Below, one piece after another: positions 1-64,000 of a stretch of 64,000 nucleotides of DNA (within the stretch, counting starts at the first letter, position 1; each line of letters opens with the position of its first letter). This stretch comes from Acidobacteriota bacterium. Lineage in GTDB: Bacteria; Acidobacteriota; JAAYUB01. The position numbers and the translations under genes were made by a program. The DNA is taken from the NCBI GenBank assembly GCA_016935015.1, contig JAFGRT010000145.1:1713-65712 (forward strand). Reading direction: 5' to 3'. The notes below the pieces were generated by a model. That model searched no databases. It was not told where the DNA came from and saw nothing but the letters and a program-made list of their open reading frames with translations.

Positions 1-1922
1 ACGTCGGCCACCTGGATGCCCGGGTTGCCGTCGATGTCATCGATGTAGCCGTCGGCGTCCTCATCCTGGTAGAGAACGACCTGAACCCGCGGAATGCCCG
101 GCTCCCAGGGCTCGGCCGCGCCGTAGCGCGGATCGTCCTCGGCGCGGGTGGTGGAGTAGTACACCACGCCGGACACGCCGCCGTTCTCGCCGGGGGCGTA
201 ACTGGTCTTGCCCCACAGCAGGGCGCTGGTCTGACCGATAAAACCCTGGAAGGCCTGGGTCAGCACCGGCCCCACCTCGGTCCGGTAAGGCATGCCGCCG
301 TTATCGGGCTGGGGCTGGGGATTCAGGATGCCGTTGAATTTCTCGAAAAACCACGGATAGGCCGGGTTGGTGAGATCGGGCAGCACGCCGCCGGCATCCA
401 CCACCACGGTCACGCCCGTGGCTTTAAAACGGAGAAAGTCCACTTCGGCCACCTGCCAGTGAAAAAACGGAAAGATGGTGTCGAACGGGACAAAACCTTC
501 CGAGTCCGTCGGCGCCGCCAGGTAGACGGTGCCGTCGCGCCAGCGCAGGTTGATATTTTGCTCGGGCAGGGGCGGCTCGCCATCATCCCAAAAACCATCC
601 TTGTCGAGGTCGTTGAAAACGTAGTGGTGCAAGCCCGTGAACCAGCTGAACACCGGGATCTGGCCGACGTCCTGGTTCACACCCTCATCCACCAGAATAT
701 CGTGGAAAGAAAAGATATTGACCACGTTGTTGTCGAAGAAGACCAGCTGGTAATTGCCGGCCGGCACGTTGGGGATGGAGAAAGTGCCGTCGGGATTGAC
801 GGGCGCCGCATACATGCCGGGCCCGATGCCGCCGACGCCTTCATTGAGGCCGACCCACGGCGTGGTGTAGTCATACGGCGCGCCGGCCCAGAAATCGTAT
901 TCGGGCGGGCGGGAATAGTGCAGACGCACCACCTGCCCCGAAATGGTGCTGCCCGCACCCGCCGGGGTGGGGATATCGTTGAAGGGCTGCACAAAGCCGA
1001 TAAACACATGCGGCCCGGCCGGACCGAACTCCCTGAAATAAGGGGGCTCACCGGCCTTGACCCAGGCGTCGATGACCTTGGTTCCCTCGATGGTGGAGGT
1101 CTGCTGCCAGCCGGAACCGGCCGGCGGCACGGCCTGGATGCCGTACTTGCCCGGCGCCAGGTTTTTGATGAGGGCGCGGCCCTCGGCATCGGTCATGATG
1201 ACGCCGTTGCCCATCACGTCCACGATGGGCATGTTGTCGGGTCCGAAAACATAGTTTCCGTTGATGTCACGCTCATAGGTCGTGCCCAAGGGATTGTCGA
1301 AGGCATCCTTGATGGCGAAGCCGGCCGACGCGCCGTAGCGGCCGCCGGCATCCTCCACCAGCAGCTGGAAGCCTGCCAGCCCCTGCTCTTCGGGCAGATC
1401 GGGCGCATTGTTGATGGGATAGTTGTCATGAAAGACGAACACGGCGATCTGGGCCGTGGGAATGGGCTGGGCGTGGACCACAATGGTCATCTGCGACTGC
1501 CCGGGCGCCAGCAGACCGCCGCTGATGCTCCAGCCGCGGTCCGGCGGAGCCGGGCGGTCGGGCAGGACCGAAATATAGTAGTACTTGGCCGGATCCAGCG
1601 GCGTCGTGATGATGGCCGTGGAATCACCGGCATGGCCCTTGTCCACCAGCGGCATGTAACTGCGGTGGAAGGAATAGGCCAGCGAGTTCGGATCCTGGAC
1701 TCCGGGAAGGGGATGAAATGTCGTATCCTCCTCGATGAGCCAACGGAATCCGGAAATGGATTCGCCGTTGGGACCGGTCACATGAACGGTCACCACGGCC
1801 AGACCGGAAAACACGAAACTCATCATCATGATCAGGGTTGAGAGGAAAATTTTCCGATGGAGCCCAGAGTAGCGTCTCGTTTCTTTCACGGGTAACTCCT
1901 TGAAGCTAAGATTGCGGTTCAT
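1..1922 (-). CDS. Large secreted/surface protein with SdrD-B-like/carboxypeptidase-regulatory-like beta-sandwich repeats; runs off the window start
   Basis: Not in the ORF track (no stop inside the window). ATG at 1922 after AGGAGA; alternative in-frame GTG at 1889 after AGGAG. Manual translation gives a signal peptide (RKIFLSTLIMMMSFVFSGLA), then FRWLIEEDTTFHP..., TDAEGRALIKNLAPGKY, FNDLDKDGFWDDGEPPLP (SdrD-like Ca-binding motif) and WEPGIPRVQVVLY. The frame is open to position 3. Confidence 0.8.
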   Translation of the reverse strand, partial: MNRNLSFKELPVKETRRYSGLHRKIFLSTLIMMMSFVFSGLAVVTVHVTGPNGESISGFRWLIEEDTTFHPLPGVQDPNSLAYSFHRSYMPLVDKGHAGDSTAIITTPLDPAKYYYISVLPDRPAPPDRGWSISGGLLAPGQSQMTIVVHAQPIPTAQIAVFVFHDNYPINNAPDLPEEQGLAGFQLLVEDAGGRYGASAGFAIKDAFDNPLGTTYERDINGNYVFGPDNMPIVDVMGNGVIMTDAEGRALIKNLAPGKYGIQAVPPAGSGWQQTSTIEGTKVIDAWVKAGEPPYFREFGPAGPHVFIGFVQPFNDIPTPAGAGSTISGQVVRLHYSRPPEYDFWAGAPYDYTTPWVGLNEGVGGIGPGMYAAPVNPDGTFSIPNVPAGNYQLVFFDNNVVNIFSFHDILVDEGVNQDVGQIPVFSWFTGLHHYVFNDLDKDGFWDDGEPPLPEQNINLRWRDGTVYLAAPTDSEGFVPFDTIFPFFHWQVAEVDFLRFKATGVTVVVDAGGVLPDLTNPAYPWFFEKFNGILNPQPQPDNGGMPYRTEVGPVLTQAFQGFIGQTSALLWGKTSYAPGENGGVSGVVYYSTTRAEDDPRYGAAEPWEPGIPRVQVVLYQDEDADGYIDDIDGNPGIQVAD

Positions 1923-1935
1923 ATACCGATTCTCC

Positions 1936-2343
1936 TTAATTGGCCAAATGAGAGTGGGAGGGACCATCGCCCTTCTCGTCCGGGGGGGGCGTCCGGTCAC
2001 ACTGTTCGATGAGCCGGACCAGCCGTTCCATGGCGAAGGGCTTGGCCAGGCAACTGCAGGCGCCGGCGCTCAGGGAGTCGGACAGCTCTTTGGCGCCGGC
2101 ACTGCCGGAGATGATGATGACCGGCACATCCTGGTTGATCTTCTTGATGATCCTCATTGTATCGGTCCCGCTGAGGCGGGGCATGCGGATATCGAAGAGC
2201 AGCAGGTCATACGGATGCTCCATATAACTGAGGACGGCTTCCACGCCGTCACCCACAAGGTCCACATGATGGTGCATCTCTTCCAGCTCCTCTTTCAGGA
2301 CAAAACCAAAATTGCGATCGTCTTCAGCCAGCAATATGTTCAT
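1936..2343 (-). CDS. Single-domain response regulator (receiver only)
   Basis: ILLAEDD acidic pocket, FDIRMP phosphoacceptor, KPF motif; RBS GGAGAGG. Confidence 0.9.
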   Translation of the reverse strand: MNILLAEDDRNFGFVLKEELEEMHHHVDLVGDGVEAVLSYMEHPYDLLLFDIRMPRLSGTDTMRIIKKINQDVPVIIISGSAGAKELSDSLSAGACSCLAKPFAMERLVRLIEQCDRTPPPDEKGDGPSHSHLAN

Positions 2344-2376
2344 TACACCTCTCCTCGCAGGAACGGCCTATAGTTA

Positions 2377-2392
2377 AGCAATATACTTGCCA
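2377..2392 (-). promoter_or_regulatory. sigma54 (-24/-12) promoter for the receiver/surface-protein operon
   Basis: Minus strand TGGCAAGTATATTGCT = GG-N10-GC, close to consensus TGGCAC-N5-TTGCW, about 35 bp upstream of the start codon. Confidence 0.8.
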
Positions 2393-2444
2393 ATAAGCGA
2401 ATTCCTTTTTAAAAAAGGGATTAACAAAATAAGGATTTCTGGAT

Positions 2445-2483
2445 TCGGGCATTTTGCCCGACAAAGTACGGACAGAATGCCCG
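2445..2483. promoter_or_regulatory. Tandem palindromic upstream activator sites (putative bEBP binding sites)
   Basis: TCGGGCA-TTT-TGCCCGA (2445-2461, perfect inverted repeat) and CGGACAGAATGCCCG (2469-2483), 23 bp apart, separated from the sigma54 site by an AT-rich tract. Confidence 0.65.
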
Positions 2484-2488
2484 ATATC

Positions 2489-5302
2489 CTAGGCGGTATC
2501 GTTCTGAACGGGGAGATGGATCAGGAAGGAAGCCCCCTCACCCGGAACGGATCTCACCTCGATCCGGCCCTGCATATCGGTGATGATACGACTGGCGATG
2601 GACAGCCCCAGGCCGGTCCCGCCGCGGTCATGCTTGGTGGAATAAAATGGCTCCATGATCCGTCCCTGAACCTCGGCCGGTATGCCCGGTCCTGAGTCAT
2701 GGATGGCCACACAAACCGTACCGCTTTTATGCGTGGTCTCTACGGCCAGGGTGCCCCGGTCGGCCATGGCATCGAGGGCGTTGACAACGATGGCCAGAAA
2801 CACCTGCCGCAACTCGCCCTCGTTGCCGGAAACCGCCGGCAAAGGGTCGGCGAAATTGCGCATCACCTTCACCCGCTTCAGTCGGCCCTGGTACCCCACC
2901 ATTTCGATGGTGCGGTCCAGGATGTAATTGAGGTTGAGTCCTTCTTCGCTGTCCGGCGAGCGTCGCACGAAGCTCAGCATATTGGTGGTGATGGCGGTGC
3001 ACCGGGCCACCTCCTCCTCGATGATGCCCAGGTAGCTGCCGAACAGATCGGCCTGGTACTCGTCGTGGACGATCCGGCGCTGCAGTCCTTCGGCGCACGC
3101 GGAAATGGTGGCCAGGGGATTGTTGATCTCGTGGGCGATGCCCGCCGCCATCTGTCCCAGGGCGGCCAGGCGATCGCTGAGGATGAGTTTCATCTCGTTA
3201 TCCTTGCGCTCGGTGATATCCTTGGCGATGCGGATACAGAAGGCGAACTCGCCGTCGGGAGACTTGTAGGGGAAGACGGACAATTGCCACACCTTGCCCT
3301 TGACGGAGTCCCGAAATTCTCGGGTCACCGGCATATCGCCGTGGCGGACTTCGCGGTTGAAGCAATCCGCGATAGGCTGGTCCTGCTCATGGATCAGGTC
3401 GTAGCATTTGCGGCAAGGGACCTCGTCCGGCGTCAGCTTGTAGTACTCCATGAAGGCGCGATTGGCCTTGAGGATGTTGTGCTCCTGGTCATGGATGGAG
3501 ATCAGGTCGGTGATGGCATCGAAGGTGGCCTGCCATTCCTGGTGGGAGCGGGCCAGGATCCGCAATTTCTCCATCTCCTGCCTTTCAATCTGGAATATTC
3601 GGTTTTCCGTCACATCGCGGAAAACGATGACTGAACCACCGGGATCGTCAGCAGGACCAGGCAATGGGGTGAAACTGTAGTTAATGTAGTTTTGTCGCCC
3701 GCGGTCGCCCAGCAAGATGGCTTCCCGGGACTGCCGCCGCGCACCGTTTTGGCTGAGGGCCGCCCAGTCGGCCGCATCGAAATGCACTTCGCCCTTTTCG
3801 TCGAGCAGCTGGGCAACCTCCTCCAGGCGATGCCCGGCGATCTCTCCAAACGGCCGGCCGATGAGCCGCTCCGCCGCCGGATTCATCGACCGGACCCGGC
3901 CGTCCTTGTCCAGGGTGATGACGCCGTCGGAGAGACTGGCCAGCAGGATGCCCAGCCGCTCCTTCTCGGTATTGAGGGCCGCGGCGCTGCGCTTAAGATC
4001 CGTGATATCGGCCATGGTGCCCACATACCCCGCAATTTGCCCATTTTCAGCAATTTCAGGCGTGGTTTCGCCGATGATCCAGGTCACCTGGCCGTCCGGG
4101 TGGACGAAACGGACTTCCGTCCGGAAAGATTCCTGCCGCTGCACGGCGTCCCGCCAGCCGGCCAGGACCCGCTCACGGTCGGCGGGGTGGATGCCGTCGG
4201 CCCAACCCAGGCCCATGCTGTCGGTGGTGGTCAGGCCGGAGAGCTCGGTACAGCGCCGGTTGACATACGTCACGCGGCCCGCGGCATCCGTTCGGAAAAT
4301 GCCGGCGGGTGAAATGCGGGCGATGGTATCCAGCTGCCGCTCACGCCGGCGCAATGATTCTGCCGCCGCGCGTCGTTCAGTCACCACCGCGGCCAGCGTC
4401 ATGCCGGTGCTGGCCACGATCACCAGAAAGATCTGCAGATAGATGATGTTTACCTGGCTATCGCCGATGATGAACGGGCCCCGTCCTGCCAGGGTCCCCC
4501 AGAAGGCTTCGACGGCCACGATCAGGACGAGGGTGGCAACGCCCGCCTGGCCGAAGCGGAGGGCCGCCCAGATCACGAGGGGAAACAGCAGGATGGCAAA
4601 GACATAGGCGAGTTCATCGTACAGCCACATCCGGTGGATGGATTGCCCCATCACCAGCACCAGCCCCACCAGGATGGCCCCTTCCAGCCAGCGCCACCGG
4701 GTGCCCGGGAACAGCATGGGTGCCTGCAGCGCCAACAGCAGCGGGGCAAGGATCAGCACACCCATGGCCTCCCCAAATCGCCAGCCCAGGCCAACCGGCA
4801 GAAGATCGGCGGCCGGATGGCCCCCGAGCCAGAGGCAGAAACAGATGATGCCGGCGCTCACCAGGGGACCGATGCCGAAACCGATGGCGATCAGGCTGAG
4901 GACATCGCGAATCCGGTCCAGTTCCAGCCGGAAACCGGCGAACCGGTGCAGCAGATAAGCCGCCGTCAGTGCGCCCGCCAGGTCGCCGGCAGCCACCCCC
5001 GCCGCCAGTTCGAAAGGCACCGGCAGCACCAACGCCGCCAGGCCGGCCCCGACGACCACTCCCGGCCACAGGCGACAGCCGAACCGCAGCAAGAAGGCCA
5101 GGGCCACACCGGCGGGGGGCCAGAGGAGTGAGGTGCTTTCGGTAAAGAAGGGGGGCGTCAGACCGATCATGGCGCCGGCCAGGTAGATCGCCACCAGGAG
5201 CAGGATCCTGAGCAGGCCGCGGGGAGAAGCCGTCGTTACCGGGGCAGACATCCGTTGGTTGTCCATAGCCTCATTCATCGCCGCTGCCGGCCACGCCCTC
5301 AT
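2489..5302 (-). CDS. Membrane sensor histidine kinase, MASE1-PAS-PAS-PAS-HisKA-HATPase
   Basis: MASE1-type TM region (LWPPAGVALA, WAALRFG), three PAS/PAC domains, H-box AHEINNPL, N-box NALDA, G-boxes DSGPG and GTGLGL; start may be a downstream ATG. Confidence 0.9.
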   Translation of the reverse strand: MRAWPAAAMNEAMDNQRMSAPVTTASPRGLLRILLLVAIYLAGAMIGLTPPFFTESTSLLWPPAGVALAFLLRFGCRLWPGVVVGAGLAALVLPVPFELAAGVAAGDLAGALTAAYLLHRFAGFRLELDRIRDVLSLIAIGFGIGPLVSAGIICFCLWLGGHPAADLLPVGLGWRFGEAMGVLILAPLLLALQAPMLFPGTRWRWLEGAILVGLVLVMGQSIHRMWLYDELAYVFAILLFPLVIWAALRFGQAGVATLVLIVAVEAFWGTLAGRGPFIIGDSQVNIIYLQIFLVIVASTGMTLAAVVTERRAAAESLRRRERQLDTIARISPAGIFRTDAAGRVTYVNRRCTELSGLTTTDSMGLGWADGIHPADRERVLAGWRDAVQRQESFRTEVRFVHPDGQVTWIIGETTPEIAENGQIAGYVGTMADITDLKRSAAALNTEKERLGILLASLSDGVITLDKDGRVRSMNPAAERLIGRPFGEIAGHRLEEVAQLLDEKGEVHFDAADWAALSQNGARRQSREAILLGDRGRQNYINYSFTPLPGPADDPGGSVIVFRDVTENRIFQIERQEMEKLRILARSHQEWQATFDAITDLISIHDQEHNILKANRAFMEYYKLTPDEVPCRKCYDLIHEQDQPIADCFNREVRHGDMPVTREFRDSVKGKVWQLSVFPYKSPDGEFAFCIRIAKDITERKDNEMKLILSDRLAALGQMAAGIAHEINNPLATISACAEGLQRRIVHDEYQADLFGSYLGIIEEEVARCTAITTNMLSFVRRSPDSEEGLNLNYILDRTIEMVGYQGRLKRVKVMRNFADPLPAVSGNEGELRQVFLAIVVNALDAMADRGTLAVETTHKSGTVCVAIHDSGPGIPAEVQGRIMEPFYSTKHDRGGTGLGLSIASRIITDMQGRIEVRSVPGEGASFLIHLPVQNDTA

Positions 5303-5402
5303 GCCGCGTTGCCCTTACGGCCGGTTCTTTCCGGGCGGCGGTGAATTCCTTGCGTCATTCGGGCACGGTCCGCCGGCACGATTGGCGAACGACCGGTGCC
5401 GT

Positions 5403-6722
5403 TTAGTCATCTATTCCGTAGCTGTTCATCTTGCGATATAACGTTTTGGCGTCGATGCCCAGTATTTCCGCCGTCTGGCCGCGATGCCCGCCGGTCTGGG
5501 CCAGGATATGGCGGATGTGCTCCCGCTCAACGTCTTTCAGGCTGCGAAGATCCCGATTGTGTCCCGTTCGTTCCACACCATGAAAATCCTGGGGCTGCAA
5601 CTCATCACTCTGGTGCAGGAGGACCGCCCGCTGCAGCACGTTCAACAGCTCCCGCACATTCCCGGGCCAGTCGTATTCCGCCAGCAAATCCATAGCCGCC
5701 CGGCTGATCTTCTTGCCGCGCGCCACCGGATGGGTGACCATAAAATGGCGCGTCAACGCCACGATATCTTCACGGCGCTCCCGCAAGGGCGGGATGTGCA
5801 GGTTGATGGCGCCGATGCGCCAGTAGAGATCCTCGCGGAACATGCCCCGCTCGCATTCGGCCGTCAGATTCTTGTTGGACGCGGAAACGATGCGCACATC
5901 GGACCGCAGCTCGCGGGTACCGCCCACCCGAAAATAGGTGCCGGTTTCCAGTACCCGCAATAGCTTGGCCTGGGTAGTCAGCGGCATCTCACCGATCTCG
6001 TCGATAAAGAAAGTGCCTTCGTGCGCCAGTTCGAACAGGCCGGGCTTCTGGGCGGCGGCTCCGGTAAACGCCCCTTTTTCGTGGCCGAAGAACTCACTTT
6101 CGAACATGCTTTCGGTGAAGGCGCTGCAATTCACCGCGATGAACGATTTCGCGGCACGCGGCGATGCCGAATGCACCGCCCGGGCCACCAATTCCTTGCC
6201 CACCCCGGTTTCACCCGAAATATGCACCGCCACGTCCGAAGGCGCCACGCGGCGGACATTATCCAGCACTTGCCGTATCTTGGGGCTGTCGGTGACGATC
6301 TCGGGGAACTCCATCTGACGCTGAATCTGCGAACGCAGCAGACGATTTTCCCGGACCAGGCCATGCTTTTCGGCGGCCCGCCGGATGACGGCCACCAGTT
6401 CCTGAATCTTGACAGGTTTGATGAGAAAATCGTAGGCGCCGAGCTTCATGGCTTCCACCGCGGTGGGTACGGTGGCATTGGCCGTCAGCAGGACGACTTC
6501 GGTGGTGATCTCTTCCTTTTTAAGGGTCTGCAGAACTTCCATTCCGCTCAGCCCGGGCATGGTCAGATCCAGCAACAGGACGTCGAAATCATCGTGGCGG
6601 AGCATCTCCAGGGCCGTCTGCCCTGCCGGAGCTTCACGGGTATCAAAGCCCTCGCTTGCCAGCTCGGTGGCCAATACGCTGCGCAGGTTTTTGTCATCAT
6701 CGGTAATCAGAAGCCGGATCAT
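5403..6722 (-). CDS. NtrC-family sigma54-dependent response regulator (bacterial enhancer-binding protein)
   Basis: Receiver domain, Walker A GETGVGKE, GAFTGA loop, FIDEIGE, WPGNVREL, Fis-type HTH (AEILGIDAKTLYRK). Confidence 0.95.
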   Translation of the reverse strand: MIRLLITDDDKNLRSVLATELASEGFDTREAPAGQTALEMLRHDDFDVLLLDLTMPGLSGMEVLQTLKKEEITTEVVLLTANATVPTAVEAMKLGAYDFLIKPVKIQELVAVIRRAAEKHGLVRENRLLRSQIQRQMEFPEIVTDSPKIRQVLDNVRRVAPSDVAVHISGETGVGKELVARAVHSASPRAAKSFIAVNCSAFTESMFESEFFGHEKGAFTGAAAQKPGLFELAHEGTFFIDEIGEMPLTTQAKLLRVLETGTYFRVGGTRELRSDVRIVSASNKNLTAECERGMFREDLYWRIGAINLHIPPLRERREDIVALTRHFMVTHPVARGKKISRAAMDLLAEYDWPGNVRELLNVLQRAVLLHQSDELQPQDFHGVERTGHNRDLRSLKDVEREHIRHILAQTGGHRGQTAEILGIDAKTLYRKMNSYGIDD

Positions 6723-6799
6723 CGGTTTTCTCTCTCCCCCGCCGGAGGAATTCCCTTACGCTCTGCCTGCCCATGTCAAAGGATTACCGTTCCCAAGTT

Positions 6800-6880
6800 T
6801 ATTGTCGTTGTCGTAACCGTAATCAATCTTTTCCTCGTTCTCGACGTCATCTTCCCTCCGATTGCGATACCGATTTCGAT
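6800..6880. repeat. Degenerate hexamer low-complexity tract
   Basis: TTGTCGTTGTCGTAACCGTAATC ... CGATTGCGATACCGATTTCGAT, in an intergenic region. Confidence 0.4.
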
Positions 6881-7169
6881 GGCAAGACCAAGGTAGCCCA
6901 ATGGAACGACGACATATTTCCTCCGTTTCCAGGCACAACGGCAAAGATATCTTTCACTTCAATCAGATGCAGGCGGTGGCCGGCCGTTGCAACTATTCCG
7001 CCGGGCCGGGAGATGGTCAGCCCCGGGGCGAGGGGGGACGATCACCGTCGATGAAGAGCCGGCGGCACCGGGCAGAACCGGCCGTCGTTCTTGCCTGCCA
7101 CCGGTGGACCTGCTACAATCGGGCCATCTGTTATCCACAGATAAAGCGACTCTTTCTCGGGAGGCTCAC

Positions 7170-7655
7170 GTGGAATCCGCCGCTTTGACCATCCGGCCAG
7201 CCACAGCCAAAGACGTACCCCTGATCCTGCACTTCATCCGCCGGCTGGCGGAGTACGAACGGCTGGCCCACGAGGTCACGGCCACCGAAGATGTGCTGCG
7301 GGAGACACTGTTCGGCCGCCGGCCGTCGGCGGAGGTCATCCTCGGCTACCTGGGACCGCAACCGGTGGGCTTCGCCTTGTTTTTCCACAATTTTTCCACC
7401 TTCCTGGGCCGCCCGGGCATCTACCTGGAAGATCTTTTTATCGAAGAGGACTACCGGCGGCGCGGCTTCGGGCGGGCCATGCTGCGCCACCTGGCCCGGC
7501 TGGCCCTGGAGCGGAACTGCGGCCGGCTGGAATGGTGGGTCCTGGACTGGAACCGGCCGGCCATCGACTTCTACCGGCGCATCGGTGCCGTCCCCATGTC
7601 CGACTGGACCGTGTACCGCCTATCGGGTGCGGCCCTGCAGCGCCTGGCCGAATAA
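7170..7655 (+). CDS. GNAT acetyltransferase, diamine/spermidine N-acetyltransferase-like
   Basis: GTG start after GGGAGG; LAEYE, FSTFLGRPGIYLEDLF, RRRGFG acetyl-CoA motif, WVLDWNRPAIDFY. Confidence 0.9.
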   Translation: MESAALTIRPATAKDVPLILHFIRRLAEYERLAHEVTATEDVLRETLFGRRPSAEVILGYLGPQPVGFALFFHNFSTFLGRPGIYLEDLFIEEDYRRRGFGRAMLRHLARLALERNCGRLEWWVLDWNRPAIDFYRRIGAVPMSDWTVYRLSGAALQRLAE

Positions 7656-7658
7656 GGC

Positions 7659-7903
7659 ATGCGGGCGAAACCGGCCGTGCCGGACATAAACCTTTTCGTC
7701 ATGATCGCCGCCGCTGTCTTCTATTATCGCCTCGGCCGGGCGGAATACGGCAGCGGCAGGGTCACCATGTCGGCCAGCGCGTGCTGTCCGTCATCGCCGG
7801 GTATGCCGGCGTGACGCTCATGGCTGTCCTCCTGCGGCAGATCGCCCTCTTCATTATGCTCATCGCCTGGAACTGGTTCTCCGGCCACGATCCGCACGTT
7901 TAA
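7659..7903 (+). pseudogene. Probable frameshifted small membrane protein gene
   Basis: The frame from ATG 7659/7701 gives MIAAAVFYYRLGRAEYGSGRVTMSAS. A hydrophobic continuation VLSVIAGYAG...LFIMLIAWNWFSGHDPHV* lies in another frame from 7781. One base is missing near 7779-7780. Confidence 0.4.
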
Positions 7904-7984
7904 TTCCGGGAAAACCTCCCCCTGACGGCACCCGCCCTCGGTCTGGTCCTGCACCGACCCTCCGGAAGAGACCGAAAAGTTTCA

Positions 7985-8013
7985 TTGACAAAAAAAGCAA
8001 CATGCTTTTAAAT
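7985..8013 (+). promoter_or_regulatory. Putative sigma70 promoter with an inverted repeat in the spacer
   Basis: TTGACA (7985-7990), 17 bp, TTAAAT; AAAAGCA-N3-TGCTTTT at 7993-8009. Confidence 0.45.
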
Positions 8014-8045
8014 AAAATCGACTTAACCAGAGGCTTGGGGTTTTC

Positions 8046-9581
8046 ATGGCGGAACAATTTCAATCTGTCTGCCTGGATGACAAGAAGAGTTCATCACGCA
8101 GTCATGTGTTTTTCATTCTCTTCTCCCTGACCCCCATCATCGGGGTGGCCGCCTTCGCCCTCATCTTCGTTTTTCCTCAACCGGCCGTCGCCGAATCGAA
8201 CCTTTTCCGCTATATCTTTTTCGGTGTTCTCATGATGGTGCTGCTGGCTTCCGTCCTGGGCTACGGGTTGACCATGCGGCGGATCCGGCGGATGCAGTCA
8301 GCGGAACTGGTGCCGACCACCGAGTCCCTGCTGCTGGTCAAACTTTACATCTTTCAGTCCCTGATCCCCCTGGCCTGTCTGTCGCTGCTCCTGTTCATCT
8401 ATCTGTTCCCCGAAATTGTCTCCGAGCGGACCAACCCCCTCAAACTGTACGTGCTCCTCGGCGCCATCGTGCTCTGTTTCGCCCTTTCCCTGCTGGGCTA
8501 TTCCCTGTCCAAGCGGGACATGTCCGGCACCTTCCAGCAGCTCCGCGACTACACCGAAAAGGTGGACAACCTGAACAAGGTCTCCACGGCCATTTCCCAG
8601 GTCCACAATATGGACGAGGTCTACGCCCGCATCATTCAGGGCACGCAATCCCTGGTGCGGGCCGCTTCCTGTTACCTTTTCACCCTGGATGAGACGGGCT
8701 GGGTGCTGCGCGAACAGCAGGGTCGGCCCTGGGAAAAGATTCCCGAAAAGGAGATCGGCAATCTGAAGGAGCTCCTGGCGAACATTCAGGAGGACAACCG
8801 GATCCAGTGCTTCGAATATGACCAGACGACCAACCGCAAAGTGCAGGCCATGATCGTTCCCTTCAGGGGGAGCGGCCAGTCTCAGGCCGCCATGCTGCTC
8901 ATCGGCAAAAAAGAGACCGACGGCCACTTCAACCGGATGGATCTCAATATTCTCCAGTCGCTGACGCTGCAGGCGACCATCAGTATCGAGAATGCCGAAT
9001 TCCGGGAAGTGCAGATCAACTATTTCACCCATACCATCGGATTGCTGGTCATGAGTCTGGAAGGCGAGATCGTCCCGCGTGATCATCTGCACAACGTGGC
9101 GCGTTTCGCCAGCATGATCTCCCGGCGACTCAATATTGAAGAGGACGAGCGGCGCGATATTTACTTCGCCGCCCTGCTGCATGACATCGGCATGCTGAAA
9201 ATCCGGCGCGAGCTCATCACCCAGCCGAAGCACTACCGCCAGCACCCCATCCTGGGCGCGCGGCTGGTCGGTCGCATCATGCTTTGGAAGGACCTGGTCC
9301 CCATCATCCGTCATCACCATGAATACTTTGACGGCACCGGCTACCCGTACGGACTCATGGGGCCGGAAATCCCCCTGGCCGCCCGCATCATCGGTATCGC
9401 CGAGGCTTTCGACGCCATGACCAACACCAATTCCTACCGTCCCTCCATGAGCTTCAGCGATGCCATGGAAGATCTTAAAAAATACAGCGGCACTCGATAC
9501 GATCCCCGACTGGTGGAAATTTTTGAAGAGGAATTGCGCGCCAACGACCTGCTGCCCCCCATCGAGGCTACCTCAGAATAA
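8046..9581 (+). CDS. Membrane-anchored GAF/HD-GYP domain protein (c-di-GMP phosphodiesterase family)
   Basis: Four TM helices, GAF-like region, LLHDIG, HPILG, HHEYFDGTGYP, AFDAMT...YR. Confidence 0.85.
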   Translation: MAEQFQSVCLDDKKSSSRSHVFFILFSLTPIIGVAAFALIFVFPQPAVAESNLFRYIFFGVLMMVLLASVLGYGLTMRRIRRMQSAELVPTTESLLLVKLYIFQSLIPLACLSLLLFIYLFPEIVSERTNPLKLYVLLGAIVLCFALSLLGYSLSKRDMSGTFQQLRDYTEKVDNLNKVSTAISQVHNMDEVYARIIQGTQSLVRAASCYLFTLDETGWVLREQQGRPWEKIPEKEIGNLKELLANIQEDNRIQCFEYDQTTNRKVQAMIVPFRGSGQSQAAMLLIGKKETDGHFNRMDLNILQSLTLQATISIENAEFREVQINYFTHTIGLLVMSLEGEIVPRDHLHNVARFASMISRRLNIEEDERRDIYFAALLHDIGMLKIRRELITQPKHYRQHPILGARLVGRIMLWKDLVPIIRHHHEYFDGTGYPYGLMGPEIPLAARIIGIAEAFDAMTNTNSYRPSMSFSDAMEDLKKYSGTRYDPRLVEIFEEELRANDLLPPIEATSE

Positions 9582-10374
9582 CCCCTACTTCGTTCCCCGG
9601 CGCCAGCTGCAGACGCTCGGCGGCCGAGGCGCCGTTGACGGCGATCTCATAATAGCCGAGACTCCCCAGGATCAGGAACGGCTCGTCCTCGGTCCGTTCG
9701 CAGTAAAACGTCCGCACCTGGCGGATTTCACCGCGCAAGGTCAGGATCCGGTTCACGGCCGGGTACCCGTTCTCGTCGCCGGGAATATGGTCGGTCGTCA
9801 GATTGGTAATGGCATTGCCGAACGGATCGATGAAGAGGATCTCCCCCTTCCAGGCCTTCTCCTTGACCTGCACGGGCTCGGCAAACCGTTCGATCACGTA
9901 TTCGCTGATGGGTTCACCGAACCGCCCCACATCCTGCACCTTGGCCAGCCATCCGGCCACCGGGGCGAAGATATCACGTCCGTGAAAGGTCCGGCTGGTG
10001 GGCTTGTTGAAGAAATGGTCTTCGGTGATTTCCACCACGTTATAGATTTCTTCGTGCTGAAAGATATAGCTCAGGACACCGTTGTCGGGGGCCAAAAAAT
10101 AATGATTCTCGGTGGAAACGAGGATGGGAAGGCGATCGCTGCCCACGGTGGGATCCACCACCACGATGTGGATAGTGCCGTCCGGAAAGGAGGCAAAGCT
10201 GCAGCCGATGACCAGGGCGCCTTCCCGGATGTTACCGCGGCCGATCTCGTGCGTGTTGTCCACAACCACGACCTCCGGATTGGCCCGTAAAACGGCGCCC
10301 CGCATGGAGCCGGCGTACGGTCCGGACGTTCCGAAATCCGTAGTTAGTGTGACACAGCGGCGCGACTCGCCCAT
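9568..10374 (-). CDS. SAM hydroxide adenosyltransferase / chlorinase-fluorinase family (DUF62)
   Basis: TLTTDFG, VVVDPTVGS, APDNG, TFHGRDIFAP, DPFGNAITN, YEIAVN. Confidence 0.9.
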   Translation of the reverse strand: MGESRRCVTLTTDFGTSGPYAGSMRGAVLRANPEVVVVDNTHEIGRGNIREGALVIGCSFASFPDGTIHIVVVDPTVGSDRLPILVSTENHYFLAPDNGVLSYIFQHEEIYNVVEITEDHFFNKPTSRTFHGRDIFAPVAGWLAKVQDVGRFGEPISEYVIERFAEPVQVKEKAWKGEILFIDPFGNAITNLTTDHIPGDENGYPAVNRILTLRGEIRQVRTFYCERTEDEPFLILGSLGYYEIAVNGASAAERLQLAPGNEVGVILR

Positions 10375-10443
10375 GCCTTACCCTCCCGGGGAGTATTGGG
10401 GAAAGACCATCACTGGGTGTGGAAATTTGCTCAGAACAGGGCC

Positions 10444-10962
10444 TCAGTTCCAATCATCATAATCGTAGTCATCGGACTCGTAATCCAGATATTCATCATC
10501 ATCGGCATCGAAGTCATCGTCATCTTCGAGCCAGTCTTCGTCTTCGAATTCGTCGTCTTCCTCGCTCTCTTCGTCCTCAACCTCATCATCTTCTTCCTCT
10601 TCCTCTTCCCCTTCCACTTCCCCTTCTTCTTCCCCTTCTTCTTCCCCTTCCTCGTCCTCGATTTCCTCGTCGTCCTCAAATTCCAGTTCGTCCTCGAAAT
10701 CCTCATCCTCGAACTCGTCCTCGTCTTCCCACTCCTCCAGATCCTCCTCGTCCAGATCCTCTTCGTCCAGGAGGTCGTCCTCCAGGTCATCGTCCCAATC
10801 GGTGTCCTCTTCCTCCCAGTCGTCCTCTATTTCTTCCCAGTCCTCCAGATCATCCATGGCATCGTCCAACTCATCCATTTCATCCGGAACCTCCGGCAAA
10901 TTTTCAAATTCGTCATCATCCGACAGTATGATCACAGGAGGTTGTTCAGGTCGTTCGTTCAT
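10444..10962 (-). CDS. Hyper-acidic low-complexity protein, 172 aa
   Basis: ATG 10962 after GAAGGA. Roughly two-thirds D/E, one Arg, no Lys; codons vary, so it is not a simple microsatellite. Has a candidate promoter of its own. Confidence 0.7.
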   Translation of the reverse strand: MNERPEQPPVIILSDDDEFENLPEVPDEMDELDDAMDDLEDWEEIEDDWEEEDTDWDDDLEDDLLDEEDLDEEDLEEWEDEDEFEDEDFEDELEFEDDEEIEDEEGEEEGEEEGEVEGEEEEEEDDEVEDEESEEDDEFEDEDWLEDDDDFDADDDEYLDYESDDYDYDDWN

Positions 10963-11018
10963 GGTTCCTTCTGATTTCACCTGCATAAGACACCCTTTAG
11001 TCACAAATTTTTAATCCA

Positions 11019-11047
11019 ATTGTTGGGCAAAGAAAAGCAAATGTCAA
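11019..11047 (-). promoter_or_regulatory. Putative sigma70 promoter for the acidic protein
   Basis: TTGACA-N17-AACAAT on the minus strand; the -35 box overlaps the upstream stop codon. Confidence 0.45.
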
Positions 11048-12714
11048 CAGCTTTTTTTCTCGTCCCTTTTGAGGGCAATCATCGTCAGATCATCATGTTG
11101 AGGCTGCTGTTCACGGTACTTGTCGGCGTCGTCCAGGAGGGCCCGACAGAGGTCAGCCGGAGACAGATAACGCTGCCGTTTCAGGAAATCCACGATGGCC
11201 TCCTTGCCCATCATTTCCCCCGCCGCATTGCTGATTTCGCTTAGGCCGTCGGTGAACAAAAACACCAGATCACCGGGTTCCAGCTGGGATTCGCCCACGT
11301 CATACGTGGCCGCGGGCGAGACGCCGAGCAGCAAGCCGCCCTCCGTCAACCGGGTGACGTCGCCCGCCGCGTTCACCAGGAGGCCTTCCTCATGACCGGC
11401 GTTGACGAAGTGCATTCGCCCGGTAGCCGTCTCATAGCACAGGGCGAACATGGTGATGAAGAACTGACCCTCGCACAAGTTGTGGATGTAGAGATTCACC
11501 CGCCCGGCCACCTCATCGAGCGGCATGGCCGCGCTGCATAACGTGCTCAGATAGGCATGCAACGAGGCCGTGAGCAGGGCGGCGGCCGTCCCCTTGCCCA
11601 TGACATCGGCGATGACGAACAGGTAGCGCTCGCCGTCGGCCAGGGGGAAGACGTGATAGTAATCACCGCCCAGCTTCAGGCAGGTGATGTACTGCATTTC
11701 CACATCCAGGCCGGGAATGGACTGGAACCGGGACGGCAACAGGAATTTCTGCACATCCGAGGCGAATTCCAGCTCCTTCTCCATGGCCTTTTTCTTGAGC
11801 AGCTCCTGCACGTACAGGTAATTCTCGTATTTCATGGTCACCAAATTGGCGATGGACGTCAGGAGCCGCAGGTTGTGCTCGTTGAACGATCGCTCCTGGA
11901 CATGGCTGTCCAGATAAATGAGGCCGAACGTGCGGTCGCCGTTCCAAAGGGGCACGCACATAACGGCCTTGATCCCCTGAACGATGATACTTTCGGCCCC
12001 CTCCAGCATGGGATCCAGGGCCACATTGCACGTCAGGACCGCCGTCTTCTCCTCGATGATCTTGCGGCGAATGGTGTTGCCGAACTGAATGATGTCGGCG
12101 GAATCCTGGTCGTCGCGCAGGTCGGCGGTGCGGACGGCTTTCATGACCAGTTCATCTTCTTCTAGAATCATGAGGCAGCCGCGACGGGCGGGAATAACGG
12201 TAAAGATCAGATCCAGGCAATCCTGGAACAACCGGTCCAGGTCCGACTGGTTCAGGAGCGAGGCGGCGATGTCCTGCAGCACGGCCAGCCGCTTGGTTTC
12301 CTCGGCGCTGAGATCTTTGCGCCCGTCGGCCGCCCAGTACTCTTCCATATCGCGGACGGATATGGCGCAGGTCATGGAGGAGATATCCGAACTGCCGGGC
12401 CGGCTCGCAGCCGGCCGGGCCAGCTGCACTGCCAAGCGGGTATTGCCGATGGTGATCACATCACCGCTTGCGAGCAACACCGGGGCTTCAACCAGCTCTT
12501 CGTTAATCTTGCTGCCGTTACGACTACCCAGATCCTGTAAAATCAGGTCGCCGTCGCGGGCGTGTATCCGGGCATGAACTTTGGATACACTGGCGTCGTT
12601 GAGCAGTTGCAGATCATTGGAACGGTGACGGCCGATCAGAATCTCATCCCGTTGTTCATCGAACCGGTAATGATGCGCCTCATCACCGATCATCAGGCTG
12701 AATTCAATGGTCAT
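11044..12714 (-). CDS. FHA-GAF-PP2C (SpoIIE/RsbU-like) serine phosphatase
   Basis: FHA (IGRHRSND, VSKVHA, DLGSRNGS), GAF, GGDYY, IADVMGKG, NAGH, FTDGL, HDDLT. Confidence 0.92.
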   Translation of the reverse strand: MTIEFSLMIGDEAHHYRFDEQRDEILIGRHRSNDLQLLNDASVSKVHARIHARDGDLILQDLGSRNGSKINEELVEAPVLLASGDVITIGNTRLAVQLARPAASRPGSSDISSMTCAISVRDMEEYWAADGRKDLSAEETKRLAVLQDIAASLLNQSDLDRLFQDCLDLIFTVIPARRGCLMILEEDELVMKAVRTADLRDDQDSADIIQFGNTIRRKIIEEKTAVLTCNVALDPMLEGAESIIVQGIKAVMCVPLWNGDRTFGLIYLDSHVQERSFNEHNLRLLTSIANLVTMKYENYLYVQELLKKKAMEKELEFASDVQKFLLPSRFQSIPGLDVEMQYITCLKLGGDYYHVFPLADGERYLFVIADVMGKGTAAALLTASLHAYLSTLCSAAMPLDEVAGRVNLYIHNLCEGQFFITMFALCYETATGRMHFVNAGHEEGLLVNAAGDVTRLTEGGLLLGVSPAATYDVGESQLEPGDLVFLFTDGLSEISNAAGEMMGKEAIVDFLKRQRYLSPADLCRALLDDADKYREQQPQHDDLTMIALKRDEKKSC

Positions 12715-12731
12715 GGTATTCTTCCGCCTTC

Positions 12732-12760
12732 ATTATGATGGCTGGCTTTCAGCGTGTCAA
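12732..12760 (-). promoter_or_regulatory. sigma70 promoter for the FHA phosphatase gene
   Basis: TTGACA-N17-CATAAT on the minus strand, 17 bp above the start codon. Confidence 0.65.
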
Positions 12761-12844
12761 TGGGAATTCGAAACGGCGTGCCGGGTGCCGGAATCCCCTT
12801 TATTGACGGGCGATTCGTAAAATCGACGACCCGGGAGTGGGGAG

Positions 12845-12873
12845 CGCCGGCCCCAGCGCAAACAGGGCCGGCG
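12845..12873 (-). terminator. GC hairpin just after the clpB stop
   Basis: CGCCGGCCC-N11-GGGCCGGCG; no clear U tract. Confidence 0.3.
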
Positions 12874-12879
12874 TACAGG

Positions 12880-15522
<2,643 letters not shown>

Positions 15523-15579
15523 TCCGTTCCTCCATTTTCCTTGCACCGGTGGTGACCGCTCCGGCGACGGGCCGGGGGT

Positions 15580-16092
15580 TTATTCATCCTTCACCACTTG
15601 CACCAGCGCCGGCCGGATCAGCCGGTCATTCAGTGTGTAGCCGTACTTGTACACCCGGGTCACGCTCAGCGGCGGGGTATCTGCGTCTTCCACGACATCG
15701 AGCACCTCGTGGGCCGCCGGATCGAACGTCTCGCCGGCGGGATCGATGCGCTCCACGCCATGGGCCCGCAACACATCCTGCAGCTGCCGGTAGATGGCCT
15801 GCACCCCGGCGCTGATAAATGAATCCGTATCGGGCGGCAGGTGCTCCAGCGACAGACGGAAGCTGTCCAGCACGTCCAACAAATCGAGCACCAGTTTTTT
15901 CTTCTCTTCCAGCCGTTCCTCGGCCATATGGGCCGATGTCCGGCGGCGATAGTTCTCAAAATCGGCCAGCAGACGGAGTTCGCGATCCGCCGCCTTCTGC
16001 AAGGCTTCCTCCAACTGGCCGAGCTTTTCCTCGCCGGCAAGCCCCGGGTGGTCTTCGGGAATCATGGCTTCGGCGTTCCGCTGATCTGTCAT
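15580..16092 (-). CDS. grpE: Nucleotide exchange factor GrpE
   Basis: LRLLADFENYRRR, LDVLDSF, FDPAAHE, GYTLNDRLIRPALVQV; ATG 16092 after AGGAG. Confidence 0.93.
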   Translation of the reverse strand: MTDQRNAEAMIPEDHPGLAGEEKLGQLEEALQKAADRELRLLADFENYRRRTSAHMAEERLEEKKKLVLDLLDVLDSFRLSLEHLPPDTDSFISAGVQAIYRQLQDVLRAHGVERIDPAGETFDPAAHEVLDVVEDADTPPLSVTRVYKYGYTLNDRLIRPALVQVVKDE

Positions 16093-16157
16093 CCTCTCGC
16101 TCCTTTCTTCCGGCATGGGGTGCGGCCGGTTACCGGCGTATGCTCCACTAGCAAAGC

Positions 16158-16173
16158 TGCAAGATCCGTGCCA
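16158..16173 (-). promoter_or_regulatory. sigma54 promoter for grpE-clpB
   Basis: TGGCACGGATCTTGCA, an exact match to TGGCAC-N5-TTGCA. Confidence 0.85.
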
Positions 16174-16235
16174 GAAATACATTTTTCTTTCCTGCTGATA
16201 TAAAAGAGGTTTGACTTTGCAGCCGGCGGACAAAG

Positions 16236-16252
16236 TGGAGAAATTTTCTCCA
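16236..16252. promoter_or_regulatory. Perfect palindrome, candidate activator or operator site
   Basis: TGGAGAAA-T-TTTCTCCA, about 65-80 bp upstream of the -24 box. Confidence 0.55.
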
Positions 16253-16360
16253 GTGATACATAAACTTTGCCGTCACCGCCGGAATACGATTCCATAAAGA
16301 GCGCATCAAAAAGCGGGAACAGGCAAACGGCCAGCCGGCGGAAAGGATGCGGAACAGGCG

Positions 16361-17701
16361 ATGAACCAGGCGCGTGTCATCCAGGTAATCGGGGCCGGAC
16401 TGGCCGGTTGCGAGGCCGCCCTGCAGCTGGCGGACCGGGGTTACCCGGTGGAGCTGTGGGAGATGCGGCCCGAGGCCATGACCCCGGCCCATCAGACCGG
16501 CGATCCGGCGGAACTGGTCTGTTCCAACTCCCTGAAATCCGAGGCGCCCGGCTCGGCGCCCTACCTGCTGAAGGAGGAATTGCGCCGGCTGGGGAGTCGG
16601 CTTCTGCAGGCGGCCGACCGGTGCCGTGTACCCGCCGGCCAGGCCCTGGCCGTGGACCGCCGTCTTTTCTCCCGTCACGTCGCTGACGCACTGGCGGCAC
16701 GGCCCCATATCCGGCTGGTCCGGCAGGAAGCCCGGCGGATTCCCGATACACGGCCGGTTATTTTGGCCACGGGCCCCCTCACTTCCGACACCCTGGCCGC
16801 CCATCTCCAGACGGAAGGAAGTGGCGCACATCTCTATTTTTACGACGCCATCAGTCCCGTCATCGCCTGGGACTCCCTCGATTTCAGCGTGGCCTGGGCC
16901 GCCTCGCGCTATGGCAAGGGGGGCGATGACTACATCAACTGCCCTTTGGACCGGCCGGCCTACCTGGCGTTTTACGAAGCCCTGGTCGGGGCCGAGGAGT
17001 ACCCCCTGCGCGATTTCGAGCAAGCCATCTATTTCGAGGGCTGCTTGCCCATCGAGGAGCTGGCCCGGCGCGGCGTGGACACCCTCCGTTTCGGCCCCAT
17101 GAAACCGGTAGGGCTGGTCGACCCGCGTACCGGCCGTGAACCATACGCCGCCGTGCAGTTGCGCCGGGAATCCCTCCTCACCGACGCCTGCAATATGGTG
17201 GGCTTTCAGAACCATCTCCGTTTCGGCGAACAGCGACGCGTCTTCCGGCTGATTCCTGGCCTTCAGCGCGCCGAATTCGTGCGCTACGGCCAGATGCATC
17301 GCAACACCTACCTCAACGCACCACGGCTGCTGACGCCCGCTCTCGAATTCCGCGCCCGGCCCGGTCTTTTCATCGCCGGCCAGCTGTGCGGCCTGGAAGG
17401 CTACGTGGAAGCCATCGCCACCGGCCTGCTGGCGTCACTGCAGGTTCACCGCCGGCTGCAGGATCTACCGCCCTTGCTGTTTCCGCGCCAGACAGCCCTG
17501 GGCAGCCTGCAACATTTCCTGGAACATGCCGATCCGGAGGATTACCAGCCCGTCAACATGACCTTCTCCCTGCTGCCCCCTCCCCCGCCCGAATTGAAGC
17601 GCCGGTTTCGGAAAAAATCCGACCGCAACGCCCGACGGGTCGAACAGATCCTGCAGGATTTCGAAAAATTCATCCACGCCGCGGATCTCACCGTATCTTA
17701 G
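16361..17701 (+). CDS. trmFO: Folate-dependent tRNA m5U54 methyltransferase TrmFO (Gid)
   Basis: VIGAGLAGCEAA, ELVCSNS, FYDAISP, FEGCLPIEE, FGPMKPVGL, YGQMHRNTY, EGYVE. Confidence 0.96.
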   Translation: MNQARVIQVIGAGLAGCEAALQLADRGYPVELWEMRPEAMTPAHQTGDPAELVCSNSLKSEAPGSAPYLLKEELRRLGSRLLQAADRCRVPAGQALAVDRRLFSRHVADALAARPHIRLVRQEARRIPDTRPVILATGPLTSDTLAAHLQTEGSGAHLYFYDAISPVIAWDSLDFSVAWAASRYGKGGDDYINCPLDRPAYLAFYEALVGAEEYPLRDFEQAIYFEGCLPIEELARRGVDTLRFGPMKPVGLVDPRTGREPYAAVQLRRESLLTDACNMVGFQNHLRFGEQRRVFRLIPGLQRAEFVRYGQMHRNTYLNAPRLLTPALEFRARPGLFIAGQLCGLEGYVEAIATGLLASLQVHRRLQDLPPLLFPRQTALGSLQHFLEHADPEDYQPVNMTFSLLPPPPPELKRRFRKKSDRNARRVEQILQDFEKFIHAADLTVS

Positions 17702-17761
17702 CTTGCATTCCCGGCCCAAAAAGGTATCATAGTCGACTTTAACCTGCCGGGGAGCGGCCTG

Positions 17762-19465
17762 ATGAACCACCCGACCACACCACGCCTGCAGATTCGCCGG
17801 ATTTTGCCGCTGACCCGTCAGATCAACATCCTCCTGTACGCCGTCGCGCTGGGCCTCGCCGTGGGTTTCATCTCCCTAGCCTACCGCTGGAGTTTCAAAT
17901 CTTGCGGCACCGTTTTCCGCGGTGCCTTCGACAGCCTGCCGGTCAATCTGATATTTCTGATGCCGGTAGCCGGCAGCGTCCTGCTGATCCTGGTGGTCAA
18001 GGTCCTGCGGGCCGAAGTGCGCGAGTATGTGCCTGAAGTCATCGAATCCTCCATCCGCAACACAGCCCTCCGTCTCAAGGACGGCCTGGTGTGCTTCGTC
18101 ACGTCGGCGCTGACCCTGGGTTCGGGCGGTTCGGCCGGTCCCGAAGGCCCCATGGCTTTCACCGGAGCCAGTGTCGGCTCCGCACTGGGCCGACGACTGC
18201 GCCTGGACAACCGCCACGCCAAAATTCTGCTGGGCGCGGGGGCCGCGGCGGGAATCGCCGCCATGTTCAACGCGCCCCTGGCCGGCGTATTGTTCGCCCT
18301 GGAACTGATTCTGTTCAACGACCTGACCATGTCGGCCGTCACCCCGGTCATTCTGTCGTCGGTGGCCGCCTCGGCCGTGTCGTTCCATTTCCTGGGCGAC
18401 CATCCCACCTTTCGCGTGCCCCTCTTCGCCATGAACAGTTACCTGGAATTGTTCGCCTATGCCGTTCTGGGAGTGGCTGGCGGCTTCGTCTCCGCCCTGT
18501 TCTGCCGGACCATGCACCTGGCCGGCCGCTTCTTTCATCACCTGCGGCTGGGTACCGCAACCCCCGTTCTGGGCGCCCTGGTCGTGGGCGGGTTGCTGGT
18601 CTTCATCCCCCGGGTGGGCGGCTATGGCCACGACGCTATCGACGCCATCCTGCACGGCGAGGGGACGCTCCCCTTCTTCACGGCGCTGGTCTTTTTCAAG
18701 ATCCTGGCCACGGCCCTGACCTTGCAGTCCGGCAATTCGGGCGGCATTTTCGCGCCGGCCCTGCTCATCGGCGCCGCCCTGGGCGCCGGCGTGGGCGGCG
18801 GCCTGCAGCTGACCTTCCCCGGAGCGGGCTCGGTGGAGGCCTACGCTCTCATCGGCATGGCGGCGGTCATGGCCGGCACCATCCATACTCCCCTCACCGC
18901 CATGATGTTGATCTTCGAGCTGACCCGTGACTACCACACCATCCTGCCGCTGATGACGGTGACGGTCATCAGCACACTGGTCGCCTACGGCATGGGGAGC
19001 GAATCCCTCTATATCGCTCCCCTGTCCCGGAAAAAGCTGGATTTCCGGATGATCCGAGACCTGGGTTCCCTGGGCGACGTCCACGCCGTCAACCTGATGC
19101 GGCACCATTTTGCCGCCGTACGGCCCGGTGATTCACCAGCGGAAATCCGCCGCAAGCTGCAGCGCTATCCCTACAAACGGGCCCTCTACCTCACGACGGA
19201 CGACCGGCTGCTGGGCTATCTCTCCCTGGATACCCTGCACCTGCTGGATACCTTCTCCCTGGACGAATTGTCCCAGTCCTTTCGCCAGGTCATCCATCCC
19301 CAGGACACCCTGTACGAAACCCTGCACAAACTACGCACCGCCGAAGGTATCCTGCCCGTCGTGGATGAGGGGGGCCGCGTCCGGGGCATCATTTCCAACA
19401 AGATCTTCATCGAAAAATACCTGCCGTTGCTCAAGGTCTCCTCGGCCAAACGCAGTGGAATCTGA
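17762..19465 (+). CDS. ClC-family chloride channel/antiporter with C-terminal CBS domains
   Basis: GGSAGPEGP, FNAPLAG, SGGIFAP, SLY motif, multiple TM helices, CBS pair. Confidence 0.9.
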   Translation: MNHPTTPRLQIRRILPLTRQINILLYAVALGLAVGFISLAYRWSFKSCGTVFRGAFDSLPVNLIFLMPVAGSVLLILVVKVLRAEVREYVPEVIESSIRNTALRLKDGLVCFVTSALTLGSGGSAGPEGPMAFTGASVGSALGRRLRLDNRHAKILLGAGAAAGIAAMFNAPLAGVLFALELILFNDLTMSAVTPVILSSVAASAVSFHFLGDHPTFRVPLFAMNSYLELFAYAVLGVAGGFVSALFCRTMHLAGRFFHHLRLGTATPVLGALVVGGLLVFIPRVGGYGHDAIDAILHGEGTLPFFTALVFFKILATALTLQSGNSGGIFAPALLIGAALGAGVGGGLQLTFPGAGSVEAYALIGMAAVMAGTIHTPLTAMMLIFELTRDYHTILPLMTVTVISTLVAYGMGSESLYIAPLSRKKLDFRMIRDLGSLGDVHAVNLMRHHFAAVRPGDSPAEIRRKLQRYPYKRALYLTTDDRLLGYLSLDTLHLLDTFSLDELSQSFRQVIHPQDTLYETLHKLRTAEGILPVVDEGGRVRGIISNKIFIEKYLPLLKVSSAKRSGI

Positions 19466-19635
19466 GGCAAACCTGATCCCATCAGCGTCAAAAACCATCT
19501 AACCGAGAGGGGATTTTTAGTCGCGCTATATACGGCCGCGGCGGCGATATCAGCGGCAGACGAATATTCATCTGTGAAACAAGGTCGGGGATACAACGCG
19601 TATACATTCTGCCGAATCGAAACGGGAGTTCACCT

Positions 19636-21576
19636 ATGATGTACTGGATATGGCGGGGCATAGTGGCGACAGGGTTCGGTATCCTCCTGGCCGGAGCGGC
19701 CATGGCCGGCCCGGCGGGCGACGGGCACCAACCAGTCGGCAGCCGGCTCATCGAACCGAATCGGGACTACGGCGAGGAGCCCGGCTCCATTATCAAGCGT
19801 TTCGTCCAGCCGCTGACCGAAGAGGAGAAGCGCAGCCACCGCTCCATTCTCATCACCGACGATGACCACGCCAATTCCATCGCCCCGGTGCTGACCCCCA
19901 AAACACCGGTTTACCTGCATTTTTCGCGGCAATCCGGCCCCAATCCGGAGGAGCTGAATTTCATCCTCGAAAGCGGCCGCATTTTTCTCAATTACGCTTC
20001 CCCTTACAAGCAGGAGGACGCACCGACCCTGCGCATCCGGCCCATTGACGGCGATTGCGAGATCCCCTTCCTGATTCAGGTGGAACTCGAGCCCCTGCGG
20101 GTGCCACACGAGAGCGGCACCTTGGAAATCCTGCTCCACCTGCCGCTGATCTTCAATCCGGAGGTCACCGTCAACTCCGTCACCCTGGCGCAGAAAAATC
20201 AGGATTACCGGCTGTCGGTGGGGGCGAGCCTGCACCGGCACAAAATCGTGATTCCCATCAACAAGCGGATACTTGAACCCTTTGTGCACGAAAACAACGG
20301 CCGCCTCCAGATTCTGGTAGACGGGATCATTTCCCTCTCAAAGTACCGCCCCATCGAACCGCATCGCTTCAGCAGCGTCGCCAAGGAAGATCTGGATCCC
20401 CGCCTGGCCGGGATTTCCATGATCATCGCCGGCCGCGATTACTGGGGGGAACACGAAAAGCGGCAGATCATGGATCTGGCGCGACAGATCGAGGAACGGA
20501 CCAATAAAGATTACGAGCGGATCCTCCTGGCCAACCGCTATACCAGCCGGAGCATCCGCTACTTCCGTAACAGCATGCGCCGCACGGCCATCCAGGTGCT
20601 GGCCGAAGGGATCGGCGACTGCGATGATTACACCCGGGTGATGATGGCTCTCCTGCGGGCCATGGGCATCCCCTGCAGCCTGTCGGTGGGGCATTTGTAC
20701 GATTTCAACAGCATCGGCGCCCACGCGTGGGTGGATGTGGGCCTGCCCACCCGGGACGGAGAACTGCGTTGGTTCATCTGCGATCCCACCCTGGCCAGCG
20801 TCACCGATCAGAAGGACTACTTTGTCCAATTCAACAACCGGATCTATCTGTACCCCGTGAAAATCGAGGTGGCCGCCCGGAATCTGCCGGTGGACGAACG
20901 GGCGGATATCCTGCTGAACTGGCGCGGCAAGTCGCCGGACAACCTCACGTCCCCCCAGGCCTATCACTCTACCATCAACTCGTTCCGTGAAAACCTGGAA
21001 AGATCTCTGCAGGAAAAAATGGACATTCTCACACGCCGCAACCTGCTGCCGGAACGTGAATTTCTCTTCGACCTGGGGAGCAGCTATTTTATCGTCGACC
21101 GCGACGTGGCACCGGAAAAGAGCCGCCTGCAGATCAAACTGGACAACTCCGAGCAGTTCATGGTGGAATTGACGGTGACGGATGAAGAATACAGCCTGGA
21201 AGGGGCGGCGGAGCAGGAGATGGCCGACCGGATCCGGCGGTCCTACCGGCGCATGAAACAGCTGTTCTTTCCGGATTTCGAGGCCCGCTATTGCTTGGAA
21301 CTTTCCTTCGAACGCGACAAGTACACCGATCAGTTGCAGCGGGTCAACCTGCAGGTGTTCCGCTATCTGGTGGAGCATCATTTCGATAAGATCATGGACG
21401 CCCTGGAGAAAGAGGGGCTGATTCGGCCGGAGGAATCGGCCCGCTTTCGGGAAATATACCGGATCTGCTCGGGCAAGAACATGTACTACATCCTGGAAAT
21501 GGCTCATCGCCAGGACATTCTGCAGCGGCCCATCTATCCCACGGAAGAGCAGCTGGTTGCCAACCAGGGCGACTGA
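19636..21576 (+). CDS. Secreted transglutaminase-like domain protein
   Basis: Signal peptide; Cys-His-Asp triad motifs GDCDDY...LLRAMGIP, HAWV, DPT. Confidence 0.8.
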   Translation: MMYWIWRGIVATGFGILLAGAAMAGPAGDGHQPVGSRLIEPNRDYGEEPGSIIKRFVQPLTEEEKRSHRSILITDDDHANSIAPVLTPKTPVYLHFSRQSGPNPEELNFILESGRIFLNYASPYKQEDAPTLRIRPIDGDCEIPFLIQVELEPLRVPHESGTLEILLHLPLIFNPEVTVNSVTLAQKNQDYRLSVGASLHRHKIVIPINKRILEPFVHENNGRLQILVDGIISLSKYRPIEPHRFSSVAKEDLDPRLAGISMIIAGRDYWGEHEKRQIMDLARQIEERTNKDYERILLANRYTSRSIRYFRNSMRRTAIQVLAEGIGDCDDYTRVMMALLRAMGIPCSLSVGHLYDFNSIGAHAWVDVGLPTRDGELRWFICDPTLASVTDQKDYFVQFNNRIYLYPVKIEVAARNLPVDERADILLNWRGKSPDNLTSPQAYHSTINSFRENLERSLQEKMDILTRRNLLPEREFLFDLGSSYFIVDRDVAPEKSRLQIKLDNSEQFMVELTVTDEEYSLEGAAEQEMADRIRRSYRRMKQLFFPDFEARYCLELSFERDKYTDQLQRVNLQVFRYLVEHHFDKIMDALEKEGLIRPEESARFREIYRICSGKNMYYILEMAHRQDILQRPIYPTEEQLVANQGD

Positions 21577-21607
21577 GTCACCAGACCTTCCGGTCGGGAG
21601 CGTACCC

Positions 21608-22516
21608 ATGCCCATCCGGACCTATGAAGCGACGATACCGGCCGCGGCGGACCGGCAACCCCTCGACGACGTCCTCGCCCGGCTTTGGCCGCACCTGGCG
21701 TCGACGCAGCTCCGGCGGGTGGTCCGCGCCGGCGGCTGCTACGTCGACGGCCGGTGCTGCTGGGATGAAGAGCAACGCGTCGCGGCCGGCCAGCGCCTCA
21801 CCCTGGTGGTGGATGAGGAGCGGCCCATAAGACAAGATTCCCTTTCGCCCGGGGACATAATCTTTGAAGACCCGGATCTATTGGTGTTGCTGAAACCTTC
21901 GGGCCTACCGGTCAACCTGTCGGCTACCGGCGCTGAAGGGAGCCTGCAGACGGTGGTGGCCGGATACCTGGCCGGCCAAACGCCGGCCCATTCGCCGGAA
22001 GTGATCCACCGGCTGGATCGCCTGACCTCGGGTCTGGTGTTGTTCGGCAAGAACAAGCCGACGGAGCGACGGCTCTATGCTCTCTTCCGCGAGAACCGCA
22101 TCGCCAAAACCTATCTCGCCCTGGTGAGCCCCCCGCCGGCCGAGGCGGTCGGCCTCGTCGACCGGCCCCTGGCCGGCCGGCGCAACCGCTACCAGGTGGC
22201 GACCGTCGGCGGCCGGCCGGCCCTGACCCGCTACCGGACTGTGGGCGTCAATCCTGCCTCCGTGACTGCACTCCTCGATGTTCACCCCCTGACCGGCCGG
22301 ACCCACCAGATCCGCGTCCACCTGGCCTGGACGGGCAGCCCTGTCCTCGGCGACACGGTCTACGGCGGCCGTCCCTGGCCCGCCGGTTTCGGCCTCCACG
22401 CCTGGCGCCTGCAGCTGCCCCATCCGCGCAGCGGGGCCATGCTGAAGCTATCCGCACCGCCCCCGTCCGTCTGGACCGAAGATTTCTCCTGTTTGCTGGA
22501 TACATTACGGTCATAG
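21608..22516 (+). CDS. RluA/RluD-family pseudouridine synthase with S4 domain
   Basis: KPSGL, HRLDRLTSG, TGRTHQIRVHL, GDTVYG, LHA; ATG 21608 after GGGAG. Confidence 0.92.
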   Translation: MPIRTYEATIPAAADRQPLDDVLARLWPHLASTQLRRVVRAGGCYVDGRCCWDEEQRVAAGQRLTLVVDEERPIRQDSLSPGDIIFEDPDLLVLLKPSGLPVNLSATGAEGSLQTVVAGYLAGQTPAHSPEVIHRLDRLTSGLVLFGKNKPTERRLYALFRENRIAKTYLALVSPPPAEAVGLVDRPLAGRRNRYQVATVGGRPALTRYRTVGVNPASVTALLDVHPLTGRTHQIRVHLAWTGSPVLGDTVYGGRPWPAGFGLHAWRLQLPHPRSGAMLKLSAPPPSVWTEDFSCLLDTLRS

Positions 22517-22713
22517 CAGCCTTGCCCAGCCGCAGCCCCCTTTTGCACGTCAGGCTGCACGAACGTGGCCCGAACCGACGCATAATGCCAGCATCTTTTC
22601 CTGGACTGTTTTGGATTCTACCGGGGCCACCGCCGGCCAGGCCGCACCCCTCAGCCCCCACTGGCGCGCTGAACCGTCGCCGGGTGGCGCCTGGCGGGCA
22701 GGACCGGCCGACG

Positions 22714-23334
22714 TTATTTCACGGCCTTGATGACCACGAACGCCCCCTCCCCATAACCGTCCCGGATGGTCGCGGGCCGTTCCCGGGGATTCAGGGTTTG
22801 CAAAATATCCGTTACGGAAAAACCAGCGTCCTCTAGATAGCGAAGCACTTCCGGCGTCGAGAAAAAAGTGGCGTGCTGATAAAACCGGCTGCTCGTCCTG
22901 TTCGCGGCATACTGCCGGCCCAGGTCGCTCTCCTTGTCGACGAAGCCGACAAGGCTGCACCCACCGGTCTTCAGCACCCGGAACGCCTCCCGGAACGTGC
23001 AACCGACGTCATCCACAAAGCAGATGGTCGTCACCAGCAGCACGAAATCAACCTGCCCGCTCATGATGGGCAACTCTTCGGCGATGCCGCGACAGACGGC
23101 GACGCCCCGCCGGCTGGCTCGGCGGGCCATCTCGGTTGAGGGTTCAATCCCAATTCCGATCCCGAGCGGCGCCGCGAATTTCCCGGAGCCGACCCCAACT
23201 TCCAGCCCCTTCGCGTGCGGGGAGGGCAGCAGCCGGCGGATCACCGCCAATTCGGCGTGATACTCAGCCGCATGGCGGTCGAACCATTCGTCGTAGGCAT
23301 CACTATAAGTATCGAAGGCCTCCGTACGGGGCAT
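22714..23334 (-). CDS. Class I SAM-dependent methyltransferase
   Basis: YDEWF, LEVGVGSG, AEELP, EAFRVLKTGG. Confidence 0.9.
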   Translation of the reverse strand: MPRTEAFDTYSDAYDEWFDRHAAEYHAELAVIRRLLPSPHAKGLEVGVGSGKFAAPLGIGIGIEPSTEMARRASRRGVAVCRGIAEELPIMSGQVDFVLLVTTICFVDDVGCTFREAFRVLKTGGCSLVGFVDKESDLGRQYAANRTSSRFYQHATFFSTPEVLRYLEDAGFSVTDILQTLNPRERPATIRDGYGEGAFVVIKAVK

Positions 23335-23938
23335 TCGTCCCTCCCATCAGGCTCGTGTGTGGAGCAGCGAACGAGCGTGCCTCACGCACTCCCCTCACTA
23401 GAACATCCGTCACCATCGACCGGCTGGCAGACGCAGATACAGGCGGCGTTTCATTCGTGACTTCGTCTGCCGGGCCGGAATCCGGACATCCGTCTCCGCA
23501 GAACAAAAAGTTCCATACGGTGCGGATACTTCATGGGCGCACAGCTCAAGCGGTACAATTGTGGCTCTCCGCCGTTCAGATCCTCCTGCTCACCAAGGGA
23601 AGAGTGGACAATAGGGGTATCCTTCCTTGGGTTGAGTCATGCCATCAAAGATGGCCACTCTCATCTCCGCTGGTCTTTGGTTTCCTGGTTTCATCATTCG
23701 GGGCTGCCTCTGTGTCCGTTCCCGCCTTGAAGAAGGACGGATGAATTTCGAATCCGCGAGAGCAGCGGGAGAGTTACTACTCAGGAGCGGGGCGCCGGCT
23801 GGCCTTCAACGTGGGTTAGCGGGAATGCGCGGAAAGGTCCGGCGGGAGGATGTTCGGCTAGAATAATCCACCGTTCAGTCATGGCTGGGCAGGCCAAGCT
23901 GAGAAATTCACTGCACCGTGGCGACCAATCATCCGCGC

Positions 23939-24349
23939 CTAACCGAGGGCCTGGCGGACCTTCTCGTTGACAATTCCTTTTTCCACCGCAAGAAAGGCGA
24001 AAAACTTCTTCAGCGCCCGCCGCAGATCCTCGGGCTTGCCCGGTCCCAATACCTTCCGCCGCCACCACGACTGGAAGTGACTGTTGACCATGCCACGGGT
24101 GATTTCGGAAATATCCTGCACATCCGTGTACCGGCAGATGAAATCCACAAACAGGACGATGATGGATGCGTGCTTATTCGCCGTATGCTCTGTAAACCGA
24201 TCCAGGAGGTCGTCATGGAATTCCGTCGCCAGGTTCATCAGATAGTCACGGAAGGGGGCCCTTTCCCTTTCGGCGGCTTGCAGCATTTTGATGTATTCTT
24301 CCATACCGTCGCCCGGGATCAGCACCTTGCCCGAAAAAACTTTGGCCAT
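23939..24349 (-). CDS. Hypothetical helical protein, possibly a stand-alone integrase core-binding (SAM-like) domain
   Basis: ATG 24349 after GAGGA. The helical pattern TANKH...FVDF...ISEIT...LRRALKKFFAFL resembles tyrosine-recombinase N-terminal domains. No catalytic domain. Confidence 0.6.
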   Translation of the reverse strand: MAKVFSGKVLIPGDGMEEYIKMLQAAERERAPFRDYLMNLATEFHDDLLDRFTEHTANKHASIIVLFVDFICRYTDVQDISEITRGMVNSHFQSWWRRKVLGPGKPEDLRRALKKFFAFLAVEKGIVNEKVRQALG

Positions 24350-24457
24350 TCGACACTTCCTCAGATACATTTTCCATTTGTTGGATCGTTCTTCGCCCGT
24401 TTCTGGCACCGGTCCGGTCCGGACGGCGCCAGCAGCCGCGCGGGGGAAAGCACGTCT

Positions 24458-25126
24458 TTATTCATCAGCCCGCTCTTGTTTGATGGCCTCCCGGCAGAGA
24501 CGAAGATTCGTGCGGGCCAGCTTATACTCCGGATCCATGTCCACGGCCCGCGTCAACGTCTCGCGCGCTTCTTCAAGGCGACCGGCCTGAAAATAACTCC
24601 ATCCCAGGTCGTTGACATGTTTCTGATTCTCCGGCTCCAACTCAACGGCCCTCCGGGAGGCGGCGATGGCTTCCTCATGTCGTTCCAGATGTCCCGCGCA
24701 ACAACTCAACCCCTGGTGCAGTATCGAATCATCGGGAAACCGCACGACCGCCGCCTGGTATAACTCCAGGCCGTCCGCATATTGATCGCTTTCTATCAGA
24801 AAATCCCCCGCTTCGTCGATGATTTCCGCCAGCTCCTCCGCGCCGCCCGCCATCGTATCCGCCGGCAGGGAAACCAACGAGAGAAAAAGCTCCCTGCCCA
24901 AGTGTTCCTCTTGTTGCTGATATTTTACGGATCCCAGCGTGAGAATCGCCGGGGCATACTCCGGATCGATTTCCACCGCATTCTCCAGGGCGTGGATACA
25001 TGCCTTCATGTTCCCCAACCCCGACATGAATATGCTTTGAGCGTATTCGGACTCGGCCCAAAATCTCTTTTCAGAATAGGCACGATGGCTGTGTTTGGAT
25101 GTCGATTTTTTCGATTTTTCTTTCAA
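24458..25126 (-). CDS. Tetratricopeptide repeat protein
   Basis: Repeated TPR motifs (AVEIDPEY, AVVRFPDD, AVELEPEN, AVDMDPEY); TTG start uncertain. Confidence 0.8.
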   Translation of the reverse strand: MKEKSKKSTSKHSHRAYSEKRFWAESEYAQSIFMSGLGNMKACIHALENAVEIDPEYAPAILTLGSVKYQQQEEHLGRELFLSLVSLPADTMAGGAEELAEIIDEAGDFLIESDQYADGLELYQAAVVRFPDDSILHQGLSCCAGHLERHEEAIAASRRAVELEPENQKHVNDLGWSYFQAGRLEEARETLTRAVDMDPEYKLARTNLRLCREAIKQERADE

Positions 25127-25410
25127 AACACGATACTCCCATCGACTTTCAGGATTGGGAACGCATGACGGGTCGGGCGACGGCCGACGTTCCCTGCCGG
25201 ATCGCGCTTTTGTTTTACACCTTGTCGCCGTTGATGACGGAACGGAAACTCAAAACAAAAACGATCCGTACAGCATTCATACGCCATCCCGATGACCGCT
25301 GTCAACGGGAAAGCCTTTTTCGCCGGCAATCCGATCGGCCGCTCCGTCACCCTTCCGTCAGGCAGGGAAGGTCTTCGGCCCATGACGGCAGGTGCGGCAA
25401 GGAATAGGGG

Positions 25411-25947
25411 CTACGGTCCGCCGGCGGAATCGTCGCCCGGGGCGGCTGCGGGATGGCGCGGAGCCAGATAGAGCGGGATGCTGAACAGCAGAAAGAACAG
25501 GTTTTCCAGGATCTTGGGCAGGCCCACCCGCTGGGCGGTGAGGGGACCGAAACAGCCGCAGTTGGCGTCGATGCCGCGGACCATGGTCACGGCCAGCAGC
25601 CCGATGAAAAATACCAGCAGCCCGCTCAAGATGAACAGGGCGCCGCGCTGGAAATGCCGGTAAAAGAACCAGCCGAGGCGGCCGAGCCGGCTCGTCCGCT
25701 GCGGGGCACGGTCACCGACATGCCACAGGCCGAGGATAAGCAGGAGACCGGCCAGCAGCTCGATCCAGGGCAGCGTTACGGCCACGGCGTTGATGAACGG
25801 CACGGGGAGGGGCATTTTGTAGTTGGCGATCTCCCGGGCGAACGTGGCCGCGTCGGGGATCTTGAACACGGCGGCGGCCACGAAGAGCCCGCCCAGCACC
25901 AACCGGCAGGTAAATATTATTGCTTGTATGACGGTCCGATGTGACAT
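25411..25947 (-). CDS. MauE/DoxX-family membrane protein
   Basis: RLVLGGLFVAAAVFKI, LPWIELLAGLLL, RGIDANCGCFG. Confidence 0.88.
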   Translation of the reverse strand: MSHRTVIQAIIFTCRLVLGGLFVAAAVFKIPDAATFAREIANYKMPLPVPFINAVAVTLPWIELLAGLLLILGLWHVGDRAPQRTSRLGRLGWFFYRHFQRGALFILSGLLVFFIGLLAVTMVRGIDANCGCFGPLTAQRVGLPKILENLFFLLFSIPLYLAPRHPAAAPGDDSAGGP

Positions 25948-25951
25948 GACA

Positions 25952-26425
25952 TCAATCCCATTCGATGGGGTAGCCGGCGCCCATCCATTCGTTCCAGCCA
26001 CCATAAAACACCCGGACGTCCCGATAGCCGGCCTCGGCCAGTTCCCGCGCCACGGTGAGAGATGAAACACAGTCCTGGCCGTCACAGTAAACGACCACCG
26101 GCACGGCGGTGGGGATTATGTGGCGGAATTCCGGCAGCTGCGCCGCCACGGTATGTTCGGGCATGTTGAACGCCCCTTCGATGCGCCCCTCGCTGAAGAG
26201 GTCCGGCGGGCGGGCGTCCACGAAGACCACCGCACCCGAGGCAAACTCGCTGTAGGCCTGATCCAGCGAAATGGTGGGCAAGTTCGCCTGGGCCGCCTCC
26301 TCTTTCACGTTCGTTACCGGATTGTGGCCGGTGATAGAGATGCCCGAGGGACTGAACTGGTTGAACAGGAAACCGAACATCCATCCCAGCAGAACAATCA
26401 GTGCCGTCTGGCGCAGGTACATCAT
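25952..26425 (-). CDS. Membrane-anchored rhodanese-like domain protein
   Basis: N-terminal TM helix, FVDARP, GRIEGA, VVYCDGQDC, GGWNEW...GYP; 4 bp from the DoxX gene. Confidence 0.9.
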   Translation of the reverse strand: MMYLRQTALIVLLGWMFGFLFNQFSPSGISITGHNPVTNVKEEAAQANLPTISLDQAYSEFASGAVVFVDARPPDLFSEGRIEGAFNMPEHTVAAQLPEFRHIIPTAVPVVVYCDGQDCVSSLTVARELAEAGYRDVRVFYGGWNEWMGAGYPIEWD

Positions 26426-26493
26426 GGTCGCACACCTCAAAAGGCAAAATTATACACTATGATGATGCAAAAGAAAGGGTGGATGAAAAAAAA

Positions 26494-27933
26494 TCAGAAG
26501 CGGGAACGGGCCAGGGTGTCAAGGATCTTGTAGTGGCGTTCCAGCACCATTTCGCGGAGTTCCTTGAATTTTTCGTAAGGGATGATGTTGTCGAAGGAGA
26601 TGGCCGAACCGCCCTTGCCGTTGTAGACCACCTTGCCCCGCGTTTCGGTCTCGAAGCCGCTTTCCCGATCGAAAAGAGCGATGCGGGAGTTAGTGAAGAT
26701 GGGCACGATGCGGTGGGTTTTGACGTAAGTCCCGCCGACGCTGATGGGTTTGGCCCGGGTGTGTTCCACATCGTCGTCGAATTCGGCGCGGCATTCGAGT
26801 CCCATGGGCAGACGGATGAAGCGGCGCCGGTTCTCGCGTACCTTGGACAGGATGAATTCCATGTTCAACACATTCTCGGGCGTCAGCTCGTTGATGTACT
26901 CGCAACCGGGGAAGAGCAGCGACGAGTCCTTCATCACCTGGAAGAACTTGCCGTCGGCGAAAATGATGAACGGCGCCCCGCTGGTGGGCTGGTGCAGCTT
27001 GTGTTCGACAATGGTATGCAGCAGCTGATGATCGGCGAAATCCACGTGCAGCACGAAGGAGGCGAAATTGGATTTTTCCCGCGCCAGGTATTTCTGCAGC
27101 AGATTGATGTCCTTGATCTGGATCACCCGGTAATGCCGCATGGCCTTGCCCAGCCGCTGCGACACCACGCTGTCGCGCGAAAAGATGATCCATAGCAATT
27201 CCCCGTCGTCCCGCGGACCGTTCATGTGACGGGGCATCTCCAGGCGTTCCAGCTTCTCCTGCAGGGAGGCGATAAAGCGGTCGAATATGGACTTTACGCC
27301 GCGGTACCACTCTGTCTCCAGCGGCCGGCCGTCCTGGATGAGGGACCAGCTGATCTTGCCGGTCAGGTCCTCGTTGTAACGGGTATGATGGTTTTCCCAG
27401 TGAAAGCTCAATCCCTGGCGGATGGCCTCCTGAAAGGCCAGTTGCAGGAAAAGATCGCGGAAGGAATCGTTGGGGAAACGGATAATGATGTCTTCCTCGA
27501 AGGTCATCCGGTTCTCGGCCTTGTGCAGGATGCATTCCCGGTAATCGCCGATGTGCACGAAAAAGGACTGGAGCGTATAGAGCAGGCGCTGAAACACGGG
27601 CCGGGCCTTGGCATAGTAGCTGTTCATGTCGAGCCCCAGCATGGAGAGCTTCTTGTAGCGGATGTAGTTGATCTTGCGCGGTTCGATGTCGCAGTTCAGC
27701 TCCTTGAGGGCGGCCAGGCAGCGGATGGCCATGGTGGCATTGCCAAGGGCCGTCTCATCGTAGAGATACTCCAGCAGACGCGGCAGTTTGAGGATGTCCT
27801 CCACCAGGGTGATATCCACATCGTAGCCGGACCGCTTCAGCTTCAGCAGCTGGCCGATGCCGGTAAACACCTTGCCGTTGAGCACGGACAGGCGGGTCTT
27901 CTCGATTTCGGTCATGAGGAAGGCGATATCCAT
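26494..27933 (-). CDS. Hypothetical protein with C-terminal PilZ domain
   Basis: ENRRRFIR (RxxxR) and ISVGG motifs near the C-terminus; N-terminal region unrecognised. Confidence 0.7.
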   Translation of the reverse strand: MDIAFLMTEIEKTRLSVLNGKVFTGIGQLLKLKRSGYDVDITLVEDILKLPRLLEYLYDETALGNATMAIRCLAALKELNCDIEPRKINYIRYKKLSMLGLDMNSYYAKARPVFQRLLYTLQSFFVHIGDYRECILHKAENRMTFEEDIIIRFPNDSFRDLFLQLAFQEAIRQGLSFHWENHHTRYNEDLTGKISWSLIQDGRPLETEWYRGVKSIFDRFIASLQEKLERLEMPRHMNGPRDDGELLWIIFSRDSVVSQRLGKAMRHYRVIQIKDINLLQKYLAREKSNFASFVLHVDFADHQLLHTIVEHKLHQPTSGAPFIIFADGKFFQVMKDSSLLFPGCEYINELTPENVLNMEFILSKVRENRRRFIRLPMGLECRAEFDDDVEHTRAKPISVGGTYVKTHRIVPIFTNSRIALFDRESGFETETRGKVVYNGKGGSAISFDNIIPYEKFKELREMVLERHYKILDTLARSRF

Positions 27934-28136
27934 GACGCACTACCCCTCCGAGCAGTAGTTCCATTCTACCAGCACCCCACATCCACGAGTATGATCTATA
28001 TCACATTTCCCAATTAAAATCAGCGTGAAAGAAAGAATACCCCTCGGCACCACCGGAGGGTGTGGCCGGCTGGCAACCGGTGCCGGCGCGGATGGACGGA
28101 AAGCCCCACGAACGGCGGCGGCACACCAAAAAGGGC

Positions 28137-28165
28137 TTGACAAATTAGGGCGAAACGTCTATATA
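28137..28165 (+). promoter_or_regulatory. Putative sigma70 promoter of the tRNA
   Basis: TTGACA-N17-TATATA, 13 bp upstream of the tRNA. Confidence 0.55.
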
Positions 28166-28178
28166 GGATACTTCGCGC

Positions 28179-28252
28179 TGGGAGGTCGTCTAATGGTAGG
28201 ACTGCGGACTCTGGATCCGCCTATCGGGGTTCGAATCCCTGCCTCCCAGCCA
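28179..28252 (+). tRNA. tRNA-Gln (anticodon CTG)
   Basis: TGGGAGG/CCTCCCA acceptor stem, GCGGA-CTCTGGA-TCCGC anticodon arm, GGTTCGAATCC T-arm, encoded CCA. Confidence 0.97.
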
Positions 28253-28265
28253 TAATTCGAACCCT

Positions 28266-28295
28266 AAGCCGCCGGCGACGGCGGCTTTTCTTTTT
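28266..28295 (+). terminator. Rho-independent terminator after the tRNA
   Basis: AAGCCGCCG-GCGA-CGGCGGCTT followed by TTCTTTTT. Confidence 0.85.
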
Positions 28296-28417
28296 CCCCT
28301 CTCATGCATCTCGGTGGGCATCATCCGGCAGCCCTTCTTCTTCCCTCCAGGAAACGGAGGAGCAGGACTCTTCGGGGGCATATCAGTCGGCCGCTCCTCA
28401 GGTTCCCGCCACCCGGA

Positions 28418-28963
28418 TCAGCCACGAAAACTCCGGCGCCAGTCGGCCAGGCGGCAGATGACTGCCCGCCAGAGCACGGACCTCAGCCAGCCCCGCAGGA
28501 CCACCGCCTGATGCACCACCCGCCGCCAGGGTGACAGGCAATCCATGGTGCGAGTGTAGCCGCCCGCCTTGCCCCGCTCGATCAGGCCAACCCGCCCCAG
28601 CACGGATGCCGCCGCCACGGGCAGATCCGGCGTCAGCAATGCGTCGCCCCGGGTAAGATAGGCCCGGTCGTCGCGCCGGCGGATGCGGACCAGACGGTGC
28701 AGTTTCAGATGGCCGGTCTCATCCCGGATCAGAAGGATGTCGCCCCGCCGCACCGCCGCGGCCGCCACCGGCTCGATGGTCACCCGGTCGCCCGAGCGGA
28801 CGGCCGGGCGCATGCTGTTGCCCGTCACCCGGACCCGCACCCGGACGCCCCGGTCCAGGATGTCAGGCAGAAGGTCCGCGCCCGCCGCACCGGCGCCGTT
28901 CAGTCGCAGCGCGTCGTCTCCGACCACATCATGACCGGTTCTTGAGATAGGCATCGAGGACAT
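28418..28963 (-). CDS. S24/S26-family peptidase without a membrane anchor (RiPP-cluster peptidase)
   Basis: VTGNSMRP (Ser), GDI, LHRL (His), TRGD...D; overlaps the kinase stop. Confidence 0.85.
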   Translation of the reverse strand: MSSMPISRTGHDVVGDDALRLNGAGAAGADLLPDILDRGVRVRVRVTGNSMRPAVRSGDRVTIEPVAAAAVRRGDILLIRDETGHLKLHRLVRIRRRDDRAYLTRGDALLTPDLPVAAASVLGRVGLIERGKAGGYTRTMDCLSPWRRVVHQAVVLRGWLRSVLWRAVICRLADWRRSFRG

Positions 28964-29828
28964 GGGCGATTTCCCGTGTGGGTCGGAACGAAATCCGGGC
29001 CACCGGCACGCCGGTTACCAGGTGGTCACAAAACGACAACACTGGTCCCAGCAACTCTTCATCATACCAGGGAACGGTCGCTGTCGGCAACAGCAGCGGC
29101 AACGCCGCCGGCGGATTCATGGCCCGGATCTCATCCATCGGTGCCTGCTGCAAGAACAGCACGCCGCCGAGGGGCACGCCGCGGTTGACAGCCACCCCCG
29201 CCTCACCCGGCCAGGGGGTGCCGTACGCCCGGAGTTCGCCGTTCAATTTTCTGACGATCACCCGGTCGTCGCTCAGCTGGAGCCAGTCGGCGCGGGCGGC
29301 CAGCTGGCGCGCCAGGGTGCTCTTGCCGGCCCCGGAGCGACCGGGGAAAATGTACCCGCGGCCGGCGATGACAACCCCCGCCGCATGGACGATGAGCCCC
29401 TCCCGGCCGGCGAGATAGTGCATCAACAGCAGCTGGTCCAGGGGATAGCGCACCGGATAGTAGGGCTGGACCGACACCGGCACCGCCAGGGGGCGGCAGC
29501 CGATCTCCACCCGGGTGAACCCGGCGTTCAGCCGGGCTGTCCACAACGGCTCGGCGAAGGCAGGGGGCTGCAGGACCAGCAGGCGGTCGCTCCCGTCCCG
29601 CCACATGGACCAGGACTGTTGGCTGTCGAAAATCCTTTGATAACGGGCGATTTCCTTTCCCGGAACCGGTTGGGAAGTGACATCGACCTCGATATGAGCA
29701 CTCGCGGCAGGCACCGTCGGAACACGAAAGCGATCATAGACGGGATCGGAATCTGACACGGGCATCCCACCACGGACAATGATGGTGAGGATCACATCGG
29801 CGATAGAGATAGTGATGGAATCAGCCAT
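28929..29828 (-). CDS. HprK-related P-loop kinase (RiPP-cluster type)
   Basis: HAAGV, GRSGAGKST (Walker A), LSDD, YGTPWPG. Confidence 0.85.
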   Translation of the reverse strand: MADSITISIADVILTIIVRGGMPVSDSDPVYDRFRVPTVPAASAHIEVDVTSQPVPGKEIARYQRIFDSQQSWSMWRDGSDRLLVLQPPAFAEPLWTARLNAGFTRVEIGCRPLAVPVSVQPYYPVRYPLDQLLLMHYLAGREGLIVHAAGVVIAGRGYIFPGRSGAGKSTLARQLAARADWLQLSDDRVIVRKLNGELRAYGTPWPGEAGVAVNRGVPLGGVLFLQQAPMDEIRAMNPPAALPLLLPTATVPWYDEELLGPVLSFCDHLVTGVPVARISFRPTREIAHVLDAYLKNRS

Positions 29829-29851
29829 TCGTGCAGGACACACTCCGGCCT

Positions 29852-30022
29852 TCAGGAACCCAGCGACGAACAACCGGTGGCGTTGCAGGGCGAGCTTAAC
29901 GGCGCCGAATCGCCCGCGTTTTTGCAGCCCGTGCCGAGAATTTCGTCAGCGACCAGTTCGATCTTGATCAGCTGTGGTTTTTCATACGGTAATTTGGTTT
30001 CCGCTGGACTTTCATTCTTCAT
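29852..30022 (-). CDS. Putative RiPP precursor peptide, 56 aa
   Basis: MKNESPAETKLPYEKPQLIKIELVADEILGTGCKNAGDSAPLSSPCNATGCSSLGS. YxxPxL leader motif, three Cys in a G/S-rich core. ATG 30022 with AAGGA 10 nt upstream, overlapping the rSAM stop. Confidence 0.85.
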   Translation of the reverse strand: MKNESPAETKLPYEKPQLIKIELVADEILGTGCKNAGDSAPLSSPCNATGCSSLGS

Positions 30023-31121
30023 CACAACCATATCCTTCACAATAGGTTTCGAGGCTTTCCCGGCGATGATGTCCCACCGCGCACAGAAACTCGGATGGCT
30101 GGTGTTCATCGCCGGTCTCCAAGGTAAAAAAGGCCGGGCAATAGCCGCACAGGAACCAGGCCTCACAATCGGTGCAAGGGGAATCCGGCCGCAGGGTCCG
30201 GGTTCGGATGTCGGCCAGGGTGCCGGTCCAACCGTCGAAAAACGAAACGGTCCGCAAGTCGGCCGTCAGGGCGTCCATCAGCAGGCACGGCTGCAGCCGG
30301 CCGGTAGCGGTGACATGAAACGTGGTCATGCCGGCGCCGCAGGGGTAAAGACGCGACGTCCGCGGTACCGCCTGCATCCGCTTGCGAAAATCCAGCCACC
30401 TCTCCCGCCGCTCGGGGGAGGCCAGCTCGCGAGCCACGGCTTCGGCCGGCGGCACGCGCAGCTGCACCGGTGACCGGTCGCCGTTGAAGCGTGGAAACAG
30501 GGCGGCGTCGAAGCGAAAGGGCACGTGCAGGTCGGCGGCCAGCTGCTCCAGGGCGGTGAGTTCATGGGCGTTTTCCGTCATCAGGATGGTTTTGAGTTTC
30601 ACCCGCAGCTGACGATCCATGAGCCGCCGCACATTGCGCAGTGTGCGGTCATGCGAGCCGGCCACTCCGGTGATCCGCTCATGAGTGGCGGCGGTGGCGC
30701 CGTAAAGGGTGATCTCCACGGCCAGGGGTGGAAACTCCGTCAGCAGGTCCAAATGATCCACCGGCAGATGACAACCGCTGCTGAACACGGTGACGATGAG
30801 ACCCGCACTCCGCGCCTGTCGGTAAATGGCATCGAAATCGGGGTGCACCAGCGGCTCGCCGCCCGTCAGCAACAAATACAGACAACCGGCCTGCCGGATC
30901 TCGTCGATGAGTTCCAGCCAGCGCCGGGTGGGCAGTTCCCCCGCCGATGGCGTCGCGGAACGGCCAGGCTCGGCCGCGTAGCAGTGCAGACAGCGCAGGG
31001 GGCAGCGGCGCGTCAGTTCCAGGCTGCCGGAAACAGGCACGCGCTGGCGGAACACCTTTTCGCTGAGGTTTTTCCAAAAATACAGCGCGGTGGGTGGATT
31101 TGTCCGGAGGCAGTCCGTCAC
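30012..31121 (-). CDS. Radical SAM/SPASM-domain peptide maturase
   Basis: CPLRCLHC; TGGEP; SPASM CGAG...QPC and CTDCEAWFLCGYC...C; GTGA overlap with the PqqD gene. Confidence 0.93.
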   Translation of the reverse strand: MTDCLRTNPPTALYFWKNLSEKVFRQRVPVSGSLELTRRCPLRCLHCYAAEPGRSATPSAGELPTRRWLELIDEIRQAGCLYLLLTGGEPLVHPDFDAIYRQARSAGLIVTVFSSGCHLPVDHLDLLTEFPPLAVEITLYGATAATHERITGVAGSHDRTLRNVRRLMDRQLRVKLKTILMTENAHELTALEQLAADLHVPFRFDAALFPRFNGDRSPVQLRVPPAEAVARELASPERRERWLDFRKRMQAVPRTSRLYPCGAGMTTFHVTATGRLQPCLLMDALTADLRTVSFFDGWTGTLADIRTRTLRPDSPCTDCEAWFLCGYCPAFFTLETGDEHQPSEFLCAVGHHRRESLETYCEGYGCDEE

Positions 31122-31438
31122 GGGGATACCTCCTCCAGCAATTCCGCCGCCCGCAATTGGTGGATGAACTCGCCGAGGTCGGCCTGGGCCTGGGCCGGCG
31201 ACACGTCGAAACGGTGCAGCAGCGCGGCGTGCAGCTGGGCCAGATCACGGCGGCCGTCCAGCTGCTCCCAGATGAACCGCCCCACCTCGTTCACGGCAAA
31301 AATCTGCTGCAGGTCGGCCAGGCGTCCCTTGACGGGCACCAGCAGAAACTCCCCGGCGACTTCCCGGGTGACCACATGGTCGATCTGGCGAAACACCATG
31401 TGGGAATGCTCCAGGTAGTGGTTTGGCTGTTCGGTCAT
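31118..31438 (-). CDS. PqqD-family RiPP recognition element (RRE)
   Basis: REVAGEFLLVP, NEVGRFIWEQLDG, FDV...AQADLGEFIHQL. Confidence 0.92.
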   Translation of the reverse strand: MTEQPNHYLEHSHMVFRQIDHVVTREVAGEFLLVPVKGRLADLQQIFAVNEVGRFIWEQLDGRRDLAQLHAALLHRFDVSPAQAQADLGEFIHQLRAAELLEEVSP

Positions 31439-31445
31439 ACTTGGG

Positions 31446-34400
31446 CTACTGAATCATCAGCGCCGGATCTCCCAAAAGGTTGTAAATGAGCATCATCTCC
31501 CGCGTACCGTCGGCGGCGGCGAATGCCGCCAGCATCCGCTGCAGGGCATCGCCCAGCACCGGCACATGTTCCTGATAGATGGCCCGAATCAGCTCCCGAT
31601 TCATGGCCAGGGCGTCGGGATGCCGGGACAAACCGCTGGGCGACCAGACGGCCACCGCCCCGCCCTGGGGCTGAAGCACCAGAACTTCGCCCAGGGTCCG
31701 GTAACCGGGGATGGCGAACTGGCCGAGGACACAGGTGAAAGCGGCCAGCACCGGCGGGCGGTCGTCATTGCCGAGCTGCGCCACGTCCACCGAGCGCAGC
31801 AGGCCTTCCTGAGCCAGTCGGTCCACGGCGGCGTGGCCCAGGTAGTTCACGAAACCGACGCCGGCGCGCAGGTTGTGGGCGGTCAGCTGCCGGGCCGTGA
31901 CGGCATCCACGTCCTCCAGGGACACATGGGCGATCCGGTGGCCGGCGGGAATGTCATCGGCCAGTGCGTCCGTATCCGCCGGGAAATTGCCGCCGGCATC
32001 CGGATTGTCGGAGAGGAGCAGCACACTGTTCCGCCAGGCATTCTGACCCGCTTCGAAACCGGTCACCTTGGCCAGGTAGTCGGACAGCTCGGCTTCCGTG
32101 ACGGCCGGGATCCGGCCGACGATCATTTCCGGCCGGCCGTCATTGCCGGCCACATCGGCCAGCAGATGATCGGCCGGAAAGAGCCCGTCGGCCGTGCTAA
32201 CCAGGAGGGGCGGCACCAGGTTGTCACCCCGTCCCTGACAATCCTGGTAATCGAAGGTACCCTTCCCCAACAGCAGCACGTAACGCGGCGGCGTCGCCCA
32301 CTCCTGCCAGGCAAAGCCCAGGAACTCCCGCACCGCGTGGGGCGTGGCCAGGCCATGGCCGAATTCGTCCTGAATCTGTTCCAGCTCCACCACGGCCGTC
32401 GTCAGGCCCGTGAAGCGCCGGTATTCGGCGAACGCGGCGGCACCGTCGGCCAGGGCGGCCGGGGTGATCACCAGGTATTCGGCGGGCGCCATTTGGCGAA
32501 GCGCGCCGGCAGCCGGGCGGCCCGCCAGAGCCGGCGGCCGCCGGAAACCGGCCGCCGAGACGGCCAGATACTGGTTCTCGAGAGAGGCGGGTGTAAAACT
32601 GACGCGATGCCCGTCGGCCGCGGCGGTGATAGTGACGCCCCGCAGCCGTCGCGGCGCCGCCGGGCGCGTGACGTCCAGAACGAGAATGGCCGGGTCGGTG
32701 AAACCGCCGACGGTGCAGTGGCCGGCGCCGTGACGCCGCACCAGCATCTCGTCCATCGTGGTCTGTCCGACACGCGTGCAGGTCACATCAAAGGAATCGA
32801 CGTAGAAGACGCTATGGGGCGCGCAGGTATCCAGCAGTCCGCGAACTTCGATTTCATTGGTGCCGTGTTGCAGACAGCTCGAGGCGAACCTCAGCGACAG
32901 CCGGTACGATTCCGTGCCTTGCCAGAAGCCCTCACCCACGACTTCGCCGTTTACCGCCACGCGGACATGGTGTTCACCGGCGCCGCAGTTCGTATCGGAT
33001 ACGCCCTTCAGCTGGACATCCAGAGTCGCCCAGCCGAAGGGGACGATCTCCGGCAGCTCCACGGCGAATGACTTCTTCCCATAGCGCGGGTCGCCGGCCA
33101 CGATGTAGTCCCAGTGCCAGAAGTCGGCCCGGGGATCCCGATAGAAGGCCGGCACCGGAAAGCGGTCTTCCTCAAAATGGAATGTCGCCGTCAGCACGCT
33201 GGCCGCGTTCCCGGCGGCGGGCGCGGCCTCCTCCACGTCCTCCATGGCCAGACCCGTGCCGGGACTGAGCCAGTAGACGTTGTGGGGGGCATAGGGATCG
33301 GCGGCTTCCTGGCTGTAGAAGAGCAGGCCCGCCGGTTCGGCGCTGGGCAGGTACGGTACCGGTTGCCCCTGGCACGTCAGTGCGAATTCCAGATTCTCTA
33401 TCCGGTCCATGACATCGGTCGCCGAAAGGCCCAACCGCTCGGCCATCTCGCCGGTGGTGATGAAACAAAGCCCGGCCGCACCGGTGCTGATCTTCAGCCG
33501 TTCGGCGGGAAGGGCCTTGTCCGTTGACGGACCCGGGCGAGCATTCGGCGCCATCCGACTCGTCGCCGCCACCGCCGGCACGGCGGCCGGTCGGCGCTGG
33601 TAGCCGTAGGCCAGCAGTTCGTCCGCGGCGGCGCCGGGAGCGAATCCCGCCCGCTCCGCCGCGGGGATCCGGATCCGGAACGGGCCATGGATGCGGCGCC
33701 GGCCGTGCGGCTCCATTTCCACCAGCCGGTAGACGTAATCCTGATCCGGTTCGGCCGATTCGTCCACCCAGGCGTAGTCCCCGCCATGGCCGGTCACCAG
33801 CAGGCCGGGAATCAGAGTGTCATTCACCTGTTCCCAGGCACCGTTGACCGGGTCCAGGCGTTGGACCTCGAAGCCGATGGTGCCCACCTCCGAGGCGGTA
33901 GTCCAGCGCACCACGGCCTGGCCGTGCCGAAGGGAGGCGTCAAAGGCCGACACCAGCGCCAGGGTGGGCAGGTCGTCGCCGGCGTTGAGCTGCAGGGGGC
34001 AGAGGGGCCCGAAGGTGAACGTGGCCCGGGCCTGGCTGGTGTTGCCGGTCTCGTCGAGAAAGGTGGCCCGGGTGCCGTTGCTGCCGGAGCCGGTGACGTC
34101 GACGGTCGCCGCGTCGCCGCTGGTGATGGAAACATCATCAATGTACCAGCCGGCCCACTGCCAGCTTTCATCGGTGGTGATGATCCAGCGCCATTGCACG
34201 CTGGCCTGATTGTCGGCATAAGCCGACGCGTCATGCGTGTACTGACTCCAGGCGTTATCAGCCCGCGTCGAATCCGGATTGCGATAAATTGTCGTCCACG
34301 TACCGCTCCCGACGCGCCGCTGGAAGCGGGCGAGGTCATATGTTCGGCGTTCAATTTCCAGCCATTCCCAGTAGGAAATCTGCACCCCGGTCACTCCGGT

Positions 34401-36026
34401 AAAGTCGTAAACAGGAGAATACAGGATCACGCCCGTGTCGATATCGTTCCCGTACAAATCATCGAGATCCGTGCCCCAGCAATCGGTGCCGGTGGCGGTG
34501 TGGTCGTCGTCGGGGCCGCCGTTGCCGAAGCAGTTGGAGGAACAGTTGCCGCCGCTGAGGGGCGAGCGGGTGGCGGGATCGCCCAGTTCCCAGTTGATGG
34601 CCGGCGAGCCGTCGGCGGAGCCGGTGGTCCAGCCGGATGCGCCCGATTCGAAATCGTAGAAATAGCTGATCCCGGGAGGGGTGACATCCACATTGTAGGC
34701 CAGGGTGGGCGTGGTGCCCGCCGCCGCCGTGCCGGGGTTCCAGGTGATGTCGCCCGTCCCGCCCACGCTGGGCTGGCTGACGATGCTCCCCTGGGTCACC
34801 GACGCACTGCCGGCGTAGACGGCGCCCGAACCGGGGACGTTGGCCGTCACCAGGTTGGATGCGGAAAAGGTGATGGCCTGGGCCGAGGGATTGAACACCG
34901 ACACCAGCACCCGCACCCGGGTGGTGCTGCCGCCCACGGGCGGATTGGGGCCGGACACGTGGCTCACCGTCTGGGTGATAAACGGCTTGACGGGCACCCC
35001 GGCGGCATCGGTTTGCAAGTAGATGCGGAACGTATCGGGTTGCGGCTGGCTGCTGGGCGGCGGCGCGGCGCCGCTGGCGTCGGCGGCCAGGTAACTGCCG
35101 ATGTAGATCGTGCCCGAGTTGGGGTTGTTGAGGGTATACGTCAGGTTCCAGAGGCCGTAATCGGCGGCCCATTCGGTGGTGGTCCAGCCGGTGTAGGTGA
35201 CGTTCTGCCAGACGGTGGCGCCGCTGACGGCGTTGGTCTGGGAGAAGCTGCCGGTGCGGCTGGTCATGGTGAAGGAACCGGCGCTGTCGCCGTCGAACTC
35301 GTTGAGATCCACCTCGCAACCCGAGACCACATAGGGATAGAGGAGGTAGGTGATGGTCGTGGTGCCGCCGGTCACGCCCGTCGCGATGTACGATTCGGCA
35401 TAGATGTTCAGCTCAGTGCCGCCGCCGGTGGGATCGCCGTCGTTGGCGCGGATGCCGTAGGCGTTGACGTCGTCGCCGGTGGTCACCGCCGACGACATAT
35501 CCACCTGCAGGCGCCAGTGCCCGGCGGTGGGAGTAGACACGGTGGCCAGATTCAGCCAGGCGTTGTCCGAACCGGCCGGGCCGGTGCTGTTGCCGGTGAT
35601 GACGGCCACCTGGGTGCCGGCGGGGTTGAAGAGGGTATAGGTCGCCGCCGAATCGTAGGTACCGACAGCGACATCATGGTTGGCGCCGAATCCGACGTCG
35701 GCGTCGAAGATGTCCACCTGGAGCTGGGTTAAACCGCCCACCACCTCGATGTAGTAATTGACCGGCGCGTTCAGGCCCGGCGCCGTGGCGCAGCTGACGA
35801 AGTCGCCGTTGGCCAGGGCATAGGCCGAACCATGCTGCATGAACTGGCGGTTGGTGGGCGTGGCCGCGCCGAACACCCACGGCCCGATGCCGATCACGAG
35901 CAGAGCCGCCACCGCGACCGGCCAAAGCCGAACGGCACGGCGCCCGGGCGCCGCCACGGACGAATGAGAGCCGGTATGATGGAAATCCACGGCGAAAGGC
36001 ACAGCCCCGGAGCGAATGGGTCGCAT
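31446..36026 (-). CDS. Giant secreted multidomain protein with C-terminal gingipain (C25) cysteine peptidase domain
   Basis: RBS AGGAGG, signal peptide, beta-rich T/G/S domains (DUF11-like; MAM/immune-inhibitor-like ...WYIDDV), C25 motifs YLVIT, YVLLLG, VGRIP, NYLGH (His), FTC (Cys), YNLLGDP. Confidence 0.88.
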   Translation of the reverse strand: MRPIRSGAVPFAVDFHHTGSHSSVAAPGRRAVRLWPVAVAALLVIGIGPWVFGAATPTNRQFMQHGSAYALANGDFVSCATAPGLNAPVNYYIEVVGGLTQLQVDIFDADVGFGANHDVAVGTYDSAATYTLFNPAGTQVAVITGNSTGPAGSDNAWLNLATVSTPTAGHWRLQVDMSSAVTTGDDVNAYGIRANDGDPTGGGTELNIYAESYIATGVTGGTTTITYLLYPYVVSGCEVDLNEFDGDSAGSFTMTSRTGSFSQTNAVSGATVWQNVTYTGWTTTEWAADYGLWNLTYTLNNPNSGTIYIGSYLAADASGAAPPPSSQPQPDTFRIYLQTDAAGVPVKPFITQTVSHVSGPNPPVGGSTTRVRVLVSVFNPSAQAITFSASNLVTANVPGSGAVYAGSASVTQGSIVSQPSVGGTGDITWNPGTAAAGTTPTLAYNVDVTPPGISYFYDFESGASGWTTGSADGSPAINWELGDPATRSPLSGGNCSSNCFGNGGPDDDHTATGTDCWGTDLDDLYGNDIDTGVILYSPVYDFTGVTGVQISYWEWLEIERRTYDLARFQRRVGSGTWTTIYRNPDSTRADNAWSQYTHDASAYADNQASVQWRWIITTDESWQWAGWYIDDVSITSGDAATVDVTGSGSNGTRATFLDETGNTSQARATFTFGPLCPLQLNAGDDLPTLALVSAFDASLRHGQAVVRWTTASEVGTIGFEVQRLDPVNGAWEQVNDTLIPGLLVTGHGGDYAWVDESAEPDQDYVYRLVEMEPHGRRRIHGPFRIRIPAAERAGFAPGAAADELLAYGYQRRPAAVPAVAATSRMAPNARPGPSTDKALPAERLKISTGAAGLCFITTGEMAERLGLSATDVMDRIENLEFALTCQGQPVPYLPSAEPAGLLFYSQEAADPYAPHNVYWLSPGTGLAMEDVEEAAPAAGNAASVLTATFHFEEDRFPVPAFYRDPRADFWHWDYIVAGDPRYGKKSFAVELPEIVPFGWATLDVQLKGVSDTNCGAGEHHVRVAVNGEVVGEGFWQGTESYRLSLRFASSCLQHGTNEIEVRGLLDTCAPHSVFYVDSFDVTCTRVGQTTMDEMLVRRHGAGHCTVGGFTDPAILVLDVTRPAAPRRLRGVTITAAADGHRVSFTPASLENQYLAVSAAGFRRPPALAGRPAAGALRQMAPAEYLVITPAALADGAAAFAEYRRFTGLTTAVVELEQIQDEFGHGLATPHAVREFLGFAWQEWATPPRYVLLLGKGTFDYQDCQGRGDNLVPPLLVSTADGLFPADHLLADVAGNDGRPEMIVGRIPAVTEAELSDYLAKVTGFEAGQNAWRNSVLLLSDNPDAGGNFPADTDALADDIPAGHRIAHVSLEDVDAVTARQLTAHNLRAGVGFVNYLGHAAVDRLAQEGLLRSVDVAQLGNDDRPPVLAAFTCVLGQFAIPGYRTLGEVLVLQPQGGAVAVWSPSGLSRHPDALAMNRELIRAIYQEHVPVLGDALQRMLAAFAAADGTREMMLIYNLLGDPALMIQ

Positions 36027-36236
36027 CCTATCCTCCTGCGCTACATGTTTTACAGACTATATCGACAGACGGCCTGTTCGACTCACAAATTCATCATTAT
36101 TGTAACATACTAATTCTTATAGCGTAAATAAAGATTTGCGTCCTCCGGACCAGAATACGTGACCCGGGTCACAACTTCAAGTATTTTTCTAACGGACCAT
36201 TTCAGGTTCCCGGCTTCCAGTGCCCGCCGGAAAGAT

Positions 36237-39200
36237 CTATTTCAGCGCCGACAGCACTTCCTTCACCGCCGCCTCCAGCTGCTGGTCGCGGCCGGCCACG
36301 ATGACGCCCGGCGCGTTGGCCACCCGGATATCCGGCTCCAGCTGCTGGTTTTCCAGGTAGCGGCCATGTTCGTCCAGCACCCCCACCTGGGGAATGCCGA
36401 ACACCAGCGACGGATCGATCTGCCGCTCCCACCACACGGCCGTGCCCGTTCCCGGCACCGGCATGCCGACGGTCTGGCCCAGGTTCATCTCCTTGAAGCC
36501 GAAAGGAAAAATATGGGCGTCGGAGTAGTTCCCCTCGCCCATGACCACTACCACCGGGCGGGTCCACTTTTCCTGGGGCTCCACGCCGATCTTCTTGCCC
36601 CGTGGCACGAAGGTCAGGTAGACGTCGCCGCCCAGCAGGGTGCACAGGTCATCGTGCAGCCAGCCGCCGCCGTTGAAGCGGGTGTCCACCACCAGGGCCC
36701 GGCGGTCGGCGTTGCGGCCGAAGATCTCGGAGAACGTGTCCTTGAACGACTGCGGATTCATGCCGCGCACGTGGACATAGCCGATCCGGCCGGCGGAAAG
36801 CTGATCCACCATGCGCCAGCAGTTTTCCGTCCAGCGCTTGTAGAGCAACTGGCCCGCTTCACGGCCCGCCAGCGGCTTGAAGACCACCTCCCGGGTTTGG
36901 GCCGGATCGTTGGCCGCCCCGAAAACCGCCACCATTTTCTGGCCGGCCATGTGGTTCAGGAGCGGGTGATGATTGCCCCCGCCGCCCACGGGCTCGCCGT
37001 TGAGACTCAGCAGGATCTCACCCGGCCGGACCGCCGTTTCACTGGTGCTGAAAGGCCCCTCGGCCAGCACTTCCTTCACTTTCAGTCCGTCCCCCTCGTA
37101 GGCGGGATCGAAGAAGAGGCCCAGCTCGGCCGTGTCGTCGGCCGCCTCGTCCGGCTCCGGCCGGTAGCGGCAGCCGGTGTGGGAGCCGTTGAGCTCGCCC
37201 AGCATCTCGCTGAGCATTTCGGCGAAATCGGCGTTGGTGGTGATGTGGGGCAGGAAGCGGGCGTATTCGGCCTTCATGGTTGGCCAATCCACGCCGTGCA
37301 GATCCTCGACGTAAAACTTTTTGAGGACCTGCCGCCAGGCATGTTCGAAGATATAGGCCCTTTCCTGGGCCGGCCGCAGCGCCATGTCGGCCTGGACGGC
37401 CACCGGTTTGGCCTTGCCCGACTTGGGGTCTACGTTGCGGATCTGGTTGTTGACGCAGACGAAGACGCTCTTGCCGTCCCGGCTGAAGGTCAGGGTGCCG
37501 GGCCGGCGGGCGTTGAGCTCCACCAGGATCTTGGTGGACTTCTTGCGGGTTTCGGTCACCCAGAGGTCATAGCTGCCCCGCGACCGGGCGAAATAGACCA
37601 ACGTTTCGCCGTCGGGCGAAAGGTCGGAGACCATGCCCTGGGACGAGTTGATGGTCAGGCGGCGGATGCGGTCCCGGATACCGTCAAAATCGATCCGGAC
37701 GGGTTCGACGTCCGGTTTCTTTTCCTTGTCCGCCTTTTCCGGCCGGTCACCCGTCGCTTCCTTCGCCGCGTCCCGGTCCTTTTTCTTCTCGGGCTTTTCG
37801 TCGGCGAACTCCGCTTCGGGCTTGGTGTAGAGGTCATGATCGGCCTGGCTCAGATACACAGCGTAGACATCCTCCTGGGCGCCGTGGCCGCCGTGGGAAC
37901 GCAGGCCCTCCATATCCGAGCTGAAGAGCAGTTGCTTGCCGTCGCGGCTCCAGTAGGGCCGCCGGGAACTGTAGCCGTTGTTGGTGATGTTGTGGATTTC
38001 ACCCGACTCCACGTTCACGACACCGATGTCGGTGGTCCAGCGCTGGTGGGACATGTAGGCCACGGCCAGCCAGCGGCTGTCGGGCGACCAGGCATAGCTG
38101 ACATCACCGTCGCTGTAGGAGAAGAGTTTTTCGTCGGGCACCAGGATCCGCGATTCGCCCGATTCCAGGTCCAGCACCTTCAGGATGGTGCGCTCTTCGA
38201 GGTACGCCATTTTCTTGCCGTCGGGCGACACCAGGGGCTGGAAGGTTTCGGCCGGAATGGCCAGCACGGCCTCCTCCCGCAGCAGGGTCGAATTGTAGAA
38301 ATGCTTCTCCTCCTCCCGCTGCAAGATGCACTTATAGATATTCCACGAGCTGTCGCGCTCACCGGCGTAATAGAGGGTCCGGCCGTCGGGCGACCAGCCG
38401 ACGCTACGCTCCTGGACCGGGGTATCGGTAATCCGCCGCGTGTTGGGGAACTCCACCGCCGTGACGAACACCTCGCCGCGGTGGACGAAGGCGATCTCCT
38501 TGCCGTCGGGCGAGACGGCCATGTCGTCTGAGGCCGCCTTCACCACGTCGCGAATCACGGCGTTCATATCGAAATCGTTGCGGATCTCCACAGCGATCTT
38601 TCGCGGCGAACCTTCGTCGACGGCGGTCAGCCAGAGTTCGCCGCGGAAACTGTAGGCGATGGTCCGGCCGTCGGCCGATGCGGTGGCGAACCGGACCGGG
38701 TGCGTCTCGTGACGGGTCACCTGCCGCGGGACACCCTCGGCCATCCGCCACACGTTGAACGAACCGCTCTCCTCCGACAGGTAGAACAGCGTGCCGCCGC
38801 CCCAGAAGGGATCGCGATCCTCGCCGTTGAAGGTGGTGAGCTGGCTGAACGTGCCCGACGGCACATCATAGGCCCAGACATCCCGGGTGACGGAGGACGT
38901 ATGGTGCTTGCGCCAATAATCCTCATAGCCCTTGACGTCCATGTAGGCGATGGTCCGGCCGTCGGCCGACCAGGCCGCCCGGGCCACGGCGTGTTCGAGC
39001 ACCATCTCCGGCATGTGGGCGGCCCGGTCCACTTTATAGAGCTGGGTCATCAGGCCGGAAGGGAAGCCCCGGTAATCGGCCCGTGGGAACCGGTAACTGG
39101 TAAAGAGCACACACTGGCCGTCGGGGGTCCAGCCGGTGACGATGTCATCGGCCGAATGGAACGTCAGGCGCGTGGGGGTACCCCCTTCCACCGGCACGAC

Positions 39201-39479
39201 AAAGACATCGCTATTGCCCAACCGGTCGGTCGAGAAGGCGATGGACCGCCCGTCGGGTGACCAGGCGGGCCAGAAATCCCGGGCGGGATGGCTGGTCAGC
39301 TGGCGGGCGGTGCCGCCCGTCGTCGCGACGATAAACAGGTTCCCCTGGTACTCGAACACCACCTGGGTCCCGTCCGGCGACAACGCCGGATAACGGAGCC
39401 AGAGCGGCTCGTCGGCGGCACCGGCCAGCGCGCAGAGGCACCCGCCGATAATCAGGGTCAGCATCACGTATTTTTTCAT
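36237..39479 (-). CDS. Tricorn-like S41 family protease
   Basis: Signal peptide, PD40/beta-propeller repeats (WSPDG), GELNGSH, PDZ, DTRFNGGG, NYSDA, VPGTGT. Confidence 0.93.
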   Translation of the reverse strand: MKKYVMLTLIIGGCLCALAGAADEPLWLRYPALSPDGTQVVFEYQGNLFIVATTGGTARQLTSHPARDFWPAWSPDGRSIAFSTDRLGNSDVFVVPVEGGTPTRLTFHSADDIVTGWTPDGQCVLFTSYRFPRADYRGFPSGLMTQLYKVDRAAHMPEMVLEHAVARAAWSADGRTIAYMDVKGYEDYWRKHHTSSVTRDVWAYDVPSGTFSQLTTFNGEDRDPFWGGGTLFYLSEESGSFNVWRMAEGVPRQVTRHETHPVRFATASADGRTIAYSFRGELWLTAVDEGSPRKIAVEIRNDFDMNAVIRDVVKAASDDMAVSPDGKEIAFVHRGEVFVTAVEFPNTRRITDTPVQERSVGWSPDGRTLYYAGERDSSWNIYKCILQREEEKHFYNSTLLREEAVLAIPAETFQPLVSPDGKKMAYLEERTILKVLDLESGESRILVPDEKLFSYSDGDVSYAWSPDSRWLAVAYMSHQRWTTDIGVVNVESGEIHNITNNGYSSRRPYWSRDGKQLLFSSDMEGLRSHGGHGAQEDVYAVYLSQADHDLYTKPEAEFADEKPEKKKDRDAAKEATGDRPEKADKEKKPDVEPVRIDFDGIRDRIRRLTINSSQGMVSDLSPDGETLVYFARSRGSYDLWVTETRKKSTKILVELNARRPGTLTFSRDGKSVFVCVNNQIRNVDPKSGKAKPVAVQADMALRPAQERAYIFEHAWRQVLKKFYVEDLHGVDWPTMKAEYARFLPHITTNADFAEMLSEMLGELNGSHTGCRYRPEPDEAADDTAELGLFFDPAYEGDGLKVKEVLAEGPFSTSETAVRPGEILLSLNGEPVGGGGNHHPLLNHMAGQKMVAVFGAANDPAQTREVVFKPLAGREAGQLLYKRWTENCWRMVDQLSAGRIGYVHVRGMNPQSFKDTFSEIFGRNADRRALVVDTRFNGGGWLHDDLCTLLGGDVYLTFVPRGKKIGVEPQEKWTRPVVVVMGEGNYSDAHIFPFGFKEMNLGQTVGMPVPGTGTAVWWERQIDPSLVFGIPQVGVLDEHGRYLENQQLEPDIRVANAPGVIVAGRDQQLEAAVKEVLSALK

Positions 39480-39669
39480 GGCTTACCTCGGGCTGAAGAA
39501 TGCGTAATTTTGGTTAACGGCTTACTATACACGGAGCAAGGCGCGAGTGCAAATGGTTTGCCATCGCCCGGGTGAACATCCATCAAGAGCACGAACTGCC
39601 GGCTGATCGCCCCGCCCCATTGAACCCACGGCCGGCCGTGTGCCGGGCAATCACCGCACCATACCCAGG

Positions 39670-41835
39670 CTACAGGAAAAAGCGGTAATTGAGCTTGATG
39701 ACCCAGTCACGGCCCTCCACCGTCCAGCGGTCGAGGTCCTTGATGCGCCGTTCGTCGAAGACGATGAACAGGTCCGAATCGTTGCGGTGGATGAGCCGGA
39801 CACGGAAGTTGAAGGTGGCGGCGCCGCTGGCGCTGTTGTACTGGAAGAAGGCCGAGGCCGACAGGCGGGCGTTGTGGGTGTACTCGGCGCGAGCGCTCCA
39901 GAGGTCCCAGTCGATGCGGCCGTGGTCGGCGGTGATGTGGTAGTTGGAGTAGCCTGCTTCAGCCCGGAAACGGGGACTGAAAATGTAGCCGAGCTCCAGC
40001 CCCAGCCGGCGCTGGGTGCCGTCGTAAAACTGGCCGAGGGTGGCGCCAACCTCCACGCCCCAGCGCCGGGCGCTGCTGCTTTCGAACTCGGCGTCCACCG
40101 CCCAGAAGGCATAGTCGCCTGCCGGAAAGACCAGGTTCTCGTCCAGATCGAACGGTGCGAACAGACGTTCGAAATCCCGGTTGATCCGGACTTCCACCCG
40201 ATCGCCGCTGTCGAAATCCACCTCGGTCTGCAGACCGGCCGACTGGCTCTCCAGCCGGTCCTCCACCTTGGAATAGTACCAGTCGCCCATGCCGCGGAAC
40301 GACACCCGCCGGACCCCCCAGGCGTGGGGCCGAAAGGAACGGCGGATGGAAACATTTTCCTGGCGGAACCCGCGCCGGCGGACGAAGCCCAGGTCCGGAT
40401 CGAAATTTTCGCCCACCTCGTTGTGGGTCAGACGATAGCCGAACGGATCACTGGTGTAGTCCAGGTCGAAGCGGAAATGGCTGTTCCCTTCGTCCTGGCC
40501 GTCCTCCAGCACGGTAAGGAACTGGCCGCTCAGGAACAGGTCGGGTGTCCACCACCACTTGCCGTCCACGCCGAGGGTGGTGGAGTGGAAATCGCCACGC
40601 CGGGAATCGGTAATGAGGCCGCCGATATACGACCGGCCGCGGATGTTACGCCGCACGCGGATGACGTTGTAGAAAGCGGCGGACAGGTCCAGGTCATCCA
40701 CGGCGCCGGTGCGGACGCTCAGCACGCCGATGTCCTGCCGCCCCAGCTTGCCGGTGAGGCGCGCACCGACGTGAATAGGCACCGTCTCCCCTTCATGGAG
40801 GCCGATGCGGCGGCTGAAAAAGGGCTGCAGCGCCGTCATGCCCCAGCCGCCGCCTTCGCCGAAATCGAAGATCTGGGCATTTTCCAGAAAGAACTCCCGC
40901 TTTTCGGGAAAAAACAGGGAGAAACGGGACAGGTTTACCTGCTCGTCATCGGCCTCCACCTGGGCAAAATCGGTGTTGGTGGTCACATCGAGGGTCAGGT
41001 CCGAGGTGACGGAGTATTTGATGTCCACCCCGGCGTCGGCTTCCCACTCGGTTTTGTCGGTGTCGATGGCGTATTTCTGGCCGATGAGGCCATACGGCTT
41101 CAGCTGCAGGTTGCGCAGGGGACGCAGGCCGGTCATCCCTTCCAGCAGGGCGGCGTAGTTGAGGCTGCTGATGTCGTAGGGCGGCTCGGGTGGAACCAGG
41201 AAGACGTCCTCGTTCTTGTGGCGGATATCGCGCTGGACGTTGACGCCCCAGACCTGCTGCTCGGCCCGGTTGAAACGAAGCACCCGCAAGGGAATGCGGA
41301 ACTCGGCCTGCCAACCGCGGTCGGTGATGACGGCGGCCACGTCCCAGACGTCATTCCAGTCATAGTTATAGTTGTGGTAGCCGTTGACCTGCCCCTCCTC
41401 CTTGGCGCCCAGGGGATTGACGATAAAGATGGTGCCCCGCAGCTGATCCCGGTACGTGTCGAAAATCACCTTGACGTGATCGTCCCGCTCCGGGTCGTCG
41501 CGGTGGCGCAGCTTGGTGGCCACAATCCGTTCGGGATGCCGGTCGTCGCAACGCACCGCCACGTAGATGTTCTCCTGGTCGAAGGCGAACATGACGGCCG
41601 TCGTTTCCGTGGCCGGTTCATTGTAATGGGGTACACTCTGGCGAAAATCGGAGATCCACGCCCCGTTCCGCCATACGGGGTCATCCAGGTGGCCGTCGAT
41701 CTGCGGCGGCAGCTGCACGGGCACGCAGGGGACGACGGGCGGTTGCGCCGGCTGGGCCGATACGGATGCCGTGGCGAGCATCATGCCGCTGATCAGGAGA
41801 GTCAGGCAACGATGGCGGTGGTGCAGTTCGGACAA
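39670..41835 (-). CDS. CBM9-like + DUF5916 outer-membrane protein
   Basis: IDGHLDDPVW, WQAEFRIP, NTDFAQVEAD, FFPEKREFFLE, C-terminal KLNYRFFL. Confidence 0.85.
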   Translation of the reverse strand: MSELHHRHRCLTLLISGMMLATASVSAQPAQPPVVPCVPVQLPPQIDGHLDDPVWRNGAWISDFRQSVPHYNEPATETTAVMFAFDQENIYVAVRCDDRHPERIVATKLRHRDDPERDDHVKVIFDTYRDQLRGTIFIVNPLGAKEEGQVNGYHNYNYDWNDVWDVAAVITDRGWQAEFRIPLRVLRFNRAEQQVWGVNVQRDIRHKNEDVFLVPPEPPYDISSLNYAALLEGMTGLRPLRNLQLKPYGLIGQKYAIDTDKTEWEADAGVDIKYSVTSDLTLDVTTNTDFAQVEADDEQVNLSRFSLFFPEKREFFLENAQIFDFGEGGGWGMTALQPFFSRRIGLHEGETVPIHVGARLTGKLGRQDIGVLSVRTGAVDDLDLSAAFYNVIRVRRNIRGRSYIGGLITDSRRGDFHSTTLGVDGKWWWTPDLFLSGQFLTVLEDGQDEGNSHFRFDLDYTSDPFGYRLTHNEVGENFDPDLGFVRRRGFRQENVSIRRSFRPHAWGVRRVSFRGMGDWYYSKVEDRLESQSAGLQTEVDFDSGDRVEVRINRDFERLFAPFDLDENLVFPAGDYAFWAVDAEFESSSARRWGVEVGATLGQFYDGTQRRLGLELGYIFSPRFRAEAGYSNYHITADHGRIDWDLWSARAEYTHNARLSASAFFQYNSASGAATFNFRVRLIHRNDSDLFIVFDERRIKDLDRWTVEGRDWVIKLNYRFFL

Positions 41836-42016
41836 GCAAATCCCTCAGGAACTATACTGCGGATCGCTGTAAAGAACGGAACGGGCCCCGGTAACGGGCG
41901 AAGAGTCTTGGGCCGCGCCCCTTCAAACAAAATAAAATAGCACACTCAACCAGGCGCCTCTACAGAAAGATTGTAACAAAGTGTTGCTGCGGCAAGGGCT
42001 CGGCGCCGGGCGGTCG

Positions 42017-42856
42017 TCAGTCTCCGGCGGGCCGGTCAGGAAGGCCATCGGCCGGTGACGGAGCGGTCGCTGTCGCGAACCGGATCCATACCCCGTGGGC
42101 CTCTTCGGACGGAATCAGTCCCCCCGCCTCTACGCGCGGTCGGGTCCGCAAGGTGACACCGCGGATACGCGGCCGCACCGGGTGACCGGCCGGCGGCACC
42201 AGCACCAGCGTCGCCTCGCCGACACGGATGGCCGGCCCCGTCAACCCGTCCGGTCCAGCCGGGGGATCGACGGACCGCCCGCCCAGGGCCAGCAGCAGCC
42301 GCGCTAGGGTCTGGCCCCCGTCCAGCCAGACCTCGGCCAGGGCGGCGGCGCCGTTGCGATGAACGCGATGGGCCGGCGGCCCGGAGGCGCGATCATGGTA
42401 TTGAATGAAAAAGACATGCTGCAAATCCGGTTCATCGGGGAAGGTCAGGATGTCGAAGGCGTGCCCCAGCTGGACCTTGGATCTCAGGCCGTAGCGGAAG
42501 GCGATCCGTGCCACTTCGGCCACCGGCCCCGCCGCCAGGGCCAGGTAGGCGCCCCCTTCGCCCTGTTGCACGAAGGCCAGATATTCCGCCGCCTGTCTGT
42601 CCAGCGGCTGTTCAGCCGTCAGCAGTTCCAGCTCGGTCCCGTCCATCAGTTTGACGAAGGCGTTGCTGACGGAGTTGGGATGACGGCGGCCCGGACGAAC
42701 GGAGAAACCCAGCCGCTGATAGGTCTGCCGCGCCGACGCCAGGTCGCGCACCGCCACCACCACGTGATCGGGCCGCAGTGCCGGACCGGGTTCCGTGGCC
42801 CCGGCCGTCAGGGCCAGCCACATCACCAGAAGTATCAGGGCTGAAACTCGTCGCAT
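42017..42856 (-). CDS. Secreted VOC/glyoxalase-like protein
   Basis: Signal peptide; DHVVVAVRDL, LGF, GRRH, ELELL, FFIQY, HRNG. Confidence 0.8.
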   Translation of the reverse strand: MRRVSALILLVMWLALTAGATEPGPALRPDHVVVAVRDLASARQTYQRLGFSVRPGRRHPNSVSNAFVKLMDGTELELLTAEQPLDRQAAEYLAFVQQGEGGAYLALAAGPVAEVARIAFRYGLRSKVQLGHAFDILTFPDEPDLQHVFFIQYHDRASGPPAHRVHRNGAAALAEVWLDGGQTLARLLLALGGRSVDPPAGPDGLTGPAIRVGEATLVLVPPAGHPVRPRIRGVTLRTRPRVEAGGLIPSEEAHGVWIRFATATAPSPADGLPDRPAGD

Positions 42857-43018
42857 GCTGGCTGATCCGCCTTGTCTGCCGGAATCCCTCCGCAGACGCG
42901 ACCCCCATTGTATGGCTGAACCGGCCGCGGCACAAGCCCCCAGTCACCGGTACCGCCTTCTCTTTCGGCGGTGAATCCGCGGCGCGCCAAGACGGAGTGC
43001 GGCCGGCGGCAGCGACGG

Positions 43019-43429
43019 TTACTCCGGCCGATGTTCCCGCCGGCGGCGGATGATGGTCAGATACCGCAGATTGGCCAGGATGGACAGCACGAAAATGGCG
43101 ATCACCAGCGCCGTACACCAGATTTCCGCCGGCAGGTGCCGCGCCAGCCAGATGCCCGCCATCAGGCCGGTCATTCCCACCGCCAGCCAGAGCTGCCCCG
43201 GGCGGGTTGCAGCCGCGTCCCCGCCGCCGGACCTTCGCCGCCAGACCAGGATCACCGCCGCCGTCAGCCAGACGGCCAGGCCGACCAGAATGATCCCATC
43301 CACCAATCCCTCCAGAAAGGGACGCGGCGCCACCGGTTCCCGGCCCGGCATGACAACGAACAGACCTGTTAGAATCAGACCGGCCACCAAAAGAACGATC
43401 GCTTTGAACCAAAAAAAGTTAGTGTTCAT
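43019..43429 (-). CDS. Hypothetical 4-TM membrane protein
   Basis: Four hydrophobic segments; overlaps the upstream gene of the ECF operon. Confidence 0.65.
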   Translation of the reverse strand: MNTNFFWFKAIVLLVAGLILTGLFVVMPGREPVAPRPFLEGLVDGIILVGLAVWLTAAVILVWRRRSGGGDAAATRPGQLWLAVGMTGLMAGIWLARHLPAEIWCTALVIAIFVLSILANLRYLTIIRRRREHRPE

Positions 43430-44036
43430 TTTTCAAATCCTTCAGTACAGTTTCTAGTTCGGCGATGAGCGGTGCGTATTCCCGGTTGTATTTTCGACCA
43501 CGGATGCGCCGGCCGGCCCAGAAGGCACCGCCCAGCAACAGGGTCATGCCGCCGTGGAACAGCCAGCGCTGTCCCGGGGTGTATTCTACCAGCCAGTCCA
43601 CGTAAAGGAGATTGAGCCCCGCCATGAGCGTGACGCCCAGCAGCGGGAAGCAGACGGCGAACAACCGCCGCTGCAGGTTCAGACGGGCGATGGCCTGCGG
43701 GATGAGCCGCGGCGGCGGTGCCGCCAGATCCAGATCGGCCAGCCGGAACTGGTGTCGCCAATAAATCCAGAGGAAAACCAGGCTACCGCCCAGAATGAGC
43801 GCCAGGCCGATTCCACCGCTCACGGTAATGGTTGCATGGCGAAGGAAGAGGGAGAGAATGCTCCCCAGCAGCAGAAGCAGGGCGGCGGTCTTTAGGCGGT
43901 TGATGCGCCGTTGACCCTCTTCAAAGGCCCGCAATCGCACCAGCAACCCGGCACCGTCGGCGGCCGTAGCCGCGGCCCCCGGGCTGGCCGCCTGCTGTTG
44001 CCACACCGTTTGCCATTCAGTCCGTGTGTTGGCCAT
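43419..44036 (-). CDS. Multi-TM protein, putative anti-sigma factor
   Basis: Directly after the ECF sigma factor; N-terminal WQxxWQ, four TM helices; ATG 44036 after GAGGG. Confidence 0.75.
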   Translation of the reverse strand: MANTRTEWQTVWQQQAASPGAAATAADGAGLLVRLRAFEEGQRRINRLKTAALLLLLGSILSLFLRHATITVSGGIGLALILGGSLVFLWIYWRHQFRLADLDLAAPPPRLIPQAIARLNLQRRLFAVCFPLLGVTLMAGLNLLYVDWLVEYTPGQRWLFHGGMTLLLGGAFWAGRRIRGRKYNREYAPLIAELETVLKDLKNEH

Positions 44037-44535
44037 GATTCCCTCGCATGCATGTTTCGAGTTTCCGCTTGACCCGGTTGATGCGAACACCGACATGATT
44101 GACGGAAATCCCAAGGATGTCGGCCATCTCGCGGTAGGTCATCTCTTCCAGCAGGAAACTGACCAGAAGCCGGTCCGCCCCGGACAGGCGGCTGATGCAA
44201 CGGCGGAGACGGTCCAGCAGCTGGGTTCTCGACGCCGCATCCTCCGGTGAAGGAGTGACCGGCACCGGCATGTCGGGCTCCCACGACGGCCGGCGACGGA
44301 TCAGCTGCCGGTTATACAGCAAGGCCGTATTCACCGCCACCCGGTAGGCCCACGTCCCTAGACCGGCCTCTCCCCGGAACCGGGGCAGGCTGTGCCAGAT
44401 GTTGGCCATGACCTCCTGAAACAGATCCTCCGCCTCGGCCGGTTCATACAGGTACCCGCGGCACAAGCGGTATAGGCGGTCGCGCATGGTAAGGTAGATC
44501 TCGCCGAATCGTTGTTCCCGTTCGTGGCCGTTCAT
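44017..44535 (-). CDS. ECF RNA polymerase sigma factor
   Basis: AEDLFQE, TWAYRVAVN, YREMADILGIS...VGVRINR. Confidence 0.93.
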   Translation of the reverse strand: MNGHEREQRFGEIYLTMRDRLYRLCRGYLYEPAEAEDLFQEVMANIWHSLPRFRGEAGLGTWAYRVAVNTALLYNRQLIRRRPSWEPDMPVPVTPSPEDAASRTQLLDRLRRCISRLSGADRLLVSFLLEEMTYREMADILGISVNHVGVRINRVKRKLETCMRGNHGQHTD

Positions 44536-44978
44536 GGCGCGATGAAATCCTTCCGTTACCGAATTAGCCAACCGGACGCATCATACCGGATAACGCGCCG
44601 CGCGGCGGGAAAAATCACCTTCCGGCGGCTCGCCCGCCCGCCGTCGGCCCCCGGCCGGATGGATTCGTCGGCGTCGTCCATCACCCCCACCCGCCACAGC
44701 CTCTTGCCATCGCCCGGAATGCGCTTCATGATCCACCCGCCTCCAGTCTGTTTCGTCCCTTTAGTAACCACAGGGGACATTTTCTTACATATTTTTTTTG
44801 GGGGGGAGGACTGGACGGGCGGCGGAGACGAACGCACCGCCGGTGAAGATGCGGCGCAGCGGACTCCGCCCGGGCCGCTTGGCCGGGGATGGCCGACCGT
44901 GCGAACGGCAACGGCCATCCGCCGAACATGTCATCGGAACGGTGAAGGAAGGAACGGCGGCCGCCTGTCCTTCGGGAG

Positions 44979-47660
44979 CTACTCGCACCGCAGGGTGTCG
45001 ACGGGCCTGACCCGGGCGGCGCGGAGGATCTGCAGGCTCACCGTGACCAGCGCCACCAGCACCACCAGCAGCAATGCCGCGCCGAACACCCCGACGCCCA
45101 GGCGGGTGCGGTAGGCGAAATCCTCCAGCCAGCGATCCATGATCCACCAGGCCAAGGGAATTCCGATGAGCGCCGCCAGACCGAGCCACCGTCCGAACAG
45201 GCGGAGAAACAGCCACCAGATCTCCCGGGTGGTGGCGCCCAGCACCCGGCGGATGCCGATCTCCCGGGTCCGCTGCCGGGTCATGAAGGCGGCCAGGCCC
45301 AGCAGGCCCAGGCTGGCGATCCCCACCGCCAGGATGGAGAAGATCAGGAAGACCCGGCCGGTCCGCTCCTCGGACAGAAAAACCCGGGCGAAATGGTCGT
45401 CGAAGAACTCGTACTCGAACGCCTGTCCGCCGGCATGCTTCCGCCACAGATTTTCGAGGCGCGGCAGGATCTCCCGCATCCCGACGGAATCCAGACGGAC
45501 AGAGACAAACTTGCCACCTCCGTCGGGACTCAGCACCCGGAACAGCACCGGCCGGATGGGCTGATGCAGCGATTCGAAATGAAAATCCCGGATGACGCCA
45601 ACCACCGTGTAGGTCTTGCCCTCCATGCTGATCAACTGCTCGCCCACGGCGGCATCCAGTTCGAGGTTCCGGGCCGCCGTTTCCGTGATGACCACGGCTT
45701 GGCGGGCGTCCTGGTCCGGCCGGATGAAGAAGCGCCCGTCCGCCATCTGCATGCCGTAGGCCTCGGCAAAGGATGGGTCCACCCAGAGATGCCGGATGAG
45801 TTTCAGATGGTCGGCCGGCCGGTCCAGCGGGCGATACAGCGTGTCACCCAGATTTTCCCCCATGATATCGCTGCTGTTGCTGACGGCGGCCACGCCCGGC
45901 AGGGCCGCCACCTCGTTCATGAACGGCACCAGACTGCCACCCAGATCGTCCGCCTTCCGGACCACCACGATCTGCTCGCGTTCGAAGCCGAGATTCCGGT
46001 CCTGGATGAAGGCCAGCTGGGAATACACCACCAGGGTGCCGACGATGAGGACCAGGGAGACGGCGAACTGGAAGACCACCAGGACACCCCGCAGCCGGCT
46101 GGTGGCGCCCTCACCCGTGGTCCCGCCCCGCAGGACACTCACCGGCCGGAAGGCCGACAGGCGAAAGGCGGGATAGAGCCCGGCCAGCAAGCCAACAAAC
46201 AGGGCCAGCCCAACAAGAAACGGGATGAAGACCGGATTGTCCAGATACGGCACATGCAAGATCTTGCCCGCCAGTTGGTTGAACCCGGGCAACACCAGGT
46301 GCACCAGCGGCAGGGCCAGCAGGACCGCCAGGCTGCTCAGCAGCAAGGCTTCACACAGAAACTGGCCCACCAACTGGTCGCGGCGGGAACCGATGGTCTT
46401 GCGCACGCCCACTTCCCGGGCGCGGTCCGTGGCGCGGGCCGTGGCCAGGTTCACGAAATTCACACCGGCGATGAGGAGAATGGCCAGGGCGATCACCGAA
46501 AACAGATACACGTACACCTCATGCCCGTTGGGTTCGAGTTCCTTCTCCAAATGCGAACCAAGATGGATGTCCGTCAGCGGCTGGAAAAAATAGTCGAATT
46601 CGCCACCGGCGGCGAAAAATTCCTCGGTCGTCAGGCCAAGGGCACCCTTGAGCCCCGGTCCGACATACTTCCTGATCACGTCCGCCTGCATCCGCCCGCA
46701 AAAATCGGTCACGTCAACCCCGGGACGAAAGAGAACATAGGTGTAAAAATTGTGACTGATCCAGTTGTCGCTTTCGGCGTAGGCGATGGATTTCATGGGC
46801 ACGAGGAAATCATAGTGGACATGGCTGTTGGCCGGCACGTCGGCCACCACGCCCGTCACCTCGTAATCACGGCGGTTGTCGGCCCGCAGCGTCTTGCCCA
46901 GCGGGTTCTCGTCGCCGAAGTACTTGCGGGCCATGGATTCGGTAAGCACCAGGGTGCCCGGCCGGATGAGGGCCTCCTCCGGCTCCCCCCGGCGGAAAGG
47001 GATGGTGAAAATGTCCAGAATTTCGGGATCGGCGTAGAACCAGCGCTCCTCGCTGAAGACCCGGTCCTTGTAGCGTAGCACCGGCGCTCCGGCCCGAAAG
47101 ATCCGGGCGGCTGATTCCACCTCGGGGTAGTCGCGGCGGAGGGCCGCCGCCATGGGCGCGGCCGCCTGACCGGCGTGAAACAGAACGCCCTGGTTCATAA
47201 CCCGGACGCCCACCCGCTGGATGCGGTCGGCCTGCGTATGGTAGCGGTCGTAGCTCAGTTCGTCCTGCACATACAGGCCGATGAGCACGAAGCAGGCCAC
47301 CCCCAGGGCCAGCCCGATGATGTTGATGAAGGTATATCCCTTGCGCCGGCACATGGTGCGCCAGGTGATTTTCAGGTAGTTTTTCCACATCATGATACTC
47401 CAGTAGATCAGATTCTTTAGAATGAGCGGCAGCAGGAGCAGCAGCTGGATCCGGTACCAGGCCCTGGCACGGCGCGCCCCCGAGGTCACAGCCAAATGGG
47501 CGTACACCTCGTGCAGATCCCCCAGCGGATCCTCCGGATCGACGAAGCGGGACAACCGCCCCGCCAGCCACGCGGCGCCCCGGGGCGGCCAGGGCGGCGC
47601 CGGTTGAGACAACCCCGTGGATTCGCCCGGTACATTTATGCAGCCAGGATCTTCTGCCAT
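44979..47660 (-). CDS. Duplicated MacB/FtsX-like ABC transporter permease with N-terminal prefix domain
   Basis: GDLHE prefix, NYLKITWR, INIIGLALG, REVGVRKTIGS, VVFQF, REIGIRRVLGA; ATG 47660 after GAGGTG. Confidence 0.92.
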   Translation of the reverse strand: MAEDPGCINVPGESTGLSQPAPPWPPRGAAWLAGRLSRFVDPEDPLGDLHEVYAHLAVTSGARRARAWYRIQLLLLLPLILKNLIYWSIMMWKNYLKITWRTMCRRKGYTFINIIGLALGVACFVLIGLYVQDELSYDRYHTQADRIQRVGVRVMNQGVLFHAGQAAAPMAAALRRDYPEVESAARIFRAGAPVLRYKDRVFSEERWFYADPEILDIFTIPFRRGEPEEALIRPGTLVLTESMARKYFGDENPLGKTLRADNRRDYEVTGVVADVPANSHVHYDFLVPMKSIAYAESDNWISHNFYTYVLFRPGVDVTDFCGRMQADVIRKYVGPGLKGALGLTTEEFFAAGGEFDYFFQPLTDIHLGSHLEKELEPNGHEVYVYLFSVIALAILLIAGVNFVNLATARATDRAREVGVRKTIGSRRDQLVGQFLCEALLLSSLAVLLALPLVHLVLPGFNQLAGKILHVPYLDNPVFIPFLVGLALFVGLLAGLYPAFRLSAFRPVSVLRGGTTGEGATSRLRGVLVVFQFAVSLVLIVGTLVVYSQLAFIQDRNLGFEREQIVVVRKADDLGGSLVPFMNEVAALPGVAAVSNSSDIMGENLGDTLYRPLDRPADHLKLIRHLWVDPSFAEAYGMQMADGRFFIRPDQDARQAVVITETAARNLELDAAVGEQLISMEGKTYTVVGVIRDFHFESLHQPIRPVLFRVLSPDGGGKFVSVRLDSVGMREILPRLENLWRKHAGGQAFEYEFFDDHFARVFLSEERTGRVFLIFSILAVGIASLGLLGLAAFMTRQRTREIGIRRVLGATTREIWWLFLRLFGRWLGLAALIGIPLAWWIMDRWLEDFAYRTRLGVGVFGAALLLVVLVALVTVSLQILRAARVRPVDTLRCE

Positions 47661-47739
47661 GTCAGTCACCTCGATGGGGCCGTGCCGCAGCCGGCGACAA
47701 CCAGCGAACACATCGATCCAGGCGTGGAGACGGGCCTCA

Positions 47740-48081
47740 TCAGGTTTCCCCCGTTTCCCGGCCCGTCAGCCGCTCGGCGCCCACATCGGCCCACATTTCC
47801 CGCTGGATCATCTGCAGCTCGGCCAGGGCCGCCCGCCCGGCCGGCGTGATGCGGTAGAGCACCTTGTGGCGGCCCCCGCGTTCCGGCGTGGCATCCCCCC
47901 GGTACTTTTCCACCAGTCCGTTCCGGGCCAGCTTGGCCAGGGGCTCATAGATGGACGCGAACGACCACTCCTCGCCTGTAACCTGCTGGATCATTTCGCG
48001 GATGGATACGCCGTAGGCCTGGCCGTCCTGCCGGAGAACCGCCAGCAGGATCATCTCTTCGTTCCGGGTCACCAGTTTCAT
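47740..48081 (-). CDS. PadR-family transcriptional regulator
   Basis: EEMILLAV, AYGVSI, SIYEPLAKL, RGGR...YRITPAG; ATG 48081 after GAGGA. Confidence 0.92.
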   Translation of the reverse strand: MKLVTRNEEMILLAVLRQDGQAYGVSIREMIQQVTGEEWSFASIYEPLAKLARNGLVEKYRGDATPERGGRHKVLYRITPAGRAALAELQMIQREMWADVGAERLTGRETGET

Positions 48082-48116
48082 GCGTTCCTCACGGTTGATC
48101 ATATAATCGGTTTTAC

Positions 48117-48131
48117 TATCGGAATCCGATA
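48117..48131. promoter_or_regulatory. Palindrome, candidate PadR operator
   Basis: TATCGGA-A-TCCGATA, 35 bp upstream of the padR start. Confidence 0.45.
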
Positions 48132-48269
48132 CAAACAACAATACGCTGTCGACAGCCAAAAGGTTTCTATGGATTTCACTATTCTGCAATGTTTTTTCGC
48201 TGCAGTCAAACTCCCGGGCGTGGATAAAATCGAACAGCCCACAGTGGTGTAAAAAAGGTGAAAATTAGA

Positions 48270-48299
48270 TTGACAATCCCCCGCCCACCCAGCTAGAAT
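48270..48299 (+). promoter_or_regulatory. Strong sigma70-like promoter
   Basis: TTGACA-N18-TAGAAT. Confidence 0.65.
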
Positions 48300-48330
48300 A
48301 GAATCAACAGGGGCGGAAAGGAGAGGCGCA

Positions 48331-48771
48331 ATGAGCCTCGGCAAGTCCAACACCCTCTTTGACATGGCCCCTGTGAGTACCGTCGGGACGGCCGCGCACC
48401 CCGGGCCGCCGCTTTCCGAACCACGGCCGCGTACGGCCGACGAACCGTCCGGGGAGCGCCCGCCGTCATCGGTCCGCGCGGATTTCCCCCGACGGAAGCG
48501 CCGCCCGTCATCCCGCCGGTCCCGCTTCACGGCGGCGGGGCAGGCTGAGCGCCACATGCCCCTGTTGCGCCACCTGCCCCGCTCCGCCGATCTGATGGCT
48601 TCACCGGCGGAGCCGACCGCCGGCGCAAGCTCTTTTGTGCGCCCCGGTCAGCTGATAAGCGGCATTTTCCGATCGGTCTCCGATCACATGATGTTCTGTC
48701 CGGAGTGCTCCCGGACGGGAGCGCCCACCTGTGCCGAGAGCCGGCGGCTGTGGCGGCGGGCTTTCCGCTGA
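48331..48771 (+). CDS. Orphan protein, disordered with C-terminal HxxxCxxCx6C motif
   Basis: Promoter plus AAGGAG RBS precede the ATG; P/R/S-rich body; HMMFCPECSRTGAPTC. Confidence 0.45.
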   Translation: MSLGKSNTLFDMAPVSTVGTAAHPGPPLSEPRPRTADEPSGERPPSSVRADFPRRKRRPSSRRSRFTAAGQAERHMPLLRHLPRSADLMASPAEPTAGASSFVRPGQLISGIFRSVSDHMMFCPECSRTGAPTCAESRRLWRRAFR

Positions 48772-49024
48772 GCACACGGACGGAAAAAATCTCCGCCGAC
48801 AGGGGAACAAGGGGAGTCCGCAGCGGAGGCAGGCGGCAGGGTTCAGGCCGACGGCCGGCGGCGAGCCCCCCCCTCTGTCCCGGCGGTGGGTTCGGACGGA
48901 GCCGGCCCGATCCGGCCGGTGTCCGCCGACGCGCATCCGGCCCGACCGGGCTCATCCAGCTGAACCGTTTCCGGGGAATCTTTCTGCCGGCGACGGGCCG
49001 CCGGATCATGGCGCCATGCCCCGG

Positions 49025-49801
49025 TCAGCCGACGCAAAATTCGTAGCGGCGGGTTTGTTCGATTGGCGGCGGCGAAGCAACCGATCGGAAGGTCCGTTCT
49101 ATCAACGTCACATGGCCGGCGGTCGACAGCCACAGCAACGACGAGGAACGGGTGCCGTACTGTGCGCCGGAGATAAACAGGGGCGCCAGCTCGCGCTCCC
49201 GGTCCAGGCCCACACCCGTATCGGGCAACTCCGGATCCGGCGGCCGGCGGCGGTCCGCCAGCAAGGCCCACAACGCCGCCTCGTCGGGTGGTCCGGGCCG
49301 GGACAGGATGTCTCGCATGCGTGCCCGGCCGCGCGTCACCTTGGGCCAGGGAGTATTCAGCCGATGGTTGCTCAGACCGTGCACGCCGTCGGTCAGGCGC
49401 TGCGGCGGGCCGCCACGGTTGGAGGCATACCAGACTTCGGTGCCGATTCCCGCCAGCAGGTTGAAACCGTTGTATCCGCCGGCCCGGTCCATGACGTGAT
49501 CCAGATAGGCTGCCGGCGGATCGTCTCCGCGCAGGAAATCCGACACCAGGCCGCCGCGGGAGGCCGCATCAGGCCGTGGCGGCATGACTTCCCGGTAGTT
49601 GGTGACGGCCGCCCAACGCCCGCGGCGGGTGATGCCCAGCCACGTGCCGCCGCCGTGCTCGTCGCGGCCGGCCAGGAGCCCCGGCGATTCCGGCCACCAC
49701 GCCAGGGGCCGGCTGGGCCGCTCGTAAAATTCATCCCGATTGGCGGCAATCACCAGCGGATAGTCGGACCGCCCATTCACCGCCAGCAGAATCAGGCACA
49801 T
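49025..49801 (-). CDS. NRDE/TANGO2 family protein
   Basis: MCL N-terminus, ANRDEF, GGTWLG, SRG, YNGFNL, LSN, YGTRSS. Confidence 0.93.
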   Translation of the reverse strand: MCLILLAVNGRSDYPLVIAANRDEFYERPSRPLAWWPESPGLLAGRDEHGGGTWLGITRRGRWAAVTNYREVMPPRPDAASRGGLVSDFLRGDDPPAAYLDHVMDRAGGYNGFNLLAGIGTEVWYASNRGGPPQRLTDGVHGLSNHRLNTPWPKVTRGRARMRDILSRPGPPDEAALWALLADRRRPPDPELPDTGVGLDRERELAPLFISGAQYGTRSSSLLWLSTAGHVTLIERTFRSVASPPPIEQTRRYEFCVG

Positions 49802-50016
49802 GCTTCATCCTCCGGTCCGGGACCGTTTGTATCATGGATGCAGTCGGGATCGCCCGGGGGTCAGCAGAATGACACGGCCGGGGCACGGCCGCCCGGATCA
49901 GGGATGGTGCTGCTTTATCGCCGGCCTCTTCGGACCGGCTGTCCAACGCCACGGCGCTACCGGGCGCCGCTCCCCTCCGACTCCGGGTCCCCTCTGGCAC
50001 ATCCACACCGGCGGCA

Positions 50017-50997
50017 TCAGGGCGAATCTGCTCCGGCGCCGGGTCCGTTGCCTGCCGCGACATCCGGTCGTCGCCAGTGCCACAGGGGATCGCTGTACTC
50101 TTCAGGGAAGGGATTGTCGCGGGTGAAGTCGGGCAGCCACGCCGCTGCCGCGTCCGGCTCCTGGACAAAGCCCTCCTCGATCTCCAGCTCGGCCAGCCAG
50201 TCGACGACGGTGGCGTACTCCGACTCCGTCAGCCGTCGGACCGGCCCGCTCTCCGGACAGGGCGGGGCGTACTGCATCATCAGCGAGAGGAGGGCCGTCG
50301 CCTTCAGTTCCCGGGCAAAGAACTCCAGCACCCGCCGGGTGGCGGCCAGTTCGCCCGGCAGTACCAGATGGCGAACGATGAGGCCCCGCCGCAGAACCGT
50401 TCCACTCCAGACCGGCGGACCGACAGAGGCCATATTTGCCAGGGCCTTCATAACGACGGCCGGATAATCCGCCGCCTGGAAATGACGCCGGGCGAGATCA
50501 CTGTCCAGGGTTTTGAGGTCCGGCAGAAAGATATCCACGAAGGAATGCAGCATGGTCACAGCCTCCTCCGTCTCGTAACCGGACGAGTTCCAGACCACCG
50601 GCACCTGCAAGCCCCGCCGGCGGGCCACTCCGACGGCCCAGGCCAGCGCCGACAGAAAGGGCGTGCCCGTCACCAGGTTCACAGTGGCCGCCCCGGCCTG
50701 CTGCAGGCGGAGAAACAGGTCCACCAGTTCGTCCGGGGGGATCTCGCGGCCCATCCCCGCCCGGCTGATCTGCCAGTTCTGGCAGAAACCGCAGCGCAGG
50801 GTGCAGCCGGTGAAAAAGGCGGTGCCGGAACCCCGCTCACCGCACAAGGGCGGCTCCTCGCCCCGATGCAGCCCGGCCCAGGCCAGCCGGAGCGCGGCCG
50901 TCTCGCCGCAGAAACCGGTCTGGCCGGCGTTCCGGTTCACGCCGCACTGGCGGGGACACAGCCGGCAGCACTCGTATTCAGGGTACCATTGTTCCAT
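50017..50997 (-). CDS. Radical SAM protein, PflX-like
   Basis: CRLCPRQC, HRGEEPP, GCTLRCGFCQN, WNSSGYE, RHLVLPG. Confidence 0.9.
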   Translation of the reverse strand: MEQWYPEYECCRLCPRQCGVNRNAGQTGFCGETAALRLAWAGLHRGEEPPLCGERGSGTAFFTGCTLRCGFCQNWQISRAGMGREIPPDELVDLFLRLQQAGAATVNLVTGTPFLSALAWAVGVARRRGLQVPVVWNSSGYETEEAVTMLHSFVDIFLPDLKTLDSDLARRHFQAADYPAVVMKALANMASVGPPVWSGTVLRRGLIVRHLVLPGELAATRRVLEFFARELKATALLSLMMQYAPPCPESGPVRRLTESEYATVVDWLAELEIEEGFVQEPDAAAAWLPDFTRDNPFPEEYSDPLWHWRRPDVAAGNGPGAGADSP

Positions 50998-51154
50998 CGG
51001 GTCCACTCCCGGGGGCCGCTTCCCCATCCGGTCACTATAGCACGCCCCGCTTCGGACGGAAAGAGGATGCGATGGGATCGGCCACGGTGTCGCCGGGTGG
51101 AACCCGGCCGCCGGGAGAAGGTCGACGGGCAGGAGCAAACAAACGAAGGCGGGT

Positions 51155-51823
51155 TTAAAAAATCCAGTCGACGTAGGCGGTAACGGCATTGCCGACCACG
51201 AAGTTCTGAATCAGCACCAGGTCTCGGCTGTGGAGGTATCCGTCGCTGTCCATGTCGGCCAGCCACAGGGCGGGTGTGGTCTCGTTGCCGGCCAGGACAT
51301 GGGCGTACAGCAACACATCCTGGCCATCCAGCCAGTCATCGGCCACGAGATCGCCGTAAACTGTATCCGTTTCCAGCACCCTGGCCGTGCCGGTGGCGGT
51401 GACGCGCATGGGCGTGGTGGCCGTGAAATTTTCGATATCCACATGTAGGAAATAGTCGCCGTCCACCCAGGTGGTCATGTCGAGGGCGATGAAGATGCCG
51501 TCCACATCCGCCTCGATGTGCTCCTGGGTGATGACCCGGCCAGCGGGCGGTATGGGGCCCCACGTTTCGGAAAAACCGGTGTCATCCCCTTCGTTCACCA
51601 CGATCCAGATGATGGCCCACATCTCCACCACCGTATGCAGGTCGGTACGCAGATAGTAGCGGAGATAGCCGGGATCCAGCGGTTCCGGCGAGACCCAGTA
51701 GCCGTTCTGGCCGGACTGCACCTGAAACGACACGTCCCACTGCCGGGTGCTTTCCGCCGAAACAAACCCGGAGACCATCGTGGCGATGAAAAAAATGAGC
51801 AGCCCCGCACAGACAGCACGCAT
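51155..51823 (-). CDS. Secreted protein with C-terminal dockerin-like domain
   Basis: Signal peptide; paired Ca-loops GDLVADDWLDGQDV and ADMDSDGYLHSRDL; ATG 51823 after GGGGAG. Confidence 0.7.
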   Translation of the reverse strand: MRAVCAGLLIFFIATMVSGFVSAESTRQWDVSFQVQSGQNGYWVSPEPLDPGYLRYYLRTDLHTVVEMWAIIWIVVNEGDDTGFSETWGPIPPAGRVITQEHIEADVDGIFIALDMTTWVDGDYFLHVDIENFTATTPMRVTATGTARVLETDTVYGDLVADDWLDGQDVLLYAHVLAGNETTPALWLADMDSDGYLHSRDLVLIQNFVVGNAVTAYVDWIF

Positions 51824-51990
51824 GGAACACTCCCCGCTGGTATATAGAGTAGTATAGCCTCTGGCGGTCCGCCACACAACCGTCGATGGCCATGAGTGCC
51901 GAAAATCCCCTCCCGGCGACAAGGCGGATTTTTGCGGAACCGATCCCCACGGCCCTTGCTTTCGGAACCGGGACCCGCTACCATCGGCCC

Positions 51991-54963
51991 ATGAAACTCA
52001 ACACCGCTCGCTATCTGGTCTGCTTCGCCCTGGGACTGTTCTTTACTGCCTTGCCGACGCTGACTTCCGCCGCCGATAGTCCGCCCACCGATTGGGTGGA
52101 CCCCTTCATCGGCACCGGCGGCCACGGTCACACCCATCCGGCCGCCAGCCGCCCCTTCGGCATGGTCCAGGTGGGCCCCGACACCCGCCTCACCGGCTGG
52201 GACGGCTGCTCCGGCTATCACTATTCCGACGAGACCATCTACGGCTTCACCCACACCCACCTCAGTGGCACCGGGATCTCCGATTACGGGGATATCCTGC
52301 TGATGCCCCTGGCCGGTGCGCTCCGGCTCGAATGCGGCGAACCCGGCGCCCCGGACAGCGGCTACAGCTCCCGCTTCCGTCATGCCGCCGAAGCGGCCCG
52401 CCCCGGCTATTACCGCGTCCATCTCGATGACGAGAACATCCTGGTGGAGCTTACCGCCACCCGCCGCTGCGGGCTGCACCGTTACACCGGTGCCGCCGCG
52501 GCAGCGCCGGCCCATGTGGTGCTGGACCTGATCCATCGGGACCCCGTCACCGAGGCCTGGCTGCGGGTGGTGAACGACCACGAAGTGGCGGGCTACCGGC
52601 GCTCCAGCTCCTGGGCCCGGGATCAGCGCGTCTATTTCGTGGCCCGCTTTTCCCGGCCGTTTGTGTCGCATGGCCTGGTCCGGGACGGTGTCCGGCAAAC
52701 CGGCGCCACGCAGGCGGAGGGGAGCGCTCTCCAGGCGTGGTTTTCATTCGACGGGACCGCCGACGGACCGTTGCTGGTCAAGGTGGGGCTCTCGGCGGTG
52801 GACATGGCCGGCGCGCGAGCGAACCTGGACGCCGAAATCCCCGGCTGGGATTTCGACGCCGTCCGCCAGGCGGCCGAGAAGGATTGGACCGCCCAGCTGG
52901 GCAAGATCATTATCCGTGGCGGCTCGCCCGCCCAACGGACCATCTTCACCACCGCCCTCTACCATGCCTGCCTGAATCCCAACCTGTTCACCGACGTCGA
53001 CGGCCGGTACCGCGGCCGCGACATGGCCATCCACCACGCGGCGGATTTCGAGTATTACACCCTTTTCTCATTGTGGGATACGTTCCGGGCGGCCCATCCC
53101 CTGCTGACCATCCTCGATCCGCAACGGACAAACTACTTCATCCGCACGTTTCTGGCCCAGGTCCGCCAGGGGGGCGCCCTGCCCGTCTGGGAGCTCTGGG
53201 CCAACGAGACCCACACCATGATCGGCTATCACGCCGTGCCCGTCATCGTCGACGCGTGGGTCAAGGGCGTCCGCGATTTCGACACCGACGAGGCCTTCCG
53301 GGCCATGACCCACAGCGCCGGGCTGGATCACTTCGGGCTCCGTGCCTACCGCGAGCTGGGGTATATCCCGGTCAGCGAGGATGCCGAGTCGGTGTCCAAA
53401 ACCCTGGAGTACGCCTACGACGACTGGTGCATCGCCGAGATGGCCCGGCGGACGGGCCGTACGGCCGAATACCGCCATTACCTGCAGCGGGCCCAGTCGT
53501 ACAAGAACGTGTTCGATCCCGGCACCGGCTTCATGCGCGGCCGTGTCAACGGCGGCTGGTTCAGTCCCTTCGACCCCCGCGAGGTGAATTTCAACTACAC
53601 CGAGGCCAACGCCTGGCAGTATTCCTTTTTCGTGCCCCAGGACATCACCGGCCTCATCGCCCTGCTGGGCGGTGACGAAGCCTTCACCGCCAGGCTGGAC
53701 GAGCTGTTTTCGGCACCGTCCGACACCACCGGCCGGGAGCAGGCGGACATCACCGGCCTCATCGGCCAGTACGCCCACGGCAACGAGCCAAGCCATCACA
53801 TGGCCTACCTGTACACCTACGCCGGCCGCCCCTGGCGGACCCAGGCCCTGGTCCGGCGCATCATGGACGAACTTTACACCGCCGCGCCCGACGGCCTCTG
53901 CGGCAACGAGGACGCCGGCCAGATGTCGGCCTGGTATGTCTTCAGCGCCCTGGGCTTCTACCCCGTCACCCCGGGCAGCGACCTGTACGCCCTCGGCACG
54001 CCCCTCTTTCCCGAAGCCGTGATCCGCCTGCCGGACGGTAACACCTTCATCATCCGCGCCCCGGACGTGTCGGCCGAGAACATCTTCATTCAATCGGCGA
54101 CCCTCAACGGCCGGCCCTGGTCCAAATCCTATCTGCATCACAAGGATATCGTCGCTGGCGGCGAGATGACCTTCACGCTGGGGCCGGAACCGAACCGGAC
54201 CTGGGCGACCGCCCCGGCCGATCGGCCGCCATCGACCATCGACGAACACCGGATCCAGCCGGCGCCCTTTGTCGCCACGGGGGACCGCACCTTCACCGCG
54301 TCCACCACCGTGGTGCTGGATGTACTGGGTGACGCGGAAATCCGCTACACCCTCGACGGGACGAATCCCGGTGACGAATCGACCCGTTACGAAGAGCCCA
54401 TCGTTCTCCATGAGACCGCGGAGCTCCGGGCCCGGGCCATGCCGCCGGGCCGCCCACCCAGCAGCGTCACCGTCGCCCGCTTCAGCCGGGTCTCCGGCCG
54501 CCGCCGCATTGAACTGCAGACCGAATTCGCGCCCCAGTATTCGGCCGGCGGCCCCACCGCCCTCATCGACACCATCCGCGGCGGGCCCAACTTCCGAACA
54601 GGGGGCTGGCAGGGCTTCGAAGGTGTGGACCTGGTGGCGGTGGTGGATCTCGGGGAAGCGCGGCCGGTCCGGCGGGTGGCCGTGGGCTTTCTGCAGGACA
54701 GCGGCTCGTGGATCTTCATGCCCGAGTATCTGGCGGTGGAAACATCCATCGACGGTGAGTATTTCCGTCCCGCAGGCCGGTTCGTCAACAACGTTCCGCG
54801 GCGGGAGGAACGTGTGGTGGTGAAGGATTTCGAGGTGACGGTCGACGCCGCGGCAGTGCGCTTCGTGCGGATCCGTGCCAAAACTCTGGGCACCTGTCCG
54901 GACTGGCATCGGGGCGCCGGCGGCAAGGCCTGGATCTTCGCCGACGAGATTGTCATCGAGTGA
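51991..54963 (+). CDS. GH92 alpha-mannosidase with Fn3-associated and discoidin-like C-terminal domains
   Basis: VDPFIGT, FSLWDTFRA, MIGYHA, SKTLEYAYDD, TEANAWQY, HGNEPSHH, GNEDAGQMSAW, IRYTLDGTNP. Confidence 0.95.
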   Translation: MKLNTARYLVCFALGLFFTALPTLTSAADSPPTDWVDPFIGTGGHGHTHPAASRPFGMVQVGPDTRLTGWDGCSGYHYSDETIYGFTHTHLSGTGISDYGDILLMPLAGALRLECGEPGAPDSGYSSRFRHAAEAARPGYYRVHLDDENILVELTATRRCGLHRYTGAAAAAPAHVVLDLIHRDPVTEAWLRVVNDHEVAGYRRSSSWARDQRVYFVARFSRPFVSHGLVRDGVRQTGATQAEGSALQAWFSFDGTADGPLLVKVGLSAVDMAGARANLDAEIPGWDFDAVRQAAEKDWTAQLGKIIIRGGSPAQRTIFTTALYHACLNPNLFTDVDGRYRGRDMAIHHAADFEYYTLFSLWDTFRAAHPLLTILDPQRTNYFIRTFLAQVRQGGALPVWELWANETHTMIGYHAVPVIVDAWVKGVRDFDTDEAFRAMTHSAGLDHFGLRAYRELGYIPVSEDAESVSKTLEYAYDDWCIAEMARRTGRTAEYRHYLQRAQSYKNVFDPGTGFMRGRVNGGWFSPFDPREVNFNYTEANAWQYSFFVPQDITGLIALLGGDEAFTARLDELFSAPSDTTGREQADITGLIGQYAHGNEPSHHMAYLYTYAGRPWRTQALVRRIMDELYTAAPDGLCGNEDAGQMSAWYVFSALGFYPVTPGSDLYALGTPLFPEAVIRLPDGNTFIIRAPDVSAENIFIQSATLNGRPWSKSYLHHKDIVAGGEMTFTLGPEPNRTWATAPADRPPSTIDEHRIQPAPFVATGDRTFTASTTVVLDVLGDAEIRYTLDGTNPGDESTRYEEPIVLHETAELRARAMPPGRPPSSVTVARFSRVSGRRRIELQTEFAPQYSAGGPTALIDTIRGGPNFRTGGWQGFEGVDLVAVVDLGEARPVRRVAVGFLQDSGSWIFMPEYLAVETSIDGEYFRPAGRFVNNVPRREERVVVKDFEVTVDAAAVRFVRIRAKTLGTCPDWHRGAGGKAWIFADEIVIE

Positions 54964-54983
54964 CGGGATTATCCCTCGGCAAG

Positions 54984-55337
54984 TTACATCCATCGGGCCA
55001 GGAGAGCCAGCCCCAGCCAAACCCCGGAAACGACGACCGCCCACCAGGCGAAGCGTCGCCAGCGGGGCGACAACCGGAATCGCTGCAAGAAAAGGCCGAC
55101 GGCCATCACATGAAACGGCACGGGTAACCGGACGCCCAGTTCCCGCATGACAATCGACCCGGACAGATCCGATAGATGGGCCGCATGGCCCGGACCGTGG
55201 AGCGCCGACCCGGCGAGGATCCCCCACAGCGCCCGCACCAGCAGCCCGGCGCCCACCAGCACGATGAACAGACACAGCCAGGTGTAGACAGCGGTCCGGC
55301 GAAAAGCGGCCAGAAGATGGGTGACTCTTTTCAGCAT
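54984..55337 (-). CDS. Small hypothetical membrane protein
   Basis: Three hydrophobic segments; fills the gap between convergent genes. Confidence 0.55.
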   Translation of the reverse strand: MLKRVTHLLAAFRRTAVYTWLCLFIVLVGAGLLVRALWGILAGSALHGPGHAAHLSDLSGSIVMRELGVRLPVPFHVMAVGLFLQRFRLSPRWRRFAWWAVVVSGVWLGLALLARWM

Positions 55338-55448
55338 CCCGCCGTTAGATCCGTCCTTTGCCGGAAAATAATCAAATTGCCTTTCCGGATACCTCCGTCA
55401 TCGCCGGGTGTCCGGCGGAACCGGTCGGACGCCGGCCGGCGGGCCGGT

Positions 55449-57779
55449 TTACAGCCGAAAGAGGTAGGAAAGCTTGATGAAAAACTGGCGCGAGTCATTG
55501 AGGAACCGGTCGGGCGTCCGGATTACCATCGGAAAGCCGTCTTCACCGGGCACCACATCCAGGTTGCGGGCATTGCTGTTGAAACCCACGTAGAGGGCCG
55601 TACCGGGGTGCGGCATATAGGTGAAAAGAAAATCGGCGTTGAAACTTTTGGACGTGTCCAGGGACGTAAAATCTGGATTGCTCAGGGTGGTGGAATACTG
55701 CAGAATGACCCGCAGGGAGATGTCGTGGGTGAATTGCCAGTTCCAGCGGGAGCGGAAGATGTGGTTGTTGAAGATGTTCGCATCCCAAGCCCGCTCCTTC
55801 AGGCGGGAAAAGATGTAGGTGTTGTCGATCCGCAGCGGGGTGACGGGCAGCAGCGTTACGTTGAGCTGCCCCTGGGACTGGTCGGCCGTGTAGGGGGCCG
55901 CCCCCTCCACCGGCACGAAATTGGTGGCTTCCCCCCAGCGGTAGTAACCGTTGAAGGTGAACTTCTGGAAAAATTCCGACCGGAAGGAAACCCGGGTGGA
56001 GGTGCCCGGATAATCCCGCGTCGTGACCAGCGTCTCGAAATCCTGCGGCCGCAGCCGCTCCCGCCCGAACCGCTGCTGCACGCTGATCCATGTCTGGCCG
56101 ATGAAATTGAATCGCAGGGAGGGCGCCACGGTGTAATCCAGCCGGATGCCCTGATGATCCCAGGTGTAGTCGGTCCAGATTTCCGGCCCCCAGGAGATGA
56201 GGAATTCCCCCTCGGGCCGAAACTCGTAATCCACATTCTGCTCGAGGCGGCGGATATCGTTACGGTAGATGAAACCCGGTTGGCTGTAAAAGCCGGGGCT
56301 GATATCGGTGTATTCGAAATGATAGTCGAACTGCCGTCCCTCCCGGTTCAACCGCCAGTAGTACGCCGGACCCCGGCTGTGCGTGCCGTCGGTGTCCCGC
56401 GTGGCACCGTAAGCCATCTGGAAAGAGGTGATCCAGTTCTGGGAAAGTTTGACCCGGCCGTCCACACCGCCGACACGGTTGTAACTGCCGGCGAATTCAC
56501 GATGGGTGTAAATGGCGCCGATCGTGGACTGTTCGCTGATGTCGCGGCTGAAACGGAAGATGCCGTACCAGGCTGTCTTGCCGTAACCGGTTTCCTCCGC
56601 CCCCAGCGTCTGACCGAGGGACTGGTCGTCGGCGACCATCATCCCGATGGAATAGGGTCCATGTTTGCCCGTCAGGCGAACGCCCACCCGCGGATCGGCG
56701 ATACGGCGGGTGAACACCAGGTTGAGTGGCGTCTCAAAATAGCCCTTGTTTTCCAGAAAAAAGGGCCGTTTCTCAGGAAAAAACACTTCGAAGCGACGGT
56801 TCACCGTCACCTGTGGCGCGTCTGATTCTATCTGGGAAAAATCGGGGTTGGCCGCCACGTCCAGCACCAAGCTGTCGTTGAAGACCAACTTGGCGTCCAG
56901 CCCGACGTCGGCGTCGGCCCAGTCGCTCTGCCATTCGGCCCGGCCGTCGTCGTCCTCGGTCAGCAACCGGTAGGAGCGAAACACCCCGTAGGGGATGAAT
57001 TGGATGTTACGGCCGGGGGAGATGTTTTCCAGCCCGATGAGCGACGCCGCCTGATTGAGGCGCCCCTCGATCCGGCTGGAGACGTATGGCCAGAAGAGGT
57101 TTTCATTGGAGCGGGGAATGGCCCGATTGAAGATGATGCCCCACTGCTGCTGATCGCGGAACGGGAATCGTAGACTTTTGAAAGGGATCGAGACCCAGAC
57201 GACATATCCCTGGTCCGTCACACGGCCGCGGGAGAACCAGACCGTGTCGAATGAGGAATCGAAGCGGCGGCCTTCGGTCCACAGGGCGTCCATCTGAACA
57301 CCCAGCGGATTGATCATGAACACATAAGCCCGGCGCTGATCGTTGAACGTATCAAGCATAATCTCGACCAGGTCGTCCTGGAAGAGCTGCTCGCGTCGCG
57401 CCAGGCGCGCCCGGACCCTCTCCGGCTCGGAATCGAAGGCCAGGAAGACGAAGTAGAGGTTCAGGTCGTCATAGCCCAGATAGACTTCAGTCCGCTGGCT
57501 GGCGGGCTCGCCATCGCTGGGCGACTGCTGGACAAACCGGGTCACGCAGGCCATCCGGCGGGCCACGGCGGAGGCCGGCTTCATGTCCAGGAAATCCTCC
57601 AGCGCCGGCGGTTCCGGCAGACGGGGGATGACCACCACCGGTTCCGGTTCTCCCGGCCGTGTCAGGGAAAATCCAATGGCGGAAAGCAAATGAATGAGTG
57701 CGACTGCGATCAGGATGCCCGACGAAAGTCCCCGACAGCCCCTCCATGCCGCGGGGCAGACTTTCGGCTTCATTGTCAT
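55449..57779 (-). CDS. CBM9-like + DUF5916 outer-membrane protein (second paralogue)
   Basis: IPFKSLRF, NPDFSQIESD, FFPEKRPFFLE, FTRRI, C-terminal KLSYLFRL; ATG 57779 after GAGGA. Confidence 0.85.
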   Translation of the reverse strand: MTMKPKVCPAAWRGCRGLSSGILIAVALIHLLSAIGFSLTRPGEPEPVVVIPRLPEPPALEDFLDMKPASAVARRMACVTRFVQQSPSDGEPASQRTEVYLGYDDLNLYFVFLAFDSEPERVRARLARREQLFQDDLVEIMLDTFNDQRRAYVFMINPLGVQMDALWTEGRRFDSSFDTVWFSRGRVTDQGYVVWVSIPFKSLRFPFRDQQQWGIIFNRAIPRSNENLFWPYVSSRIEGRLNQAASLIGLENISPGRNIQFIPYGVFRSYRLLTEDDDGRAEWQSDWADADVGLDAKLVFNDSLVLDVAANPDFSQIESDAPQVTVNRRFEVFFPEKRPFFLENKGYFETPLNLVFTRRIADPRVGVRLTGKHGPYSIGMMVADDQSLGQTLGAEETGYGKTAWYGIFRFSRDISEQSTIGAIYTHREFAGSYNRVGGVDGRVKLSQNWITSFQMAYGATRDTDGTHSRGPAYYWRLNREGRQFDYHFEYTDISPGFYSQPGFIYRNDIRRLEQNVDYEFRPEGEFLISWGPEIWTDYTWDHQGIRLDYTVAPSLRFNFIGQTWISVQQRFGRERLRPQDFETLVTTRDYPGTSTRVSFRSEFFQKFTFNGYYRWGEATNFVPVEGAAPYTADQSQGQLNVTLLPVTPLRIDNTYIFSRLKERAWDANIFNNHIFRSRWNWQFTHDISLRVILQYSTTLSNPDFTSLDTSKSFNADFLFTYMPHPGTALYVGFNSNARNLDVVPGEDGFPMVIRTPDRFLNDSRQFFIKLSYLFRL

Positions 57780-57951
57780 AACATTCCTCGCTCCATCGTG
57801 CCTGTAAGAAGTGGTATACGATCTCACCTGCAAATTGTTTTTCCGTCTCAACAATTTGATAAAAATTCTTTACAAGTAATTCATAGCGGGAGAGAAACAA
57901 AGAAATTCAAAAATGTGTCTTACAACACAATAGGATGCATTTGAATGGTCT

Positions 57952-58350
57952 TCAGTTGCGAAGAATCCTGAGAAAAAGGGCCCTGGCCTCGGCGAGCCGC
58001 CGGCCGTCCGCATCGGCGATGACGGCCGTGGTGGTGATCCGGCGGCCGGACACGTCCTCTACCCGGCCGCAGATGCGCAGTTCCACGCCCGTCCGGGCCG
58101 GGTGCCGGAACACAACTTCCATGCGTGCTGTGGCCGCACTGCCCATGCCGCGGCGCAGCAGGGCATGGGCCATGATCTCGTCCATCAGGGTGGCCAGGAT
58201 CCCGCCGTGGACTACGCCCTGGTAGCCCTGGAACTCGGCCGGCGGGGTATACAGAGTGTATACTTCCCCGTCTTCGCCGGAACGGATATCCAGTTTCATG
58301 CCCCGGGGATTGTCCCGGCCGCAACAGAAACAGTAATTGTCCACTTCCAT
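57952..58350 (-). CDS. PaaI-family hotdog thioesterase
   Basis: CFCCGRDNPRG, HGGILATLMDE. Confidence 0.9.
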   Translation of the reverse strand: MEVDNYCFCCGRDNPRGMKLDIRSGEDGEVYTLYTPPAEFQGYQGVVHGGILATLMDEIMAHALLRRGMGSAATARMEVVFRHPARTGVELRICGRVEDVSGRRITTTAVIADADGRRLAEARALFLRILRN

Positions 58351-58405
58351 GACAGGCCTCCCGATGGTGCTAAAGATTCATGCTAGCCAAAAAGGGCCCG
58401 CCGAA

Positions 58406-58633
58406 TCAAGCCATTCCTGTATGGTCGGGCGATCCGGTGTCGTCATCGACCGTCCCCGTGTGCCGGGTGACGTCACTGACGCCTTGACCCGAGCCGGTCA
58501 CCGTCAGCCAGACCGCCACCACCCGCTGCGCCCAGCCGTGCCGGGCCGCTTCACGGACCAGGGCGGCCACGGTAATGCCGCTGCCGGTGAAACCGGGCCG
58601 CTGGGACAACACGTGGATAACCCGTCGGTTCAT
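58406..58633 (-). pseudogene. Truncated GT4 glycosyltransferase N-terminal fragment
   Basis: VIHVLSQRPGFTGSGITVAALVREAARHGWAQRVV matches the start of GT-B/GT4 enzymes; stops after 75 aa with no continuation. Confidence 0.55.
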
Positions 58634-58658
58634 GCTTCGGTCGTATCGGCGTCAGACG

Positions 58659-61124
58659 CTATTCCACCGCCGGCCGGACATACTTCTCCAGCCACTGCCA
58701 GGTCTCCCACAGCATGTGCATGATGGACTCCCGCGCCAGATACCCATGGCTTTCATGGGGCAGCATCACCAGCCGGGCGGTCCCGCCCAGTCCCTTGACG
58801 GCATCGTACAGCCGCTCGCTCTGCATGGGAAACGTGCCGGAGTTGTTGTCGGCCTCGCCGTGGATCAGCAGCAGCGGCTCGTTGATCTGGTGGGCATGCA
58901 TAAAGGGGGACATGGCGAAATAGACATCCGGCGCCTCCCAGAAGTTCCGCTCCTCGGCCTGGAAACCGAAGGGCGTCAACGTCCGGTTGTAGGCGCCGCT
59001 GCGGGCGATGCCCGCCGCGAACAAGTCCGTGTGGGCCAGCAGGTTGGCCGTCATGAAGGCGCCATAGGAATGCCCACCCACGGCCATATGTCCCTTGCGG
59101 GCCACACCGCGGCGTACCACCTCCTCCACGGCGGCGGCGGCGCCTTGTTGTAACTGCCGGATGAACGTGTCGTTGGGCTCCTCCTTCGCTTCACCGACAA
59201 TGGGGATGGCCGGATCATCCAGGACGGCATAACCGGCCGCCACCCAGATGATGGGCGACCACCAGCCCACCCGGATGAAACGGTGGGGGGAGTCCGTCAC
59301 CTGGCCGGCGGCGTCGGCGCTTTTGAATTCCTGGGGATAGGCCCACATCAGCAGGGGCAGCGGGCCCTCCACTGCCGGATCATAGCCGGGCGGCAGGTAG
59401 AGGGTGGCCGTGAGATTGACCCCGTCGGCCCGCTCATAATGGATCATCTCCTTTTGCACGTCCTTGAGCTGCGGCGTGGGATGGGGGAACGCCGTAACCT
59501 GGGTCAAGCTCTCGCCTTTGAGATGGCGAAGAAAGAAGTTGGGCGGCTCCGTCACGGATTCTCGCTGGGTCAGCGCCACCAGTTTCTCCGGGTCAAGCAG
59601 GCGGACGACCTGCTCGTAGTAAGGGGCCTCGGAGCGCCAGAGGCGCCGGGTCTTCATGTCGGCCAGCGACAGGATGTCGAGGAACGGTCGGTCGCCTTCC
59701 GGGGAGGCGCCGGCGCCGCGCAGGAAAAGTGTCTGCCCTTCGTCGGTGGTGAGGAGTACCGCCTGCCCCGCCTCGTTGCGTCGCAGCAGGGGCGAACCGG
59801 GGTCGTTGTAGCGATCTTCCAGGGAGCGGTCGAACATGAGGGTCCGGTTCACATCATCGGCACCGGGTGCGAAGCGCCAGGAGCGGATGCGGCGTGTTTT
59901 CCACCACCATTCGTTGACCAGGGCCAGGTCATCCCGGCCCCACAAAACCCCACCAAAACGCATTTCCAGGGCGAGGAGCTCACGGGACTCTTCCGTGAAC
60001 GGGGCGGTCAGCGCAAACATTTTGTCCCGAACCTTCGCCTCCGTCTTGGGGTCGCCCTGGTCCTGGGCCTCCACCCAATAGACCGTGGCCGGTGCATCCG
60101 CACGCCAGCTCACCGAGCGGGGTCCCGTCGGCACGGCGTCGAAGGCGATGGGCACGTACTCCGCCAGGGGCAGATCGGCGATGAGATGAACCACGCGGCC
60201 ACTCCGGTCCCAGATCTCCGCGCGACGCGGAAAGCGGCTGAGCGGCACGGTGTACGAAAACGGCCGGTGGATGGTCTGAACCAGGATATAGAGGCCGTCG
60301 GGCGAAGGGTCAAATCCGGCATAAATGGCCGGCTTGCCCAGCGCGGTGACCTCGCCCGTCAGGTTGACGGCGGCCAGCTGGGTGGTGGTGTAGATCTCGA
60401 ACAGCGCCTCGTCATGGGGATTCTGCAGCAGATCCTGGTAGGTGCGCGCCGGCGCCTTGCGGCCGGTGGTTTCCTGAATGACCGGTCCTGCCGGGACCAG
60501 CGGCTCGGCCGGTATCTCCACCGGCTGGGCCGGCCGCAGCTTGCATATCAGGGTTTGGTTGTCGGAAACCCATTGAAACGGCGTACCGTAGGTACTGTTG
60601 AGGATGAACTCGCCCAACCGCCGGGCCCGGGCGGTGTCCATGGCGGCCAACCACAGGGTCAGTTCATCGTTTTGGAGTACGCTGAAGGCCAGGTGACGGG
60701 CGTCGGGCGACCAGTCCACGTGCTGGATGCGTGCGTCGTCGGGCAGGCCGGTGACCGGTTTTTCGTCACCGGTCCGGATGCTTTTCAGGGTGAGCCCCGA
60801 ATAGAAGCCCCGCCGGCTGGCCGTGAAGGTCCGCGGATTGATCCGCAGGCCCGCCAGGCGCAACTCCGGCTGGGCCAGCTCATCGATGGGCATCAGATTG
60901 GGACGATCCATGATCAGCAGCCAGGTATGAGTGGGATCCACGTACACCGCCGGGGTGGGCGGGGCGTCGATGATGTCCACAATGGCCGGCGGCGGCGTCT
61001 GGTACGGAAGGGAGCCGGCCGACTGGGCGGGAACGTTTTGCGTCATACTTCCTCCCAGCACCGTCAACAGGATGACTGCACCGGTAACGGCAATGGATGG
61101 ACGATTATTCCATCTTGAAATCAT
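58659..61124 (-). CDS. Secreted S9 prolyl-oligopeptidase-family peptidase (glutamyl endopeptidase-like)
   Basis: YQTPP N-terminus, beta-propeller, GGHSYG, HGEADNN, HESHGY. Confidence 0.93.
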   Translation of the reverse strand: MISRWNNRPSIAVTGAVILLTVLGGSMTQNVPAQSAGSLPYQTPPPAIVDIIDAPPTPAVYVDPTHTWLLIMDRPNLMPIDELAQPELRLAGLRINPRTFTASRRGFYSGLTLKSIRTGDEKPVTGLPDDARIQHVDWSPDARHLAFSVLQNDELTLWLAAMDTARARRLGEFILNSTYGTPFQWVSDNQTLICKLRPAQPVEIPAEPLVPAGPVIQETTGRKAPARTYQDLLQNPHDEALFEIYTTTQLAAVNLTGEVTALGKPAIYAGFDPSPDGLYILVQTIHRPFSYTVPLSRFPRRAEIWDRSGRVVHLIADLPLAEYVPIAFDAVPTGPRSVSWRADAPATVYWVEAQDQGDPKTEAKVRDKMFALTAPFTEESRELLALEMRFGGVLWGRDDLALVNEWWWKTRRIRSWRFAPGADDVNRTLMFDRSLEDRYNDPGSPLLRRNEAGQAVLLTTDEGQTLFLRGAGASPEGDRPFLDILSLADMKTRRLWRSEAPYYEQVVRLLDPEKLVALTQRESVTEPPNFFLRHLKGESLTQVTAFPHPTPQLKDVQKEMIHYERADGVNLTATLYLPPGYDPAVEGPLPLLMWAYPQEFKSADAAGQVTDSPHRFIRVGWWSPIIWVAAGYAVLDDPAIPIVGEAKEEPNDTFIRQLQQGAAAAVEEVVRRGVARKGHMAVGGHSYGAFMTANLLAHTDLFAAGIARSGAYNRTLTPFGFQAEERNFWEAPDVYFAMSPFMHAHQINEPLLLIHGEADNNSGTFPMQSERLYDAVKGLGGTARLVMLPHESHGYLARESIMHMLWETWQWLEKYVRPAVE

Positions 61125-61270
61125 AGAATTTACCTCCAGATGTTTGACGGTGATGCGAATATATCACAGCGGTTCGTTTCACTGCCATGACGGTTGTCCC
61201 GTCTCGGGCGGGCGGCTCCGTCCGGAAATGGTGGCGGGATGAGCACCGGGTGTAGGCCGGAGCGGGGAAA

Positions 61271-61495
61271 TCAGTCTTCGGTGGCCGGCGGGGTGGACGA
61301 CGCTTGCCCCCCGGCGGAAGGAGTGGCGGATTTCTGACCGGAGGTGACGGCCCAGCCGATGACGGCACCGAACAATACACCCATGACCGGGTGCGCCGCC
61401 AGCCCTCAGGTGCTGCCGGTACAACTGGATGCCAGGTAGAGCCCGTAGCCACCGCCGGCCCCCAGCAGCAAACCCAGAATTCTCTTGAAGTACAT
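61271..61495 (-). CDS. Probable small membrane selenoprotein (DUF6132-like, CxxxxU), 74 aa with TGA readthrough
   Basis: MYFKRILGLLLGAGGGYGLYLASSCTGST-U-GLAAHPVMGVLFGAVIGWAVTSG...; in-frame TGA at 61406-61408 between two TM helices; SECIS-like hairpin follows. Confidence 0.7.
61377..61394 (-). promoter_or_regulatory. Putative bacterial SECIS element
   Basis: GCACCCG-GUCA-UGGGUGU hairpin beginning 12 nt after the UGA; loop starts with GU. Confidence 0.6.
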
Positions 61496-61784
61496 TTTCA
61501 CCGGTTCTCTTCCTTTCCGTCACATCCATCATACCAGCCGACGGCCGGCAGAACAATTTTTTCTGATGATGAAAATCCGCGAAGTGATTCCGATTCCGGC
61601 ACGTCGCGGAAAAAAACTGAAACCTTCGGCGGGGTGATGGATTAGACACTCGGACAGGCCGTCGGAGAGGCAAAGTGTATTCAGCACAGAACGTTTTCTT
61701 GAAAATTATCATCAGATTGCATAGACTGCGAAAGGCGCGCTCCGGCCGCCCGTCTCGTATTCCAGATCCGTAACGGAGGGACTC

Positions 61785-64000
61785 ATGAATTTGTCCAGTT
61801 GGCATATACCGCCAGTTCGGCGGACCGGCAGCCGGCGATCGATCCGGCCGGCCGTGATCGGGTTGCTGGTTATGCTGGGATTATCCACCGCGGTGATGGC
61901 CCAGATCAGCCAGGGCGGCACCCCGTACAGCTTTCAGAAAAACCTGACCTCGCCCGTGGATACCATCACCCTGCCCCGGGTGGACACCCAGGCCTTGCTG
62001 GCCGAGGACGAGGTGGAGGCGACCCTGGGCCTTCCCTTCCGCTTCGGCTATCCCCACGAGGTGGACCTGGGCCTGGACAACGCCGGCACCTGGGAGGAGC
62101 TGCCCGACGGCGGCCTGCTGTGGCGCCTGCGCCTGGTCTGCCCTGACGCCTACTCCATCAACCTGATTTTTTCGGAATACGATCTGCCGGCCGGCGCCGC
62201 GCTCTTCCTCTACGACGACGAAAATCGAACCCTGCTGGGATCGTTTACCCGCCGCAACAACAAGGCCCACGGCCAGTTCGCTACCGCCCCTACTTGCGGC
62301 GAGACCTGCATCCTGGAGTACTACGAGCCGCCCACCGCCGAGCAGCCCGGCCGGCTGGCCATCGCACGGGTGGTCCATGGCTACAAGAATGTCTTTTTCG
62401 GGACAACCGAGAAGGGTTTCGGCGACTCCGGCGCCTGCAACATCAACGTCAACTGTCCTGAGGGGGACGACTGGCGGGACCAGATCAATTCCGCGGGCAT
62501 GATCACCCTGGGCGGGGGGACTCGGCTCTGCTCCGGCGCCCTGGTCAACAACGTCCGCCAGGATGAGACCCCCTATTTCCTGACGGCCAACCACTGCCTC
62601 ATCGGCGACGTCAGCACCTGGGTCATCATTTTCAATTACCAGAGCCCCAGTTGCACCAACATCAACGGTTCCACCGCCGATTCCATCGCCGGCACCACCC
62701 TGGTGGCCTCCAACGCCGCCTCGGATTTCGCCCTGCTGCGGCTGAGCGAGACCCCGCCGCCGGACTACAATCCCTTCTACTCCGGCTGGTCGGCCGTGGA
62801 CACCCCCGCCGCCACCACCGTGGCCATCCACCATCCTTCGGGCGACATCAAGAAGATCTCTTTCGAAAACGACCCCGTCACGTCCTCCGACTACGAGCCG
62901 TCCCCCTATCTGGTCAATTCCCACTGGAAAGTGTGGGACTGGGATCTGGGCACCACCGAGGGCGGCTCATCCGGCTCCCCGCTCTACGATCCGTCCAAGC
63001 GCATCGTCGGCCAACTGCACGGCGGGTATGCCGCCTGCGGCAACGATCTGCCCGATTATTACGGCAAGTTTGCCATGTCGTGGAACCGTGGCGGCAGCCC
63101 CACCACCCGCCTGCGGGACTGGCTGGATCCCGACAATACGGGCGTCCTGACGCTGGACGGTTTCGGCCCCGGCACCGGTCTGCCCACCGTGACGATCACA
63201 TCACCGGCACCCCTGTCCATCGTCAGCGGTATTGTGACCATCGCGGCCACCGCCACGGACGACCAGGGCATCAGCCAGGTGGAATTTTTTATTAACAACA
63301 TCCCCCTGGGCACCGACACCACCCCGCCCTACCAGCAGGTCTGGGACACCTCCGGCTACGCCGACGGCCAGCATCAAATCAAGGCTACGGCGACCAATCT
63401 TAGCAGCGGGCAGCGCTCCACCACCATCACCGTCGTCAAGTCGGATGCCGGTTACGCCATCGTCGTGGTGGATCTGGCCTCGGACAACCAGAGCGGCACG
63501 AAAATGATCGACAGCCTCAACGCCCTGGGCTATCCGGCCGTGCAGGGCGATAGCATCACCAGCCTGGATCCGGCCCAGTATCCTCTCATGTTCGTCTGCC
63601 TGGGATATTACAGTGGCAATTATGAGCTCACCGCCGCTGACGGCACCCGTCTCCAGGCCTATCTGGATGCCGGCGGCGCCTTGTACATGGAGGGGGGCGA
63701 CACCTGGTACTATGACGATCCCACCGCCGTCCACCCGTATTTTGGCATCGAGGGGCTGTCGGACGGCACCGTCGAAAATGATCTGGGCACGGTCACCGGC
63801 CAGGCGGGCACCCCGACGGCGGGCATAAGTTTTGCCGCCGAAGGTGTGGTGACCTGGGTGGATCGGCTGGGCATCACGCCCGGCGTGACCGATGCGACGG
63901 TCATCTGGCGCTCCCAGACCAACAGCTACAGCTGCGGCATCGCCCGCGACCATGGGACCTACAAAACCATCGGCACGTCCTTCGAATTCGGCAACATTCC
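61785..64000 (+). CDS. Secreted lysyl-endopeptidase-like S1 protease with Ig-like domain; runs off the window end
   Basis: Not in the ORF track. ATG 61785 after GGAGG; signal peptide, propeptide, SGACNINVNC, CSGALVNN, LTANHC, DFALL, HHPSGD, TEGGSSGS, then a Big_7-like domain (VEFF...YQQVWDT). Confidence 0.92.
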   Translation, partial: MNLSSWHIPPVRRTGSRRSIRPAVIGLLVMLGLSTAVMAQISQGGTPYSFQKNLTSPVDTITLPRVDTQALLAEDEVEATLGLPFRFGYPHEVDLGLDNAGTWEELPDGGLLWRLRLVCPDAYSINLIFSEYDLPAGAALFLYDDENRTLLGSFTRRNNKAHGQFATAPTCGETCILEYYEPPTAEQPGRLAIARVVHGYKNVFFGTTEKGFGDSGACNINVNCPEGDDWRDQINSAGMITLGGGTRLCSGALVNNVRQDETPYFLTANHCLIGDVSTWVIIFNYQSPSCTNINGSTADSIAGTTLVASNAASDFALLRLSETPPPDYNPFYSGWSAVDTPAATTVAIHHPSGDIKKISFENDPVTSSDYEPSPYLVNSHWKVWDWDLGTTEGGSSGSPLYDPSKRIVGQLHGGYAACGNDLPDYYGKFAMSWNRGGSPTTRLRDWLDPDNTGVLTLDGFGPGTGLPTVTITSPAPLSIVSGIVTIAATATDDQGISQVEFFINNIPLGTDTTPPYQQVWDTSGYADGQHQIKATATNLSSGQRSTTITVVKSDAGYAIVVVDLASDNQSGTKMIDSLNALGYPAVQGDSITSLDPAQYPLMFVCLGYYSGNYELTAADGTRLQAYLDAGGALYMEGGDTWYYDDPTAVHPYFGIEGLSDGTVENDLGTVTGQAGTPTAGISFAAEGVVTWVDRLGITPGVTDATVIWRSQTNSYSCGIARDHGTYKTIGTSFEFGNI

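What the first reader, a model, noticed from the sequence alone, without database searches (positions are those of the whole stretch)
28418..36026. Uncharacterised RiPP-like operon: C25 giant protein, RRE, rSAM/SPASM, Cys-rich peptide, HprK-like kinase, soluble S26 peptidase
Seen in sequence: six co-oriented genes with a 7-bp gap, a GTGA overlap, an 11-bp overlap, a 23-bp gap and an overlap, indicating one coupled operon. Established: PqqD/RRE proteins deliver precursors to rSAM/SPASM enzymes that form thioether or C-C crosslinks, and HprK-like kinases tailor paeninodin-type lasso peptides. The PqqD + SPASM + kinase-like + small-peptide logic recalls the bioinformatically defined SynChlorMet cassette, whose product I do not know to be characterised. 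Inference: a hybrid pathway making a crosslinked, phosphorylated peptide. There is no lasso cyclase, transporter or immunity gene in the operon, so the product may be a cofactor, a signal or a partner of the C25 protein rather than an antibiotic.
Basis: partly seen in the sequence, partly recalled or inferred. Interest (0 to 1): 0.88.

Follow-up and report, generated by a model that had tools for sequence, protein, structure and literature searches.

The report
Radical-SAM, kinase, C25 peptide-maturation operon
This is a real and widely conserved six-gene operon that most likely turns a small cysteine-rich peptide into a cross-linked, phosphorylated product, and its regular pairing with a giant surface cysteine protease has not been described.

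Summary

Of 95 loci examined, 48 carry the core (radical SAM/SPASM + PqqD-type RRE + HprK-like kinase). Of those 48, 38 also have the soluble S24/S26 peptidase, 34 a detectable precursor and 22 a C25 giant protein. They come from MAGs of several phyla.

The 40 precursors share a Y/WxxP leader and a Cys-Lys 20-21 residues after it. Most have two further Cys. 38 of 40 end in Ser.

[quoted passage not shown] LPP has no radical SAM enzyme and no C25 protein. The SynChlorMet families are the best NCBIfam matches for the RRE and the kinase, but score far below cut-off.

New here:
- the radical SAM/SPASM step;
- the invariant C-terminal Ser;
- the C25 link, including S26-C25 gene fusions and two further C25-RRE loci in the same genome.

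The chemistry (thioethers, phospho-Ser) is inferred, not shown. I rate it a new variant of a known kind, interest about 0.65.

The parts
31446..36026 (-). Giant C25-family cysteine peptidase, 1526 aa. It has an N-terminal signal-anchor helix (residues 37-55), a variable N-terminal half, a PorU-like middle part and a C-terminal C25 catalytic domain (residues 1184-1524).
   Evidence: PF01364 at 1.5e-70. The PorU model NF033707 scores 188 bits against a cut-off of 420. It aligns to PorU 6za2 with the His (YLGH) and Cys (FTC) kept. His and Cys are invariant in 19 of 19 cassette-linked C25 domains. The TM segment comes from the hydropathy scan.
31118..31438 (-). Discrete PqqD-family RiPP recognition element (RRE), 106 aa.
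   Evidence: PF05402 at 66.1 bits. ScmD, PqqD and lasso PqqD models all score below cut-off. Present in 48 of 48 cassette loci by definition. Alignment A2, 34 sequences. In the predicted three-chain complex it contacts the S26 peptidase.
30012..31121 (-). Radical SAM/SPASM peptide maturase, 369 aa.
   Evidence: PF04055. CX3CX2C and 7 SPASM Cys are invariant in 22 of 22 sequences. The profile's best solved relatives are SkfB 6efn (1.9e-28), PqqE 6c8v and, matched over most of its length, CteB 5wgg. No NCBIfam equivalog reaches its cut-off.
29852..30022 (-). Precursor peptide, 56 aa. The leader carries Y13-E-K-P16-Q-L. Cys33-Lys34 lies 20 residues after the Tyr. Further Cys at 46 and 51. It ends in Gly-Ser.
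   Evidence: Sequence. Homologues found in 35 loci, 40 peptides. In alignment A3 (32 sequences), P16, C33 and C46 are invariant, and E27, K34 and C51 are conserved at 90% or more. No Pfam or NCBIfam family.
28929..29828 (-). HprK-like P-loop kinase-like protein (ScmC-like), 299 aa.
   Evidence: ScmC 36.7 bits, HprK_rel_B 36.2, HprK_rel_A 30.3, all below cut-off. H148 and K169 are conserved in 32 of 32 sequences, D187 in 31 of 32, and D/E188 in 32 of 32. The AF2 model has pLDDT 91.3. Foldseek hits are PEPCK and HprK/P, e.g. 1kkl at TMt 0.52.
28418..28963 (-). Soluble archaeal/SipW-type S24/S26 serine peptidase, 181 aa; the likely leader peptidase.
   Evidence: TIGR02228 at 43.1 bits (cut-off 51.85); PF00717 at 24.6 bits. 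In alignment A4, S50 is kept in 23 of 24 sequences, and H89 and D107 in 24 of 24. No TM segment. The predicted complex with RRE and peptide scores 0.62 against a best control of 0.01.
36099..36128 (-). Promoter-like site upstream of the C25 gene.
   Evidence: TTTACG-18-TACAAT, 9 of 12 matches. This is a consensus match only.

Best explanation
This is an RRE-dependent RiPP pathway. It combines a radical SAM/SPASM cross-linking step with the kinase and leader-peptidase logic of the LPP and paeninodin systems, and it is coupled to a surface C25 cysteine peptidase.

Proposed order of events:
1. The discrete PqqD-type RRE binds the Y-x-x-P-x-L leader of the 56-aa precursor. This is inferred from the motif and from precedent.
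2. The radical SAM/SPASM enzyme cross-links the core, most likely as thioethers from the three conserved cysteines. Inferred.
3. The HprK-like kinase phosphorylates a serine. The near-invariant C-terminal Ser is the best candidate, as in paeninodin-type precursors. Inferred.
4. The soluble SipW-type S26 peptidase removes the leader from the RRE-bound precursor, as LppS does. The cut is probably a few residues before Cys33. This rests on catalytic-residue conservation and a predicted complex. It has not been measured.
5. The product leaves the cell by an exporter that is not encoded in this operon.
6. Outside the cell, the membrane-anchored giant C25 enzyme acts on the product, either trimming it or transferring it. 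This rests on gene linkage and gene fusions, and it is the least certain step.
For: The cassette is conserved.
- 95 loci were examined: the window, 14 from relatives and 80 from genome contigs.
- 48 hold radical SAM + RRE + kinase. Of these 48, 38 hold S26, 34 a detected precursor and 22 a C25 gene.
- By their record titles they come from Acidobacteriota, Nitrospirota, Aminicenantes, Myxococcota, Binatia, Verrucomicrobiota, Anaerolineales, Desulfobacterota, Elusimicrobia, Planctomycetota and Clostridia.

Precursors.
- All 40 carry Y/WxxP: 39 under the regex used, and the L041 row, matched there at a later KxxP, shows YAKP in its printed sequence.
- The spacing to the Cys-Lys is fixed.
- 38 of 40 end in Ser.

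Enzymes look active.
- Radical SAM and SPASM cysteines are invariant.
- The kinase H/K/D/D set is conserved.
- The S26 Ser/His/Asp set is conserved.
- The C25 His/Cys pair is kept in 19 of 19 domains.

Precedents.
- LppS is an RRE-dependent SipW-like leader peptidase with a Ser/His/Asp triad. LppK is an HprK-like kinase. (PMC13381572, sections 4, 6, 7, 11 and 12 read.)
- PadeK phosphorylates the C-terminal Ser of its precursor (PMC9266682, passages read).

Predicted complex of RRE + precursor + S26.
- ipSAE 0.62 in all three runs, against a best of 0.01 in three controls.
- That mark was reached by 58 of 80 solved complexes and 2 of 110 mismatched pairs.
- The runs agree in at least 47% of their contacts, and the partner's pLDDT is at least 75.
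- Peptide residues 21-28 and S26 residues 50 and 86-88 lie at the interface.

Closest solved relatives of the radical SAM profile are the thioether synthase SkfB, PqqE and CteB.

The C25 link.
- C25 lies next to the cassette in changing positions and orientations.
- The S26 domain is fused to the N-terminus of the giant C25 ORF in L031, L032 and L039.
- In L036 and L042 the S26 ORF runs on for 628 and 1374 aa to the contig end.
- In all five, the S26 domain is followed by one hydrophobic helix and then a long further part.
- Two further loci of the same genome pair C25 with RRE genes.
Against: - No mass, activity or expression data exist for any member.
- The thioether chemistry is a guess based on Cys content and distant relatives. 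No sactipeptide or ranthipeptide equivalog model comes near its cut-off.
- LppK phosphorylates Ser3 of the core and not a C-terminal Ser, so the site here is open.
- This operon has no exporter, yet the model needs export.
- C25 is absent from 26 of the 48 cassette loci, and S26 was not detected in 10.
- The genome has 10 PF01364 matches, so some adjacency could be chance.
- The loci are related to each other. L016/L017 are near-duplicates and L013/L014 are close kin, so the counts overstate independence.
- The complex prediction used my own alignments and three chains, unlike the tool's calibration, and a pass shows likeness, not binding.
- Hpr_kinase_C and all HprK-type NCBIfam models score below cut-off. 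Foldseek TM-scores are low, 0.3-0.5.
Confidence: 0.55

Rival explanations
1. The working unit is only the five-gene cassette (RRE, radical SAM, precursor, kinase, S26). On this reading the C25 giant protein is an unrelated neighbour that happens to be common in these genomes.
For: - 26 of 48 cassette loci show no C25 within the DNA held.
- The genome has 10 PF01364 matches in 4.75 Mb.
- No direct evidence ties the peptide to C25.
Against: - 22 of 48 loci across several phyla have C25 within about 10 kb, with the gene order rearranged.
- S26-C25 fusions occur in 3 loci, and S26-giant fusions run to the contig end in 2 more.
- In this window the gap to the RRE gene is 7 bp.
- Two other C25 genes of the same genome sit beside PqqD, S26 or radical SAM genes.
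- A terminal Gly-Ser is found in 19 of 22 precursors at C25/giant loci and in 0 of 9 at loci that have NTP_transf_5 or ABC genes and no C25. This comparison is confounded by relatedness.
Confidence: 0.15
2. The peptide is not a substrate of C25. Instead it controls C25: a modified peptide that inhibits, activates or chaperones the protease, or otherwise partners with the giant protein.
For: - The gene linkage and fusions fit this as well as they fit a substrate role.
- There is no exporter or immunity gene in the operon.
Against: - The precursor has no signal peptide and the operon no exporter, so it is unclear how the peptide would reach the C25 domain, which is predicted to lie outside the membrane. 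This objection applies equally to the best explanation.
- Cassettes without C25 exist (26 of 48) and must have another use.
Confidence: 0.15
3. The pathway makes a small peptide-derived cofactor, as PQQ or mycofactocin pathways do. On this reading the radical SAM enzyme acts at the invariant C-terminal Gly-Ser and a peptidase releases a small fragment.
For: - PqqD + PqqE-like architecture.
- The mycofactocin maturase model matches over residues 28-329, the longest of the NCBIfam matches shown (81.3 bits, cut-off 265).
- The C-terminus is conserved.
- There is no exporter in the operon.
Against: - Three conserved Cys sit at variable spacing in an otherwise variable core. This looks like a cross-linked peptide more than a cofactor precursor.
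- Some loci have 2-4 different precursors (L043, L047, L049), which is typical of peptide products.
- MsbA-like exporters are present in 6 of 48 related loci.
- All cofactor models score far below cut-off.
Confidence: 0.1

Closest known systems
LPP (linear polyphosphorylated peptide) clusters of Bacillota (PMC13381572, Nat Commun 2026)
   Same: - Discrete RRE.
- HprK-like kinase.
- A SipW/archaeal-type signal-peptidase-like leader peptidase with no apparent secretory role and a Ser/His/Asp set.
- Y/WxxPx[L/V/I] leader motif.
- Among related loci here, 13 of 48 also have NTP_transf_5 and 6 of 48 an MsbA-like exporter. Some lie beside polysaccharide export genes: GNVR kinase in 9, Wzy_C in 6, Poly_export in 5.
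   Different: - LPP has no radical SAM enzyme. The word 'radical' occurs 0 times in the paper's main text.
- LPP has no C25 partner and its cores are not Cys-rich.
- Its leader motif continues differently (VLxHQxIxFETxxS).
- Its phosphorylation site is Ser3 of the core.
- The authors describe it as restricted to Bacillota.
- This window lacks the NTP transferase and the exporter.
SynChlorMet cassette (NCBIfam TIGR04248-TIGR04251: ScmD, ScmC, ScmE, ScmF)
   Same: A PqqD-like protein, an HprK-like 'ScmC' protein and radical SAM/SPASM enzyme(s). ScmD and ScmC are the best NCBIfam matches for two of the window's proteins.
   Different: - Scores are far below cut-off: 34.7 against 100, 36.7 against 125, 76.6 and 63.9 against 400.
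- One radical SAM gene here, where the cassette has two (the cassette's make-up is recalled from the TIGRFAMs description).
- Here a precursor, an S26 peptidase and C25 are defined.
- No paper on SynChlorMet was found in the library.
Paeninodin-type phosphorylated lasso peptides
   Same: - HprK-like kinase with a His-Lys-Asp-Asp motif.
- A precursor whose conserved C-terminal Ser is the phosphorylation site.
- A discrete RRE and a Y/WxxP leader (PMC9266682; PMC13381572).
   Different: - No lasso cyclase and no B2 transglutaminase-type peptidase in the operon.
- A radical SAM/SPASM enzyme and a serine peptidase take their place.
Sactipeptide and ranthipeptide maturases (SkfB, CteB, AlbA)
   Same: A radical SAM/SPASM enzyme with an RRE partner and a Cys-bearing core. 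SkfB is the closest solved sequence relative.
   Different: - No equivalog model is met: SkfB 63.7 against 300, StsB 78.2 against 625, AlbA 51.6 against 850.
- The RRE is a separate protein.
- A kinase, S26 and C25 come in addition.
PorU, the C25-family type IX secretion sortase (PDB 6za2)
   Same: A C25 catalytic domain with the His/Cys pair, and a PorU-like region before it.
   Different: - Below the PorU equivalog cut-off (188 against 420).
- It has an N-terminal membrane anchor.
- It sits in a RiPP operon.
- T9SS context was not examined.

Membership tests
SynChlorMet cassette | ScmD (TIGR04248) equivalog score of at least 100 bits | tested here: not met
   34.7 bits.
SynChlorMet cassette | ScmC (TIGR04249) equivalog score of at least 125 bits | tested here: not met
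   36.7 bits.
SynChlorMet cassette | ScmE and ScmF radical SAM/SPASM proteins, two per cassette, each at least 400 bits | tested here: not met
   There is one radical SAM gene in the operon. It scores 76.6 bits against ScmE and 63.9 against ScmF. That the cassette holds two such genes is recalled from the family description.
LPP RiPPs (PMC13381572) | SipW-like signal peptidase I homologue with a Ser/His/Asp triad acting as leader peptidase | tested here: inconclusive
   The best NCBIfam match is TIGR02228 at 43.1 bits, below its 51.85 cut-off. S50, H89 and D107 are conserved. The predicted complex passes at 0.62 against 0.01. Activity was not measured.
LPP RiPPs (PMC13381572) | Discrete RRE and HprK-like kinase in the cluster | tested here: met
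   PF05402 at 66.1 bits. The kinase-like protein keeps H/K/D/D and has a PEPCK/HprK fold. The HprK sequence models themselves score below cut-off.
LPP RiPPs (PMC13381572) | NTP transferase and MsbA-like exporter in the core set | tested here: not met
   Neither is in the window's operon. The genome's only PF14907 match lies on another contig. In related loci, 13 of 48 and 6 of 48 have them.
LPP RiPPs (PMC13381572) | Leader motif YxxPxVLxHQxIxFETxxS | tested here: not met
   Only the Y/WxxPx[L/V/I] part is shared. What follows here is ...L..(E/D)E.(V)L..CK.
Lasso peptides | Asparagine-synthetase-like cyclase and B2 transglutaminase-type leader peptidase | tested here: not met
   None among the six operon proteins. 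A 646-aa Transglut_core protein lies 7 kb away on the other strand, and no cyclase was seen.
Sactipeptides / ranthipeptides | Radical SAM/SPASM maturase with auxiliary clusters, and a Cys-bearing core | tested here: met
   CX3CX2C and 7 SPASM Cys are invariant. Three conserved Cys in the core.
Sactipeptides / ranthipeptides | Cys S to C-alpha, C-beta or C-gamma thioether bonds in the product | not testable with these tools
   This needs mass spectrometry or NMR of the product.
Peptidase family C25 | Pfam PF01364 above the gathering score, with the catalytic His and Cys | tested here: met
   238.7 bits against 23. His and Cys are kept and are invariant in 19 of 19 domains.
PorU (T9SS sortase) | NF033707 equivalog score of at least 420 bits | tested here: not met
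   188.1 bits.

The most novel reading that the evidence does not exclude
The C25 giant protein is a PorU-like transpeptidase dedicated to this RiPP. After radical SAM cross-linking, phosphorylation and cytoplasmic leader removal, the exported peptide is covalently attached by C25 to a cell-surface or exopolysaccharide acceptor. The product would then be a surface-anchored modified peptide and not a free antibiotic. The S26-C25 fusions would reflect one membrane-spanning processing machine that acts on both sides of the membrane.
Probability: 0.12. Interest if true: 0.9.

Novelty: new variant of a known kind. Interest (0 to 1): 0.65.

Why it matters
If the reading holds, this is a large uncharacterised RiPP class found mostly in uncultured Acidobacteriota, Nitrospirota and other environmental phyla.

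- **Size.** The kinase-like profile alone finds 5130 cluster representatives (50% identity) at E <= 1e-30. How many of these sit beside a radical SAM gene was not checked.
- **A bridge between systems.** It joins two lines studied separately: radical SAM/SPASM cross-linking, and the kinase plus SipW-like leader-peptidase logic just described for LPPs in Bacillota.
- **A defined precursor.** It supplies a precursor family for a SynChlorMet-like system, whose TIGRFAMs description (as I recall it) says no precursor had been identified.
- **A new partner.** It adds a component not reported in RiPP pathways in the papers searched: a giant surface C25 cysteine peptidase, sometimes fused to the leader peptidase.
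- **A ready experiment.** The invariant C-terminal Ser, the fixed Tyr-to-Cys spacing and the gene fusions point to a concrete heterologous-expression experiment.

Tried and rejected
- **The search for related loci with the single radical SAM protein.** It found no confirmed relative. The second scan that is allowed in that case, run with alignment A1, gave 80 loci.
- **Distant radical SAM loci as a possible SynChlorMet sample.** L101 turned out to be the heme b synthase AhbD, in a heme operon. The roughly 40 distant loci therefore serve only as an outgroup without cassette genes. I did not obtain a true SynChlorMet locus for comparison.
- **Motif search for precursors in the 14 cassette loci with no HMM hit.** The output was too noisy. 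Only two plausible candidates turned up, L022 11534-11740 (cut by the contig end) and L075 8896-9072. They are not counted.
- **Cluster of 'sensor' proteins next to cassettes (11 of 48 loci).** These are histidine or Ser/Thr kinases that group through shared generic domains. I do not take this as a link.
- **The 479-aa ORF at 26494-27933 and the MauE/DoxX gene at 25411-26085.** Neither recurs in any other locus, and the tRNA gene separates them from the operon. I reject them as parts.
- **Terminator scan.** It gave no more sites than shuffled sequence (7 found against a mean of 5.3).
- **Expression.** No RNA holder was listed.
- **Literature searches in the held library.**
  - 'SynChlorMet': 0 papers.
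  - HPr kinase + radical SAM + precursor peptide + SPASM: 0.
  - Acidobacteria + RiPP + radical SAM + SPASM + kinase: 0.
  - radical SAM / HprK / signal peptidase / precursor peptide, at least 3 of 4 terms: 14 papers, 11 listed. By title and abstract, none describes this gene set.
  - HprK / radical SAM / PqqD / RiPP, at least 3 of 4 terms: 52 papers, 25 listed, and none of the listed ones contains 'HprK'.
- **Limits of those searches.** The library lacks most subscription journals. The supplements of PMC13381572 (its SSN and co-occurrence tables), which I could not open, might list radical-SAM-linked peptidase clusters.
- **Haft's 2011 paper.** I tried it under a PMC id that I recalled. It is not held.

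Full report
**1. What is in the sequence**

The minus strand of 28418-36026 carries six genes:
- a 1526-aa protein with a C-terminal Peptidase_C25 domain (31446-36026);
- a 106-aa PqqD-family protein (31118-31438);
- a 369-aa radical SAM protein (30012-31121);
- a 56-aa peptide (29852-30022);
- a 299-aa P-loop protein with weak HprK likeness (28929-29828, counted from the ATG);
- a 181-aa S24/S26-type serine peptidase (28418-28963).

A promoter-like site and a strong Shine-Dalgarno sequence precede the C25 gene. A convergent tRNA-Gln at 28179-28252 closes the unit.

Pfam and NCBIfam support the family names. No curated equivalog model is met.
- The SynChlorMet models ScmD and ScmC are the best NCBIfam matches for the RRE and the kinase-like protein, at 34.7 and 36.7 bits against cut-offs of 100 and 125.
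- The radical SAM protein scores 76.6 and 63.9 bits against ScmE and ScmF (cut-off 400).
- The peptidase's best match is archaeal-type signal peptidase I, at 43.1 bits against 51.85.

Pfam reports no SPASM domain. Even so, the CX3CX2C cysteines and the seven SPASM cysteines are invariant in 22 of 22 aligned homologues.

**2. Is it conserved?**

Whole-genome search of 40 relatives found radical SAM homologues at 38-49% identity in genomes of the same family and some of the same phylum. The surrounding DNA showed the same neighbours.

A profile scan of genome contigs added 80 named MAG loci.

With HMMs built from the first set, I scanned all 95 loci: the window, 14 from relatives and 80 from genome contigs. 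The results:

| Feature | Loci |
|---|---|
| Radical SAM + RRE + kinase (the 'cassette') | 48 of 95 |
| S26 peptidase | 38 of 48 |
| Detected precursor | 34 of 48 |
| C25 gene | 22 of 48 |

- Most of the other 47 loci hold distant radical SAM genes. One that I checked is the heme synthase AhbD. Almost none of them has the partner genes.
- A few of the 47 are short contigs that hold only part of the set.
- The 48 come from many phyla by their record titles.
- The loci are related to each other. L016/L017 are near-duplicates and L013/L014 are close kin, so the counts are not independent events.

The kinase-like family is very large. A profile of 32 members finds 5130 representatives of 50%-identity clusters at E <= 1e-30. 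Their neighbourhoods could not be examined.

**3. The precursor**

I found 40 peptides in 35 loci. Three loci have 2-4 copies. They share:
- a basic N-terminus;
- a Y/W-x-x-P-x-(L/V/I) motif;
- a further L..(E/D)E..L stretch;
- a Cys 20-21 residues after the Tyr or Trp, followed by Lys in nearly all (K34 is conserved in at least 90% of the 32 rows of A3);
- two more Cys in most cases;
- a C-terminal Ser in 38 of 40, as Gly-Ser in 25.

In alignment A3 (32 sequences), P16, C33 and C46 are invariant.

The Y/WxxP motif is the one that discrete lasso, PQQ and LPP RREs recognise (PMC13381572, Introduction).

A conserved C-terminal Ser is also the hallmark of precursors phosphorylated by the HprK-like kinases of paeninodin-type lasso clusters (PMC9266682).

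**4. The enzymes look active**

- **Kinase-like protein.** It keeps His148 and Lys169 (32 of 32), Asp187 (31 of 32) and Asp/Glu188 (32 of 32). The review reports a His-Lys-Asp-Asp motif as essential in the lasso kinases. That these are the same positions is my inference. Its AF2 model is confident (pLDDT 91.3). The model resembles PEPCK and HprK/P, but only weakly: E about 1e-5, TM 0.3-0.5.
- **S26 protein.** It keeps Ser50 (23 of 24), His89 and Asp107 (24 of 24). This is the Ser/His/Asp arrangement shown to be needed in LppS. It has no hydrophobic segment.
- **C25 domain.** It keeps the catalytic His and Cys when aligned to PorU, and in 19 of 19 cassette-linked copies.

**5. Closest characterised system**

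Popov et al. 2026 (PMC13381572; sections 4, 6, 7, 11 and 12 read; supplements not available) describe LPP clusters of Bacillota.
- They show that the kinase polyphosphorylates Ser3 of the core.
- They show that the peptidase removes the leader only when the RRE is present.

The paper's main text does not contain the words 'radical', 'SPASM' or 'C25'.

The window shares the RRE, kinase and peptidase trio and the leader motif. It adds a radical SAM/SPASM enzyme and a Cys-rich core, and it lacks the transferase and the exporter.

Among the related loci:
- 13 of 48 do have an NTP_transf_5 gene;
- 6 of 48 have an MsbA-like exporter;
- some lie beside polysaccharide export genes.

These loci tend to have WxxP leaders, several precursors and a non-Gly residue before the final Ser. 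C25-linked loci have Gly-Ser in 19 of 22 precursors, against 0 of 9 in the other group. The family therefore seems to have two subtypes, one of which is 'LPP plus radical SAM'.

**6. A test of the leader-peptidase idea**

I folded RRE, precursor and S26 together, each with its own alignment, with S26 as the scored partner.
- The score was 0.62 in all three runs. The best of three controls was 0.01.
- That mark was reached by 58 of 80 solved complexes and 2 of 110 mismatched pairs in the tool's calibration. Those counts hold only roughly for my three-chain job with my own alignments.
- The runs agree in at least 47% of contacts, and the partner's pLDDT is at least 75.
- Precursor residues 21-28 and S26 residues 50 and 86-88 (beside the catalytic Ser and His) are at the interface.

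In LPP the cut falls after the 16th residue counted from the Tyr of the motif. The same count here gives Ile28, five residues before Cys33. This fits the model, but it is only an analogy. The model supports binding and does not show it.

**7. The C25 link**

C25 genes are common in this genome, with 10 PF01364 matches, so adjacency alone is weak evidence. Four further observations argue for a real link.
- **(a) Recurrence.** C25 lies within the fetched flanks in 22 of 48 loci, upstream, downstream or on the other strand.
- **(b) Fusions.** In L031, L032 and L039 the S26 domain is the N-terminus of the same 2466-2897-aa ORF that ends in the C25 domain. In L036 and L042 the S26 ORF runs on for 628 and 1374 aa to the contig end. 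In all five, the S26 domain is followed by a basic stretch, one hydrophobic helix with an AxA-like end, and then the long part. That would place S26 in the cytoplasm and the rest outside.
- **(c) Complementary presence.** 5 cassette loci have C25 with no detected S26, 21 have S26 without C25, 17 have both and 5 have neither.
- **(d) Other loci in the same genome.** Two other C25 genes sit beside RRE genes. One follows a PqqD-radical SAM/SPASM fusion. One is followed by an S24/S26-like gene and a PqqD gene, next to an ABC-2 transporter.

What C25 does cannot be read from sequence. It could trim the exported peptide, transfer it as PorU does, or be controlled by it.

**8. Verdict**

It is a RiPP-type pathway, and 'cross-linked and phosphorylated' is the best reading. 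It is not a SynChlorMet member. Its nearest characterised relative is the LPP system, which gives the S26 gene a role as leader peptidase.

The combination of radical SAM/SPASM, kinase, SipW-like peptidase and C25 was not found in the papers searched. The precursor family was not searched for by its own terms; it matches no Pfam or NCBIfam family.

All chemistry is inferred. There are no expression data; no RNA holder was listed.

I rate it a new variant of a known kind, with interest about 0.65.

Noticed in passing
L107 (G000 contig C236) 6121-11664: A second locus in the same genome. It holds a C25 peptidase with propeptide and dockerin domains, then an S24/S26-like gene and a PqqD gene on the same strand, with an ABC-2 transporter pair alongside. 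No radical SAM gene, kinase or obvious precursor was seen.
   Followed up: partly
L106 (G000 contig C171) 8334-13685: A third locus in the same genome. It holds a PqqD-radical SAM/SPASM fusion protein (473 aa), an unassigned 488-aa ORF with a weak P-loop match, then a C25 peptidase with a gingipain-type propeptide. The contig ends inside the C25 gene.
   Followed up: partly
L016 4612-5658, L017 11678-12724, L047 4764-5696: In these related cassettes the S26 peptidase carries a C-terminal extension. In L016 the extension matches GNAT acetyltransferase models. L017 is nearly identical to L016. For L047 the GNAT assignment is by eye only.
   Followed up: partly
window 28179-28252 (+): tRNA-Gln (CTG), convergent with the end of the operon. 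It is followed on its own strand by a GC-rich hairpin and T run at 28266-28287.
   Followed up: yes
window 36237-39479 (-): A tricorn-type protease (PD40 repeats, Tricorn_C1, Peptidase_S41) ends 210 bp upstream of the C25 gene on the same strand. The tricorn profile also hit an ORF in 2 of the other cassette loci (L022, L032).
   Followed up: partly
window 26494-27933 (-): A 479-aa ORF with no Pfam family and no counterpart in any related locus, in a stretch of lower G+C (0.575). A MauE/DoxX membrane protein gene follows at 25411-26085.
   Followed up: partly
window 19636-21576 (+): A 646-aa protein with a transglutaminase-core domain, 7 kb from the operon on the other strand. It is too large and too far away to be a lasso B2 peptidase. 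No lasso cyclase was seen.
   Followed up: no
window 2489-12714: A run of signalling genes: a MASE1/PAS histidine kinase, a sigma-54 activator, a GAF-HD protein and an FHA-GAF-SpoIIE phosphatase. A SAM hydroxide adenosyltransferase gene sits among them at 9568-10374.
   Followed up: no

Follow-up and report, generated by a model that had tools for sequence, protein, structure and literature searches.

An apparently intergenic gap in an acidobacterial genome (G000) raises the question of whether a TGA inside a short reading frame is a stop codon or a selenocysteine (Sec) codon. In the window, by which we mean the whole 64,000-nucleotide stretch of DNA that was analyzed, the gap is bounded by an S9 peptidase gene on one side and a trypsin-like peptidase gene on the other. 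A sequence-only reading had proposed that it contains an unannotated selenoprotein gene of two transmembrane segments on the minus strand, running from ATG 61495-61493 through MYFKRILGLLLGAGGGYGLYLASSCTGST-TGA-GLAAHPVMGVLFGAVIGWAVTSGQKSATPSAGGQASSTPPATED to a stop TGA at 61273-61271, and the frame is found as described when the sequence is read again. The proposed start fares less well. The ATG at 61495 does open the frame, but it is more likely the third codon of a gene that begins with GTG. The orthologue at the metagenomic locus L062 has ATA at the position of the ATG and keeps a GTG two codons upstream (61501 in the window), and GTG 61501 lies 5 nt downstream of a AGGAAGAG box; for these reasons the gene probably starts at GTG 61501, which gives 76 codons and makes Sec residue 32 (Table 1). 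At the position matching the Shine-Dalgarno-like box of the window, L062 has GGGAGGG. The surroundings are the same in G000 and L062: the gene is followed after 146 nt by a same-strand gene for an 821-aa S9 peptidase and is divergent from a trypsin-like/Big_7 gene. No terminator-like site was found between the small gene and the S9 peptidase gene. Two metatranscriptome runs gave no match to the stretch, which counts neither for nor against transcription; the one run that contains it, from the same study, is a DNA run and may be the source of the assembly.

Table 1. Features of the candidate selenoprotein gene, in positions of the window, with the basis of each assignment.
Feature	Position	Strand	Details and basis
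Whole gene	61271..61501	-	GTG start 61501-61499, 76 codons, stop TGA 61273-61271
Shine-Dalgarno-like AGGAAGAG	61507..61514	-	Direct reading; putative function
In-frame TGA, read as selenocysteine, residue 32	61406..61408	-	Alignment column
Predicted helix 1, residues 8-26, RILGLLLGAGGGYGLYLAS, glycine-rich	61424..61480	-	Uncharged hydrophobic stretch; AF2 helix 2-27, low confidence
Loop C27-T-G-S-T-U32-G-L-A-A-H-P38 with the C-x4-U pair	61388..61423	-	Invariant columns C27, U/C32, P38
Candidate SECIS core hairpin, 18 nt	61377..61394	-	Folding; same in G000 and L062
Extended stem around the core hairpin, MFE fold	61364..61405	-	-19.1 kcal/mol for 45 nt
Predicted helix 2, residues 39-55, VMGVLFGAVIGWAVTSG, GxxxGxxxG	61337..61387	-	AF2 and charge pattern; G45 and G49 nearly invariant
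C-terminal tail, Ser/Thr/Pro/Gly-rich, probably disordered	61274..61336	-	pLDDT <50, residues 56-70

The genome has a G+C content of ~63%, and numerous long spurious ORFs overlap the region, which would suit the explanation that the small frame arose by chance in GC-rich intergenic DNA, or that the true coding sequence is instead a 208-codon ORF that overlaps it in another frame (61805-61179). We give this explanation practically no chance. The GC content of the small frame by codon position is 0.58/0.62/0.77, the top value falling on position 3 as in the flanking genes (0.82-0.84 at that position), whereas the 208-codon ORF is flat (0.62/0.56/0.57), has no family match below E 0.03, and is split over two frames in L062. 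As described below, conservation and membership of a protein family speak for the small frame. Both the chance frame and the 208-codon ORF were rejected as spurious.

The family was identified by searching with the translated product. HMMER against 1.84 billion cluster representatives returned 14 matches at E ≤ 1e-3, the strongest at E 1.9e-6; 12 of these, 70-93 aa long, contain G-C-x-x-G-x-C-(P/A), every one of them (12/12) with Cys at the column of U, and the other two (P0003 and P0007) were discarded as translated tandem repeats. The clusters of four Cys homologues yielded a single protein name, 'hypothetical protein.' A word-index protein search, the index of which is coarse for such a short and divergent query, gave no match to the window protein at E ≤ 0.01. 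The expectation that Cys would stand opposite the TGA was borne out in every comparison: the U column is Cys in 14/14 Cys homologues of alignment A1 and in 24/24 of alignment A4 (30 sequences, including 24 Cys forms and 6 Sec forms), and hhalign of five Sec forms against 24 Cys-type DUF6132 proteins (99.3%, E 1.9e-20, 55 columns, 3-57) placed U on the second Cys. Columns G14, G18, C27, U/C32, and P38 are invariant in A4, and G45 and G49 nearly so, with the pair spaced C-x4-C in the Cys forms and C-x4-U in the Sec forms.

The sequence-only reading had also named a DUF6132 motif that would put the TGA at the second Cys. The alignment consensus agrees with this motif, although the window protein itself stays under the cut-off of the Pfam model. 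All sequences of A1 (19/19) match PF19628 at E ≤ 0.1, the best of them at 2e-20. With 14.3 bits (E 0.032, HMM positions 9-52), the window protein does not reach the gathering cut-off of 23.2 bits, and the best Sec form, from G004, also stays under it with 22.6 bits. Because its score is under this cut-off, we file the window protein as a divergent relative or a Sec subfamily; judging from the profile comparison, it is a divergent Sec-bearing branch of DUF6132. It shares with Cys-type DUF6132 (PF19628) a length of ~57-93 aa, two glycine-rich helices, and the invariant G..G, C-x4-C, P, and GxxxG elements, but the second Cys is replaced by Sec. In addition, the residue after Sec is Gly (C-x-G-S-T-U-G), whereas Pro follows the second Cys in the Cys forms (C-x-x-G-x-C-P), and a C-terminal tail of ~22 residues rich in Ser, Thr, and Pro sets the Sec forms apart from Cys-type DUF6132. 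NCBIfam release 20, which contains the curated selenoprotein models, gave chance-level matches at most, both for the window protein and for 19 aligned relatives.

If the TGA is translated, it should be kept in relatives, and this is what was found. A protein search (U as C) through all six frames of 61 genomes of Acidobacteriota (G000 and 60 relatives) gave matches in G001, G004, G006, and G007 at E 6e-10 to 2e-8. In the sister genus g2 of the same family, all four genomes carry the gene, and each match has exactly one in-frame TGA, always in the column of the window's TGA (...LSACAGST*GITGNP...); genera g3 and g4, which account for the family's other three genomes, gave a best E value of 0.13 in the same search. 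Six of the seven loci obtained in a metagenome scan, all six on Acidobacteriota contigs, are the gene with its TGA, and among them is L062, 85-86% identical; the seventh (L068) was dropped as a 26-residue chance match. Further homologues with TGA, a search for which had been put forward as a check, do exist. They make eight distinct Sec-form proteins in two lineages with 33-40% identity between them; the TGA column is identical in all eight, none has a frameshift or a second stop, and both homology and frame continue across the TGA in both lineages. Because there are eight distinct Sec forms in two lineages at this level of identity, a sequencing error or a recent pseudogene is excluded; a read error had been named in advance as what would overturn the reading, and independent assemblies keep the TGA.

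The same data bear on the explanation that the TGA is a true stop, so that a DUF6132 gene would have decayed here, or only a 31-residue single-helix peptide would be made, with the downstream similarity as a remnant. Two genera at 33-40% identity keep both the TGA and the frame downstream of it, the eight distinct sequences are free of frameshifts and second stops, and the downstream half is the best conserved part, including the family-invariant P38 together with G45 and G49. A remnant would hardly look like this, and we regard a true stop as very improbable, even with the two points in its favor that are given below, one concerning tRNA-Sec and the other the statistics of the hairpin.

By the Pfam model, DUF6132 occurs in 33 of 401 Acidobacteriota genomes, and all matches are Cys-type except the g2 match, which has the TGA. 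Among the genomes searched, the Sec branch is limited to one family. As a separate observation, two genomes of another acidobacterial family (G043 and G058) gave Cys forms in the genome search, and the 'TAG' flagged in them is their own natural stop.

Decoding of the TGA as Sec calls for the Sec machinery, the presence of which had been put forward as a check, and most of it was found. The source genome has selA (518 bits), selB (373 bits), and two selD genes (386 and 384 bits), all above the curated cut-offs. One selD has an in-frame TGA itself, at ...RGAG-TGA-ACKLG..., and this GAG-U-ACK is what we take to be the classical Sec/Cys site. The presence of selA, selB, and a Sec-containing selD argues against a true stop. 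The part of the machinery that was not found in the 237-contig assembly is selC, the gene for tRNA-Sec, and this absence counts in favor of a true stop: the best RF01852 hit in G000 has 42.9 bits (cut-off 47) and falls on ordinary tRNAs, ARAGORN lists 42 tRNAs in the assembly and no tRNA-Sec among them, and blastn of the tRNA-Sec of G001 (g2) against G000 returned nothing. The assembly is 96.8% complete, and tRNA-Asp and tRNA-Ile are missing from it as well. Because these two are missing too and the genome is in 237 contigs, we read the missing tRNA-Sec as probably an assembly gap. Of the four g2 genomes, three have a tRNA-Sec (79.3 bits, anticodon UCA). As for a second internal control, a formate dehydrogenase with an in-frame TGA, the three PF00384 matches have no internal stop. 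Reassignment of TGA in this genome was considered and rejected from stop-codon usage: no ordinary stop codon is as frequent as TGA, at which 940 of 1643 long coding-like ORFs end, and the candidate gene itself is terminated by it, so that a reassigned code is excluded.

The hairpin GCACCCG-GUCA-UGGGUGU, which the sequence-only reading had placed 11 nt after the UGA, is indeed there, with the spacer GGGCUGGCGGC, a 7-bp stem, and a 4-nt loop. Its folding energy is good but not exceptional. The 45 nt after the UGA fold with -19.1 kcal/mol. For 3000 TGA sites drawn at random from this genome, the mean was -11.0 (sd 4.6); 5% of these sites fold equally well, and a contiguous stem of at least 7 bp occurs at 18.7% of them. 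Against dinucleotide shuffles, the window hairpin is indistinguishable (z -0.02 to -0.84). By itself it is modest evidence, and its unexceptional statistics are the second point in favor of a true stop.

The hairpin gains weight from three comparisons, namely its selD-like geometry, its identity between G000 and L062, and the strong hairpin of g2 at the same distance. Counted from the UGA, it starts at +15 with the 7-bp stem and has the loop GUCA at +22-25; for the hairpin that follows the Sec codon of this genome's selD, the corresponding values are a start at +16, a stem of 8 bp, and a GGA loop at +24-26. The UGA and the hairpin, within 44 nt, are identical in G000 and L062, with synonymous changes on either side. 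The g2 hairpin also starts at +15 and is much stronger (-28 to -35 kcal/mol, z -1.95 to -3.5). In g2, pairwise comparison of codons 1-30 gives 2-7 synonymous and 5-12 non-synonymous changes, but that of codons 32-54 only 0-1 and 0-3, respectively, and such near-frozen codons would be the pattern expected when protein and RNA structure constrain the same bases.

Bacterial SECIS elements usually differ in structure between genera, and they appear to do so here. RNAalifold found no SECIS structure common to both genera; its consensus is the g2 hairpin, 7 of the 18 pairs of which are broken by G000 and L062. Because the two genera share no single structure, covariation cannot serve as proof. An Rfam scan of 61150-61650 at E ≤ 10 gave no match. 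The arrangement resembles that of E. coli fdhF and of selD of the source genome in having an in-frame UGA with a hairpin a few nt downstream inside the ORF, and the minimal fdhF element has, like the window hairpin, an 11-nt spacer and a small apical loop starting with G. On the other hand, the fdhF and selD hairpins have no sequence similarity to that of the window, and the hairpin of the window gene differs between its two genera, which marks a further difference from fdhF and selD.

The selenoprotein reading is thus supported by the Cys column, the TGA-bearing homologues, and selA, selB, and selD. Judging from the sequence comparisons, we have little doubt that 61501-61271 on the minus strand is a real gene that gene callers have overlooked, that it encodes Sec, and that its product is of the DUF6132 type. 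In this gene, the UGA at codon 32 would be decoded as selenocysteine by SelB and tRNA-Sec, and decoding would be directed by the in-gene hairpin that starts 11 nt after it.

The predicted product consists of helix 1, the loop segment S-C-T-G-S-T-U-G-L-A-A-H-P, helix 2, and a tail, in that order. Residues 8-55 are uncharged except Arg8 at the N-terminal edge, and in all six Sec forms the loop is free of K, R, D, and E. AF2 with a 30-row alignment predicts helices at 2-27 and 38-54 and a loop at 28-37, with a mean pLDDT of 58.5, which is low confidence. The glycines follow the pattern G10xxxG14xG16GG in helix 1 and G41xxxG45xxxG49 in helix 2, and the tail has a PP(A/T) motif and an acidic end in every Sec form. 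Over 30 family members, the mean number of K+R is 2.47 at the N-terminus, 0.40 in the loop, and 2.13 in the flank after helix 2. By the positive-inside rule, this distribution suggests that both ends are cytoplasmic and that the C-x4-U loop is at or near the outer face of the inner membrane. A bacteriocin-like peptide was also considered, from the glycine zippers and one chance match (E 0.033), and was rejected, since neither a leader nor a transporter or immunity gene accompanies it and the family occurs in a thiol-redox context.

What such a protein might do was approached through the gene neighborhoods. Neighboring ORFs of at least 70 aa were considered, 103 selected ones were compared with Pfam, and the counts of small neighboring genes are therefore lower bounds. 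At 27 of the 30 acidobacterial loci with Cys forms (L096-L098 were left out), which are mostly from one family (f31) and hence not independent, an AcrB-type RND pump gene was found in 21, with the DUF6132 gene directly after it. A YgaP-like_TM (DUF2892) gene was found in 11 of the 27, thioredoxin was adjacent in seven, including one fusion, cytochrome bd subunit I was found in seven, rhodanese in five, OsmC in four, an HtrA-like Trypsin_2-PDZ protein in three, and an S41 protease in two. The fusion (L090, in G171) joins DUF6132 to a thioredoxin with WCGPC through a linker of ~30 residues. One Cys form lies beside DUF2284, which is described as a 'predicted metal-binding protein.' The Sec forms differ from Cys-type DUF6132 in that thioredoxin, rhodanese, and pump neighbors are absent. 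The g2 loci lie between tRNA genes, tRNA-Ala(GGC) in 4/4 and tRNA-Leu(CAG) in 3/4, and neither at these loci nor in G000 was a redox neighbor of the Sec form found. Because the Sec forms are without redox neighbors, any functional statement about them is borrowed from the Cys forms.

With this in mind, a redox or thiol function is proposed because the Cys forms adjoin, or are fused to, thioredoxin and adjoin rhodanese. Sec/Cys pairs usually mark redox-active cysteines, and Sec normally takes the place of cysteines that are catalytically active and mostly redox in function. A 2026 review (PMC13188914) says the same of the cysteines that Sec replaces, and it states that most uncharacterized selenoproteins probably serve redox functions. 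In the proposed mechanism, the C27-x4-U32 pair would sit in the short uncharged loop between the helices and alternate between a selenylsulfide and the thiol/selenol, thus forming a membrane-bound site for redox reactions or for accepting sulfane sulfur. The pair would be recycled by the thioredoxin system, and selenium would make it a faster nucleophile than the Cys-Cys forms. From the context of the Cys forms and the use of Sec, we give about an even chance to a membrane Cys/Sec pair of this kind, redox or sulfane-accepting, serviced by thioredoxin.

The main alternative accepts the selenoprotein but lets the C-x4-U loop bind or pass a soft metal or metalloid with no redox cycling, the ligand being Hg, Cu, Cd, As, or selenide/sulfide itself, as for the Cys pairs of MerT and MerF. 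We consider it possible, though on the unlikely side. The AcrB-type RND pump gene that directly precedes the Cys form at 21 of 27 loci and the one Cys form beside DUF2284 would fit it, and glycine-zipper helices, which are typical of small oligomeric membrane proteins, count for it as well. The catalog of PMC13188914 has several metal-handling selenoproteins, among them a putative mercuric transport protein (C/SxxU), a cation ATPase, and a Cu/Zn efflux transporter. Against this, the most specific partners of the Cys forms, namely thioredoxin (including the fusion), rhodanese, and OsmC, point to thiol/persulfide chemistry, and neither a metal-sensing regulator nor a metal ATPase is adjacent to the Sec forms. 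The selenoproteins of the MerT family, MerF, and MerE remind us of the window protein in that they, too, are short, sit in the membrane, and carry a Cys/Sec pair close to the end of a helix, but the window protein has no homology to these mercury-system proteins (no PF02411 match in Pfam and NCBIfam scans), its spacing is C-x4-U, and its context is not a mer operon. Metal and redox roles can overlap.

The thioredoxin-serviced redox pair can be extended to a more specific model, which we put forward as doubtful: DUF6132 may be a minimal two-helix membrane relay of thiol/selenol groups, a stripped-down functional analogue of CcdA/DsbD. According to this model, a cytoplasmic thioredoxin, which in one acidobacterium is fused to the protein, would reduce the buried pair, Cys-Cys or Cys-Sec, at the hairpin tip. 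At the outer membrane face, this pair would then pass on reducing equivalents or, alternatively, take up sulfane sulfur or selenium. The stand-alone Sec form of anaerobic Acidobacteriota would then be the high-reactivity version. As in the CcdA/DsbD relays, a membrane-embedded Cys pair is tied to thioredoxin, in the case of DUF6132 by adjacency and one fusion, but homology to them is not detectable, and DUF6132 is limited to two helices with a single Cys pair. Electron transfer across the membrane by DUF6132 is speculation.

A full-text literature search on DUF6132 returned no relevant paper. In Table 1 of PMC13188914, with its 119 selenoprotein families and subfamilies, PF19628, 6132, and CxxxxU have no occurrence, and the seven DUF entries of that table are families other than DUF6132. 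The available portions of the deep-Sep paper and of Haft's 2022 preprint do not mention DUF6132; the groundwater-MAG study of Deng et al., which PMC13188914 cites, might list the family. The present candidate would add a tiny membrane-embedded family of uncharacterized function to the bacterial selenoproteins, an incremental gain, as it is one more beside >110. Since a Cys that gives way to Sec is nearly always a chemically active one, the Sec/Cys pair marks the second Cys in the loop of DUF6132 as the probable working residue, and experimenters gain a precise residue to test in an uncharacterized family that travels with thioredoxin, rhodanese, and an efflux pump. For annotation, the consequence is that the standard procedure overlooks an entire putative small-protein gene at 61501-61271. 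It was also observed that gene callers split the Sec forms.

The genome assembly that carries the window (G000) holds two copies of selD, at C122:11663-12583 (L001) and C60:4348-5274 (L002). One copy has an in-frame TGA at its GAG-U-ACK site and is a selenoprotein in its own right, and the other lies within a stop-free open frame of 751 aa, which is probably a fusion protein carrying a Cys-type SelD domain. Only 42 tRNA genes were detected across the whole G000 assembly, and tRNA-Sec, tRNA-Asp, and tRNA-Ile were not found among them, so the tRNA set is partly unassembled.

A 208-codon ORF that overlaps the small Sec gene and the intergenic region was rejected as spurious because its codon-position GC is flat, it has no family match, and its frame is broken in L062, the metagenome locus with the closest orthologue. 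The intergenic DNA 5' of the small gene is still recognizably similar to L062 (e.g., the translated stretch PTGQIHESLRY, common to both), and a sigma-70-like site lies upstream of the gene. It is possible that this region is a promoter or regulatory region.

Features around the Sec gene (window coordinates)
Feature	Position	Strand	Remark
S9 peptidase gene	58659-61124	-	flanks Sec gene
208-codon ORF	61179-61805	-	spurious
Similarity to L062	61540-61780		intergenic
Sigma-70-like site	61732-61705	-	upstream of small gene
Trypsin-like/Big_7 gene	61785-63998	+	flanks Sec gene

An envelope protease also adjoins the Cys-form DUF6132 gene in 5 of 27 Acidobacteriota loci, mostly of family f31 (L069-L095), namely HtrA-like Trypsin_2-PDZ in three and S41 in two (L069, L074, L083, L092, and L094 altogether). 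The protease neighbors common to the Sec gene and some Cys-form loci may be a coincidence. Across L069-L095 one arrangement recurs: an AcrB-type RND pump, then YgaP-like_TM (DUF2892) and DUF6132, next either thioredoxin or a membrane rhodanese, then either OsmC or CMD, and finally cytochrome bd subunit I. In genome G171 (L090:1105-1677, minus strand), a Cys-type DUF6132 hairpin is naturally fused, through a linker rich in Ser and Pro, to a WCGPC thioredoxin domain; an AcrB-type pump gene precedes this fusion gene.

In the sister genus g2, a convergent tRNA-Ala(GGC) gene lies 3' of the Sec gene in all four loci (L024-L027) and tRNA-Leu(CAG) lies 5' of it in three (L024, L025, and L027), with a TrkA-like gene farther out, past the tRNA genes. 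The C-terminal tail of P0004, the closest Cys homologue (84 aa), is closed by a second C-x4-C (CPRGGC) followed by HEE. The Sec-form tail is of similar length and Cys-free.
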